This document shows, piece after piece, positions 1 to 64,000 of a stretch of 64,000 nt of DNA. Positions within the stretch are counted from its first letter, which is position 1; every line of letters starts with the position of its first letter. The stretch is from positions 41,561,803-41,625,802 of the forward strand of contig NC_057718.1 of assembly GCF_004010195.1 (NCBI RefSeq), read 5' to 3'. This DNA comes from Chiloscyllium plagiosum (lineage: Eukaryota). The notes below the pieces were generated by a model. That model saw only the letters and a program-made list of their open reading frames with translations, was not told where the DNA came from and ran no database searches. Position numbers and translations under genes: made by a program.

Positions 1-2525
1 GTAAGAAATTTCAGGGGTACGTCATTAAGTGCTTTTTTACTCCACTCCAAATTAGTTCAATCTCTTATTTTGATTCAAAAGAATCTTTGCTGTAAATCTC
101 TGCTTTTCACTAACTGAGCCCCAACTCTGTACAAGAGTGCAATTTATGCAAATTTCTTGAACTTACACCACTTCTATGTGGGCAGTAAGTCTACCATAAC
201 ATTTCATACACAGTGGGACCCAAGGTGTTATTTCTGGCGTTTCATGGTTAGTGAATGTTTTACTTTTAACCTTTTCCATTCACCCAGAGAAAAACGACCT
301 TTTTGTGTCTCTAAATGCATTTTGATGGATCAAAATGATTTGCACTAAACACTGAAGAAGCCCTGGCATGTCAATTATTTGTATGTGCTAATTTGAATGC
401 TTAAAATCATGTTCATGCAGAGAAAATAAGGAAGCTGGCATACACTAATAAGATTTTCATGAAATTCTTAATACAATGCACCAATGAGGTCAGCCTAAAT
501 TTTGTGTGAAGTCATTTTTAGGAATTTCCAGGCAGATTTATAATGCTATGCTTAACAGAGATACTAATTAATCACAACGTAGGCTGCGCCTCATGCTGTC
601 ATTATTTCGAAGTGATCGCGGAAATTCCCTTGGCGCATATTGCTATATCCTGGCCTGTTCATTTGTGCTACACAGCTATTCGGCCACCCACATTTTTCCT
701 TTAGTGCATCATCGCAGTACACATGCATGCAGGTACATGCTGTGCATTGCTACACCCTTCCATGGGGCTCAGTGTATATACACAACAGGTTCTTGGCAGG
801 ATATCTTCCCTCAAGATGGATCACCAAAGCAATTAAGAGAACTGCATTGGGAACAAGAGGTCAAAAGAACTCTAAAAGGATTGGAAATGTAACAAAAGTA
901 GCATGTAGCATGAAAGCCTCCTCAGAAGGCCTTTGTTAAGAATGAGGTCTTCAACAGCTGAATGCTTTGAGAGAGAAAGACAGCTACAAGATCCTGTCAC
1001 TCTACTGGTGGAAATACAATGGTGCCCTTTACACTTGTTTCCTGGCACTTAAGTCCAAGCTTTCATGGAGACAGGAGGACAGCAAGGGACCAGGGGTGGT
1101 TCACATTTTTGGCCATTTCCATAAGTAAAACTACAGCAGTCTTCAGTCAGAAGCATTTTTCATCCTACATTCCTGAAGAATGAGATCACAAGCTTTAATC
1201 CTAAGGAGTCTTTTTGCAGATGTCAGACACCCTTTTGGAAAGGTTCAACTAGCACTTCTGACTTGTTAAAAGTAGACATGAATGTGCATAAACGATACAC
1301 AAGGTGGATGGAATTGTCAAGCTGTCAAATCATTTAAATCCCCTGCTTTTTAACACCAAGGAAAATCCCACGGTGACTCTTTATTGGGGGCTTACTATGC
1401 TCGCACCCTTGCATGGTCTGGTCCCCATAATACAGGGGAGGGGGAGGGGAATATAGTGCTTATGAGGCCATTAGGTCCATTAAGTCCATAATTAAATGGC
1501 AATGAAAGGGTTCAATTCACTTCCACAATATGCTGAGAAGTGGAAGGCAGGAGAGAGTAAGAAAGCTATTTCACCACCAAATTCGGTGAAATGATGGGAA
1601 GGTGAGTCTCTCATTCAAGGAATGACCTGTGTGGATCAGCAATACTACAGCCTATCGACCAAGATCATATCCCATCTTGGTGCCTCCATATTTGCCATCC
1701 AATGCCCCCATTCCCACCCTTCTCAGCTTGTAAATGTTTCCCACAGTGCATAGGTCCAAAAACAAACAGGCTTTTTAAACAGCCCACCACAACATTGGCA
1801 TCCTCTGCAGCTCCCATTGCACTATTTCCAGACGGGGCTGACCAGACTCCAGTTTTCTCCTGCCCATGGAGTGAAAATGCAACCTTTTGGGTAAGATTTT
1901 TCAGAGTTGGTTTTGGTAGTTGGAAATTTTCCCGATTCTGCGCATCCAACAGGACAGCAGAAGTTTGGCCCTTACTGTCACCTTTCCCATGGCCACCCTG
2001 GGACAAGGGGGTAAGTGGGGTCAACAGGAGAAAGCCCTTTGAGGATTACTGATTGGGCAAGGGGCTTAGATGTTTTGATTTTCCCTGCTATTTTGGGTAG
2101 AATCACAAAGGAGAAAGCCCACACTCCAATTCTCCACATTTGTTGCATGTACAGATATAATTGTGAAATTGGAAGGAAAGAAAATTTCCAATGAACATTG
2201 CTGGACTCAGGTCAGTCATAGTTATCAGCTCAGAAATATTGGAAAAGGAATAAGTTATTCAGTTCCCCAACTCTATCTATTTGCCTTTCATCTGGATCCT
2301 GTAAGAAAAATCTCACAAACCAGTTTTCAATTGATCCAGCATCCATAGCCTTTAAGGATTGTTGCGACATTTCAGATTCCTATTATCTTCTGTATAAAGA
2401 AGTGCTTCATGATTTAACATCTAAATACTTCAGCTCCAACCTAAGGATTATTTCTCCTTGTTAGGGCTTCTACCACCAGATGAAATAGGTTATCTAACCA
2501 ATAATTTTCTTCAGTGTGACACTAG

Positions 2526-2674
2526 AAAAGCACAGCTGGTCAGGTGTTGTTTCAAGCATAAGCTCTTCATCAGGTTCTCTCCTGCTCTTCGGATGCTGCC
2601 TGACTGGCTGTGCTGTTCCAGCACCACTCTTTTTGACTCTGATCTCCAGCATCTGCAGTCCTCACTTTCTCCTC
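2526..2674. mobile_element. Truncated copy of the same Penelope-related repeat
   Basis: GAAAAGCACAGCTGGTCAGG...CTCTTCATCAGG...GGATGCTGCCTGAC...TTCCAGCA...CATCTGCAGTCCTCACTTTCT. Confidence 0.75.
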
Positions 2675-2775
2675 ATTAAACTAGCCCTTTGCCTACCCTA
2701 GCAAATTGTTGTCTTCATTTCCAATACCTTGATTAAATCAACCCTCAATTTCCTGTTCTCAATGAAATCCAACCA

Positions 2776-4166
2776 GAGGCTGAATTTTTAAGCTGTACTA
2801 ATGTCAGAAACTGAGCAGCAAGACTTGAAGATTACAAGGCCAGCCACCACGCTGACATCCTGACCCTGTTCTCAACATCATTCTGATGAATGTGGATTCA
2901 GGGCCTTGGAAAGTCAGACAACTCGGCTAACTGACAGGTCTGCTGAGTAGGCCTTGAGGAGGACAACTTCAATTTCCCAGCCTCCTGTTTGCAGACATGG
3001 CAAGGAGTGGATCAGCTGCCTGGAAGCTGACACATATCAGCAAGCCAATGTCTTTGCCTCACCCCCACCACCCCCAGCCTGCTCTGCTTGTCCACACTTG
3101 AGTGAGGGTGTAGCTGACAGCTGCAACACACAGGCCCAATAACCCCACAAGCCACGCCTTCCCATCCTCCACTGTGGTAACTTTGCTTTTTATTGTGTTT
3201 TTTTTTCAGATAAATTTTGAGAAGTTTCTGAGAGTGCATCTTCTGACTGAAGCACCCCCTGCCCCAGTTACCCGCCTTCCATTGCTCTTTTCCTCAAACT
3301 GGATGGCCAGTTCTGAGAATTCGCCTTAATTGGGTAGGGAATTTGTATCCATGCCAGATAAGGACCCATCCACATAAAACATCATGGTTTTAATAATTCA
3401 TACTGGACCATGGAATGGGCCAATCTGCAACACCTAGTCATGATGCAGCCTTTGCACTGATAGGTCAGCAGACTTTCTGCAGACCAAACAGCATCTTTTA
3501 GTGAGATGTTGGTATTCCAGCTGTACGTTGATTAGATTTTTAGATTAGATTAGATTACTTACAGTGTGGAAACAGGTCCTTCGGCCCAACAAGTCCACAC
3601 CGACCCGCAACTCATCCAGACCCATTCCCCTACATTTACCCCTTCACCTAACACTACGGGCAATTTAGCATGGCCAATTCACCTGACCTGCACATTTTTG
3701 GATTGTGGGAGGAAACCGGAGCACCTGGAGGAAACCCACGTAGACACGGGGAGAACGTGCAAACTCCACACAGAGAGTCGCCTGAGGCGGGAATTGAACC
3801 CGGGTCTCTAGCGCTGTGAAGCAGCAGTGCTAACCACTGTGCTACTGTGCCGCCATCTTTGATCTTTATCACGGTGAGCATCTGAAAACAGCTCAGTATT
3901 ACAGCTGCTTGTTGATCTTTATCCTGATGTGTATCTGTATAACAGCCCAGTATCACATGTCACAGGTGTCTTTGGGATGGATCTTGACAAAAATCACTCC
4001 ATTTGCTTCCAGATCTTCTTTCCAAAGCTGCATTCCAGAAAAGGGTGATCAACTGTCTATTCCTTACCACAGCTCTTTTGCAAATGCATGGAGGGGATGA
4101 TAGTCAGGGCATACAAATAGGAACTGCATAGTCTTATCACTATCAACCTGAGTGAAAATCAGCCCC
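2776..4166. mobile_element. Probable non-autonomous TIR (Harbinger-like) element interrupting an old CR1 fragment
   Basis: Ends GAGGCTGAATTTT / AAAATCAGCCCC; the flanks rejoin into CR1-like sequence; TSD not cleanly preserved. Confidence 0.5.
3530..3854 (-). mobile_element. tRNA-derived HE1-like (V-SINE) element
   Basis: Box A TAGCACAGTGG, box B GGTTCAATTCC, V-domain GCACGTTCTCCCCGTGTC...GGGTTTCCTCC, LINE-like tail with (TCTAA)n. Confidence 0.9.
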
Positions 4167-4419
4167 TAGTTTGTGCAACATGTCTGCATGATATAAACCT
4201 TTAACTTCCAGTATTATTCAGGTGAATCTGTATTATAAACCATGTGCCCTACTTCTGAAACTCTTCTATTATCAGCCTTGAAATTCCTCGTAAGCTCTTT
4301 CTGTACTTCTTCTCATAGCTCATGGCTTATGTTTTCTGTGCAATCAATTATTCCAATACTGTCCTGATCAACCCTAAAATAACTTGATTTAATCCAAAAC
4401 ACTTCTGCGTGTATATTAA

Positions 4420-4790
4420 CTCAGCCCAAGTCTCATTTACCCCTATGCTCACTGACCAATTTTGGCTCTTGGAAAGGTAAAGTTTTGATTGCAAAATGCT
4501 CTTTCTTGTTTTCAAAACCCTCCATGCACTTCCTTCTCTCTGTAGCTTCCAGCAACCCCACTGCTCTCTGTGCCTCTTTGGTTCTGGTCTCTTGCATATC
4601 TACATTTCGTTGTTTATGGGTAGTCACTTCTTCCATTGCCTTGTCTCTTGACTCTGGGATTTCTTCTCAAAACCTCTCCACATCTCTTTCCTCCTCAACA
4701 ATGCTTTTAAAGACCTACCATTCATCACCTGCCCTAATATCTTATTGCATTGTTCAGTGTGAAATATTGTTTCATAAAGGTTCTGGAATG
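4420..4790 (+). mobile_element. Degenerate L2-like LINE 3' end
   Basis: ACCCCTATGCTCACTGACC...TTGTTTTCAAAACCCTCC...CTCTGGGATTTC...CTTTTAAAGACCTACC pattern. Confidence 0.5.
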
Positions 4791-6631
4791 TGCCTTTGAA
4801 TGTTTTCTAATGGTGAAAGTGCAATATAAAGGCAAGTTGTTGATAATAATGTGTGTATCCTTTGGTTGCTTTAAAGCTCTCCCAGTCTGCAACAGTTCCA
4901 TTTTGCTTTGTATTTAAGCCGCTGTTAATTCTACACAATAGTTTCTTCATTTCTTCGTTATTGGAGTTAATCCAAGATATGGACATAGGCTGATAAGTAA
5001 CCCCCAAAACTCGCATTTGCATTGTATCTTCAACATAAGGAACTTTTGCGAGAGTTTCCAAGGAAACTTATTCAGACAAAAATTAATATGCATCTTGACA
5101 GCTGCATTGATGTAGCTAATGACATCATCACATGCCACAGCTTCTGATGTGTACCAGCTTTATGTTTGACACAAGTGGACACAATGTTAATCCACCATAA
5201 TACTACCATTTTCACTAGGAACACCAAAGTTGGAAGCAATACTGACATTCTACTTTCACATACTGCTCCAGCATTTACAGTCACAACAAGATGAATGTAG
5301 CTAAATCTCATGTGTAATAGGAATATCATAAGAACACACACAAATACCCTCCCCTATGACCAGTACTGTGAACAGAGAAATTACACTCTCAATATCATAT
5401 TCAGCATGGCTCGCAGCTTAATGAGAAAATCATATTTAACGTATCAAATATTATTATCTCATTCTGCCTCATAAATTGTCTTAATATTTTGGTAAATCCA
5501 TATTATACTAGTTAAATATCAGTACATCAATACTGATCTTGAAAACTCACAAATACTGAATGTATAGTAGGTCATATTTTAAAAATTCATAAACACCAAA
5601 AAGTTGACAATTTGAATATAAATCAACAATTGAAAACATAACCTTAAATACAACCTTGAATCCCAGTGCCATTGTTTTAAAATAATTAAATCAGACAAGT
5701 CATTTTTTAGTCCATGAGATTTCAGGCTTTTCAACAATTCAGTTTTTGTTCATGAAAATAAATTAAAACTTAGACTTTTGCCTACAACATAGAAAAAATT
5801 GGTCATACTGAAGATTGCAGTGGCACATAAGTTAATTTACGCTGCTGGTTTGCCCCATACATTCACTACTTGTGATATAGAGGAGAAACGAACATGTGTT
5901 TTATATTGTTGAAGCCAAAAAGCTGTGATGGGATATGTGGGTACAAAGCAGATAACATTTGGTAGCATTACACACTCTCTTCCACAAACGTTACAGTTTT
6001 TAAGCAATATTTTGTTGGTAATCTGGCAGCATTTTGAAGTGCACTCAGTGAAGCTTAGCCTTTGAAGTAAAAACAAACTTGCTCCAAATGTTTTAAGTAT
6101 TAGAATAGATCAACTGTTGTATGTTACAATTGTCTCTTCATTTTGAGTGTAACACAGCAGATTGCTGACTCACATTAATATCAAAGTGACGTATCTCAAA
6201 GTTACAGCAAATCATGAAAATAGAACAGGGGTTGTAATGCTGGAAATACAAAAAAACTCTTGTCTTGCAGTACATGGCTCACTAAGAAATGTCAAGTAAT
6301 GCTAATCACCACCCCAGTCAGCTACCAAGTATTATGCTGAATCATCTTGGGATCATGCATCAAACTAATCTCAGCACAAAATAATTCCAAGGCGTTTAGG
6401 ATATTTTGGTGTGATTTTATAAAAGCAAGCCCCAAATGCCAAAGACATAATTTCAATATTTGACATACATATATGTAGAGCACATTGTTTCTCTCCAATA
6501 AAAAGTCTCTCCAAAAGTTACGCAATGAATTAATACACAATAACTGGACATCCAACAATTACTAAACGTTTAAATTAGCTATAAATAAAATAAGCATTAA
6601 ATGCATTAACTTAATGAAAATGAAAAATGAC

Positions 6632-6795
6632 CTGATAAAGCTCTATTCGTTGTTCCTCTACTTTCGCCTTTGGATTCTGTAAACGAAACACTCTGAACTC
6701 TGCCTTCACCAGGTTCGAAACATTTTTCTCCATTGAGGTGACATCTAAATACACACGTCTGAAGTATGGGTTATATTGTTGGGACGGGATGACAT
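6632..6795 (-). CDS. TGFB2: TGF-beta2 coding exon 2 (LAP region)
   Basis: Acceptor TTTTTCATGTAG|AT at 6796/6795; encodes (N)[54 protein letters not shown]; donor CAG|GTCATT at 6632/6631. 164 nt, joins exon 1 in frame (346+164=510 nt). Confidence 0.96.
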
Positions 6796-7117
6796 CTACA
6801 TGAAAAAGCACAGAGTAATGGCAAGTCAATATATCAGCAAAGACCAGCTTGTATATGTGTAAAAACTATTGATGCCAGGATACAAAGTATTAGTTTCAGT
6901 CAGTTATCTGAGATGTCCTACATATTGCATCGTCTACGACCCCTGCTCCCAGGTTTCGTAAACAATCAGTTTCAATATGAACCATTCAATTATGATATTT
7001 TTCACATTCTGAACCTGGCATTATGTAATAACAACTTGCTTCAGAGGGTAAAAAGCCTCAGGTTTCCATGTAAAGTAGGCATCATTTCTCTCTCCACCCC
7101 GCAGGCTCCCTGCCTCT

Positions 7118-7153
7118 ATTCCTGATGAAGGGCTTTTGCCTGAAACGTCGACT
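7118..7153 (+). ncRNA. Minimal hammerhead ribozyme motif in a Penelope-related repeat (7083-7205)
   Basis: ATTC-CTGATGA-A-GGGC-TTTT-GCCT-GAAA-C-GTC-GACT. Confidence 0.72.
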
Positions 7154-8500
7154 TTCCTGCTCCTTGGCTGCTGCCTGACCTGCTGTGCTTTTCCAGCACC
7201 CCTCTAAACCTATTTGTAATGCTGAGCTGTAAGATAAAATGTTACTATTACAATACTTTAACTCTACAGCACTAATACACACGACGCTATTCCCCATAAC
7301 TTTACCTCAGAATTTCTAAATGGCCCCTTATTTTGCCCTTCCGTGTAACACATAGCAAGTACTTCACAAGTAATGTATCATCACAGTTAGTCAGGATATT
7401 AATAAAACATCTGCTCTAATGGAACTGCCAAACTAATAATTCATTTTAACAGCACAGACTGCATTCTGTAAGATATCAGGCATTAACATAAGCATTAGTG
7501 AAGAAAGTATTATGTAACAAATAATATTGGTAGAAATTAAGTAAAAGGCTGTAATTTAATCTTGTAGGTTCAGCTCAGGTCCCTGAACAGTTTGAGCTGC
7601 ACTTTTGCCACTTCTGACATTACCTGGATTCTTCAGTTTAGTAACTAGCTTGTTACTTTTTCTCAACTGTGTATTATCCTGCATACATATGTTCTCTTTT
7701 CCTGTTGGGAAACGGTTTGAATTAAAATTCATGGCATTGATTTCACGGCTTCTTTCTGCCAGTCTTGTAATTTAATTCCCTTTTCTTTTGGAAAAATGGT
7801 AGTGTATCTTAAGGACTTCAACATGTGGATATGGAAAAGCCGTCCTCTGGTTTAGTTGTTAACCAAAGGTGTCCCACAATCTGATAACTACTAATTTGTA
7901 ATAATCACTGCAATACTTGAGCCACTTAAAAACTAAAATCTCCTGGTAATTTTCAAAACCTTTATGTATTAGAGCAAAATAAGTAATATAAGTAATAGCA
8001 GGTGTCTGCAAACATAATTGACGAGTAAAACTCTTTGGGTCTGAATGGTGCAAACATATTGTGCCTCCATATCTGGAGATCAAAGTCAAGCTGTTTCCAT
8101 CAGTTTCCCAGTGGTTCAGCAAATTACTGTTACAGGATAGGAAATTCCCTGATGTGATGTGTTCTGAATTCCTGTTTTCTGTTGGGAGAGTGTTGGGTAT
8201 GAGATAATTAGAATTAACATGAAGTAGATTAGGGCTCCTGCACCCAAATTATCCAGTGGCCCCTGCTGGAGATATGTGTATGAATCCTAGAATGGACAGA
8301 TTCAGACTCTCTTGTGATATTTCCATTGTATAGTAACCTCCTAATACTCAATGCCAAATGTTATACACAAATCATAAACACTTGGGCACTATATTGAAAA
8401 CAATTGGAAGTCATGGAACTGTATGCAATAGAGAGCCAATGAATTTTTGAAAAAAAAGACAAGAGGAAATTAAGGATAAATACAGTTTGTCTACTCTCCA

Positions 8501-8750
8501 ACAAAAACAGATATTGCTGGAAAAGCTCAGCAGGTCTGGCAGCATCTAAGAGAAATCAATGTTAACATTTCGGGTCGGTGACCTTTCCTCAGAACTGATG
8601 GTAGCTAAGGATGCCACCTACAATCAGTTCTGAGGAAGGGTCACTGGACTCAAAACATTAACTCTTTACAGATGCTGCCTGACCTGCTGAGCTTTTCCAG
8701 CAACTTATGTTTTTGTTTCTGTTTTACAGCATTTGCAGTTCTTTCAGTTG
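8501..8750. mobile_element. Palindromic Penelope-related non-autonomous insert with hammerhead-like cores
   Basis: Inverted arms 8501-8599 / 8623-8716; 14-bp TSD TTGTCTACTCTCCA (8487-8500 / 8751-8764); CTGAGGA...GGTC..GACC-GAAA core. Confidence 0.82.
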
Positions 8751-10559
8751 TTGTCTACTCTCCATTCTGATTGTTGAATTATTATATGAAATATGTTTGT
8801 GTAAACTCAACCCTTTTCCCCAAAAAATAAGTTAACTAACAACATAACAATTCAATATTAATATTAGGACTTAATTCCGAGTCAAGTAAAGTGAAACCTG
8901 TAACAAATACAAGCATCACATTGGTGCTGACTAAATACAAGTATCACATTGGTCCTGTGGATAATGTTAAAGAGCAAAATAATGTTAGCTTTACCACCAC
9001 AAGGTCACAATTTATTTACCAATATTAAAGACCATTTGACTTAATTTAATCTGTTCATTCTAAACAATAACTGTTCTTCTTATTTCTGGTATTGTCATGA
9101 AATTTGACAAGCTTGCATTAGAATTTCTGAATCCACACCACTGGTACATATTAGGAATGACATTGGCCCCAACACTGAGCCTTGGGACTCCTCGCGGAAT
9201 TCATAACTCTACGACCCCAATAATACCCCAATAATCAATACCTATGCAGCTGTATCCATTATCCAATTTCTGTTCCATACACTAGTTTTATTCTAATCCC
9301 CATAGCATAGATTCTAATTATGAAGAGATTCTTCAATCACCTTTTGCACATGATAGGAATTAGCACTGTTTATTTGGGTTGCTACATCCTAAAAGATGTC
9401 AAGGAATTTAATCTGGCAGAATATTGCCCAAAGAAAGCTATGTTGTCTGCTGTCAGCTCGGGTCAGTTTATAGAGACAATCCTCAATTTATCCTCGGTAA
9501 TTGTTACATTAATTTGCATAAAATTAAATTAAAATTAATGAGCTATGACCTTGTTGACTCTACATTTGAAAATGAATATGTTTCTAATCCATTGATATCT
9601 TCATCGTGCCCAATGACTCTCTCAATGATTTTCAGTGCCCCTCAGATGTTCTGGAATAAATATCAACTGGAATAAATATCAACTTTGCTTTAGGATCTAT
9701 TTGTTTAAGCCTTTCAGCTTGAACAAAACTTCCATCTTATTTATAGTGAAGTCCTGAATAGTCTTTTTCTGCAGAGGCAATCTTATTCAAGTCATCCTTT
9801 GTGAATATTTGACTCGCTTTATCTGGAATTTTCACCGCAAGTTTAACGCATAAATTTGACTTGAAAATCATTGTAGAGGGTTGCCAATTATACAGAGTTT
9901 TGGCTGCTGCACCTCCAGAAACATTTCCTGAGTAGGTGGCTGAGTGTTCGAGGAACTGTGCCAGCTTCAGTATAACAGCTGACATTGATAAAGTGCCCCA
10001 GAAACCAATGCATGTCAATGACATCATCCTATCTACTCACTAGAACAAATCTAACTCCCCGAATCAGTATATTATTCCATATATGTACTGTAAATCCATT
10101 TTGATCCTAATAATGTGCATGTACAGTAGTGTTTCACTTTTTGGAGGAAGCGGTATCACTTATATGAGACCGCAATTTTAACACCCATCACTTATAGCCA
10201 GCTTGAGAAACAATACAATCAGCAATATACCTCTCTTGGAAGTACACAAGGCACTGAGCAGGAAACACAGGAAATGTTCCTTTCTCAAGCTGTGACAGTC
10301 ACAAATCCAACTTTCTAGAAGTGGAATCATACATATCAATCCATTCTTTTCTGACCTTTCAACCTTCAACATTTGAAGTTAGAGTTGAGGGAATATATGT
10401 ACAGTTAACAGAATATACTATTAAGCTCAATGCAGCCTCTGAGTGAAGTCCTGTAACTAGATGACAGAGTCTGAACATTGTACAAGCAAACCAAAAGGAT
10501 AATAAAATGTAAGATAACATAACAAATTAACAGTGTTATTGTAGGAGTCTGCAGCCCTG

Positions 10560-10840
10560 GTGGGGAGTCCAGAGTATCGCCAGGGTAACGTGAAATCAGG
10601 AAGCTTTTCTTCAAACAATGAGTAACAGAAGTCTGGGTCTCTCTCCTCCCAAAAGCTACTAAGACTAGATGAATTTAAATTTTCATGGCTGAGACTTGTA
10701 GATTTTTGTCAGGGACATTTATGATAGAAATATGTTAAGGGATAAGGAACAAAATGAACTGAGGGTAAATGAGGTAAAGATACAGATTAGCCATGATCTC
10801 AGACAAATAGAGGAATTGAACACCATACTCTTCTTCCAAC
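10560..10840 (+). mobile_element. Degenerate CR1-like LINE 3' fragment
   Basis: GGGGAGTCCAGA...TTCTTC...GGCTGAGA...CAGATTAGCCATGATCTC similarity to other copies. Confidence 0.6.
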
Positions 10841-12272
10841 TTTCTAGTTTTAGGGAATATTATAGGGAATGTAGCATTTTGATTTAAGCCATCCTTTATA
10901 TTGATGGAGTAACATTTTGTTCTCCTGGCTGCGTGTGGTATGTTCTTCTCAATATCTGGTAGCAAGACAAACGGACAATTATCAGCAGCAGTCCTTCAAA
11001 TATAGGCTTTGAAATGCTGCCAGACAAATCTTGACATTGCCTACATTCTGGATTATTTTCCATAGTCTACAGAGTCCAGGTGACCTCAAAACAAAAACTG
11101 GCCAATAAAAACAGATGTAAGTGGCCTGGATAGCAAGTTGCTCCAACCTACATGAAATATGTTTTTGGATATAGAGGTCACCATGACAACACCTTTGGCT
11201 AACAGATGTTTTGGCTTGTTTTTACAAAATTACAGTTTAAACTAATTCATGTTCCCACTACAGAAGGACACACTTAACCCTTTCTGGACAGACTTCAATA
11301 TTTCCCCAAAATTAGTTGTTTTCGTCTAAAATGCTAGTTTATGTTTTGGAAATTAAGTAAATAGTTTGAGTGATGGACAAATCAGAAGTAAAAATGTAAT
11401 AGTTTGTTTCCAAACAGAAGTGAAAGAGCATGTGGTTTCGTGACACCATTTCTGTCCCTGAGTCAGATCTTCTCTCCAGTGTACCCCAGAAGAGGAGCTG
11501 AAATTTCAGATCTGAAATCTAGCTTCATATCCAATGGGATATATGGATCTAGTGAACTAGTCCCTCCTCTTTCTTGTACATAACTATATAATAAAATTTA
11601 CCAGGAGAATTGTTGAAACTTGAAAATCATGTGGGATTATATGGTGCACATTTCAGTTGCATGGGATTATGGCACTTTTCAGAAGAATCAGGTGTACACA
11701 TTTTGGGACAAAGTGGCACCATGAGCCTTTGAGTTCAGGAAAGACTGCCTAACAACAGCCTTTGGAATGGTCCGGCTGCAGTTTGTTAGAGACCTGTAGT
11801 TGCAGTGCACTCAGACATCCTGAAGCCTGCAAACAAGAAGCATCTCTCTGTGTCTCTCTGAGTGACAAAAGACAGAATTTAAAGACTCTGACTAGAAAAC
11901 ATTTGAATACAAAAAAACACCTGGATCCACCCCACTGGCTATTAAATGGGAGATCAACTATCACTCTACAGACAACATTACATCATCAACACAAAGAAAC
12001 ATCAAAGTAACAATTTAAAACACTCATTCTGCCATTGTGGTACGGATGTATGAACCAGAGAATTTTTGCTTTCCTGTTTATATTTTCCCACAAGTAAAAT
12101 TTGTGTCAAGCTGTCTGCCTTTGTCTCAATTATGGATGAATCTGTTATGTGTTTGGGGTTTTAATGCAGTATATTTTAAGCTGCATCTTATTAATGACTA
12201 ATCCGTTTTGTTTGCCATTTGTTAAAGACTATGTTTATTTACAACAAATAGTTATTTTCCTGTTAATGATGT

Positions 12273-12769
12273 AACTTGAAAGGGTTCAGAAAAGATTTAC
12301 AAGGTTGTTGCCAGGGTTGGAGGATTTGAGCTATAGGGAGAGGCTGAACAGGCTGGGGCTGTTTTCCGTGGAGCATCAAAGGTTGAGGGGTGACCTTATA
12401 AAAGTTTACAAAATTATGAGGGGCATGGATAGGATAAATAGACAAAGTCTTTTCCCTGGAGTGGGGGAGTCCAGAATTAGAGGGCATAGGTTTAGGGTGA
12501 GAGGGAAAAGATATAAAAGAGACGTAAGAGGCAACTTTTTCACGCAGAGGGTGGTACATGTATGGAATGAGCTGCCAGAGGAAGAGATGGAGGCTGGTAC
12601 AATTCCAACATTTAAAAGGCATTTGGATAGGTATATGAATAGGAAGGGTTTGGAGGGACATGGGCCGGGTGCTGGCAGGTGTGACTAGATTGGGTTGGGA
12701 TATTTGGTCGGCATGGACGGGTTGGACCGAAGGGTCTGTTTTCATGCTGTACATCTCTATGACTCTATG
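12273..12769 (+). mobile_element. CR1/HER1-like LINE 3' fragment
   Basis: ORF 12305-12688 (RLRGDLIKVYKIM, NFFTQRVV, WNELP); tail CTCTATGACTCTATG. Confidence 0.92.
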
Positions 12770-12830
12770 TAACACAGTGTGAATTCGTTTTGTTCTTAAT
12801 AGCTGTTAGTCATGCATTTTGATCATCTAT

Positions 12831-13176
12831 GGGTGGCATGGTGGCTCAGTAGTTAGCATTGCTGTCTCACATCACCAGGGTCCCAGGTTCAATTCCGGTC
12901 CCAGGTTCAATTCCAGCTTCGGGTGACTGTGTGGAGTTTACACATTCTCCCCATGTCTGTGTGGATTTCCTCTGGGTGCTCCGGTTTCCTCCCACAATCC
13001 AAAGATGTGCAAGGCAGGTGAATTGGCCAAGCTAAATTGCCCATAGTGTTAAGTGCATTAGTCAGAGGGAAATGAGTCAGGTTGGGTTACTCTTCGGAGT
13101 GTTGGTGTGGACTGGTTGGGCCGAAGGGCCTTTTTCACACTGTAGGGACTTTTTCATACTGTAGGGAATCTAATCT
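12831..13176 (+). mobile_element. tRNA-derived HE1-like (V-SINE) element
   Basis: Same structure as 3530-3854; box B duplicated. Confidence 0.9.
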
Positions 13177-13224
13177 TGGGGTTTAGTTGGATCATTACAC
13201 ATTTGTGACAGTTAATGGAAGAGT

Positions 13225-16200
13225 GGGGCTCAATTATTGGTGCACTCTACTCAAATAAGTTATGATGATTATATAATCTCATTATTTCAACGCAGTTTGC
13301 TATTTTCTCACACAGTGTAGAAAAACTAATGGGGTAAAAACAATGACTGCAGATGCTTGAAACCAGATTCTGGATCAGTGGTGCTGGAAGAGCACAGCAA
13401 TTCAGGCAGCATCCGACGAGCAGCAAAATCGACGTTTCGGGCAAAAGCCCTTCATCAGCAATAAAGGAATAGAGAAACTAATGTTGGTCGCTCCTGAGAT
13501 GAAGGTGTGTGCACGTACCAAGCACCTCCAGTTCATTGCTTGCTCATCCAGACCTCCACCTTGGTCAATATTTCCCAACATCTCATGGCATGCTCCACGA
13601 ACAGCAACCATCTACATCCTTCATTCATTTGGTTGGCACTGGACAGGTACCAGCCTTACCACATCAACATGGCACATCTCCAACTCAGATATGATATAGT
13701 TCACCCTTTCAATATTGTACTTTGGAATTCACTGACACCTTCTGTGGCAATGTTGCTGCCAGGCCAGTTCGAACATAGGCACAGGCACCTAGCTTGTGCA
13801 TTGTAACAGTGCATCTCAGAGCTCTTAGCTTGTTCTTTTAGCACTCACTCACTTTGAGCCTACTTTGATGCTCATAGCATCTTTGCCCTGTGTGGCTTTG
13901 CCCTTTAGCACAGATACAAAGGCAGGCAGTTTGTCATGGTTGCCAGGCATGGGTGTAGCTATGTGTCAACAGCACCATTTCACAATAATATCACAATTAC
14001 AGACATGTGCCCGCAACTTATATGGCAAACTCACTGAATTTGCTTCAAATACATTCCATGTGTCAACGTCTAAAGGAAGCAGGTTTTAATCAAGTTAAGG
14101 ATCTGGTGTCATTAGTCAGGGGGTTCTGCCATATTCAGTTCAGAGCATTGTATAATCTCAGTCCATGTGCTTGAATGTGATCAGTCACTTGGGGCATTCG
14201 AGGTCAGGAATTTTGTATCACTTTAGCCCAGGGATTGGGTCATGGTCAGACCTGCAGGATCAGTGCAGACAATCTGGGGATTAGCAGTAAGTCAGTCACT
14301 GAGTTGCACAGTGTTCAATTAGGAGTTTTATCACGCAATAGTATGACCTCGCCTTTCAAGTTGATTGGCCGTGGGACAGTCAGTCTATGGGTTCTAGTTG
14401 ACTTGAAGTCAAGTAGGCTTATCAGGTACACTACTGTGGTGGGAAAGTCAATTGTGGGAATTTCAGAACGCAAAATGGGATGTCGAGTGGACACAGACTG
14501 TAAAGGCTTATAACTCAATACGTAGAAGGGTGGGAAACTATAATGCATTGGAGGTCACAGTTTACTGTGGGAAGGGGGTTTATCAATGCTCATCACCACC
14601 TTGGCTTCATTGGGGGAACAGTATGTCATGACAGTTGGCATAACAAAACTGTAGGACTGGGACTCAGGGGATAATGTTGGTAGATGAAGGTTTAAATGAA
14701 AATATTGGGTGAGAACATTTGGAATGAAGGGGTTGACAGGAAACGCAAAGAAGAAAGGAACTTGAATGTTTCGGAAGATCATCTATATTAGCAGGCTGAG
14801 CCTGCTAGTCACTCTGCAAAGTGTGACAGGCATTAGCTTGCATCTTCATCTCAATCACAAATGCACAATGGGAATTAAAAATGGCCGCACCATGCCTGGA
14901 GTGGGCAGAGTAAACTTTCCTCCTGACTGAAAGGGCCGACTCTATGTGTAAGTGATTTGAGGACCTTCAAGGGCCAATTCCATTTATCAAGCACTTACAC
15001 AGTACAGGTTAAAGACATTACAATCATAGAATTTTGTATATGAACCACAATCAGTAACCAACTGTGTTGATGACAAATCCTGGTCACAAGCACCTTGACC
15101 ATGTCATTGTCACTGCATCATGATCACAATCATCTTCTTGAGGTTGAAGTAATTGCAGTTAACCTCAAGAGTGTCACCTGAAGGCCACAATTCACAAAGA
15201 CAATCTACAGTCTCAGAGGCTGCACACAGGCACAGACTGATATCCTCTCACCTTTAACAATATTTAACAACATACTCGTACATGGAATTTTGCCTTTTAT
15301 TGGGTGAGATGGGGCTGGGTGTTGGGGCGGGGGGTTTGGCGCATGGTTTCAGTAATCCTACCACATTTCCAATCTCCTCCTGTATTTGTGTGATATGGCT
15401 TGTGTTACAAACATTGAAACAAGGTCCACTACACCAGAAGTCCATGGACAGAAACCCTCCTTGTCAGGGTCCTCCATGTCCCACTGCAACAAGGACTATT
15501 CCAAATGTGAGTAATGCAAATGCTGACTGCTCACGTTATTAAAGACCCTTGATGTTTCTGATATCACTCACTCAGGTTCATTGCAATCATGGGTAATGGG
15601 TCCAGTCACAGCAGGGTTTATCCTCACTGAAGGCACAGAGAAACTGAGGAAGAACAAATGAACCAGTAAGCCCAAGGCCAGCAGCAAACTCTAGCAGCTA
15701 TTGAACTGTCTCTCCATGAAGAATTTGCAGCTGAAGGTCCCCACAGGATGAGGAGGAGTTACAGAAGGTCCCCTCATTAAGGCTGAGCGCAAATATAATG
15801 TTACTCAGTCTTTGACAAGGCCAAGGGCTGTGGTAGAACAGATAACAGGCTTCCTGAAAGTTAGGTTCTGATATCTGGGTCTGTATATGGGCCAGGGGGG
15901 TTGTAGTATACTCCAGACATGTAATGTGCCACATAATCTTTGCAAGCTGTGCTTTGCAGAAGTGGAGGGGATATAATGGGTGCTGTGAGAGTGTAAGCAG
16001 TCTCCAAAGGTGGAAGATGAGGATATTGAGCAGGAAGAATGGTACCTTTACTATGACAGCCCAGGTACAAGACGTCAGACAGAACTTAACAGATATCTGT
16101 ATCCAATTGAAATGAGTTGAAAGAGGTCATCAATCATTGACTGTAAATCTGTTGTTGACTGAAAGGCATGCAGCCCCTATTTATTGCCAGAAGCAAATGC

Positions 16201-16825
16201 AGCTTTTTTTTTTATTAGCTGCTCCTTTGCTTTTCCTGTTGTTTAATAAAAGTTAATGTTAACAAATGTTTGTAGCCTTTACAATACTCTGATATCCCCC
16301 AAGACAAGATGTTATGTTGAAAAGAGTAGCAATCCTTCAGACAAAGTTTTAAATTGGTATGATGCTAAGGATGGGTAACCCTTGTAACTTCAATCTTGTA
16401 GCTGCAGTTACAAGAACAGTCAAACAAATTGGTGATAATATAAAGTGGCAATACCTTCTATGAATATGCATATCTATGTCCAATGAAGTGTCACCAGTAC
16501 CAACTATGTGGCCTTGCAAGCCTTGCTTTTACACTTCCCTCCCGCTGTGTGAAGGGTTATTTGTGGCTGGCAGTATTTGACCTGGTGCACAGCTGGAGTT
16601 TGAATATGGCACTAGTGGACTAAATCCCAGAAGTTCTTGTCAATACTTCTGCTGCTGGTCAGTAGACTGATAGCGCAAGTGAGCGATTTCCGGCGTGGTG
16701 CATCCATAATGAGGTGAGCAGCAGAACATTATGTGAGATAACTTGCTAGAGCTCATGGACAGAGACCCTCTGTGAAACTTCCTGAAATTGACACTTAACA
16801 TAATTTTTGGCAAAATTTAGCCCCC
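13225..16825. mobile_element. Possible decayed TIR (Harbinger-like) element
   Basis: Ends GGGGCTCAATTATT / AAAATTTAGCCCCC resemble the TIRs at 2776/4166; internal coding remnants too decayed to assign. Confidence 0.35.
13427..13462 (-). ncRNA. Minimal hammerhead ribozyme motif in a Penelope-related repeat (13335-13460)
   Basis: CTGATGA-A-GGGC-TTTT-GCCC-GAAA-C-GTC-GATT on the minus strand, perfect stem II. Confidence 0.72.
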
Positions 16826-19800
16826 ACGTCTCTTTCTTTCAGCAAAACTTTGAAATACAAGTCTTTTCATTTGCTTGTTCTTGATTTATATTGCTGTGCA
16901 GTTATACTACACAGGGAAAAATGTGAAATTACAGTTCATCTTTCATAATTAACATTTACGTCTTATTTCAAATGCAAAATAGATAGAATTCTGTCATAAT
17001 ATTGATGCGTCTGAATGATGTGTGAATCATTTGAGGAGTGACATGTGGAAACTGAAGCATGCTTTTGAGGAATAGATAACCTTTGAGTTGTGGCTCACAA
17101 AATCTTCCATCATTACTGATTTCTCTCACCTCATGCTTGGGTCTATAGCAAACTGATTGATAGAAATGGGATGCCAAGACTTGTTAACATTCCCATTCCA
17201 TTGTATCATGTAACATCTCTCAATGATAGAATATGAACTAGGTGGATTTTGGTCTTTTTCTAATCTACCAATTGGTAAAGTCTAATCTTTTAGTTTACAG
17301 GAAACGTTGCATTCCCACATGATCATCACAGACATTACATTTGTGTTGACATTTTCAAAACAAATATTGAGCTGCTAATAACAACTTCTTATTGTTAAAT
17401 TATGTAATTCATACTTTGGATTTACATGCTGACTGTTAAATTCAATCCCTGCTTTGAAGTTTTGTGCTTTATCCTGGTTATTACTAACAGGAATAACAGC
17501 AAGTTCTAATTTTGTGTTTATTTTGTGTAACACGCAAAAATATATTTGACTTTAAAGGGTGAAAGGAGGCTTATTGCCATGGTGGTATGGTGTATTGTTA
17601 CACCAATGTGCTGTAATACATGGTCCAGCACATGGCACGATACTATGCTGGATTCCATGGCCCACATGTGAGTTCCAAACATTACTCTAGTCCTAAGATT
17701 ATAACTCAATATCAAATCCAAGAATTTAACCCTGTTTTGATCCAAAAGGTAAACTAAAGGGAATCACATATCATATCACTTATCTACCCAACACAGCATG
17801 GAGCATCAGAAGGGGTTCAGATGGGCTGCAGGTAAATGAAGGGAATAAAGCAGGATACCTGTGCAGACGTACTTAAAAATATCTAACATGCCTGATTCAT
17901 TCATGTAACACTACCCTTCAAAAATATTCAGCCACAGTTACCACAGTCTATGTTGAGAAAATGAATCAAATTAGAGCTACAGATCTTTATTGCTACTATT
18001 TCTCTTTTCAAGGATTTCCGAGTTGTTTCAATCTACGTTTAGTTTGAACAATGGAAGGTAACTTTATAGGCACACAAATGAAGACAACTGTTTCGTGCTG
18101 TCATTCTGACTGATTAGAAAATATTTTAGAAGCCATAAATAAGACTTGAGGGAGGGTTGCAGAATGTTGTGTGGTATTTATTTTGCAAAACATTCACTTG
18201 ACAATATTAGTTTCCATACACACCTTTCTCATAAAATAAAAGAAGCTTTAAATTCCACAATCCTTCATAAGGAGTGGAATTAATTTGCAATTGATGCTGC
18301 TCAAGTAAGTTAACGCTGTGCAGTGCTACGTATAAACCATTGAACCAACCTTGGTGGCAAGGAACATTTGCTTCAAATCCAGAAACTGCTCCTTTTGTAT
18401 CTGGATTAATTTGTTTCAGTGTGGTATAAACATGAGGTAATGAAATGGTTGCCTGTGTTCCATGCCACTCAAATGTCTGTTCCACATGAAAACAGACAGC
18501 TGATCCACTATCACCAGCTTCCACCCCAGTCTGCGTTTAAAATAAGTTGGAGTTGTAAACAAATTAATGTCCTAATGCTGCCTTTGAAACGGTGAAGTTA
18601 TTTCCCAAAACTGCGCTCAGGTAAGTCACCTCCTGACTGTAAACGGTACTGCTGCTTTTCAGGAAAACTCACTCCACAAGAATTCATTTTCTTGAGACCT
18701 ACAGTACATTTCCAATCACGTGGAGGAAACTATGGCCAGGAAATTCCTTGAACCTGCTTGTACTCTACCAGCATAACTTTGCCTGGAATGTGGCATAACG
18801 AGATTCATGGTATGCTTCTGGAAAAATATTTATGGCAGATCAAGACCAGCTCCAAGGGACCTGCTGGTCTATGGAAATATCATTTTAGACCATTAATCCA
18901 CGTATACTGATGGACTGTCAAAATGTTGGTGCTGATAGCATAAAAATCATCAGCACAAAACTGCTCCAAAAACATGTTGGCAGGGGGACACAAAGTTGCT
19001 CCAGTGGCAGGGACACCCAGTTTCTTGGCTTCATCCCTTTATGGACTATTTTTGCAGCAGTGAAATGGGGGCAGCACCAGGGCTACCTGTCCACATTCAG
19101 ATTATTCAGTCAGTCTTTGGGTTGATGCAGGTGTCAATGAGCCCAGTGTAACTGTTTAGAAGTGGCCTCTTGGTGTCAGATAGAGAAGTGGGGGGGGGGG
19201 GGGAAGGAAGTGGTACTCTGCAAGGACCCGTCCTGCCTGCCTCATGAAGCAGTAACTACAGGCCATTCCATCAATGAATGCTCTGCTGCCTTTCACCATG
19301 GTGACTTGGCTGCCAAAGTCACTTTCTGGTTTAAATATAAAGTTGGCAGCAACTTTCCAGCAACTCCTGAAACCAAGCACATCCCAAACACAGCGCTTTG
19401 TGTTCCATTATACTCATTTGGAGCGGTCACGAGGACAACCTAATCTTTGGGCTGCCCAAGGTCTCCGTAAGCTTTGCCCAGGCTTGTATCCTGGAGAGAA
19501 CACTTCAGTTTTGCTGCAGAATGTCACTACAACATGAAAGTTACAATCGATAAGCCCAGTCTATTGGTCAAGAGAAGGGGTATTTCAAGTAGCCTTCCTT
19601 GATGGGACAGTCCATTGTGACCCACAGGTCAGCATTGGCCAGCTCAAATCAGACTGTCTCTAATGGGTAAAGAACTGATCTGCCTCTACCTTTCTCCTTC
19701 AATACAGATTAGAGTTTTACTCAACATGTGGACATAATCTGTCACATTAAGCAAAAAAGAAGTTAAGTCTTCCATCAGCAAGCACTGCTTTGAGAGAAGA

Positions 19801-19948
19801 ATATAGCTGGTTGATAATGTGCAGTTCACATTTACTGTAGTGAGTTATAAGGAACCTGATAGGGTGAATATAGATGCACTTTGTCTTCCAGAGACCACTG
19901 ACACAATGAGCAGAACGCTGAAAGGATCCCAGGTTCAACCAGCAAGGG

Positions 19949-20500
19949 AAGAACATAGAACAAAGAATGTTACAGCACAGTACAGGCCCTTTGATGTTGC
20001 GCTGACCTGTGAAAATAATCTGACGCCCATCTAACCTACACCATTCCATTATTATACATACGTATGTCCAATGCCAATTTAAATGCCTTGGTGTCAGTGA
20101 GTCTACTACTATTGCAGGCAGGCTGTTCCACACCCTTACTACTCTCTGGGTGAAGAAACTACCTCTGATATCTGTCCTAAATTTATCACCCCTCAATTTA
20201 AAGCTATGTCTCTTGGTGTTATCCTTCAGCATCCAAGGAAAAAGGCTCTCATTGTCCACCCTATCTAACCATCTGATTATTTAATACGTCTGATTAAGTC
20301 ACCTCTCAAATTCTTCTCCAACGAAAACAACCTCAGTTTCCTCAGCCTTTTGTTGTAAGACCTTCCTACCATACCAGGCAACATCCTTGTAAATCTCCTC
20401 TGAACCCTTTCCAAAGCTTCCACATCCTTCCTACAATACGATGACCATAACTGCATGCAATAATCCAGCTGTGGCCTTATCAGTGTCTTGTACAGCTGGA
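19949..20500 (-). mobile_element. CR1-like LINE 3' fragment (different subfamily)
   Basis: LYKTLIRPQLDYCMQLWS...ERVQRRFTRM; FFTQRVVRVWNSLP; (TTCTATG)-type tail. Confidence 0.88.
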
Positions 20501-20599
20501 AGAGTTCAGAGGAAACATATAAGCAAAGTGTAGGCTTTGTTATAAGTAACTTGCCACTATTGATGACAGAACCCTCCACAAATGGTTCAGAATCTCAAC

Positions 20600-23110
20600 T
20601 CAAACAGGGCCATTAGCCTCATAAGTATTTATTCTCCAATGTATGCTCCACTACAGCAGTACTATGAGAAGCCTGGCACTGCTATCAGCAGAATCACTAA
20701 GTAAGATTATCTTTACTCACTGAGGGAATTCAGTTGTAACAGTACATGAGACAAGGCCCTCCTGCATTGGATGTTATGATCTGGGAAAGATAAATGACAA
20801 TGGACAGAGACTACTTGTGCTATGCTGCTAATAGTTTTGTGTAACTCAAAGCTTCTTTTCCACAAGGTGTCTGGAGACATTGAAGTTCAGCGCATTGGCA
20901 CCAACTGAATCTGATTGACAGATACTGTGATACAGATCCCTACCTGGTATTCACCAGGGTTAGGGTGCAAGACTTCATGATTCTCACTGAAAGCTGAAAT
21001 GCTGTCCCTACATCAACATCACTTGTACTGCCTGCTGAGATATTTAAAAAATCCTCAACTTAGCTGATTCTTGGTATCCTCAAGCCTTCACAAACAAAGT
21101 GCATGAGGGAAAAGAAAGATACTGGGAGATACCATCCACAGTAACACTCGAAATATATGGGAAACAAGAATGGGAAATTGCTGACTGTTTTGTGGTTAAA
21201 ATCATTGAGATTGCACTTGTCATTGAATTCAAGTGGTCGGTTCTCTTTATTTGTAAGAGAGATCCAAGAAAGAAGACAGTGAATGCATTAATAGCAGTTC
21301 AAATAGAAAGCATGTCAATAACTACAGTTTGTAACTTTGCCAGCATATCCAGATGTCCTTCGACACATGGAATGCTATAACTGTATGAAATGATCAAAAA
21401 GGCAATAACAAAAAAAAATGAAAACAATGCAAACAAAGCCTGGGGGGGTCATTACTGACTGCAGTAAACAGTTGGTCAGATGGTGGAACCCTGCCTTGAG
21501 TTATACCCTAGGGAGAACTCTGTCATCAAGGAAGAATTAGACTCTACAGAATGCCTGCCTATCATGGAAAAGGATAATATCAAACCCACAACAGGGCAGA
21601 TTAGCAAAGCAATTGACTTCCTCCACATGCTGATGATATACCACCGGAATTTATCAAGCTTGGTGAACTGGCAGTTAGGCAATGTCGGAAAAAACTGCTG
21701 TTTCTACCAGAGGGAGGGGCAGTGACTCGTGAGAAGCAGATGCGTAGATTGTGACCCTTGTACATGACTGGGGTCAACTGTAGTGAGTGCATCAAATATT
21801 GAGGCATCTCCTTGCTGGGCATCTTGGGACTATGCCAGACCATGCTGTTGACTGTATCCCAGTGTGGCCTCAGGACTAGGAGATCTATAATTGACATGAT
21901 TTTCTGCAGTAAGAGAAAAATCCATGAACAAAGAGGACATTGTCTTTATTGGTGACAGCAAGTCATTTAACTATGTAAGAAAGAGAAAGTGAGGGCTGCA
22001 GTTAGTGGAGATCAGAGCTGATAATGTATTGCTGGAAAAGCACAGCAGGTCAGGCAGCATCTAAGGAGTAGGAGAATCGACATTTCGGGCATAAGCCCTT
22101 CATCAGGAATGGCTGAAGGGCTTATGCCTGAAATATCGATTCTCCTGCTCCTCGGATGCTGCCTGACCTGCTGTACTTTTCCAGCACCAGACTCTCAACT
22201 ATGTAAGAAGAGATGGTTTATTTAAACAGCAGCAGAAAATTGACTTCTGGCTCACTGCATTATACTCTTTTTGTAAAGGGTAAGATCAATTAGGACATTA
22301 CAAGCCTTTAACATTCACAGTGGGAATAATCAAATACTGATGTCCTTTGACACATCCTTTTCTTTGCTGCTATCATATATCTTCAGGTCATCTACAGAAG
22401 ATGTCAGAATAGACAGAAAGCTAGTCATCCTTGCTCATTTGAGATCCAAGATAAAAGTACATTCAGACCTCACGGAGGGTTGTCTACACTCTAATGCTGT
22501 ATTAGTATTCCATGCTAAGACACACATTCAGTGGCAAATGGACAGATTTTCTCACATGTGTAAAGAGACTGATTTGACCACCTGCATGAGGAAGAACATC
22601 ATGGTGCAGGATATTGCCATACTGCCATTGATCAGCCCTGCTAATGTGACTATGGAGGATATTGCCAGCTTCTCATCTCCCGCCTCCACAGTCAGCAGCA
22701 CTGTGTCACTTGGTGCGTAAATCAACACACATATCACAAAAGCTTCAACTGAATAAGAGAGAATGGAACAATCACAACCTAACTGAGAACATCAAAACTA
22801 GGGTTTACTATCCAGCATCCTCAGAACACTCCTCTACAACAATAAGATCTGGACAATGTACACTAGGCAGGAGTAAAGACTGAAAGGTTTCCATCTTTGC
22901 CATCTCCTATGCATCCTTTGCATCTCATGGAAGGACAAGGTCACTAGCTCATTGCTCCTGAAGCAGGCAAATTCAATTAGCATACACGAATGGGAAGCCA
23001 TCAATATCTGCACAAACTCAGCCAAGTTCACTGGATAAGTGACAGCTACACATCCAAAGACCATACGTATGGTGACCTGGCCACTGTCCATGACCTCCTG
23101 GGCAGACATA
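20600..23110 (+). mobile_element. Degenerate RTE-clade LINE (endonuclease + RT remnants)
   Basis: Frame-broken motifs: GKINDNGQRLL, HKVSWRH...HWHQL, SQCGLRTRRSIIDMIF, WTMYTRQE.RLKGFHLCHLLCILCISWKDKVT. Confidence 0.78.
21982..22196. mobile_element. Palindromic Penelope-related non-autonomous insert with hammerhead core
   Basis: 73-bp inverted arms 22030-22102 / 22114-22186; 13-bp TSD AACTATGTAAGAA (21969-21981 / 22197-22209); inserted in the RTE LINE. Confidence 0.85.
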
Positions 23111-23328
23111 TGTGCTCTGGTCCTTTTTCTGGGCTCCTTACTCCTGCCTCACCCCTACCTTAATCCTCCCCCTCACATCTTCTAATAAGGATCTTTCTTT
23201 TTCCTTGAGCACTTTTCTCAAGGGCTACTTTTTGATTTCAGAAACTTCTTTCTTATTCTCGCCAACTTGATGCAGTCACTTAGTAACACCAACTTTTGCA
23301 TTTCTGTATTGCTGAAAAAAGACCTATT

Positions 23329-23364
23329 TTGTTGAAGCTTTTCATCTAATGCTCATCAGGACAA
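23329..23364 (-). ncRNA. Minimal type I hammerhead ribozyme motif (degenerate)
   Basis: TTGTC-CTGATGA-GCATTAGAT-GAAA-AGCT-TC-AACAA: conserved boxes, palindromic stem III (AAGCTT), stem I TTGTC/AACAA with one mismatch. Confidence 0.65.
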
Positions 23365-23713
23365 TTCACAAGAATACCAATTCAATGGAAAAAAAACACA
23401 TTTATATCAGGAGACAGGAGAGTGCTGATTGATAGAAATATTGCCATGGAGAATATCACTGTGAATTCAATTGAGAAATAACTGCAAGGCTTTGTTTAAA
23501 TTTTAAACCAGGCCGATTAACTTTAACGAGTCAGATTAATACCTTGAAAAATGAACCAGTCAATGGCTGTCACTGATTTTGTTAAACTGAAATAGGCACA
23601 GTGTGTATGTACCTGGTCTGTCTGTAAGGAGCAAGATCCACTCTATTAATATGTGTACCTCCAGTATATATGCATTCACCACACTTTGAGCGTGACTGAT
23701 ATCCAAAATTATT

Positions 23714-24017
23714 AGGAGAGACCAGGACCTGAAAGCACAGCCTCACAGTGAAGCAGTGACCCTTTAGAACAGAGATGTGGAAGGATTTCTTCAGCCAGGG
23801 AGTGGTGAATTTGTGGAATTCATGGTTGCAGAAGGCTATGGAAGGCAAGTAATTGAGTGTATTTAAGACAGAGATAGATAGGCTGTTGATTAGTAAAGGG
23901 ATCAAAAGATGTGGGAGAAGGCATGAGAATGGTACTGAGAAACATATCAACCATGATCGAATGATGGAGCAGATTTGATGGGCTAGATTGCCTAATTCTG
24001 CTCCTATATCTTACGGT
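23714..24017 (+). mobile_element. Old CR1-like LINE 3' fragment inserted in a Penelope-like element
   Basis: Same 3' UTR type as 30590-31020; splits the GIY-YIG frame. Confidence 0.8.
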
Positions 24018-24389
24018 ATTCTGACTATTAATATAATTGCTTGCACACTCAGGATTATACAGCAAATATTGTTGAATTGCAGAATGACACATAATGTTGC
24101 ACAGTGGGTTGCATGTTTTGCAAGCACGGGCTGGTTGAGTACAGTCAGCAAATTGTTTGTTACAAATGGAAGAAGGAACATCTTGTTGGATATAGTCTGT
24201 CAGTCTTTGGAACAGATGGTCCACAAACATGGCATCACACTGGCACTGAAATTTATATACCGTTTTATTCAATTGCGTGTAATCTGATCTAATCAGGGTA
24301 GCCATTATCCAACAGTATGGCTTTGATGCGCCTTTGTTCAGTATGTCTCACTTCATTGTTTTATGAGAGGGAAGACTGTCACAATTAGT

Positions 24390-24690
24390 TGGGGGAGGTG
24401 ATGATCTAGTGGTACTAGTAGACACAGGTAATGTTCTGGGGACCCATGTCTGAATCCCAGCAAGGCAGATAGTAGAAGTTGAATTCAATAAGATGCTGGA
24501 ATTAAGCATCTGATGTTAACTATTACATCTCTGGTTTATTAATGTCCTTTAGGGAAGGTAGCTGCTGTCCTTACCTGATGTGGCCTCCACACCCACAATA
24601 ATGCTGTTGACACTTAATTGCCCTCTGTGCAATTAAAGAATGGCAATAAATTCTGGCCTAGCTAGCAACACTCATATTCTGTGAATGAGT
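24390..24690 (+). mobile_element. Older tRNA-type SINE (second family)
   Basis: Homologous to 26230-26550 and 58935-59293 (TAATGTCCTTTAGGGAAGG...GTCCTTACC...TTGCCCTCTG...GGCAATAAA). Confidence 0.7.
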
Positions 24691-25350
24691 TTTGAAACAG
24701 GTTTCCCTCCAAGCTACGTGCTACCATCAAGACTTGAAATTTGGAACATTATCACCATCCGATCATCACTGCTGGGTCAAAAGGCTGGAACTCCTCCTCT
24801 AACAGCACTGTGGGTATACCTAGAGTCCAAGGTTTGCAGCAAGTGAATCTTCTCATACAGTGCCAGTTTCGCACAAATATTTCAGCCTGAGAGTGGGGTT
24901 CTGAAGCCCACTGGGAGATTCTTCTTTAGTGACATTCCTAATATTAACATTCACCTTCATAGTGAGCACACACTCTTTACGAATAAGACAAGGAATAATC
25001 TTATGAAAAGGAATACAATGTGTTTTTAAACAATATTGCTTATGTTACAACACTTATTGTTATTCATTTAAAATTAAATCTGCTTCAAACTATGCTTCCT
25101 AAGTCCTGTTTCTTTGTAACTCCAGACAGAGGCATAAAAATTGCCACAACTCCTCAGTGAGAGAATGAGGGCTGGCTGGAGGAAGAGTATGGTTGTTGGA
25201 ACTTATTCCAAACATCACAGCAGCTATTACTACTTCAGGTCACACAACCCCAACATTTTAGTTTGTGACTCCATTTGAGGTGCCAAGATTGCCTAAGCCC
25301 AACTTGGGAAATCCCTGGCTTAAACATATTGTAAGGAATATTGCTCCTTT

Positions 25351-25795
25351 TAGTCATAGAGTCAAGAGATGTACAGCATGGAAACAGGCCCTTTGGTCCA
25401 ACTCATCCATGCCAACCAGATATCCCAACCCAATCTAGTCTCACCTGCCAGCACCCGGCCCATATCCCTCCAAACCCTTCCTATTTATATACCCATCCAA
25501 ATGCCTCTTAAATGTTGCAATTGTACCAGCCTCCACCACTTCCTCTGACAGCTCATTCCATACACGTACCACCCTCTGCGTGAAAAAGTTGCCTCTTAGG
25601 TCCCTTTTATATCTTTCCCTTCTCACCCTAAACCTATGCCCTCTAGTTCTGGACTCCCCGACCCCAGGGAAAATACTTTGTCTATTTATCCTATCCATGC
25701 CCCTCATGATTTTATAAACTCTATACGGTCACCCCTCAGCCTCCGACGCTCCAGGAAAAACAGCCCCAGCCTACTCAACCTCTCCCTATAGCTCA
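25351..25795 (-). mobile_element. CR1/HER1-like LINE 3' fragment
   Basis: ORF 25441-25707 is near-identical to the 12273 and 51576 copies. Confidence 0.92.
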
Positions 25796-26229
25796 GGTCA
25801 TTAATAATTAAAACCTGATAATATCCCTTCACTTGAAAGAAAAATGTTGAAGTTTGTACTTATTGTGAGCACCGAATAAGCACAAAAATTAAGGAGTAAA
25901 GTTTAAGAACAAGCCCTGCTATATATTGGCAAGTTTTGAATGGTAATTAGGTAATGTTTTCTTGGAAAGAAAACTGTGCCATTTCACTTATCTCAGCAGT
26001 AAGACAGAGAAAATATTTATTCCATTTGTCACAGCACACCGAAACTGGTTATCTGGAATACTCGATGCTATTTGCTTTTCTCCAAATGTAACTGTTCTTA
26101 ATGAAAAAAAAGTTGAAACACAGAGAAAACATTTTACATGAGAATGATAAGTCCTTTAAAATAATGCACGATATAAACAAGAAAAGGTAACTGGGATGAA
26201 TATTTCAATCAATCATTTTACATGCAGCA

Positions 26230-26550
26230 AACTCCTTTTTTGGGATGATAGGCATTGTTGATGAGACTAGCATGCGGATCCCAAATTACTAATGAACTAA
26301 GTGAATTGTTAGATATTTGAGGGCAGTTAAAAGTCAGTATTATCGCTATGGATCTGGAGTCCCATGTAGATGAGAATGGATGAGGATGGCAGATTTCCTT
26401 CTGTAAAGGACACTAGTAAATCAGACTCTTTTTAAAACAACTGATGATATGGTCATTTATAATTCCTGACTTACCAATTGAATTTCGGCTCCACCAGCTA
26501 TTGTGGTGGGATTAAATCCCATGTCCCAGAGCATTAGCTTTAGCCCACTG
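26230..26550 (-). mobile_element. Older tRNA-type SINE (second family)
   Basis: Reverse-complement homology to 24390-24690. Confidence 0.65.
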
Positions 26551-27140
26551 ACATCTCCTGCCAGGTTTGGTGGTGATGAGGAACTTGATCCAAAGTCCTG
26601 TACTTGTTTTGTGTAATTGGGGCATTGCCTCGCCTCACCTCGCCTCTTACTTATTCAGTTTCTGCATGTTACATACAGGCAAGGGGTGACATGTTCCCAG
26701 ACCAGAGAGAAATCATAGACCCTGGTGCTTCTCCTGCTGCTCCCCCATTGCAATATGACACATGTTACAAACATGGCTTTGTCAGTCAATTGTGCACAAC
26801 TTGATTGTTCATATTATGCTACAGCTCCACCTTTTTGACATCAGTAATATCAAAAAGGTTTGAACCCCACAAGCACAACAAGGAACAATCCTCTGTACAA
26901 ATGTAAAAATGTTGAACCAGCAGTGACATATTATGTTGGCACATAACACCTGGTTTTACTTCCAAGTTTTAAAAAATGGCAAAACCTTCCAGTAAATTAG
27001 TACCATCAAATTTGTTATTTTTATCCACACAAGCGGGCTTTGTTAACAGAAATATTGCATCTTGCACTGAGAGATAAATATTTTCTCAGTTTAAGTTGAA
27101 GCAAGCCGTATTTATATCTGCCCAATGGGGAGAATATAAC

Positions 27141-27345
27141 AGAAAAACAAAATACTGTCAATGCTGGAAATTTTAAGGAAAATTACTGGAAATATTCAGC
27201 AGGCCAGACAGGATGATGAGAGAGAGAGAGAAGAGGAGAAATAGGACTTCAGGTTCATGATCTGCACTAATTCAAATGGAAGGTCAGTGAACTCAGTGTC
27301 TCTCTGCACAGATGTTGCCAGATGTGCTCAGCATTTCCAACACTT
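27141..27345. mobile_element. Degraded palindromic copy of the 8501-type repeat
   Basis: TGGAAATATTCAGCAGGCCAGACA...TCTCTCTGCACAGATGTTGCCAGATGTGCTCAGCATTTCCA. Confidence 0.55.
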
Positions 27346-27934
27346 CCCACCTCTATTAGTTTTTGCCAGCCTTGCAAAAACAATCAGTCAGGCGTCTTGT
27401 GAGTCTTGCATTCCCCTTCAGCAAAAAACCCAGCAGCTGTTGCCTGTGATTGGGCTTGGCACAACATTAAACATGAACTTCAAAAAAAAGGCCCAGGTAG
27501 GCAAAACAAAAACCACATACAACTTGCTGAGGCAAAATCATTCATTGTTAAATGAATAATTAATAAAAATGATCGTTAAAATGCAAGTCAGGATATCTAA
27601 CCAATAAAACTTCTTGGCTTTATCACTCAAGAAGCAAGGTAGAGGTATACAGACCAGCCCCAAGATGTGGTCAACAGGGGGAGGGTACTGCACAAGATAT
27701 GGAGTTGAGTTTCACTAACACGGACCCTGCACTCACCTCTAGTGCCTCAGACTTTAAACTAATCTTGATGGAATACATTTGAAGATGGGATTCAGATGTA
27801 AGTTGCCTTTCAGCCTGGGTTTCTCTCCTTTCCTTATTTGGTGTATGTGTGGATAAGTTTTTGGGAAGGGAAAAAGGGTGCATGCCCCAAACCAAGCATG
27901 TGTGTGTGCCCAAATCACAACCACTCTCCAGATT

Positions 27935-28165
27935 CTCTCTCATTTACTCTCTCACTCTCCTGTTACTCTCATTCACTCAGTGTCTCTCACACCCACTTAC
28001 TTATTTATTCTTTCTTATTCACACTCACCTGCTTTCCCACACTCACTCACTAATGGTCACATTCACTCCCTTGCTCATACCCAGTTATTTCCAAGTTCCC
28101 TCTCTCTCACACATTTGCTGACTTACTCACTCACTCACTGTCTCACAATCACTGCCTCACTAACC
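27935..28165. repeat. CT/CA-rich low-complexity tract (degenerate TCAC repeats)
   Basis: Repeated ctcactcactc motifs. Confidence 0.75.
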
Positions 28166-29811
28166 CTCATCATCAAGGGAAGACTGAGATCGGGAGGAAA
28201 CGTATGAATATCAACCTTTAGAAGAATACTCAGAACCAGACACAGAGGAGGAAGTTTTGGAGGAGGAAGTAGACAAGGATCGTGTCGTAAAATCTCCAAA
28301 CCCTGCACCTTCATATTCTGACTGGAGATTTGAGAATATGGAACAAGTAAGAATCTGTCCCCATTATTGAAATTTCAGGTTATTGATAAAGCCTCAGCCT
28401 ACAGTCCTCACCACAAACAAAGCCAGAAATATAGGTTCCCGTAATATGTCAGAGGGAGGATTTCAGGTCAGGGAGATCACTCAGGAAGCTGAAATGCTGG
28501 GGTTTAGGGTAGGAGCCATGTCATATATAGCATCACGAGAGAGGGAGGCGGTTTAGTTGAGAAGCTGGCTCCAGGGGTGTGTTGGTGGCAGGTCAGGGAG
28601 CTTGCCGAGTGATGAAGGATCCATCAGCCATGATTCCACACATGCTGAGTGAGAGGGAGGGAGGTCTGATGCTGAGAAGGTGTCCTGGGTTTTAGGATGG
28701 TCATGGAGATGAAGTTGTCATCATCAGCCAATAGCATCATGTGTGAGCAGGTAAGTGGTCAGGATATTAGATCCACATGGTTTGGTCCAGGTAGGACAGG
28801 ACCATACACCACCATTAAGCGAGATGGCTGAGAAGGACCTTCAGGTGAGAGGTGTGAGACACTAGCAACTTTATTTCTATTCATTGAACTTGTCCTCAGT
28901 AGCCTGCACTTCCAAACAGGTCCACTTGTCCAACATATGGTCCACAACATGAGTCACACATCGTTGGAAAAAAGGAGGCAGTTCACTGACTGGGGAATCT
29001 GATGCATCCCATTGGCTCAATGATAGCTGTTCGTTGGACCCCAGCAATCATTGGCCAATTAGCTTGACAATTGGCATGGTTCACATGCCAGATTAGCTGC
29101 TTTGGACACAGACCACCCAGTTTGACAAGCTGCATGGCCAATGAGCCCAAGCCTTTTAGAGACACGGGCCCAGAGATTCTTACAGCCTGCAGGCTGGCCT
29201 CAGTCCCCAAACTACTTTTAGTACCTTAGGTCATGTCATTTGACCCGTCACTTGTAGGTGTGCAAAACCAGGCTGAAGTGACCCACTCTCAATCTCTCCA
29301 TCCTTATGGTGGGAAAGATGTCTGACGACTGCACTGTACTTTTTCTGCTTGGCACTATTAAAAGTATTACTCATTCTGCAGAGAACTGCATATGTGTTTT
29401 ACCGTGCTGCACCCATTAATAAATAAGTACTACACTCAGCACGTCAGTTTTCCTTCATATTTTGTCAAAGTTTGTCTAATACATCCTAATCTAAAATGGA
29501 CAAGTATCAAATTATGAAAGAGGTTCCAAAGACTGCAGTTTGGAAGAGATGGCACTCTGAATGTGGGTTTAAGAGACTGGAAAGGACATGGTAGGAAAGA
29601 AGCAATGAGGGTGGAAGCATGACTATTCTCGACAAATCAATATAAACATCAAAACCTGTATATTGCTGTGAAGTAACAGCAATCCGAAATCAGAGGGATA
29701 GTGGTGAGTGTCTCTCTTTCCTCCTTTAAATGTATAAAAAGGAAATATCATTGCAGGGAAGTATAAAGAATAGGGAGTCTCAAGTAAATAATTGACAAAG
29801 TTAAATCAAAT

Positions 29812-30455
29812 ATGATAGTGATGGCAGGGTGCGTGTTGTGTTGCTGCTGCAACATGTGGAAGCTGCTGGACACCAATGTGATCCAGAGCAGACACATCTG
29901 GAGTAAATGTTTGCAGCTCGGGGAACTTTGGACCTGTGTTGAGGAGCTGGAGTCTGTGCTGCAGACATTGCATCATATCAGAGAAGGAGAACATTACCTG
30001 AACACTTTGCTCCAGAGGACAGTCACACCTTTCAGGACAGGTAAAGTTCGCCTGTGACCAGAAACTGGAAGATGTGACTGACGCTAAGGCAGGTATGGGG
30101 ACCCAGAAGGTTAAAATTCAGGAGTCTCGACCTCTGCAATTGTCCAGCAGTTACAAGATTCTTGCATGTTGAGCAGGTGAAAGTGAAGATTGCAGGATGG
30201 GTGAACAAACACACTTCAGCATCCTGATAATGGGAATCATTCAAGTGGCGGGAAGAAATAATAACGCAGTTATGGTAGGGTACAGTATAATTAGGTTAAT
30301 AGATACAGTTTTCTGCAGCCATGAGCAGGGGTCATGAAAGCTATGCTGCCTATCCGGGTTAAGGACAGCTTCTCAGGTTGGAGAGAAACTTGGACTGGGA
30401 GGAGAAGGATCCAGGTGTCATTGTCCACGTTGGTATGAACAGCATCAGTAGGATT
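29812..30455 (+). mobile_element. CR1-like LINE ORF1 remnant (Cys-rich/leucine zipper + SGNH esterase)
   Basis: CCNMWKL...SKCLQLGEL...EELESVLQTL; degenerate VVGDS-like (MVGYSIIR), LCCL and VIVHVGMN motifs. Confidence 0.75.
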
Positions 30456-30589
30456 GTTTTAGGCTGTTTATCAAAGGAAACATATGCTGGCATTTGGCTG
30501 ATACAGGAGAGGTGGGGGGGTTACAGAGGAACTATTTTAAACTTGATGGACTGAAAGGCACTTTCTTTGCTGTAGCCCTGTGTGCCTCT

Positions 30590-31020
30590 ATGAGAGATTG
30601 AATAGATTAATGTACTTGTTGGAACATAGAAGAATGATTGAAACATACATGATTCTTGGGGAACTTGATAGGTTAGATATGGAAAGGTTGTCTCCTCTTA
30701 TAGCAGATTATAGGAGCAGAGAGCATAATCTCAGAATAAGGGATCATGCATAAACAGAGAGATAAGGAGGAATGTCTTGTCTCAGAGGTGATGAATCTGC
30801 AGAATTCATTACCACAAAGGACTGTTGAGGCTAGGTCATTAAGCATATTCAAGGCTGAGACAGACAGATTTTTAATTAGTAAAGGAATAAGTGTGATTGG
30901 GAAAAGGACAGTAAAATGGAGTTGACTGCAGTCAGATCAGCCATGATCCCATTACATGGTGGAGCAGACTCAATGGGCTGAATGGCCTACTTCTGCTTCC
31001 ATGTCTTATATTTTTATGGT
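30590..31020 (+). mobile_element. Old CR1-like LINE 3' fragment
   Basis: Typical 3' UTR ...GATCAGCCATGATC...GGAGCAGACTCAATGGGCTGAATGGCCTACTTCTGCT. Confidence 0.8.
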
Positions 31021-33214
31021 TTCACAGTGTCAAGGCAGCATCTAACATCAGTTAATTTACCAACCTCCTCCAAGTTTTTCAGTTTAAAGAACTCTGCATT
31101 CTTGAATATTTTCCAGATCAATAAATTTCACAGTGAATGTAATTGGAAGATTCTAGAGATATGTCTACCAATTCTCCTGTGTTGTTACATGTTGTCAGTG
31201 ATATAAAACAAATTAAAGACATTCTTCAATAGATGTTACTATCTGGCTGGAGCTAACTTATTCCAAATCTTCTCCTCACTGACAAAACTTGAAAATATCA
31301 GAATAATGTTCCATAAACTACTTTGTGACAGTAACATGTGATAAATTAGCAAATGATTAAAAATTTTCCTGAATAGAAAGCTTTTTAGTTGCAGTCACTG
31401 GCCTTCCTAAATTAACTTGGTTAAATAAGTATATTTTGAAATGACTCCTGTGGAACTATATTTAAAACATGTAAAAAATAAACTTCCAGCAGTCACTTCT
31501 CGGCAAGCCTTCAGTTGAGCTGCACTAGTGAATAAAACCCATAAATGCAGACTATAAAATGCAGCCAGCAATACCCAACTTATGTATTATACTGTGCATG
31601 GCTGAAAGTCATAACGGCCCAACAGGAAAGAGCACTGAATACACACGTTTCCACACATGCCTAGAGCTCCACTCCCTGGTACTTTTTTTGTTAGGAGAGT
31701 GAGCTTAAGTGTCCACTTGCTCATGACGTTAGGAAGATTCAATATTAAGATGATAAAGTGCTCAGAAGTTGCAACAGACCACTTGAACATGGATGAAATA
31801 CAAACAAAATTGTGCATCTTCAGTTCAAATTCCTCGGAGAACAAGACAGTTAGGACAGTTCCAAATTTCCAGTCACATAAAAGATTCAATCTAAATTTCA
31901 TTCACTGAATTGTTTCAGATGGTTGTTTAACTATGTTGCAATACCACCAGTTGTTGTTTATAGGGATTTCGTGGGCATGGGGTTGAGGGGGGAGGGTGGC
32001 AAGGGAAACAAACATTTTTATATATAGTTTCCATGATCTTAATGCATTTTTGTCATTAAAATGAGGTTTAGAATATCACCTGTTTTGGGGTGTTTTATAA
32101 AATATATAAACCCTAAGATAGTTGCATATTTTTGATAACAGGCAGCAGCAATCAGAAATACCATCTGTAATCAGGTTTTCTGCCTAAGGCAACCACTGCA
32201 ATATAATCAAATCATTCAATAAAATGGCACTCATAGATTGGATCTAAGCCTGCTTCCACAAGCCAGCAAATGTTTTCATTGCTGCTGTCAACTGTGTGAT
32301 ACTGTGCTTTTTAACAAAAAAAATTGGACAAGAATGCCATACAGCATTGCAAACTTGCATAGGAAACTTGAAGACTACATATGCTTGTAAATGCAACCCT
32401 TGTTTAATTGGTGTTTCTCAAAGTATATTTTAATTATGATCTATTTGTAGTGACTAATTTAATGAATAGCTGTTTTTATTCTGTGGGATTCCAAAACTTC
32501 TTATCTGTATGTTTTGAAATTTCAATCCAGCACTTTCTTTGTCTACAATTTGGATGACAAGTTTGCAAAGATTGAAGTCATTCTTTGTTTAGATTACATG
32601 AGATTCTGGGAATCTTACCAGAGTTTTAGGATATTTTATAAATCCTTCTGTGAAAATCATAATCCAGTGGTATTTTAGGAATTTATACTCGAGTTACAGA
32701 AATGATATTCTAAATAAGAAGAAACTTTTTTTTAAATCTGAGAAATTATTTAGCATTGTGTGTCTAGGAAGTACAAATATATGATAAGTTATCAGATTCT
32801 AAAGCAGCACCTATAAAACAGTGAATATTCTCTATCATGTGTAGAGTACACCAGCAGCTAGAAGCTGCTGGTCACAACTGTTGTCTAAAATGTTAAAAAT
32901 TTCTCCAGAGCCAAATAATAATGAAGAAAAAAAAGTGAGGAAAATGAGTTGGAAGAAGGTTCACAGGATGGAGTGATGGCTTGGAATTTCCTGGAAAGTT
33001 TCAGTGAAATTATATTGCAAAATTGGAAGTGTGCCAGATTTTTCCAAGAAAATTTGTGCATAGCTGATTAGCACCAGTTTACCGCTGATACATCACAATG
33101 TGCAAATTGCCTCAATTACTTACAACACTTCTGAGATAAAGCTGCCAAAACTCTCTGCTGCTTATTTACATAGCTCAATCCCATGCAAAACACCAAGCCC
33201 CATACAGAAAATAT

Positions 33215-33660
33215 ATCAGTGCAGAAGGACACCATTCAGCCCACTGTGTCCATACTCTTTGCTCTCTGTGCAACAGACCCATTACTCAGTTCTACTGATG
33301 CAGCTCATTGCATTTAAACGCCTATCCAATGTCCTTCTGAAATAACTTATCTTCCAATGCCATTGTAAGCAAAAAAATCATTGTCATTATTACTTACTAC
33401 ATTAAAAACATTTCTTTATCATGTACCCCTTGCACCACTCGCCCAAAACCTTAAGTCTGTGTCTGTTGGCCTTTCTACCATCTGCTAATGTAAACAACTT
33501 TTCTTTGTCCACTTCATCTAAATTAGTTATAATCATTTACCCCTTAATCAGATTGCACCTCAATCTCCTTCACTTCAATTCCTGTTTCGCCCTGCTAAAC
33601 TCGTACCTAAAATTCCTCATCTCAGGTATCACTCTATTAAATCTACGTTGTATCCTCTAT
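33215..33660 (-). mobile_element. Degenerate CR1-like LINE 3' fragment
   Basis: CCATTCAGCCC...ACCTTAAGTCTGTGTC...CTCAATCTCCTT resembles the reverse complement of a CR1 3' end. Confidence 0.55.
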
Positions 33661-36600
33661 CCCTCACATTTCCTGGACTTATGCAATAAAATGAAATGCC
33701 CTGGAGTAGAATGAATGGCAAGTATTTAGGAATCTGATATTGACATAAATGGGAGTTCTGGAGTTTGACCAGGATTTTCCTCATAATTTGAAACAATACA
33801 CTTGCTGAGAGGTAGGTGTATTATACCTAACTAAAGTGTTGTTCTCCTTGAAATACTTTAACAGTCCCCGCATTTAGAAAGGTTAAAACTGTTGAAAACA
33901 TCCTCCCACTCTGCTTAACCATGTCCTATGTAATACTGGGAACCATGAAGCAGCAGGTGGAGGCATAAGGCTCCAAAAAAGAGGTGAAATGGCTGAAGAT
34001 AACACTTTGTTATTTCACCTGTTGATGGTGCTGTATTTGCACTTGTTTTATGCTGATTCTAACAGTATGCCATACAAACCAGGGCTCCACAATTTGGATC
34101 TACATTCTACAGCATGGCGAGTGCAGAAACCAGCAGAGGTTTTGATGTGGGTTAAATTCAATCGAGGAAATGCCAACATAAAAGAGTTATTTCTGGAAAG
34201 TGAACCAGTTGATTGTGTACTTCCTTAGGAAGTGGTGAAATTACAGGTTTTGAACAAATACAGTATTGGAAAAAAAAATCCTGAGGAATCCTGACTTGAC
34301 TTTCACCGGTGCCAGCTGCCTTAAAGTGGTTACAAATAAAAAGCAGCAGGTGAGGGGGCTCTGGAAAGGAACGCCTGGCTGGGTGGGAAAGGCTGAAAGG
34401 TGGACTTTCAACATCGTGTTGTCTTTTAAAAGGAAGATGCGTCTAAATGACTATTCGACAATCATTTCTTCCAGTCCCCTTCACTACCGCTGAACTGATG
34501 CAAGAAAACAGGAGGCGGTGTCAAGTAGCTGATGTCTAACACATTTTATGACGGTGCCCGTTGGAGGCGAGAAGTATACACGTAGGAAAAAAAACAAAAT
34601 TGCAAAGTCCGTGGCTCATGAAGCTTGGAACAGGCTATCTTTGGGCTTTCAGTGAGTAGCCACACAGCTCGCCGCCCTAAGGGGGGAGAAGCTGGAGTCT
34701 ATGTTCTGAGTTTCTCATGGTGGAGCATGTGTATATCCCATGCGCGGTGAGCACTAACCCCCAACCCCCACCCCGATTGTTTCGAAAGTCCTGCACCTTC
34801 ATTCCGTGAACTGAAAGCACTGGATCACTTTCTGCCTGTTCACCGGAGGACAGAGCAGAGAGCACTGAGGCTCAGACTGGGAGACTGCTGTTCCCTACAA
34901 AAAACATACACAGTCCTGGGGCAGTGCAAGTTCTGCACCACCACCCAGGCAGCAGACTGGAGATTGGAACAAGTCATTTGCACTCTGGAGTTTTGAACCT
35001 GGAACACACAGCATGCAAAATCGGAGCAAGAAGTTACAAGTTTAGCACCATGTGCGCCAGATTCTGAGGAATTATAGGGAAACCTTGTATTTACATAGCG
35101 CTTTGTAGGACATCCCCTCCCCATTACGCTTTACAGCTAAGAAAGCGACTTCTGTCTGCAGCACGAGTTTGCATTTGAACAAAAGCACTCACTTTCACTC
35201 TCAATCAGATTTACCCCCCCCATACAAATGAGTTTGAAAATATTTATAAGGAGAGAAACATGTCCATAAACGTGAATTGAAGTGAAACAGCTCACGGGCC
35301 CCGAAAGGTTTGAGATTTGCTTTCGGGGCGACTCGAAGTATATCACAACGTCAGTGTCTGGCCTCGATTTCTCGCTTATTATCCCAAGCGCCTTTTCCCT
35401 TCCGAGGCTGCATTCATATTCGGACCCAACAACTATTTAGGGCCAGTCTTCTTCACCAAGGTAACCAAAGCAGAAACACCACTGAGTCAAACCACACTCC
35501 TTCCTCGTTGTTTAGAAATATCGAGGAAGGTGCCCTCCAATAAACAGCAAGGAGATATAAATTCACCTGCCAATTGAGACATGATTCAGGGCATTAAAGG
35601 CAACTTTTTTTTTGAGTTTTTAAAGAGGGAAACGAATGTCTAAGCTGTTCTGATACCATCGTTATTATCTCACCACTATCCCTTTGACCCAGTGCTGGGG
35701 CGGAATGGTGTTGGCGTTCAGCCCAAGCTGAGAGTCTGACAGTGTTTCTATAACGGCCAAGGATATCACTGTACGTGAAACTGTACCCTGAGGATTGTGA
35801 GGCAGACCACTTCCGTCCTTTAACCGGGTGCAAAATGATTTGACGTGCACGTGTTCCGGACAGAAATAGCCATCCCACTTCATTGGGGGGGTGGGGTAAA
35901 CTCTGTTGTGAAGAGCTGTGGTCTGAACTGATAAAAACCTGGCCTAATAATTGTTGACATTGACCATGGTTACAATACTGAACCGTGGGAATACCTCAAA
36001 TTTCGACAGTTGTCCAAACTATGATATTGCGTTGTTAATAGGATAGGTCATCAGCTATTTAACAAAAACAAGCATACCCATGCACAGTCTGCAACAATTC
36101 TACGGGTTGGTTTCTGGTGCGGACCTCCTTGAAAAATCTCCTTTGACAATTTAGGGATGTGGAACAGATTTTTATAGATTTTCTACGTACGTTCTTCACA
36201 CAATCCTTCCGTTAAATTAACCACAGGAGAGCAGCAACAATATTTCCAAGCCAAAAAATGTAATTTTAGTTAATTTAAAAATAAAAGGTTATCTTTTTTT
36301 TTAAAAAAAAGCGTGAATTTCCACATTCTGTATCAGAAATGGACAAGTGCTGGGCAAGTTGCGAAATTCTCTCAAGTAAGCACTTGAAAAGTTGCAGAGG
36401 GTCGTTCAGCACTGAATGGGTTAAATGGTAGCTGGCGATCAGATTGTGTATCCATGAGCCTGCCTGCCGTGTTTATTTACACAGCACCTGTCTTGAAATT
36501 TCACCATTTCCACTGAAGACTGCAGCTTGGAGATTGTCTGATTAATATTTTTAGATAGGATTTCCGCGGGGCATCAGCCCAACGCGGTTCGTGGTCAGGC

Positions 36601-37036
36601 GACCGTGCATACTGCCCACAATCCAATTTACCGCTACAGGAAAATAAACAACTCAAGAGAGAGAAAAAAACTGTCCAGTCAACGCAGTGTGCCCTGTTCA
36701 AACTGTGGTGTTCAAATAGGCGAATACTTCACATTCCTCATGTGTGTATATCTAACATATTACATAATGATAGCACGAAAGCAAACTGCCAACTGAACGC
36801 TTTCGTAAATTCGGTTGTACATGCAAAAACGTTTAAGTCTTAAAGAGGAATGACATCCCTTTTTGTCGACACAGGTTTGGCATTCCAACTATCAGTGTCT
36901 TAAATAAAGCATTGCCAATCATAAATCTTGAGCCAAACTGGGGCGTTTTTGAAATAAGCAGATTTATATAAATACATTATCCCCGGAGGCTGACAAAAAG
37001 GGATACAAACTCTTTTAAGTTGCTGCTTTTGCTTAC

Positions 37037-37382
37037 TTTCAGGGTAGCTAAATGGGTTCATGTCAATCTTGTAAACTTCTTTCGCGTAATATTCCTCTTC
37101 GCTCCTCTCCCGTTCACAAGTCGCTGCCCTCTCGTTCGCTTTCTCAAGAAGCAAATCCCTGGTGCTGTTGTAAATCGCGATCACCTCGTTGGAGACCTCC
37201 TCCGGCTCCGGGTAATGTTCCGGGGGGTTGGTGAGTTTCAGTTTGCTGAGGATTTGCCCACGGATCGCCTCGATCCGCTTCTTCATGAACTGCTCCATGT
37301 CGAGGGTGTTGCAGGTCGATAAGCAAGCGGCGATCATTGCAAAATCCAGCGTGAGAAAAACCGTGAAAATGGAGTAGTGCAT
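37037..37382 (-). CDS. TGFB2: Transforming growth factor beta-2 proprotein, coding exon 1 (signal peptide + N-terminal latency-associated peptide)
   Basis: Translation [50 protein letters not shown]...[14 protein letters not shown] matches the TGF-beta2 N-terminus (LSTC motif, [20 protein letters not shown]). ATG at 37382-37380; donor GAAA|GTAAGC at 37037/37036; 346 nt, phase 1. Confidence 0.97.
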
Positions 37383-37411
37383 TTTCAAAGCTGGGCAGTT
37401 TGGAAAGTTGA

Positions 37412-37443
37412 AGAGAGAGAGAGAGCAAGAGAGAGAGAGAGAG
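37412..37443. repeat. (GA)n microsatellite just upstream of the TGFB2 start codon
   Basis: agagagagagagagcaagagagagagagagag. Confidence 0.9.
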
Positions 37444-38013
37444 TGGGTGGTAAGGGCCAGGGAAACAAGAGAGTCAGCTGCAGCTTGTGACCGTCACGCG
37501 AAAAGAATCAACAAGTTAAATATTTACAATAAAAGAAAAAAAACATAAAGAGGAAAGGCACTTTTTGTTGCTATTGTTTAACCTTGATTCTCAAGTCCTG
37601 TGCAGTTCAGTGACTCGCTTTTGGGTGCAGCTGCAGTCCAGGCGCTAAAAACTGCTTCTGCCGAGGCTCAACACACCTTCACTTCATCGCAGTCCCGAGG
37701 AATTCTTTCAACTTCTCTCTCTCTCTGTCAGTCTCTGCTTTCTCCAGTTTTGAAAAAAGTCAATAAAACAGCAGCTTTATTTTTCTCGGTTGAATTCTCC
37801 TGCGGTCCAGGGTGAAGTTAAAGGGGGAAGAGAATCTTACACACGAGGGGGAGGGGGTGAGAATAATGAATTTGTCAAAAAAAATTGAGTTCAATTTCTT
37901 TTAAAAAAAGACTGGCAAGAAGTGGAAAAAATTGATGTATATGAGAAGGAATCTTGTCCTTGGCAAACCGTTATTTTTGCTGCTCCATCCTCTAGTCTGA
38001 CAGCCCAAGCGGG

Positions 38014-38042
38014 GAGTGAGTGAATGAGTGAGTGAGTGAGTA
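38014..38042. repeat. (GAGT)n tetranucleotide repeat in 5' UTR
   Basis: gagtgagtgaatgagtgagtgagtgagt. Confidence 0.85.
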
Positions 38043-38088
38043 AGAGAGAGAAGCACAGTCTGTACAGTGTGCGTGTCAGTGAGCGACT

Positions 38089-38171
38089 TGCCAGCAGATA
38101 ACATCAGGCTGCACAGGGAGACCTTTATAATGTCTCACTTTACCACGTGTTGCCTCCATGGAGTGACGTGG
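38089..38171 (-). promoter_or_regulatory. TGFB2 core promoter: CRE/ATF-like CACGTCA (38164-38170), E-box CACGTG (38144-38149), TATAAA (38124-38129)
   Basis: Motifs read directly. Order and spacing match the described mammalian TGFB2 proximal promoter (CRE/ATF ~-74, E-box ~-50, TATA). Confidence 0.85.
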
Positions 38172-41100
38172 GGCTCCGGCCGATGGAAGATTTTCCTGAT
38201 TTTGGTTCGCGGGGCTTCCTAGCGCTACGTCTCCCCCCCGCACACACAAACACACTCACTCACTCAACACCCCACTCCGTTCCTGGCCATCGGAGTCACA
38301 CTTGGATTGTCCAAAGCCAGCTTTCCTGGGGAGAGAGAGAGAGACTAACCCACCAAAGCCAGTGTTGAATGACTCGGCTGAAGCACACTGTAGTAACATT
38401 GTACATTAAATTATCTATAGAGTTAATGTCGACTGTCCTTCCGGGGGGATTTGATACAATTCCATCCCCTTCTCCTCCTTCCCGGTCATTCACAACAGAT
38501 AGATCGGAATATTTTTCTGTGAGGTAAGATTGCACAGTTGTTTAACCCTCCACAGTAAACGCGACAGCCACATATTGGGGGAAGGGTATGTGTGTGTTGT
38601 TACTGACACGTTTGTCTAAAAGCTTGTCCCTCTGTAGCATCGATAGATGTTTGCACCCTTCCCGATCCCCCGCCGAGTTGCCCACTTTGGAAAACCCGAC
38701 CAGCGATTTTCATTTTGTAGGAATAATGGATTGTCAGAAATTACACAGGAGATGGGGATTGGGGGTTAAAGAAAGCAGTTCGTGCTTATCACCTTAAACA
38801 TGCGTGCTGTTAAGAGTCCGTGCTGACCCCGAACCCGGTCTGATTTTTCAGTAGCCTCAAGCGCCATCACTCAGGAAAATACGCGCCCTTTTTTTTGTTG
38901 TGAGTTTCCAAAGCACGGGCACGGGATCAGAGAGATTTCCACACAAACCCACTGAAGATGAACTTCTGCTTCAAGCCAAGTGAGTCATGCTGAGAGATGA
39001 AGACTGTCAGGAAGACCTGGCTCTTCTCTCACCATCCTGTAACTTTTCCATTCAGGGACATATTACACACTCCAAGTGTTATTGTGTGAAGTTATGCACA
39101 TTTCTTGCAGATACTTCGTAAGCATTTTAACATTAAAAGGAACAGGCAACCCAATTGCTCTGTTGTCTCATTCCAAACTTATTTGACTTCTTGTAACTGA
39201 TATTTGCTCTGAAAACTAACACAAAGCACAAACTCGCCTCGGAAAACACGGGACTTGGTGAAGCAATGATCAAAATAAAAGGAATAGAAGTAGCACTAGG
39301 GCCCAGGGGACGCCACTTTAGCTGTCTTTCTTCGGAATAGCTTCATGACAGGCAATTGTAGCCACTTGAGAAACAGTCTACCTAAGTGACTCAGAAAATT
39401 AGAATAGACAGTTGGACGGGTAGCCCGGTTTCTAAACCAACAGACAGTTGGACAAATATTTCCACGTCGTAGGGGAAAATGAAGTGATTCAGACTCGGCA
39501 GCACCGCTGGAATTCTCCGACCGAAACGTGCAGTGAAGTAAAGCGCACAGGTCACACAAAGTAAATGCCAGTTCCTCCAGCAACCTCCCGCCAGCAGCTG
39601 AGGATCGGCAGCATCGCCCTGGGGTTCCCAGCATTTAACGGAACATATTAGTGCTTCTAAATCACCACTTGCTGCCAAGAGAGCAAGAAAGGGACAAATG
39701 TTTTTTGAAGCATTTTTACACATCTCTCTCGCAGCAAAAGTAACGAATTCATTGTAGTGCTGATAAAGTCTTGAAGTAGATCATAGTATCCAACTGTCAA
39801 TATTTGGATGCAGCACTAAGGCCGTGCTAATGCCGGAGTGTGAAAACTGAGTATCTACACAGGTGGATGCTCACTATCCAACAGCTGAAGACTTAACGGG
39901 GAATGAGTTATTGCAGGTGTCCTATTTCCTCCATCAACAAGCCTCACTGGCCTTTTCTCTCATTACTCTGGATTCCAGCGATCCCTCTATTTCTAACCCC
40001 ATTTCCCTCCATAACTTAATTATCGCTCGTTGCAGGTGAGCGGTTAATGGTCGCTAGGCTCTGTGAAGTGCGGTTTCTGTCTAGGATACAATGAAACATA
40101 ACAAACAGGACTCTGGGTCAACGCATCTTTATTAATTTGATATTACTTTAACCAAAATTAATTCTTCTGCGAAAATTCCAGATTTTCGACCTTTCCTTCT
40201 GAAGGGACCTGTACCCAAAATTCAGTGGAATATATGGATTTGTAATAAGATTACATTTTTTAAAAAATCTTTGGAAAACAAACAACGCTTTATTAAAGAG
40301 GCAACTCGTTCCCATATACAACATCTATTGCATTCACAGAATGAGCATTACTCTAGTTTGGTTTGTGCCAAGTAGTAAGGATGAGAGCAGGGTTCATCGG
40401 GCTGAATCACTTTTCTCTGCAGCATCACCATTCGCTTCTTCATCACTCTCTTTATCCCAGTCTTTCATTGTAGCTCCCATCATGAAGTCATCGCGTAATA
40501 TGTTCCATGCTGCACTGTCTTCTGATTTAACTTTAACCTGAAATAGACCACATAATAAAATATAATCAAAAGCACAAATGAGTATACATGATTCACTTTT
40601 TCACCAACTCGAATACTCATCTGATGTAATTTTTTTTTAACCCCCAGGTGCTGGGTCATTAGAATATTTTCTGGCACACCAGTCAGATACAGAGCATGGA
40701 TTTAATAAGCCCTTTGAAACCAGATACAATATTTCTTTTGATCTCTGAACCAAATTCCCTTCATGTGCTACATTACCTCATATGGCACAAAGCTGGCTTT
40801 AAGGAAGTTTGATTTCTGTAATATTGATCTTTACTTGGTCGAGTCAGAGGTCGTTATCGTGCTACTAATTCATTCTTTTGCGCTCGATTGGTTCAAGCGG
40901 AAGCAATCTCGTACAACATTTCCTATATTTGTCTTTAAAACTAGAGGCATCCGGCTCAGTAGTTGCAATCAGTCGAGAGTTCCCCCTCAACTCCCTTTCC
41001 TTAGGAGTTACTATTTATACAATAGCTGTGTAGAATTTTACAACTGGCTATGAGAACAGAATTCCGATATATTAAAAGGATTAAGATAGAGTTGGAGCGC

Positions 41101-44100
41101 CACTCTGAGTTCCCTCTCTGCATTACACTATTTATCCAACGACTTCATCCGCCCAGTACCTAACGCCAAGGCAAGTAAAGGGTTTTACAGTCAGTTAGAA
41201 TTCACTGCACAAACATTGACACACAGAGCTGAGTTTTGTTTTACACGAAGGTCGTATATACAAGTGTGTTTGAAAGAAGCACGAAAACTAAAAACAGCAG
41301 CTAAAGTATAACCTTGTCATTGCAAAATACTAGCTTCGAACATTCTTACCCACCTACTACTGAATCAGTAATGAAGCCTTGGTCCTTAGTCTGATCAATT
41401 TTTTTTTAAAAGTCATACTTTCGAAGCAAGGTTCAGAAGAAACCTTGAAATTGGCACCTATCAAGAGTTATATGTATTGATGTAAATTAAGAGTCAAATA
41501 AATGTCCCTTGAATTTTCCAGTCAGGATATTTGAGATGTTCCTCTGAACTTTACAAATCGACAATATCCCACTGGTACAGTCACTGCTTCGGATAATGAA
41601 CATTGGAGTCAGCATTAATATCTTCATCTTATGACAATGAATTCCATGTGATAGAGGTATGGTTTAGATTAGGTTCATTAGGATTCTGCCAAGGAATGCT
41701 AAGTTACCAGGTGGTGTCAGACTGAAATATGTTGGGGTTGTGTAAGAATTATAGCTACTGTGCAGTCAACAGGGATCTCTGTGAAAGTGTGAAATTTATA
41801 ACCACAGAAAGTCATATAGTGACTGCGCCTAGCATGTGGAAAACAAATTTCAATCATTATTGTCATTAAGGATTCAAGAACAACAAGAGCTGCAAATTTA
41901 CAAAAAAAAATCAAAATTCAAGAATGGGTTTAATATTCCAACAATCAGTTCTCTAATTATGGCTAGAGTTCAGTCATGGGCATAATCAAAATTCCAAAAT
42001 AAACAAACTTATCAAGAGGACAAATCCAAGTAGGCCCCTCCCCTACAGGCATGATCTCTTTCTCCATTATGCTTATGCTTTCACTAACAGCCCTCCAATT
42101 TCCATTGTGCCCAGATAGTGAATGACAATGGGCTCTTCTACTCCCAAAGATATCACAATCTAGTCAGATTCTGTCTTCACACAAGCACTATTAAACTGGG
42201 ATTGTGCACTATTTAAACAGGAACACAAAATTATCAAGAGCAGGAGTTATGGTGAATTTTCTACTCTATCCGAAAATTAACATCCAAGTGCTACCTTCAC
42301 GACACCCAGTGCAGATCAGAACTTCAACCTTGGACTTTTAATCATTCAGAGTTAGAAGGTAACATCTTCATTCTCTAGAATAAGGGTGCTCAGCCTCATA
42401 ATCTTTACAGATGCAGAATCCAAACCTTCTACACTTCTCCAAATCTTCCTGGTTTTGCTGGGATACCTACATGACCATAATTTTTTTTTTTAACCTGTAT
42501 TCACTATTTCCTTTTCTAGAAATTAGATCTTTGAACAATGGAATTGCAGTTCAATCATTTAAGCATCTCAATGAATATTGGCATTCAGAATATTATGAGC
42601 AGCAAGACTTGCTGTACAAGTACAGTTAAGAAGTTGCTGTCAAAGTTGCCCTACTGCTCCATAAGCTTCATTATACCAATACACCCATAGACTCAGCATT
42701 AAAATATACATATATGAAGGGTACCCACCAAATATGTTAGAGTCGAGCATTTTAATGATGCAATAAATTTAAACTGGTAGCAAAGATCTCTCTGGCTCTA
42801 AACATTTAGAACTGGGAAACTTTATCAGATTAACTGTTTAAAATGTAAAAATGTTTAAACCTTTGTGTTGCTCAATCTTGCTATTTTGCATCTGTACATC
42901 ATTTTACACTGCATTACATACTCTTAATTTACAATGCCTGATTTAGCCAGTCTCAAATAAGTGTTCTTCAATCTGATTGCTTAAAGGTATGCTGCTTTGC
43001 AACATGAATGTTACATGTTCCAGATCCACTGTGGAGAACAGCATACTGAAATGGACTTCTAATTGCTATAAGCGGTCCTGCATTAAAAAAAAAGTCAAAG
43101 GTATAGGCTGCTATCAGCGTTAGAAATGCCAGTATCATCCTTTTGCTCCTGATTTCAAAGCCAATAACCACTTATTGTTCTGAAGCAAACATTACTTTAC
43201 AGCATCAAGAAAACTTTACCTGGAATACCATAAGTTTCAGCGTTTTTTTATTTAGTGGTTGAATCTAGGCAAAACACTGAATAGAGGAAAATCTCTTTCT
43301 GGATTTCTGCCTCCTCTGTGAAATTTCAAACTCAGACCTATGTAGGAAAACCACTTGCAAGAATTTCCACCATTAAACAATTTTAAGAGTTTATTTAATG
43401 TTTTCTTTTAACAGAAGCATGTATTAAATTGCAATGTTAATTATACACACTGATCTGATGGAAGGAAAATAAGGAGAGAACACAATGAAGAAACTATGAG
43501 TGGTTTGATCTGTAGTAGCTGCCAGTTCCAGATTGCTTAGTTTGAAGGAAAAAAATGAACAACATAATTGGGTGGTTCTGCAGTGCATGCCCACTGGTAA
43601 TTGGAAAATTCCTATCTGTCAAGCAAATAGCCTTGGTTTATGATTACCTGAAAAATCCCATTAACAAATGCAAAACTTGGTTAACATTTTTTTTAAGCCA
43701 AGGATTTTCATACCGCACAACATATTTTAATTAGATTTTTCAATGACAAGAATAGTAATTTTACTGATCTCCTGCAGCATATTTTTTCCAATAGTTTAGT
43801 TTGTTTCATGGCTCGAAACTTGACATTCTTTCCTTTCTATCAGGATCTATGCCAAAACTTCATGAACAGATCAAATGCAAAACATATCAGTTGGAGTTGC
43901 TCTGATCAGCAGCCAGTTACAAGACATTTTTTTTCTTTTGCTGCTGATCGGACAGGCCGACCACTACAACTCACATTAAAACCATGTGTGAAGCCAACAA
44001 AATGGAAGAATATCTCCTATCTAGCAAAGTTTATTTCTTAACAGCTAAAGAAAGCCATAAACAACTTGCTTAAGCACAACAATCCTCAAATTTTGTTCTG

Positions 44101-44522
44101 TATTAAAATAAGTCAGTTTCTTTTAATAAAATGAAAAAAAAATGAATGGATTACTCAATGCTGCTGCTGATTAGTGAAGCTTCAAGCTTCACATTCAAAG
44201 CCACTGACTAAGCTAGATCCAGGCTCTCAGGTTGGGACAAAACTAAAATTCTACTTTTATTAGAAGTTGTATATCAAACCTGTAAATGCCAGAAATACTC
44301 AGGTCAGGTAGCATCTATGAAGAGAAACAAAGTCAATTTTGCAGATCAATGCGCTTTCACCAGTTTGAGCCACTGTTAACTGAAGGATAGGTATTCGATA
44401 TCTGTCTATAGTTGTTTTCCTACTATGTATCCAATTAGTGTTGGACTCTTCTTGAAATTAATAACTAACAAATAAACCACAACTGTATTCAATTTTGGAA
44501 TCGTTCCTTCAAGATTAGGTCA

Positions 44523-45234
44523 TGTTTTGAAGTTGAGGGTGCTCTGCAACTTTAAGGGAGCTGAAATTTTTGGCTAGCACAAAGTGTGCTGAAAATTTGA
44601 AAATGTAACATTTAGGTTGAAACACATATCTGGTTCTGTCTTGCCAGGATACAAAAACAAATTCAAAATTCGACCAGTTTAAATGATGCCCCAGATACAA
44701 AAGTCCAATCAAATTTGAATCTTACTATTTTGGATGACATCAAACCAATTAAATGATCTGATGTTTCGGGGCATAAATATCAAACATTTAAACAGTTAGC
44801 CACAGCGGCAAAGAGCTGCCAGCACCAACAAGACTGCTTGCAGAATGATCTGCTCTCTGAAAGGTACCTTTATTTATCAAAGACCTGGGATGCAGAATCC
44901 TCAAGAAGAAGAAATGACTACAGGAATACAGAAAAGAAACAAAAGCTGCCTGGTTTTGAAATAAGAAGCTTTTTTTCCCAAAAGTCTTAGTTGGGATTTT
45001 TTTTAATCGGACTAGTATTGTAGACAGGGAGGTAAAAGATAGGTTTAAGAGAAAGGAGCTGCAAATAATTAATATTCTCTGTTAGACTTAAAGAATAAAG
45101 TTGTTAATTTTTACTTTAAATAGTGACTTTTGGGATAGCTCTTTGCCTCTCGAATTTTAAGATTACAGCACCAGGTGAACCTTTTCAGTGTCGCTGGTTT
45201 AAATTAGCAGAGGGGTTTACCCCGTGTCCTAAAA
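44523..45234 (+). repeat. 5' LTR
   Basis: TGTTTTGAAGTTG...GTGTCCTAAAA; colinear with 51022-52391; AATAAA near 45094. Confidence 0.92.
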
Positions 45235-45237
45235 GTT

Positions 45238-45255
45238 TGGGGGCTCGTCCAGGAT
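45238..45255 (+). promoter_or_regulatory. Primer binding site complementary to tRNA-Pro
   Basis: TGGGGGCTCGTCCAGGAT, 17/18 match to the canonical tRNA-Pro PBS TGGGGGCTCGTCCGGGAT, 3 nt after the LTR end. Confidence 0.92.
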
Positions 45256-45444
45256 TTGAAAAGTTTGGATCTCAGATTCATGATTTGAACAGGTTTAGAC
45301 AGATTTGAATAGATTTGGAGTATGAAAAAGCAGAGTAGATTTAAACACTTGCAGATGAGTGTCTTAGATCTTTGAATAAAACATAGGTGAGACAATTTGT
45401 TTAATTTTGCTGACTTGTGGTTGAGTAAATGGAAAGCGAGAGAA

Positions 45445-46560
45445 ATGGCTCTTAAAAATGCTAAAGAAGTTCTGGGATTTGAAGATGATTCTCAAAATTT
45501 TCAAGAAAGTTTAGAAGGAAAGAAAGAAGCCATATTTTTAGAATTAGCAAAGAAGTTAGATTTGGGTTTAACCAAGGACAAAAGTAAAGCTGACATTCTA
45601 AGAGAATTACTCAAATACTTAGGTGTATCAAAGAAACAGACAAGTGCAGTAGAGGTAGAAAAAATTAAATTACAATTGAGGAAAATGGAGTTAGAAGATA
45701 AAGAAAGGGAGAGAAAAAGAGAGAGAGAGAATTTGAACTTGAGAAGTTGCGACTTAATCAGCAAAGTCAAGTTAACAGGATGGAGATTAAAAGAGAAGTT
45801 AGTCAAATATATAAATATGTCAAAGCTCTGACATATTTTGATGAGAAAGATGAAGCCTTCTTTATATCATTTGAAAAATTGGCTAGTCAAATGGAGTGGT
45901 CCAAGGATTTATAAGTAATACTAGTTCAGACTAAACTGGTAGGCAGAGCCAGTGAGGCATTAGCCTTGCTGTCAGATGAGGGGGTCAAGAGATTATGAAA
46001 TAGTCAAACAGGCTATTTTAAGTGCTTCGGAATTGGTACCAGAAACATATAGACAGCTGTTCAGAAACATAAAGGAGGAACCAGGTCATACTTATGTTGA
46101 GTTCAAAAGAATTAAACAGTCATTTTGATTAGATAGGTGCGTGCTTTAAAGATAGATAGGACCTATGAGACTCTAAGGGAGATTATTCTGCTGGAGGTGT
46201 TTAAAAACGCACTTCCAGAAATGGTAAGAATTCATATGGAGGAACAGAAAGTTCAGGAAGTGAGAAGAGCAGCAGAATTAGCAGATGAATACATGTTGTT
46301 GCATATGATAAGCTTCTGGCCAGAATCATCTTGCGAAGGAAAGAAGTTCGGAGAAGGGGAGAGATCTTACACTACAAAACACAAGAGTAGAGAACACCGG
46401 TAAGAGTTTACCACAGGTTAAAATAGAAGCTGAAAGGGTGGAAAGGAGCGACAGGCCTCAGGCCTTGCCACTTTGGTAAAGTGGGACACACAAAGTCACA
46501 GTGCTGGTCATTAAAGAAAGGTACTGGGGAAAAGATGTGGTAAAATAAGCTAAGCCAGGG
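45445..46560 (+). pseudogene. Retrotransposon gag (disrupted) with SCAN-like capsid C-terminal region and degenerate zinc knuckle
   Basis: MALKNAKEVL...; FDEKDEAFFISFEKLA; LREIILLEVFKNALPEMVRIHMEEQKVQEVRRAAELADEY; GKVGHTKSQCW near 46475-46507. Confidence 0.8.
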
Positions 46561-46699
46561 GAAATAGTGAAGGTAGTAAAGGAAACGCCAAGAAGAGCTG
46601 AGGAACTGCAGGACAGTACACAGCCTAGGCAGGGGCTGGGTATGGAATCAGTACCTGATCTTTATAATGAATTTGCCTCTGTGTATAAAGTTTACTCAG

Positions 46700-46990
46700 A
46701 AAGAACAGGGAGAAAAAGACAACTAGTTATAATTTTGACAGATACACGATCTAATCAGTCGCTGATAGGAAGAGATGAGTGAATATGCACTCTTTCTGAT
46801 CTGTTACCCAAGAGTGTGATAATTTGTAGGATAAATAAACAAAAACTTAGCATTCCCCAATGTAAGATCAGGTTGGAGTGCCAACTTAAGACTGGGGAAG
46901 TTCTGGTGGGAGTGATTGACAGTGTCAGTTCCAGGAATTCAGTTTGTTCCTGGGAATGATTTGGCAGGATCCAAGGTGGGAGTGACACCC
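46700..46990 (+). pseudogene. Retrotransposon aspartic protease remnant
   Basis: IILTDTRSNQSLI (degenerate DTG motif) at ~46729-46767; FVPGNDLAGSKV at ~46943-46978. Confidence 0.7.
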
Positions 46991-47429
46991 CTTGTTGTGG
47001 AGAAGCCCAAGGATGATCAAGAAACTGAGGAGTTAAACAGAAATATCCTGGTATTTTCCCAGACTGTGTAGTAACCAGATCCCACTATCAAAAGTCACAG
47101 CACAAAGGAAAAACTAAAGAGAGAGATGAAGGAGTTGAGGTTCAGTTAGCAGGCACTCTGTTTGATGCAATGGTGCAGGAAAATCCTGAACAGGCAGAGG
47201 GTCAGACAGAAGCATTTAGTCCTGAAAGGTTAAGGGACTTAAAACAGCAAGACAACACAATAAAAGATATATATGAAGATGCATACTCCGAAAAGGAAGC
47301 AGAGAATATTCCTGAGTGTTATTATCTGAAAGTTAGAATCCTAAGATGGAAATGGAGACCATGGCAGGTCAGTGCAGAGAGGAAATGGGCCAAAGTGCAC
47401 CAGATTGTGTAGCTGGTAGCATATAGACA

Positions 47430-48450
47430 GGAGGTGTTACGGGTAGCACATTAACTACCTGTAGGAGGTCACCTAAGGGTACGAAAGACTCAGGCTAAAG
47501 TACAAAAACATTTTTATTGGTCTGAAATGCACTAGGATGTGGTTAACATTTGCCGTAAATGTCATACATGCCAAATGGTAGGTAAGCTACAGGCGGTAAT
47601 AAAACCAACGCCTTTGTTGCCAATTCCCGCATTTGAAGAACCTTTCACACAGGTTATAATTGATCGTGTAGGTCCTCTCCCAAGAACGAAAAGTGGGAAT
47701 CAGTACTTGTTAACCATAATGGATGTATTTACCAGATTTCTGGAGGCAATTCCATTACTGAGTATCAAGGCAAAAAGGATGGGAGAGGAGTTAGTAGATT
47801 TCTTCAAACGGTATGGTCTACCCAGAGAGATTCAGTTGGACCAAAAACCAAATTTTACTGCTAGGCTGTTTGAGGTGGTTGTGGATAGCTTAGGCATACA
47901 GCACTTTAAATCCAGTGCGTATCGTCCTGAATCCCAGGGAACTTTAGAAAGGTGGCATCAGACCTTGAAGACCATGTTGAGAGCATATAGTCAGGATTAT
48001 CCAAATGATTGGGATAAAGGTATCCCCTTTGTATTGTTTGCCATTAGAGATTTCCCAAACAAATCTACTCAGTCCACTCTCTTCGAATTAATACTTGGGC
48101 ATGAAGTGAGAGTCCCTTTAAAATTAATTAAAGAAAGGTTGACAGGACCAAAGTCGGAGATCTCACACTTAGATTATGTATTGGGAGGTCAGGGAGAGAT
48201 TAAATCGAGTAGGCGAGTTAGCTAAACAGCACCTAAAGAGGCCACAGCATAGAACGATGCAGATGGCAGGTAAAAGCTCTGAGACTTAGATGTTTTCATG
48301 AGGGGATGACGTGTTAGTAAGAAGGTCGCTTCAAAGCCAGGTTTAGCAGTGCCTATCAAATTGAGAAACAGTTGAGTCAGGTGAACTATCTAGTAGAGAT
48401 TCCAGATAGGAAAAAAATAGTATCGGGTATGTCTTGTGAACATGCTGAAA
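47430..48450 (+). pseudogene. Retrotransposon integrase (disrupted)
   Basis: GGHL...KHFYW...CRKCHTCQ zinc-binding region; VIIDRVGPLP, IQLDQKPNF, ESQGTLERWHQTLK (DDE core) in ORF 47539-48225. Confidence 0.92.
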
Positions 48451-48517
48451 CCGTATTATACTGGAGAAACAGGCATTAGTTACTGCCCCGCAGAGTGAGG
48501 AATCAAATCCAGATGGT

Positions 48518-49548
48518 GTGGATTTTGATGTGCCTCATAATAGATTAAAAAATGAAAAAGTCCTTGAGAAGTGGGATATTTTAGTAAACATGTCTCAGGA
48601 GCATAGAATGCAGTTGAAAGATTTGTTACTGCAGTATAAGGACATATGTAAGGATCAGCCGGTAAGACTAATACATGAAGTGGACGGAGGGAATGCTGCT
48701 CCAGTAAAACAACACCCCTACTGGCTTAATCCTTTCAAAACCAGACAGGTCCAGGAGGAGGTGGAGGCCATGCTCGACGAGGATATCATTGAACCGAGCC
48801 ACAGCAAGTGGAGTTCGCTGATCATCTTAGTTCCCAAATCAGATGGGACGCAACAATTCAGCATGGATTATCGTAAGGTCAACACCGTTACAAAATAGGA
48901 CACATATCCAATTCTGAGATTGGAGGTTTGTATTGAGAAAGTTGGACACGCCAGTTACATCACCAAGTTGGACTTATTGTGTGGTACCTTTATCAGAGAC
49001 AACAAAATAAATTTCTGCGTTTGTAACCCCCAAATGAGCTATATCAATTTAAAGTGAGGCCCTTTGGAATGAAGAATGCACCTGACACATTCCAAAGACT
49101 CACGAACAGAGTTGTGGCGGGGTTAACAAACTGTGCAGTCTATTTGGACGATGTAGTGATCTTTAGTAAGTCCTGGAAAGGTCACATGGTACAATTGGTG
49201 GAACTCTTTGAACGACTATGAGAAGCAAAACTGATGATAAACTAAATTCACAAAAGCAGAGTTGATGTTCTTGCAACATAACATTGATCATGGAAGGTTG
49301 ACCTCACAGAATGCAAAGACGAAGGCCATCAAGGAATTTCCATGACCAACCTCAAAGAAAGAGGTACTTCGATTCTTAGCACTCAGCGGATTCTATCGAA
49401 GTTTGTTCCAAACCTCAGCAGTGTAGTGGCAGTTAATTGATTTGCTGAAGAACACAGTTTCGGTGGACAGAACAATGCCAGGAGGAATTTGACCATACGA
49501 AAGCAACTTTAACCACTGCACCAGTTTTAGCTATACCTTTTAAAGTTG
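48518..49548 (+). pseudogene. Retrotransposon reverse transcriptase (disrupted)
   Basis: PVKQHPY, WSSLIILVPKSDG, DYRKVN, PFGMKNAP; YLDD at 49141-49152. Confidence 0.92.
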
Positions 49549-50523
49549 TGTAACGACATGAGTAAAACTCCCTGCTTAATTTAAACCAGCAACACAGAAA
49601 AGAAATAACTAAGTATGCTGAGCAAAAGCTATCCTGAATGATTTAAAAGGCATGGTGAAGGTGGGCGCCCCATTTTGCCTGAGTCTTAGGCAAAGCGCTG
49701 CAGGCTCAGACTTACTGGGTCGCCGCCATCTTGGATCTCCCCATTCACTAGTTTTACTGGCTTTTCCTTCTGGGTTAGGAGGTGAATGCTTTACGTGCAA
49801 CTCTGTAAACAAATGTAAATAACCTTGTGTATAGTGTTCTATCAGCTCCAGACTGGCCCCAGTACTCTGTGCAGTAATCTGTGAAAATTCGAGGGGCCAA
49901 AGGTCACTATTTAATGTAAAAATAAACAACTTTATTTCTGAAAGTATAACAGAGAATAATTAACTAACAACTATTTACACTCCTTTCTCTAACCTATCTT
50001 TTACTTTCCCCTTTCACAATACTAATCGGATAAAACTCCCGATTAAGATTTACCAAAAATTTCGAATTTCAATACCAGTCAGCAGTCGAATCTTCTCTTT
50101 GTATCTTCCTCTGTCTTCTTTTCTTCTTCTTAGGGATTATGTTTCACAGGTCACAGATCGATAAAGATACCTTTAAGAGAGCTATTCTGCGAGCGGTCTG
50201 CACGTATTGGCGGCTTGGCAGTTCTCCACCAACTGTTTAATTTTTCCCGGTCTTATACCCCCAAAGCATTAGGTTGTGTCATTGGCTTTTAATACTGGCA
50301 ATATACTAAATTCAAACTTGACTGGAGTTTACTATTTTTTGGAGTATAATTTAAACTGATCGGCCTAATTTGAATGTGTTTTTTTTGTCTCCAGGCAACC
50401 AATTACGCTAGCTGCTGGACCAAAAGGTTACATTGTATCTTTTTCAGAACACTTGGTGCTGTCAGGTAGTTCTGCTAGCGTCTAATTTTCTTAAAGGTAC
50501 GGTACACCCACATCTTCATAATA
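49549..50523 (-). mobile_element. Solo LTR of a related family, inserted in inverted orientation into the host pol
   Basis: Both ends are reverse complements of the host LTR ends; 4-bp TSD GTTG (49545-49548 / 50524-50527); removing it restores PFKVVIDARDTEVGAVLLQ. Confidence 0.9.
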
Positions 50524-50870
50524 GTTGTCATTGATGCTCGTGACACAGAAGTTGGAGCTGTACTGCTACAGGAAGATGATGATAGGATTGAACTGCCAGT
50601 TAGTTACTTTTCGAAGAAACTCAACATCCACCAGAGGAAATCCTCCATGATCAAAAAAGAACTATTGAGTTTGGTACTGGCCTTACAACATTTTAATGTG
50701 AACATCACGAACAATGTATTAGAGACGGTTGTGTACACAGATCACAATCCTCTGACATTCTTAGAACACTTTAAAGACAAGAATAGGAGACTATTTTGTT
50801 GGAGTCTTATGTTAGATTTTAATTTAAAAATCGTACATGTTGCAGATCGTAAAAATGTAATCTCAGATGC
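50524..50870 (+). pseudogene. Retrotransposon RNase H (disrupted)
   Basis: IDARDTEVGAVLLQ, PVSYFSKKL, KKELLSLVLALQHF, VYTDHNPL, KNVISDA. Confidence 0.9.
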
Positions 50871-51021
50871 ATGTTTTTTATATATATTATACATACACAC
50901 ACACACAAAGAAGTTATAGTGAACTTAGATTAAAGTTATGTTATGGTAATGTGTTTAAATAATAGAAAAGAAATGAAGCCACCTTTTCATTGTGATGATT
51001 CACTTTTTCTTAAGGGGGAAG

Positions 51022-52391
51022 TGTTATGAAGTTGTGGGTGTACTGTACCTTTAAAGTGCTGACATTTCTGGCAAGCACAAAGTGTGCTGAAAATTCGAAA
51101 ATGTAACATTTGGGTTGAAACACATATCTGGTTGTATGTTGCCAGGATACAAAAACAAATTCAAAATTCAGCCAGTTTATATGCCCAGATACAAAAGTCC
51201 AATTGAATTTGAATCTTACTATTGTGGATGACATCAAACTAATGAAATGATCTGATGGTTGGGTATAAATAAATATCAAACATTTTGAACAGTTTGCTAC
51301 TGTGGCAAAGAGCAATCAGCACCAACAAGATTTTTTGCAGAAAGATCTGCTCTCTGAAAGATACCTTTACCTATCAAAGATCTGGGAAGCAGAATCCTCA
51401 AGAAGAAGAAAAAAGAAGACAGGAATACAGAGAACTGAAAGCTGCCTAGTCTTGAAATAAAAAGTTTTTTGTAAAATAGTCTTCGTCAGGGTTTTTTAAT
51501 CGGACTATTATTGTAGAGGGGGAGGTAAAAGATAGGTTTAAGAGAAAGGAGCTGCAAATAGTTGTTAGTTAATATTAGAGTCAGATGTACAGCATGGAAA
51601 CAGACCCTTCGGTCCAACCAAATATCCCAACCCAATCTAGTCCCACCTGCCAGCACCCGGCCCATATCCCTCCAAACTCTTCCTATTCATATACCCATCC
51701 AAATGCCTTTTAAATATTGCAATTGTACCAGCTTCCACCATATCCTCTGGCAGTTCATTCCATAAATGTATCAACTTCTGTGTGAAAACGTTGCCCCTTA
51801 AGTCTCTTTTATATCTTTCCCCTCTCACCCTAAGCCTATGCCCTCTAGTTCGGGACTCCCCGACCCAGGGAAAAGACTTTGCCTATTTATCCTATCCATG
51901 CCCCTCATAATTTTGTAAACCTCTATAAGGTCACCCCTCAACCTCTGACGCTCCAAGGAAAATAGCCTCAGCCTGCTCAACCTCTCCCTATAGCTCAAAT
52001 CCTCCAACCCTGGCAACATCCTTGTAAATCTTTTCTGAACCCTTGCAAGTTTCACAACATCTATCCGATAGGAAGGAGACCAGAACTGCATGCAATATTC
52101 CAACAGTGGCCTAACCAATGTCCTGTACAGCCGCAACATGACCTCCCAACTCCTACTCAATAATCTGACCATTAAAGGAAAGCATACCAAATGCCTTCTT
52201 CACTATCCTATACTTGCGACTCCACTTTCACGGAGCTATGAACCTTTTAAAAAATAAAGTTAATTTTTACTTTAAATAGTGACTTTTGGGATAGTTCTTT
52301 GCCTCTCGAATTTTAACAGATTACAGAACATAATGCATCTTTTCTGTGTGGTTGATTTAAATTAGCAGAGGGGTTTACCTGTGTCCTAACA
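51022..52391 (+). repeat. 3' LTR (interrupted by a CR1 fragment)
   Basis: TGTTATGAAG...GTGTCCTAACA, follows the PPT; TGTTA/TAACA terminal inverted repeat. Confidence 0.92.
51576..52244 (-). mobile_element. CR1/HER1-like LINE 3' fragment inserted in the 3' LTR
   Basis: LYRTLVRPLLEYCMQFWSP...RLRGDLIEVYKIM; 3' tail; absent from the 5' LTR. Confidence 0.92.
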
Positions 52392-52548
52392 GTCACACAA
52401 CAACTATTCAAAATCTTTCATAACAGCTTGCAATCTTCAACATTAATTTTGAGCAACAATTTGGAACAAAACCCAGTCTTGGAAGGGATGCAATTCAACA
52501 TAATAAAAGAAAATCACTGCTAAATGAAGTATGAAATAACAAGAAGTG

Positions 52549-53484
52549 TCATAGAATTGTATAGTATGGAAACAGACTCTTCAGTCCAACTCGTCCATGC
52601 CGACCAGATATTCCAAACCGACCTAATCCCACTTACCAGCATTTGGTCCATATCCCTCTAAATCCTTCTTACTCATGTACTCACCCAGATACCTGTTAAA
52701 ATGTTGTAATTGTACCAGTCTTTACCACTTCCTCTGGCATCTCATTCCATAGGCGCACCACCCTCTGTGTGAAAAAGTTGCCCCTCAGGTTTGTTTTAAA
52801 TCTTTCTCCTCTTACCTTTAACAAAGTCATCTAGTTCTGGACTCGTCCGCTCTGGGAAAATGACATTGGCTATTTATCCCATCCATACTCATGATTTTAT
52901 AAACCTCAATAAAGTCACCCCATCAACCCCTAATGATCCAGGGAAAAATATCCCACCCTATTCAGCGACTACCTACAGCTCAAGCTCTCCAATCCTGAAG
53001 AACATCCTTGCAAATCTTTTCTGAACCCTTTCAAATTTAACATTTTTCCTATAGCTTGGAGACCCGAAGTGATTGTAGTATTCTAAAAGTGGCCTAACCA
53101 ATGTCCTGCACAGCCACAATATGCTATCCCAATTGCTCTACTCAATGCATTGACCAATGAAGGCAAGTGTACAAAATGCCTTCTTCACTACCTGGTTTAC
53201 CTGCGACTCCACTTTCAAGGAACTATCATCTGCACCCAAAAGGTCCCTTTGTTCGGCAACATGCCCCAGGGACTTACCGCTAAATGTACAAGTCCGGCCC
53301 CAATTTGCCTTACCAAAATGCAAGACCTCACATTTATCTAAATTAAACTCGGTCTGCCACGCTTTGGCTCATCTGATCAAAGTCCCATTTTACTAAGCGA
53401 TTATCTTCTTCACTGTCTCCTACACTACCAGTTTTGGTGTCATTTGAAACTTACTAACCATACCTCCTATATTCACATCCAACT
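52549..53484 (-). mobile_element. CR1/HER1-like LINE 3' fragment (older)
   Basis: HFGKANWGR...AEQRDL...KKAF RT C-terminal motifs, plus the same 3' UTR. Confidence 0.88.
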
Positions 53485-53485
53485 C

Positions 53486-53672
53486 AAGAAACTCAGCAGG
53501 TCTGCTAAAATCTGTGTAGAGAGAAACAGAATTAATGTTTCAAGTCCAAGGCAACTCTCTCTCAGCACTGAAATTCCGAAATAGTCATACTTCCTTGTTG
53601 GCCTAAAACATTAACTACTTCTCTCTTCACAGATACTGCCAGATATGCTGAGTTTCTCCAGCACTTTGTTTC
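53486..53672. mobile_element. Degraded palindromic copy of the 8501-type repeat
   Basis: ACTCAGCAGGTCTG...AGAGAGAAACAG / CTTCTCTCTTCACAGATACTGCCAGATATGCTGAGTTTC inverted arms. Confidence 0.65.
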
Positions 53673-53719
53673 AATTGCATTTCAACATGCTGTTGAAAAA
53701 TGTCTTAATGCCTGTGCAA

Positions 53720-53970
53720 CAAGAGCTTTTAAATAATGAGATGATTAACCAGATTATCTGTTTTTAGGTTCTTTTGGGTCAGGGTAGATTAGCAGCCAAA
53801 TACCCTGCAAGAACAGCTCATGGTAAGCTGTCACTTGAATGACATATCCAACAACATACCATTCCCCAAGTATTAGGCTGAGCGATAACCTAGATTATTT
53901 GATCAAGCCCTGGAGTGAGACTTGAACACAAAGCCTCTGACATAGCAGAGTTGCTACCAATTGCATCATA
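53720..53970 (-). mobile_element. Degenerate DeuSINE/SacSINE1-like element
   Basis: ACCAGATTATCTGTTTTT...GGAGTGAGACTTGAACAC...CTCTGAC resembles the recalled consensus; a Deu-domain-like GATCCCATGGCA also occurs at ~54280-54370. Confidence 0.45.
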
Positions 53971-54972
53971 CTAAGTTGATACAGGAAACATACCTGCAGC
54001 ATTACAAAGCCAATGCTGTTGCTCGAGAGTAAAAGCTCATTTAACCACACAGATGTCTAGAAGATCCCAAGATCAAATTGAAATTTCACCAGAGCAATTA
54101 GTTTTAAAACACAGCTTCTATTTGACACAGTTTTGAAGCTGTTCTACTCCTGTGAAGCTTAAAAAGCAACACTGATTTTATGAAGTATCTTCAATCTAAA
54201 ATCATACAAAGAATTATTTTTGAAACGTGATAAATGTAACCGCTGGAAAAAAAACGATCAGTTCATTTACTTGCAGTGGTGCTACGAGTTGAGGAAAGAA
54301 TGTTGTCCAGGACAAAACAGTGTTTCTGCTTATCAATCATTGCCATGGGATCCATAACTTTCATTTAAGCTACCAAACAAGGGGACTGTGGTGAGCTTAA
54401 TGTCTGAAAGAATGATTTACAGATGGTGAGGCTATTCTCCTACCCAATCTATACAACATTTTTCTTCAACGTTTTGACAATGATTTCTGGTATACCCAGT
54501 AAAGCAAAGTCGTAAAAAACGTACTAGTTTCTTTTTGTACATGTTATTTGTTGCTGAAAAGATGTTAGGGTGTTGTAAATAAGAGAAACTATACAGCTCT
54601 AAAGCACAAAATATATAATCTATCCTGTTAGATAGGCTGATGTTTAGAAATCCGTTAATTACTAAACCATTCGTGGTTTGCTCTCATATGACAAAATTAA
54701 ATTCAAATTTGATTTGTGATTGGTGTCTACTCATCATGTGAGATCTAAACACATGGCTCTGAGGAAAACAGGAATGTCTCAACTTTAATTTCTGTTGAGT
54801 ACATGTAAACTTGACGAATATCACATTTTCTTGTAGTGTTTCACTGTGGCTTTTGATGGTTCTCATGTTTGAAACCACTACTAGGCAGTCCCAGAACTGA
54901 AAGCCTTTGAGCAGTTCCATCTTTGCCTGGAACTCAAGATATTTCAATAATCTCCATATGTTAACTAACAGT

Positions 54973-55256
54973 AAACTTGAAAGGGTTCAGAAAAGATTTA
55001 CAAGGATGTTGCCAGGGTTGGAGGATCTGAGCTAAAGGAGAGGCTGAATAGGCTGGGTGGAATGAGCTGCCAGAGGATGTGGTGGAGGCTGGTGCAATTG
55101 CAACACTTAAGAGGCATTTGGAAAGGTATATGAATAGGAAGGGTTTGGAGGGATATGGGCCGGGTGCTGGCAGGTGTGACTAGATTGGGTTGGGATGTCT
55201 GGTTGGTATGGACGGGTTGGACCGAAGGGTCTATTTCCTTGCTGTGCATCTCTATG
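54973..55256 (+). mobile_element. CR1/HER1-like LINE 3' fragment with ~205-bp internal deletion
   Basis: Colinear with 12273-12769 except that the equivalent of 12358-12562 is missing (junction 55057/55058). Confidence 0.9.
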
Positions 55257-58200
55257 CCACCATAAATGACTACGTTTTCGAAAGTGAAGAGTGATTCATA
55301 ATTGTCTTACTCAAAATGTAGTAAATCTAGCACTAATTAGATTTTGTTGTTTATAGTTCATTCTAGGTTTTTTCCTACCTCGCTAAATGATCAAGAAATC
55401 ACAATTCTGATAATAAGCCTCATCGTTCATATTTGATTTAAGAGTTTCTCTGGAATACTTGTACTCTTAAACAAGATGTTCCTCTGCTCGATATCTCTCA
55501 AGTTAAACTTTAACAGAATCCTTTAAATATTGCTTCAACTTAATGAACTTCAACTGTATTTTCTTGCAAACCTACTAAACCTTTAAAGAAAGCCCGTACC
55601 TGTCTCTCTAGAAGCTAGTAGTAATATTGGAATCTTGATACATTGATTTTATTACCTTTTCACATTCATTTTATATCATGTGTTAGGATTTGCAACAGCC
55701 TGTTGTGTTGGATGTATGGATCTTTCCAAAGGATTTGCCTCATCTTTTCATAACCACAAATAGAGTGGACAGATGATATGAATAGCCAGACTCATGCTCA
55801 CCAAAGGAGCTGCTAATAAAGTCGAAAATGATTCAGTCAGAAATCTGACACATTTCAAGCAATGAACGAAACCAAATCATAACAAATACGCAAATGTCAC
55901 AGAACGTTCTGGAATTGGAACAGTATGTTCGAATATCAGTCGTAATTATTTATCTGTTTATATTTATACCTTTTAGTCTTCTCTTGAGATTATAATGAAA
56001 TCTGGACAGTAAACTGCAATGAGGCAAAAGTTCATTCGATTTTTAAGGAACTAGTGAATAACACTTGCTGTTCATTTCCACTAAGAAATAACAGATGGTA
56101 TTGAAGTGAAAACAAAGGAGATTCTATTGGCATACTTATTAATACAACTGATGTCTACTAATTAGAACAACCACAGTCACTAAAAATGGAGTTTGGCAAG
56201 TTCTACTTAAGTGCTGCATCCACATAATTATTACAAAGCATTTATTTGTACCAATTATTACTCATGCTGATAGCTAGTCAGATACTGGCTAAAGCAACAT
56301 GAAAAAAAGATGAGCAGAAAATAAAAAAAAGTCAATTTGTCAACTACTTTTTTTTCAAAATCAAAAGGCTAATTTAACAAAATGACTCACTACTTTCTTG
56401 ATGCAATCACTTAGGCACCAATAGGCTGGCCAATGAAAGTACAATATATATACTTATTTGTTTAGATTCTGTTGAACAGAAAACAAACAACAGACACATT
56501 ATGCAATTTGAGTCCTTGGCTTAGTAGCTGGCTAACCATGAATTAGTTGAAAATTTACTTAAAGCCAGCTAGATTTCATATTGTACAAGAATATTACGCA
56601 AAACACTATTCGCTTCACCTAAGAGTGATATAGTTTCATACATTTGTACACTACTTCAATCATTTTGAATATTTGAAGTTAGTAACCAATTTTCTATCAA
56701 ATTAAATATACGTTTGTATCAGATGCAAAAAAACCAGTATTACTGAACTTTCCTACTTTACTGGAAGAAACAGCCTCATGGAAACTTAAGGAACGAATGT
56801 AAGATGAGCAATTCAACCACTATGGCACTTAGTACTCCATTAGCCCTTCAACCAGCAGGGTACTTAACACTACAAAGACTTCTGGGTTCCTGTTCAGAGC
56901 TGCTCCTTTCAGAAACCAAGATGTATGGGCAGAACTTCAAATGCTGGCTACCCATTTTGTGTTTAAAAATAAGTAATTAGCAATCCAAAGTTTAGTAGGG
57001 GCACTGAAACCCATTTGCCTGTCTCAATCAAATTTCAAGAAGCTTTTAATGGACACTCAACATTTCTGCCTAAAACAGGCAAGAAGGTCTTTAGCTAAGC
57101 AAACTGAGGTCATGTGCCTGGTATAGAACATTAATAGAATGTTTAAAAAGAAAGGGGTGGAGCAGCAATATGTACACAAGTTCCTTCCCTCTTAGCAGCA
57201 AGACAACCAAGCAGTAATCCTTAAAGTGATCACTGGAAGCCACTCCAAAAAGTTGTTGTACATTTGTTTTTAAAAAGAAGTGGATCCAGTAGGAATACTG
57301 TCTCAAATCTTCCAGCTCAGCCTTGCCACTCCTCAGTAATCATAATCCCTACCCCTCCACAGGTCAATCTGTGCCTTTTTTCCATGTTGAAAACAAATAA
57401 TCCAGTCTGTTGGAAGCCCACAGTTCACAAACACAAAATAAAACTGGAAGAGGTTTGGACCTCCAGACTCTCACTTTGGCTGATATCACATCACTTGATG
57501 CCCAAACCAAGCATCTTCTTCACAATTTACATTGCAGCACATCGCAAGCAGTGAACTGTGCAGAATGCCAACTTAAACACTGCTTTGATGGACTTTTACC
57601 ATCCATGTCAGAAATGGCAAGAAAACAGTGGTAACAGAGTTAACAGACTTGTGTAAACTTTGTTTCTAATGATGCTGAAATGCTGCCAACTTAAATCATC
57701 AAAATTAACCTCTCTAACAAATATTGAAATGTCATAAGCTGATTCAATAAATTGTACAACTTATTCAACTTTACATTCATAATGTGATTTCTGATGTGCA
57801 AGTGCGACCCAGCTGGCTTATTTACTGGTTTTACAGTGCAAAATGTTTTACATTGGCCTAGAGCTAACTACACTATATAGAAATGAGCTCAGCAAAAACC
57901 CATTCCTTTCATGTTGCTAGGTAACACATCAAATCTTTCCAAATATTTCAGTATTAGTACACATAAGCTAAGCTTTATGAGTTTGAAGTATTTAATTACA
58001 ACACCAAATCTTCTTTTGGAAAAATCTTTCACAATCTAATGAAGTCTTAGTATTGACACACACTGCCTTAAAAAAACTTACTAAAACTCAGGGTTAATAA
58101 GCAGTTACAAGTGAACATGTACCCGACTTAAGTATAACTTTGATACTATACAGAAGTAGGAGGAAAACAAAGTGCCCCAAAAAATGTCAAGCCCAAAGTC

Positions 58201-58934
58201 ACTTTGAGAAAAAGACACCTTAAGTTAAGTTTTTAAAAAAAAACGATCCTGGCTTACACTCAAAGGTAATCACTTCCATCTGGGCATACGGAACCGGCAA
58301 AAAGACTATGTTTTCAAGCCATGAAAGCAAATATTTGACTCCAACCCACAGCTCTTTCAATCACAACTGTTCACAAAATAAACAGTCAACCCTCAAACCA
58401 TAGAGTTTTTCTCTGCATAAAAATGAGAAAAAAACAGATACACAAGCATGACATAGATCCCATTGCATGGTCAACATTTTAGTTACCACAGTTGACTGGA
58501 AATTACTTATTCTATTTTATAGAAAAAACATAATGAACATTTCAATCAAATACCATTAACCATTCCCAAAAGGAATTTAGAAAAAAACATATGTAGCTGT
58601 GTGCCCAAGCTTCTGAAAAATTTTACAATTACAAATGAAAAGAATTTATCCCAAACACAGGAGGCATCATGTCTAACTAGTTTACCTTTCAGTGGTTCTG
58701 CTTAATATTGATATTAATGAAGCAGTGAATCAACTCCATCCAGGACATCAGCAATTCAAACAACAAAAGTTATATTTTAGAATTAGCCTAACATAGATAT
58801 GATAGAAAGTCATTAAGTGATGCAATCAAGCAGGAACTAAGAAACCAGTCCAAACTGGACTTGCCCAACATCTAAAATGATTTCTTTCAACTGGGGAAAA
58901 TGGCTTTCATTTATAAAGCACCCGCATCACATTT

Positions 58935-59293
58935 TATTAAAAAATCACTCTCAGGACACGGGAACTGCTACTTATAAATGCAGGCATTTATTGCCCATCC
59001 AATTGCCCTGATGGCAGTTGAGGACTAACCTCTCAGGTTTGGGACTACAGTCACACATAGGCCTGACCTGGTAAGGATGGCAGTTTCCTTTCCCAAAGGA
59101 TATGCGTGAACCAAATAGGTTTTTCCAACAGTTGACAATGATTTTGTGTTCATCATTTGACTCAATTCCATATTTTTACTAGATCCAAATTCTACCATCT
59201 GCCTTGGCAGGATTCAAACCTGGCATTCCAGAACATTACCTGGGTCTCTGGATTAATAATTCAATGATAATACTACTAAACCACAATCTCCTT
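58935..59293 (-). mobile_element. Older tRNA-type SINE (second family)
   Basis: Reverse-complement homology to 24390-24690. Confidence 0.7.
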
Positions 59294-60960
59294 CTATATC
59301 GTTGCCAATAAAGTATTTTTGACATTTTGTTACTGTTCTAGGTGTTGATGTCCCTTTATGACCATTACCCTTGTTGGATTATGGCATATTCCTATGCTAT
59401 TACATTATTTGGGATGTAATTATGTCATCAAATCTGCAATGCCTTTTCTGTGTCTGCCATCCTCAGTAATTGAACTTCAGCATTGAAGAGTAAGAGATTC
59501 AGGTGATTGCAAAATATGGTAGGATCGAGACAGGGAAGCAGAGTTTAAAACCTGATAAAGTGCTGTGACAACTGTTCAAATTTTCCATTTAATTAATTTT
59601 AAGTCCATTGCTAGCTTTCAGTGAAATTGCTATAAATTTGTAAAAAAATCATTAAAACCTAAGGCAAAAGGACCACTTTTATGAAGTCCATTGATGTGAA
59701 TAATTAGATGGCAGGGCTTTGCTAGATACAATTGCAAATTATGTTAAAAACTGAAGTTGCTGACAATGATAAATAAAAATGCTATGTCTCATGTTGCTAG
59801 CAAAACTAAAATCATAGACTAGTTACCTCCTTTGTCAAGACCAAAAATATTAGCTGCCTTGGCTAAAACGCTGGCCTTGCCAAGACAGAATAAAAATCTT
59901 TGAGGTAAAGCAAATTAGAAACTTCAAATCTAACACTAATAGTTCTTTGTTAGGTAAGGGTATAAAAATTTACTGAATGAGGGTTGAAATATAGATCAGT
60001 CTCAAGAATGGTGGCTTAGGCTCAAGGCCAAAACACAATCACTTCCAAATCTCACTCTAATTCACACTATCAGATTTTTTTTAAAAATCACCATTCTTTC
60101 ATCAATCAAAATCTTGGAACACACTGTAAGAACACTGAAAGTGTCTTCACCATAAAGAGTGCAGCATTCAAGATAATGGTGCATCAACATCTTCTCAAGT
60201 GAAACTAAGGACAGTCATTAAAAGCCCATTTTGTTCCATGAAAAGGCAGTAAAAGATTTACTCAAGTTCTTGGTAGCTGATGAGCTCTATGATACAGAAG
60301 AATAGGTAAACCACCCAGCCACATTGCCAACTACTAAACCTGAGACCAATAAGGCTCTCATGATGGCAGATGATGACTTATGCCTTTGAAATTGCAGTTG
60401 GCGCCAACATAAATGGCCTGTACCATTTTTCACTAACTGGGTAGAAATCTGCTACTCTTCAGATGATAAAGATACACGCTGATTTGTTGGAGATTCCTCA
60501 ATCAGCTGAAGGAGAAGCCCATGAGGCTGAAAACAGTAATGCGCCACTCAGATGATGGGCTTTGATAAATCAGTTTGTAGGATGGGAGGTGTGGATAGTT
60601 CCCATTACAAAACTAAAACATTGTTCATCAGCATTGATTAGAAATGGCATCAGTCCTAAGAGTCAATGTCACAAAGTGCTGAATTACCTTGCAGCTGCCA
60701 TGAAACTTTAGCATTCTTTTGCCAAATTACCTAAGAATTTAATGCATTCCAATTAGCATCTTCAAGAACTGATTAACCATTGTTATTATTATTTTATAAT
60801 TTTTTTATTGTTCTGGGTACCACCAGGGTGTGGTCTCAAAGGTATCAAATGGCCAATAGTGACAGATATTATTATAGTATCTTTAGTTCTTACCAAGAAT
60901 GGACAAAACGCTCAGATTTTTCTCATGTTTAGAATGTCAGTTACAATCGAGGTCAAGCTT

Positions 60961-61068
60961 GAGCGGCGCTCCTAAAGCTAGTGCTTCCAATTAAATCTGT
61001 TGGACTGTAACCTGTTGTGTGATTTGTAACTTTGTGGACCCCAGTCAAACACCGGCATCTCCAAATCA
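60961..61068 (+). mobile_element. Penelope-like element terminal fragment
   Basis: GAGCGGCGCTCC-TAAAGCTA (stem II plus a broken GAAAGCTA) followed by ...CCCCAGTCAAACACCGGCATCTCCAAATCA, recalled as a vertebrate PLE end. Confidence 0.5.
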
Positions 61069-63214
61069 TTCTTGAACTGTTGCAGTCTAATTGGTCTAAG
61101 TATATGATGCTGCTGCTGGGAAGGGAGTTTGAGCGTTCGACCTAATGATAGAGAAGGGGTGGCAATATAATTCCAAATAAGGATGATAAGCAGATACCAC
61201 ATCAAACAGAAGTGGCTTAAATCAATTTATAAGTAATTTGATTTAGAGTTCTAAAACAGCAATACTCCCCTGGTGAAAGGAAATCTGTTATTGCCTGGGG
61301 TAATGCTGATTCTCTATAGAGATTAGAAACTCAAAATGCTGAGATAACCTTTCCTTTCTCAGCAGATATCACCTGATCTGTAGAACTATCCCAGCATTAT
61401 TTTTAATTACCATTAATTAGGTGATTAGTTCTCTCTTCTGGGCATAAAAGTTGCACTAAGAATCTACATAAAGATTGCACCAATGAATGTTATAACATTC
61501 TTAAAACATGTCATCTGCTGTTAAACAAAATGTTTGCAGATATCAATAAATAAATTGGTGGCATTCATAGCTGATTCCATTCTGAATTTATGTGGCAAAT
61601 GTGCAGTAACATTAAGAGTAGAATTATTTGTATCTCTAATTTTCCAAATTCAAAGTGCCCTTCTACTCAGAAGCAGGCTTGAATTGAACAGTTTTAATAG
61701 ACAGGAATTGCCAGCTTTGATGCATGCCAGGAGATGCCCCACTTGAACAAGATCCAGCCCAATTATTCCATGTAATCAGCTAGCAAAATGCACTAGATTG
61801 TGACAATAAACATTTCATTCTTTTCCTTGTGAGTAGCCTTTTACTAAGTGCTCAGTATTAGGCTTTCTGGTTTCATATATCCTGGTCGCTCTTCATTGGT
61901 AGTACTTACACAGCTTTTCCTGTTTTTGACGGGCACACGCCCTCTCCTTTTCAACTGTAAGGTCAAGTGCAGCATATTTTCATAGGTACAGCTGAGAGGC
62001 AAAACATAGCTGTTTGAAAAAAAACTGAATTTTGGCATTAACCCTAATATTTTCTATGCTGTATAAACCTTTTGAAAAATAACTAAAAAAGCTGAGGCCA
62101 AGTCCTGTCACGACTCAAGTAGTGCACAGATAGAATAGTGCCCCACAAGACCTACTTGGTGTACTAGACTACATCCAGGTGCTGTTCAAACTTATACATG
62201 ATGCTTGAACAAATATAGATGCTTGAAAGGTTATGAGCGAAAACATCAAGGGAAAAAATCCAACTTTAAATTTGTTGTATAATTGGGTGAAAGTGGTGAA
62301 GAAGAGAAAATGTTCCAATGGAACTTAAATATAACCAAGACTAAGCCCAAGAAAGATCCAACTTTTTCATGAAATGAAGTTGCTTTGATTTATATTTTGA
62401 CCTTTTTAATTGGAAGGAAGGGAAATCAAAATGTCCACTCCTTCCCTAAACAAAGCAGCCGTCATGCAGACCCATCATTCAAATGAAATTGATAAAATTT
62501 AATTACTCTTGCATCTTTCACTACTTCTGCATCAATTATAACAAAATGCATCAAATCCTTCGATGCAGAAGATAAAAATTACAGAGGCCAGGACATAACA
62601 CAAGTACATCTACATTAGCAGCTGCTGGGACTTCTGGTACTGACTACTTTAAAGTAGAAGTCAAGATTGAGATCACCTCATTGAAGTACATCCGCCCTAT
62701 GGAGAGAAACTCCCAACAAAAACTTGAATAATTTTGAGCTGCATGCACAATTCCAGTCTTCTATTGCCCAGTAGCCCCTACGCCTGCTAGTTAGCAAGCT
62801 GATACACCAGCCAAATTCTTCCATTTCCCTTTGGTGCACTGGGTTGGTGATGTCTACCAGGTTGGATTTAGGAAAGCTCCCATTTCTGTACCCTCTCTGA
62901 TAGCAGAACTAGGAAATAGGCAAAGATGATTTGGGTTAATAATTTTACAGTGGGAACATACCAGAATGATAGTTAATGAGACATTACAGTATTTAGCTAC
63001 CTCTCCTATCAAGTGCAGAAGGACATTGAGAGGCTGGCTGACCTTGGAAAGTGAACACTTGCCCCACCTATCCCCCTCAGACTGAAGTGCTCCAAGTACA
63101 TGCCAGATGCTTTGTCAGAAGAAACTCTTGGGCATTACAAGGAAGCATCCAAACAACCCCTTGCATCAGTCAAAGGCATACTTAACAATGACCTTAGTTA
63201 TTTGCAATATATTA

Positions 63215-63790
63215 ATTATTTAGGTGAGGGAACTAAATGAAACATCTCCAAGTTTGGATTCAAAGCTGAGTGGTAGGGTGAACTGTGGAAAATGCAGAGC
63301 TGCTTCAGTGTGATTTGTACAAGTTGAACATGTGGCCAAATGCATGGCGGATGAAGTATAATATAGACAAATGCAAGGTTATCCACTTTGGCAATAGATT
63401 GGGAAAGGATTGCCTTTGTACATCAGTCCCTGAAAGTCAGCATGCAGATTCAGCAAGGACTGAAGGCAGAACATGTTGGCCTGCATAGCGAGAGGATTGA
63501 GTACAGAAGCAGGGATTTCTTCCTGCAATTATACAGGTCCTTGGTCAGACCACACCTTGAGTACTGCGTACAGTTTTGGCCTGCTTAACTGAGGAAGGAT
63601 GGCTGTGGAGGGAGTTTAACAAAGGTACGTCAAACTGATATTTGGGATGGCAGAACTGACATTGGAAGAGAGACTAGATGGGTTAGGGCTCAGTTCACTG
63701 GAGTTTAGAAGAAGGAAGACAGATATCTCAGACATATAAAATATTACAAGGACTGGACAGGGTAATTGCAGAAAGGATGTTCCTGTTAAC
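63215..63790 (+). mobile_element. CR1-like LINE RT fragment
   Basis: LQCDLYKL..W..MKYNIDKCKVIHFG; LYRSLVRPHLEYCVQFWP. Confidence 0.88.
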
Positions 63791-63957
63791 CATAGAGTCA
63801 TAGAAATGTACAGCATGGAAACAGACCCTTCGGTCCAACCTGTCCATGCCGACCAGATATCGCAACCCAATCTAGTCCCACCTGCCAGCACCCGGCCCAT
63901 ATCCCTCCAAACCCTTCCTATTCATATACCCATCCAAATGTCTCTTTAATGTTGTAA
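63791..63957 (-). mobile_element. Young HER1-like LINE 3' end nested in the older CR1
   Basis: Near-identical to 25351-25520. Confidence 0.9.
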
Positions 63958-64000
63958 AGAATCAGGGATCATTTTCTAAGGATATGGGTAGACCATTTAG

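What the first reader, a model, noticed from the sequence alone, without database searches (positions are those of the whole stretch)
8487..22209. Palindromic, TSD-flanked mini-elements built from hammerhead-bearing Penelope termini
Seen: two inserts (8501-8750 and 21982-22196) are head-to-head inverted repeats with ~95- and 73-bp arms, each flanked by an exact 14- or 13-bp TSD, with CTGA(T/G)GA-A-stemII-GAAA cores near the axis. Degraded palindromic copies occur at 27141 and 53486, and a partial one at 2526. Known: Penelope-like elements carry minimal hammerheads in their pseudo-LTRs and often have inverted terminal copies. Inference: these may be a non-autonomous, ribozyme-bearing hairpin retroelement class in sharks (at least two sequence families), rather than DNA-transposon MITEs.
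Basis: partly seen in the sequence, partly recalled or inferred. Interest (0 to 1): 0.75.

Follow-up and report, generated by a model that had tools for sequence, protein, structure and literature searches.

The report
Palindromic Penelope retroelement end stubs
These small hairpin-shaped inserts are pairs of chopped-off ends of a Penelope-type jumping gene laid head to head as it lands, each end starting with that family's small self-cutting RNA motif; the pattern is real and very common in this genome but is of an already described kind.

Summary
Inserts 8501-8750 and 21982-22196 are head-to-head palindromes with exact 14- and 13-bp target-site duplications (0 of 3000 random site pairs reach 12 bp). 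Each arm starts near the centre with a Penelope-type minimal hammerhead reading outward. None of the four cores is fully intact, and the hairpin blocks ribozyme folding. One arm carries a 33-38-bp extra 'tail', the published signature of Penelope-like element (PLE) insertions with an inverted pseudo-LTR. The ends are not terminal inverted repeats, so these are not DNA MITEs. They are also unlikely to be a self-copying hairpin class. All five window palindromes have different centres, a single-arm copy has the same 14-bp duplication, and public contigs (46,000-72,000 matches per run) show no dominant centre. Best reading: palindromes built at each insertion from two short PLE 3'-end cDNAs. Two leads remain. 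5' ends pile up just upstream of the hammerhead, and the two arms of 21982-22196 end like two different subfamilies, suggesting two templates (n=1). No link to a PLE protein gene was tested. The scan found this before on other pieces of the same genome (nine notes seen), with the same verdict.

The parts
8487..8500 (.). left TSD of element A (14 bp)
   Evidence: exact repeat of 8751-8764
8501..8600 (-). element A left arm, short (tail-less) 3' end at 8501; minimal hammerhead core 8592-8564, G10.1 and C15.2 mutated
8601..8622 (.). element A centre: a few more upstream bases of both arms plus a spacer of about 9 bp
   Evidence: self-alignment
8623..8717 (+). element A right arm; hammerhead core 8630-8659 with G12 changed to A, and a 10-bp deletion downstream
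8718..8750 (+). 33-bp one-sided tail of element A
   Evidence: lies outside the palindrome but inside the TSD; resembles the tails of 2507-2671 and 13332-13469
8751..8764 (.). right TSD of element A
21969..21981 (.). left TSD of element B2 (13 bp)
21982..22019 (-). 38-bp one-sided tail of element B2
22020..22113 (-). element B2 left arm; hammerhead core 22106-22079 (C15.2 changed to U); ends 7 nt upstream of C3; 3' end resembles the subfamily seen as loose ends behind 7198
   Evidence: table 7
22114..22196 (+). element B2 right arm; starts inside the hammerhead core; short 3' end resembles the subfamily seen as loose ends behind 7200
   Evidence: table 7
22197..22209 (.). right TSD of element B2
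2507..2671 (.). asymmetric family-B palindrome: left arm (-) has the hammerhead 5' core and an internal deletion; right arm (+) starts 2-3 nt past the predicted cleavage site and carries the tail; no TSD found
7085..7212 (+). single-arm family-B copy with an intact minimal hammerhead core (C3 = 7122, predicted cut 7149/7150), short 3' end; no TSD found; 5' limit approximate
13332..13469 (-). single-arm family-B variant with tail, flanked by a 14-bp TSD with 1 mismatch (13318-13331, 13470-13483)
27137..27357 (.). degraded family-A-like palindrome; outer limits approximate; no convincing TSD
44273..44369 (-). degraded single-arm family-A-like copy
53482..53674 (.). degraded family-A-like palindrome; no TSD found

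Best explanation
The inserts are minimal insertions made by a Penelope-like element (PLE) protein, and the palindrome is built during each insertion rather than copied from a palindromic master. SHOWN: TSDs of 13-14 bp; two 5'-truncated PLE-type termini joined 5' to 5'; a 33-38-bp tail on one arm only; varying centres; single-arm copies of the same termini; tens of thousands of related copies. FROM THE LITERATURE: an Anolis PLE protein nicks and extends both target strands, starts reverse transcription at two internal RNA sites that bracket the tail, and is predicted to be a dimer (PMC11167929). INFERRED: staggered nicks 13-14 bp apart each prime a cDNA on PLE 3'-end RNA, one from the distal start site (tail) and one from the proximal site (no tail). 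Both cDNAs stop after about 60-130 nt, at or near the hammerhead, and are joined at the centre, probably by short microhomology. If only one cDNA is used, a single-arm copy results. The hammerhead is a passenger from the pseudo-LTR and cannot fold in the finished palindrome, so the inserts are dead ends. Whether the template is a full-length PLE RNA or a short hammerhead-to-tail RNA is open (about even odds).
For: Architecture matches the published 'pLTR + adjacent inverted pLTR + optional 31-bp tail + TSD' (PMC3846280) and Fig. 2 of PMC8557442. 3 of 3 well-preserved palindromes have exactly one tail. The motif matches the PLE min-HHR consensus (PMC4209133 Fig. S3). Centres differ in 5 of 5 window palindromes. 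In one search, 12 of the 15 joints shown (28 in all) switch strand; they spread over 12 coordinate pairs, and the commonest holds 8 of 27, 10 of 27 and 8 of 35 contigs in three runs. B2 arms differ at 6 of 73 core positions but 5 of the next 10 (post hoc Fisher p = 0.003), and each arm matches a different loose-end consensus. Stem II probability is 0.0 in both whole palindromes, against 0.95 (A arm), 0.14 (B2 arm) and 0.88 (7122 copy) for single arms.
Against: No link to a PLE RT/GIY-YIG gene was tested: no genome is held. The joint table is a tiny, biased sample (27-35 contigs against 7,306-9,165 partly laid per run). It shows no symmetric B2-type centre although B2 is one, so a symmetric master could be under-reported. 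The two-template argument rests on one element and on loose-end consensuses of only 0.45-0.65 agreement; gene conversion could give the same picture. TSDs were found for only 3 of 8 copies searched. Exactly one tail per palindrome fits two start sites on one RNA at least as well as two RNAs. Covariation in six cores was inconclusive (34 of 500 shuffles reached the score).
Confidence: 0.62

Rival explanations
1. Same PLE origin and also built at insertion, but the mirror arm arises by self-priming (fold-back) on a single template, as Arkhipova et al. 2013 proposed for inverted pLTRs.
For: It is the published hypothesis for head-to-head pLTR junctions (PMC3846280). Arms of each palindrome belong to the same family.
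Against: Fold-back predicts identical arms at insertion, but the B2 arms end like two different subfamilies. In 2507-2671 the two arms start about 30 nt apart. The Anolis protein extends both strands in vitro.
Confidence: 0.2
2. One reading: a non-autonomous element that is transcribed and retrotransposed as a whole hairpin, in two or more families.
For: Palindromes are frequent (5 of 8 copies in the window), with similar size and long TSDs. A few joints recur in all three organisms, such as 7118/7155 and 7118/7171. Symmetric centres may be under-reported there.
Against: Both family-B centres differ, and all three family-A-like centres differ. Single-arm copies have the same TSD length. No joint dominates. 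The hairpin blocks the ribozyme fold. Recurrent joints can reflect microhomology hot spots, shared ancestry of the three organisms, or alignment stops at the reference's private mutations.
Confidence: 0.1
3. DNA-transposon MITE (foldback type).
For: Short, non-coding, palindromic, TSD-flanked, high copy number.
Against: The termini are not inverted repeats (6/25 and 5/25). TSD lengths are 13, 14 and 14 bp. Single-arm 5'-truncated and head-to-tail copies exist. The arms carry the PLE hammerhead and tail.
Confidence: 0.02

Closest known systems
EN+ Penelope-like element insertions with an inverted pLTR and a one-sided tail (Arkhipova et al. 2013, PMC3846280; Craig et al. 2021, PMC8557442)
   Same: Head-to-head inverted 5'-truncated termini, a 30-40-bp tail on one end, whole unit flanked by a TSD.
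   Different: Here the unit is reduced to two stubs of about 60-130 bp with no ORF; TSDs are 13-14 bp against 8-10 bp in the Adineta examples; copy number is far higher.
Minimal hammerheads (min-HHR) of metazoan PLE pseudo-LTRs (Cervera and De la Pena 2014, PMC4209133)
   Same: CUGANGA-H, G-C-closed stem II, GAAA-C-G-U-H with no loop 3, short helix I. The paper already notes dual min-HHRs 100-700 bp apart on opposite strands and many solo motifs from truncated PLEs.
   Different: No cartilaginous fish is among the Fig. S3 rows I read. The two motifs here are about 10-40 bp apart. Family B helix I is weak (3 of 4 pairs). Most copies are CpG-decayed.
Anolis Poseidon PLE (PAc) in vitro mechanism (Frangieh et al. 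2024, PMC11167929)
   Same: Nicking and extension of both strands, and two RT start sites that define the tail, would give exactly this insert.
   Different: In PAc the ORF starts at hammerhead stem II; no ORF link was shown here. That paper did not describe palindromic stubs in the parts I read, and found no RNA ends at the cleavage site.
Non-LTR retrozymes (Cervera and De la Pena 2020, PMC7229834; Li et al. 2026, bioRxiv 10.64898/2026.07.22.740005)
   Same: Non-coding, hammerhead-bearing, proposed to derive from PLE pLTRs; reported in the one chondrichthyan sampled.
   Different: Retrozymes are head-to-tail tandem arrays. These are head-to-head pairs or solos with TSD and tail; head-to-tail joints were rare (9, 11 and 3 contigs).

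Membership tests
PLE minimal hammerhead | Conserved core CUGANGA...GAAA...UH with stem II closed by G10.1-C11.1 and one extra base before it | tested here: met
   Core complete in the single-arm copies at 7122 and 13458; one or more core changes in all four arms of A and B2.
PLE minimal hammerhead | No loop 3; self-complementary 15.2/16.2 (dimer type) | tested here: met
   A-C-G-U after GAA in the 7122 and 13458 copies; CpG-decayed in A and B2.
PLE minimal hammerhead | Compensatory changes in helices I and II | tested here: inconclusive
   Six cores: 3 of 9 pairs change on both sides, 95.8% of stem II cells pair, but 34 of 500 shuffles reach the covariation score; structure was drawn from these same sequences.
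PLE minimal hammerhead | Self-cleavage (dimeric or protein-assisted) | not testable with these tools
   Needs an in vitro assay. No pile of RNA starts or ends in 2,477 polyA single-cell reads, a library poorly suited to this.
Rfam hammerhead families | Match to an Rfam hammerhead model | tested here: not met
   No hammerhead family among 12 hits or 3 hits at E up to 10; expected for motifs lacking helix III (inference).
EN+ PLE insertion | Inverted 5'-truncated terminus adjacent to the 5' end | tested here: met
   5 of 8 window copies.
EN+ PLE insertion | 30-40-bp tail on one end only | tested here: met
   33 bp (A), 38 bp (B2), about 38 bp (2507-2671).
EN+ PLE insertion | Target-site duplication | tested here: met
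   14, 13 and 14 bp (1 mismatch) in 3 of 8 copies searched.
EN+ PLE insertion | Termini belong to an element encoding telomerase-like RT plus GIY-YIG endonuclease | not testable with these tools
   No genome held. The two ORFs overlapping single-arm copies have no Pfam hit. An earlier scan note claims such a link (e1-7858586); not checked here.
   5 of 5 window centres differ; 12 joint types with none dominant, which is a biased sample.
Non-LTR retrozyme | Head-to-tail tandem array of hammerhead units | tested here: not met
   No such array among 6 TRF rows; all paired copies in the window are head to head.
DNA-transposon MITE | Terminal inverted repeats at the very ends and a family-fixed short TSD | tested here: not met
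   End identity 6/25 and 5/25; TSDs 13-14 bp.

The most novel reading that the evidence does not exclude
The template is a short non-coding RNA of about 130 nt running from the hammerhead's 5' edge to the tail, a SINE-like parasite of a PLE. A PLE dimer primes two such RNAs, sometimes from different subfamilies, at the two nicks. The second arm often starts at the ribozyme cut because a cleaved RNA was copied. The tens of thousands of centres would then be a genomic record of twin-template priming and of minimal-hammerhead cleavage in vivo, neither shown in the papers I read. Support: 5' ends pile up at 7118 (1,084, 1,132 and 1,194 contigs with unrelated flanks); 9 of 12 strand-switch joint types restart at 7153-7158, 3-8 nt past the predicted cut; copy 2507-2671 has such a junction; B2 has chimeric arms. 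Against: ordinary copies also break alignment at 7155 because of CpG decay and the reference's private changes.
Probability: 0.2. Interest if true: 0.6.

Novelty: new member of a known kind. Interest (0 to 1): 0.25.

Why it matters
As a class it is ordinary: known PLE termini in a known insertion layout. Its value is as material. How PLEs make inverted termini and whether minimal hammerheads cut in vivo are stated open questions (PMC3846280, PMC8557442, PMC11167929). A genome with tens of thousands of short, TSD-bounded palindromes in several subfamilies allows both to be tested by counting: arm-subfamily concordance separates fold-back from two-template priming, and junction positions relative to the cleavage site test use of cleaved RNA. 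A practical point: such inserts can be mis-annotated as MITEs or microRNA hairpins (B2 gave sub-threshold hits to two miRNA models).

Tried and rejected
Whole-genome copy collection: no genome is held. Pattern scans for more copies: 0 hits in viral contigs; 81 stretches in metagenome contigs, all judged chance because none of 81 matches had a hammerhead pattern in the 120 nt upstream and no BLAST match exceeded 35 bp. Rfam: no hammerhead hit. Sequence look-up among earlier scan notes: nothing; a word look-up for chimeric arms: nothing. Run search: no RNA holder listed. RNA starts or ends at the cleavage site: none listed (table 6), not informative in this library. TSD search failed for 5 of 8 copies. 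Literature: searches for Penelope with palindromic and non-autonomous terms, with shark or elasmobranch terms, and with pLTR terms listed no paper describing a palindromic non-autonomous PLE class in sharks, judged from listings and the nine papers opened. Repbase, Dfam and subscription journals were not searchable, so absence from print is not shown. Rejected: the idea that both arms hold working ribozymes.
Full report
Context. The window is vertebrate DNA: an exon at 36903-37493 (-) hits the TGF-beta propeptide family, and integrase and RNase H remnants lie at 47536-50916. No genome is held, so copies outside the window were seen only through one laying of public contigs and reads.

Observation. 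Element A (8501-8750) lies between exact 14-bp repeats and element B2 (21982-22196) between exact 13-bp repeats. Among 3000 random pairs of 30x30 positions the best exact repeat was 11 bp. Both fold as long hairpins, z = -14.5 and -15.2, with 0 of 200 shuffles as stable. A 19-base motif shared by the arms occurs 8 times with up to 3 mismatches, against 0.05 expected. The window holds eight copies: five palindromes (2507-2671, A, B2, about 27137-27357, 53482-53674) and three single arms (7085-7212, 13332-13469, 44273-44369). A weak ninth hit at 61328-61401 (E 0.017) was not followed up. The single arm at 13332-13469 has a 14-bp TSD with one mismatch. No TSD was found for the other five copies.

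Anatomy. Each arm reads outward from the centre as hammerhead, about 50 nt of conserved sequence, and a 3' end. The palindromes are therefore 5'-to-5' joins. In A, B2 and 2507-2671 one arm runs 33, 38 and about 38 bp further than the other, inside the TSD where one exists. This offset is why the element ends are not inverted repeats (6/25 and 5/25 identity). The same layout is published for PLEs: a pLTR, an adjacent inverted pLTR, an optional 31-bp tail and a TSD (PMC3846280; I read parts 1-4 of 5), and a 30-40-bp tail on one end (PMC8557442, passages; PMC8969392, passages).

Hammerhead. The 7122 and 13458 copies have the full core: CUGAUGA, an extra A, a 4-bp stem II, GAAAC-GUC and a short helix I. 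This fits the PLE min-HHR consensus (PMC4209133; main text parts 1-2 of 4 and supplement PDF parts 1-2 of 3). In the two named elements no core is perfect. A-left has G10.1 and C15.2 changed, A-right has G12 changed to A, B2-left has C15.2 changed to U, and B2-right lacks part of the 5' core. Across six cores, 3 of 9 pairs change on both sides, including helix I position 2.1/1.1 and the fourth pair of stem II between families. However, 34 of 500 shuffles reach the covariation score, so the test is inconclusive. Among the variant rows shown (106 more hidden), the changes inside the core fall at N7, loop II and CpG sites, as a constrained hammerhead would predict. Inside either whole palindrome stem II has probability 0.0; single arms give 0.95, 0.14 and 0.88. 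Rfam returned no hammerhead family.

Copies elsewhere. Twenty listed runs from three related organisms hold 7000-9000. I laid 4 of the 24 listed runs on the single-arm copy 7000-7300 at 80% likeness. 46,373, 52,430 and 71,595 contigs and 2,477 RNA reads matched, so family B is very abundant; these are not copy numbers. Depth falls about tenfold within 20 bp upstream of the core (RNA reads 1,078, then 335, then 108 per bin). The largest 5' loose-end class is at 7118, the 5' edge of helix I: 1,084, 1,132 and 1,194 contigs, with agreement of only 0.32-0.35, as unrelated flanks would give (24 of 672 rows shown). Of 28 joints 15 are shown and 12 of those switch strand. One end is always at 7114-7122; the other is at 7153-7158 (9 types) or 7169-7174 (3 types). 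No type dominates (8 of 27, 10 of 27, 8 of 35 contigs). Head-to-tail joints back to 7118 occur in 9, 11 and 3 contigs.

Caveats. The reference has private changes at 7116, 7152, 7154, 7168 and 7201 that stop alignments, and ordinary copies also break at 7155 (249, 283 and 380 contigs). No symmetric B2-type joint is shown. The three organisms share many insertions by descent. The table therefore argues against one dominant asymmetric master, but it cannot exclude a symmetric one or prove cleavage-defined ends.

Two templates. The 3' loose ends show two subfamily endings, one behind 7198 and one behind 7200. B2's arms differ at 6 of 73 core positions, mostly CpG-type, but at 5 of the next 10 (post hoc Fisher p = 0.003). 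By eye, the left arm matches the first ending at 21 of 23 bases and the right arm matches the second at 9 of 10; each matches the other ending at only 6 of 10. Fold-back copying or a master with perfect arms would not give this. Two separately primed cDNAs would. It is one element, and gene conversion is not excluded.

Mechanism. An Anolis PLE protein cuts and extends both target strands, starts at two internal RNA sites that bracket the tail, and is predicted to dimerise. Its hammerhead cleaves only with protein and is not needed for insertion in vitro (PMC11167929, parts 1-2 of 4). Applied here by inference: two nicks 13-14 bp apart, one cDNA from each start site, both stopping near the hammerhead, joined at the centre. 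The likeness to L1 twin priming is recalled, not from a call. Why 5' ends cluster at the hammerhead edge is unexplained; candidates are a transcript start, a splice junction, or a stop of reverse transcription.

Comparison and verdict. It works like a PLE insertion and meets three structural PLE features; the protein link is untested. It fails the MITE and tandem-retrozyme tests (PMC7229834, passages; bioRxiv 10.64898/2026.07.22.740005, parts 1-3 of 5; its supplementary tables, which I did not see, may list these shark families). PMC5753468 and PMC2997562 (passages) added nothing on point. Opposite-strand min-HHR pairs were already noted in 2014. Nine earlier notes on this genome reach the same reading; they are unchecked AI notes, and I count them as repetition, not support. 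Verdict: real, abundant, a new member of a known kind; interest 0.25, with a testable mechanistic lead at about 20%.

Noticed in passing
window 36903-37493 (-): Exon encoding a TGF-beta propeptide (Pfam PF00688, E 4e-10); it looks like TGFB2 exon 1 (name recalled).
   Followed up: partly
window 45391-50916 (+): Broken LTR-retrotransposon remnant with integrase core and RNase H hits; the integrase fragment lies upstream of the RT/RNase H fragments, an order I did not examine further.
   Followed up: partly
window 12270-12770, 19750-20590, 25365-25795, 51614-52200, 52545-52895, 54973-55263, 63791-63957: Several fragments of one LINE 3' end, 75-95% alike; CR1-like by recall; no Pfam hit for the one ORF tested.
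   Followed up: no
window 3645-3854 and 12832-13055: Two inverted copies of a SINE-like repeat; family not identified.
   Followed up: no
window 7086-7105 (+): A pyrimidine tract followed by CAG/G lies 17 nt upstream of the hammerhead core, like a splice acceptor; depth steps up near 7103. In D. virilis the PLE intron ends at helix I. The base before AG varies among copies.
   Followed up: no
table 5c (reference 7149-7151 back to 7118-7124): Three organism-C joints may be tandem duplications of the hammerhead alone (about 35 nt); strand is not stated, so this reading is uncertain.
   Followed up: no
window 61328-61401 (+): Weak profile hit (E 0.017), a possible ninth degraded copy.
   Followed up: no
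window 44852-44923, 50106-50182, 51349-51425: Three related 70-77-bp segments at 75-78%, flanking or near the LTR-element remnant; possibly LTR pieces.
   Followed up: no
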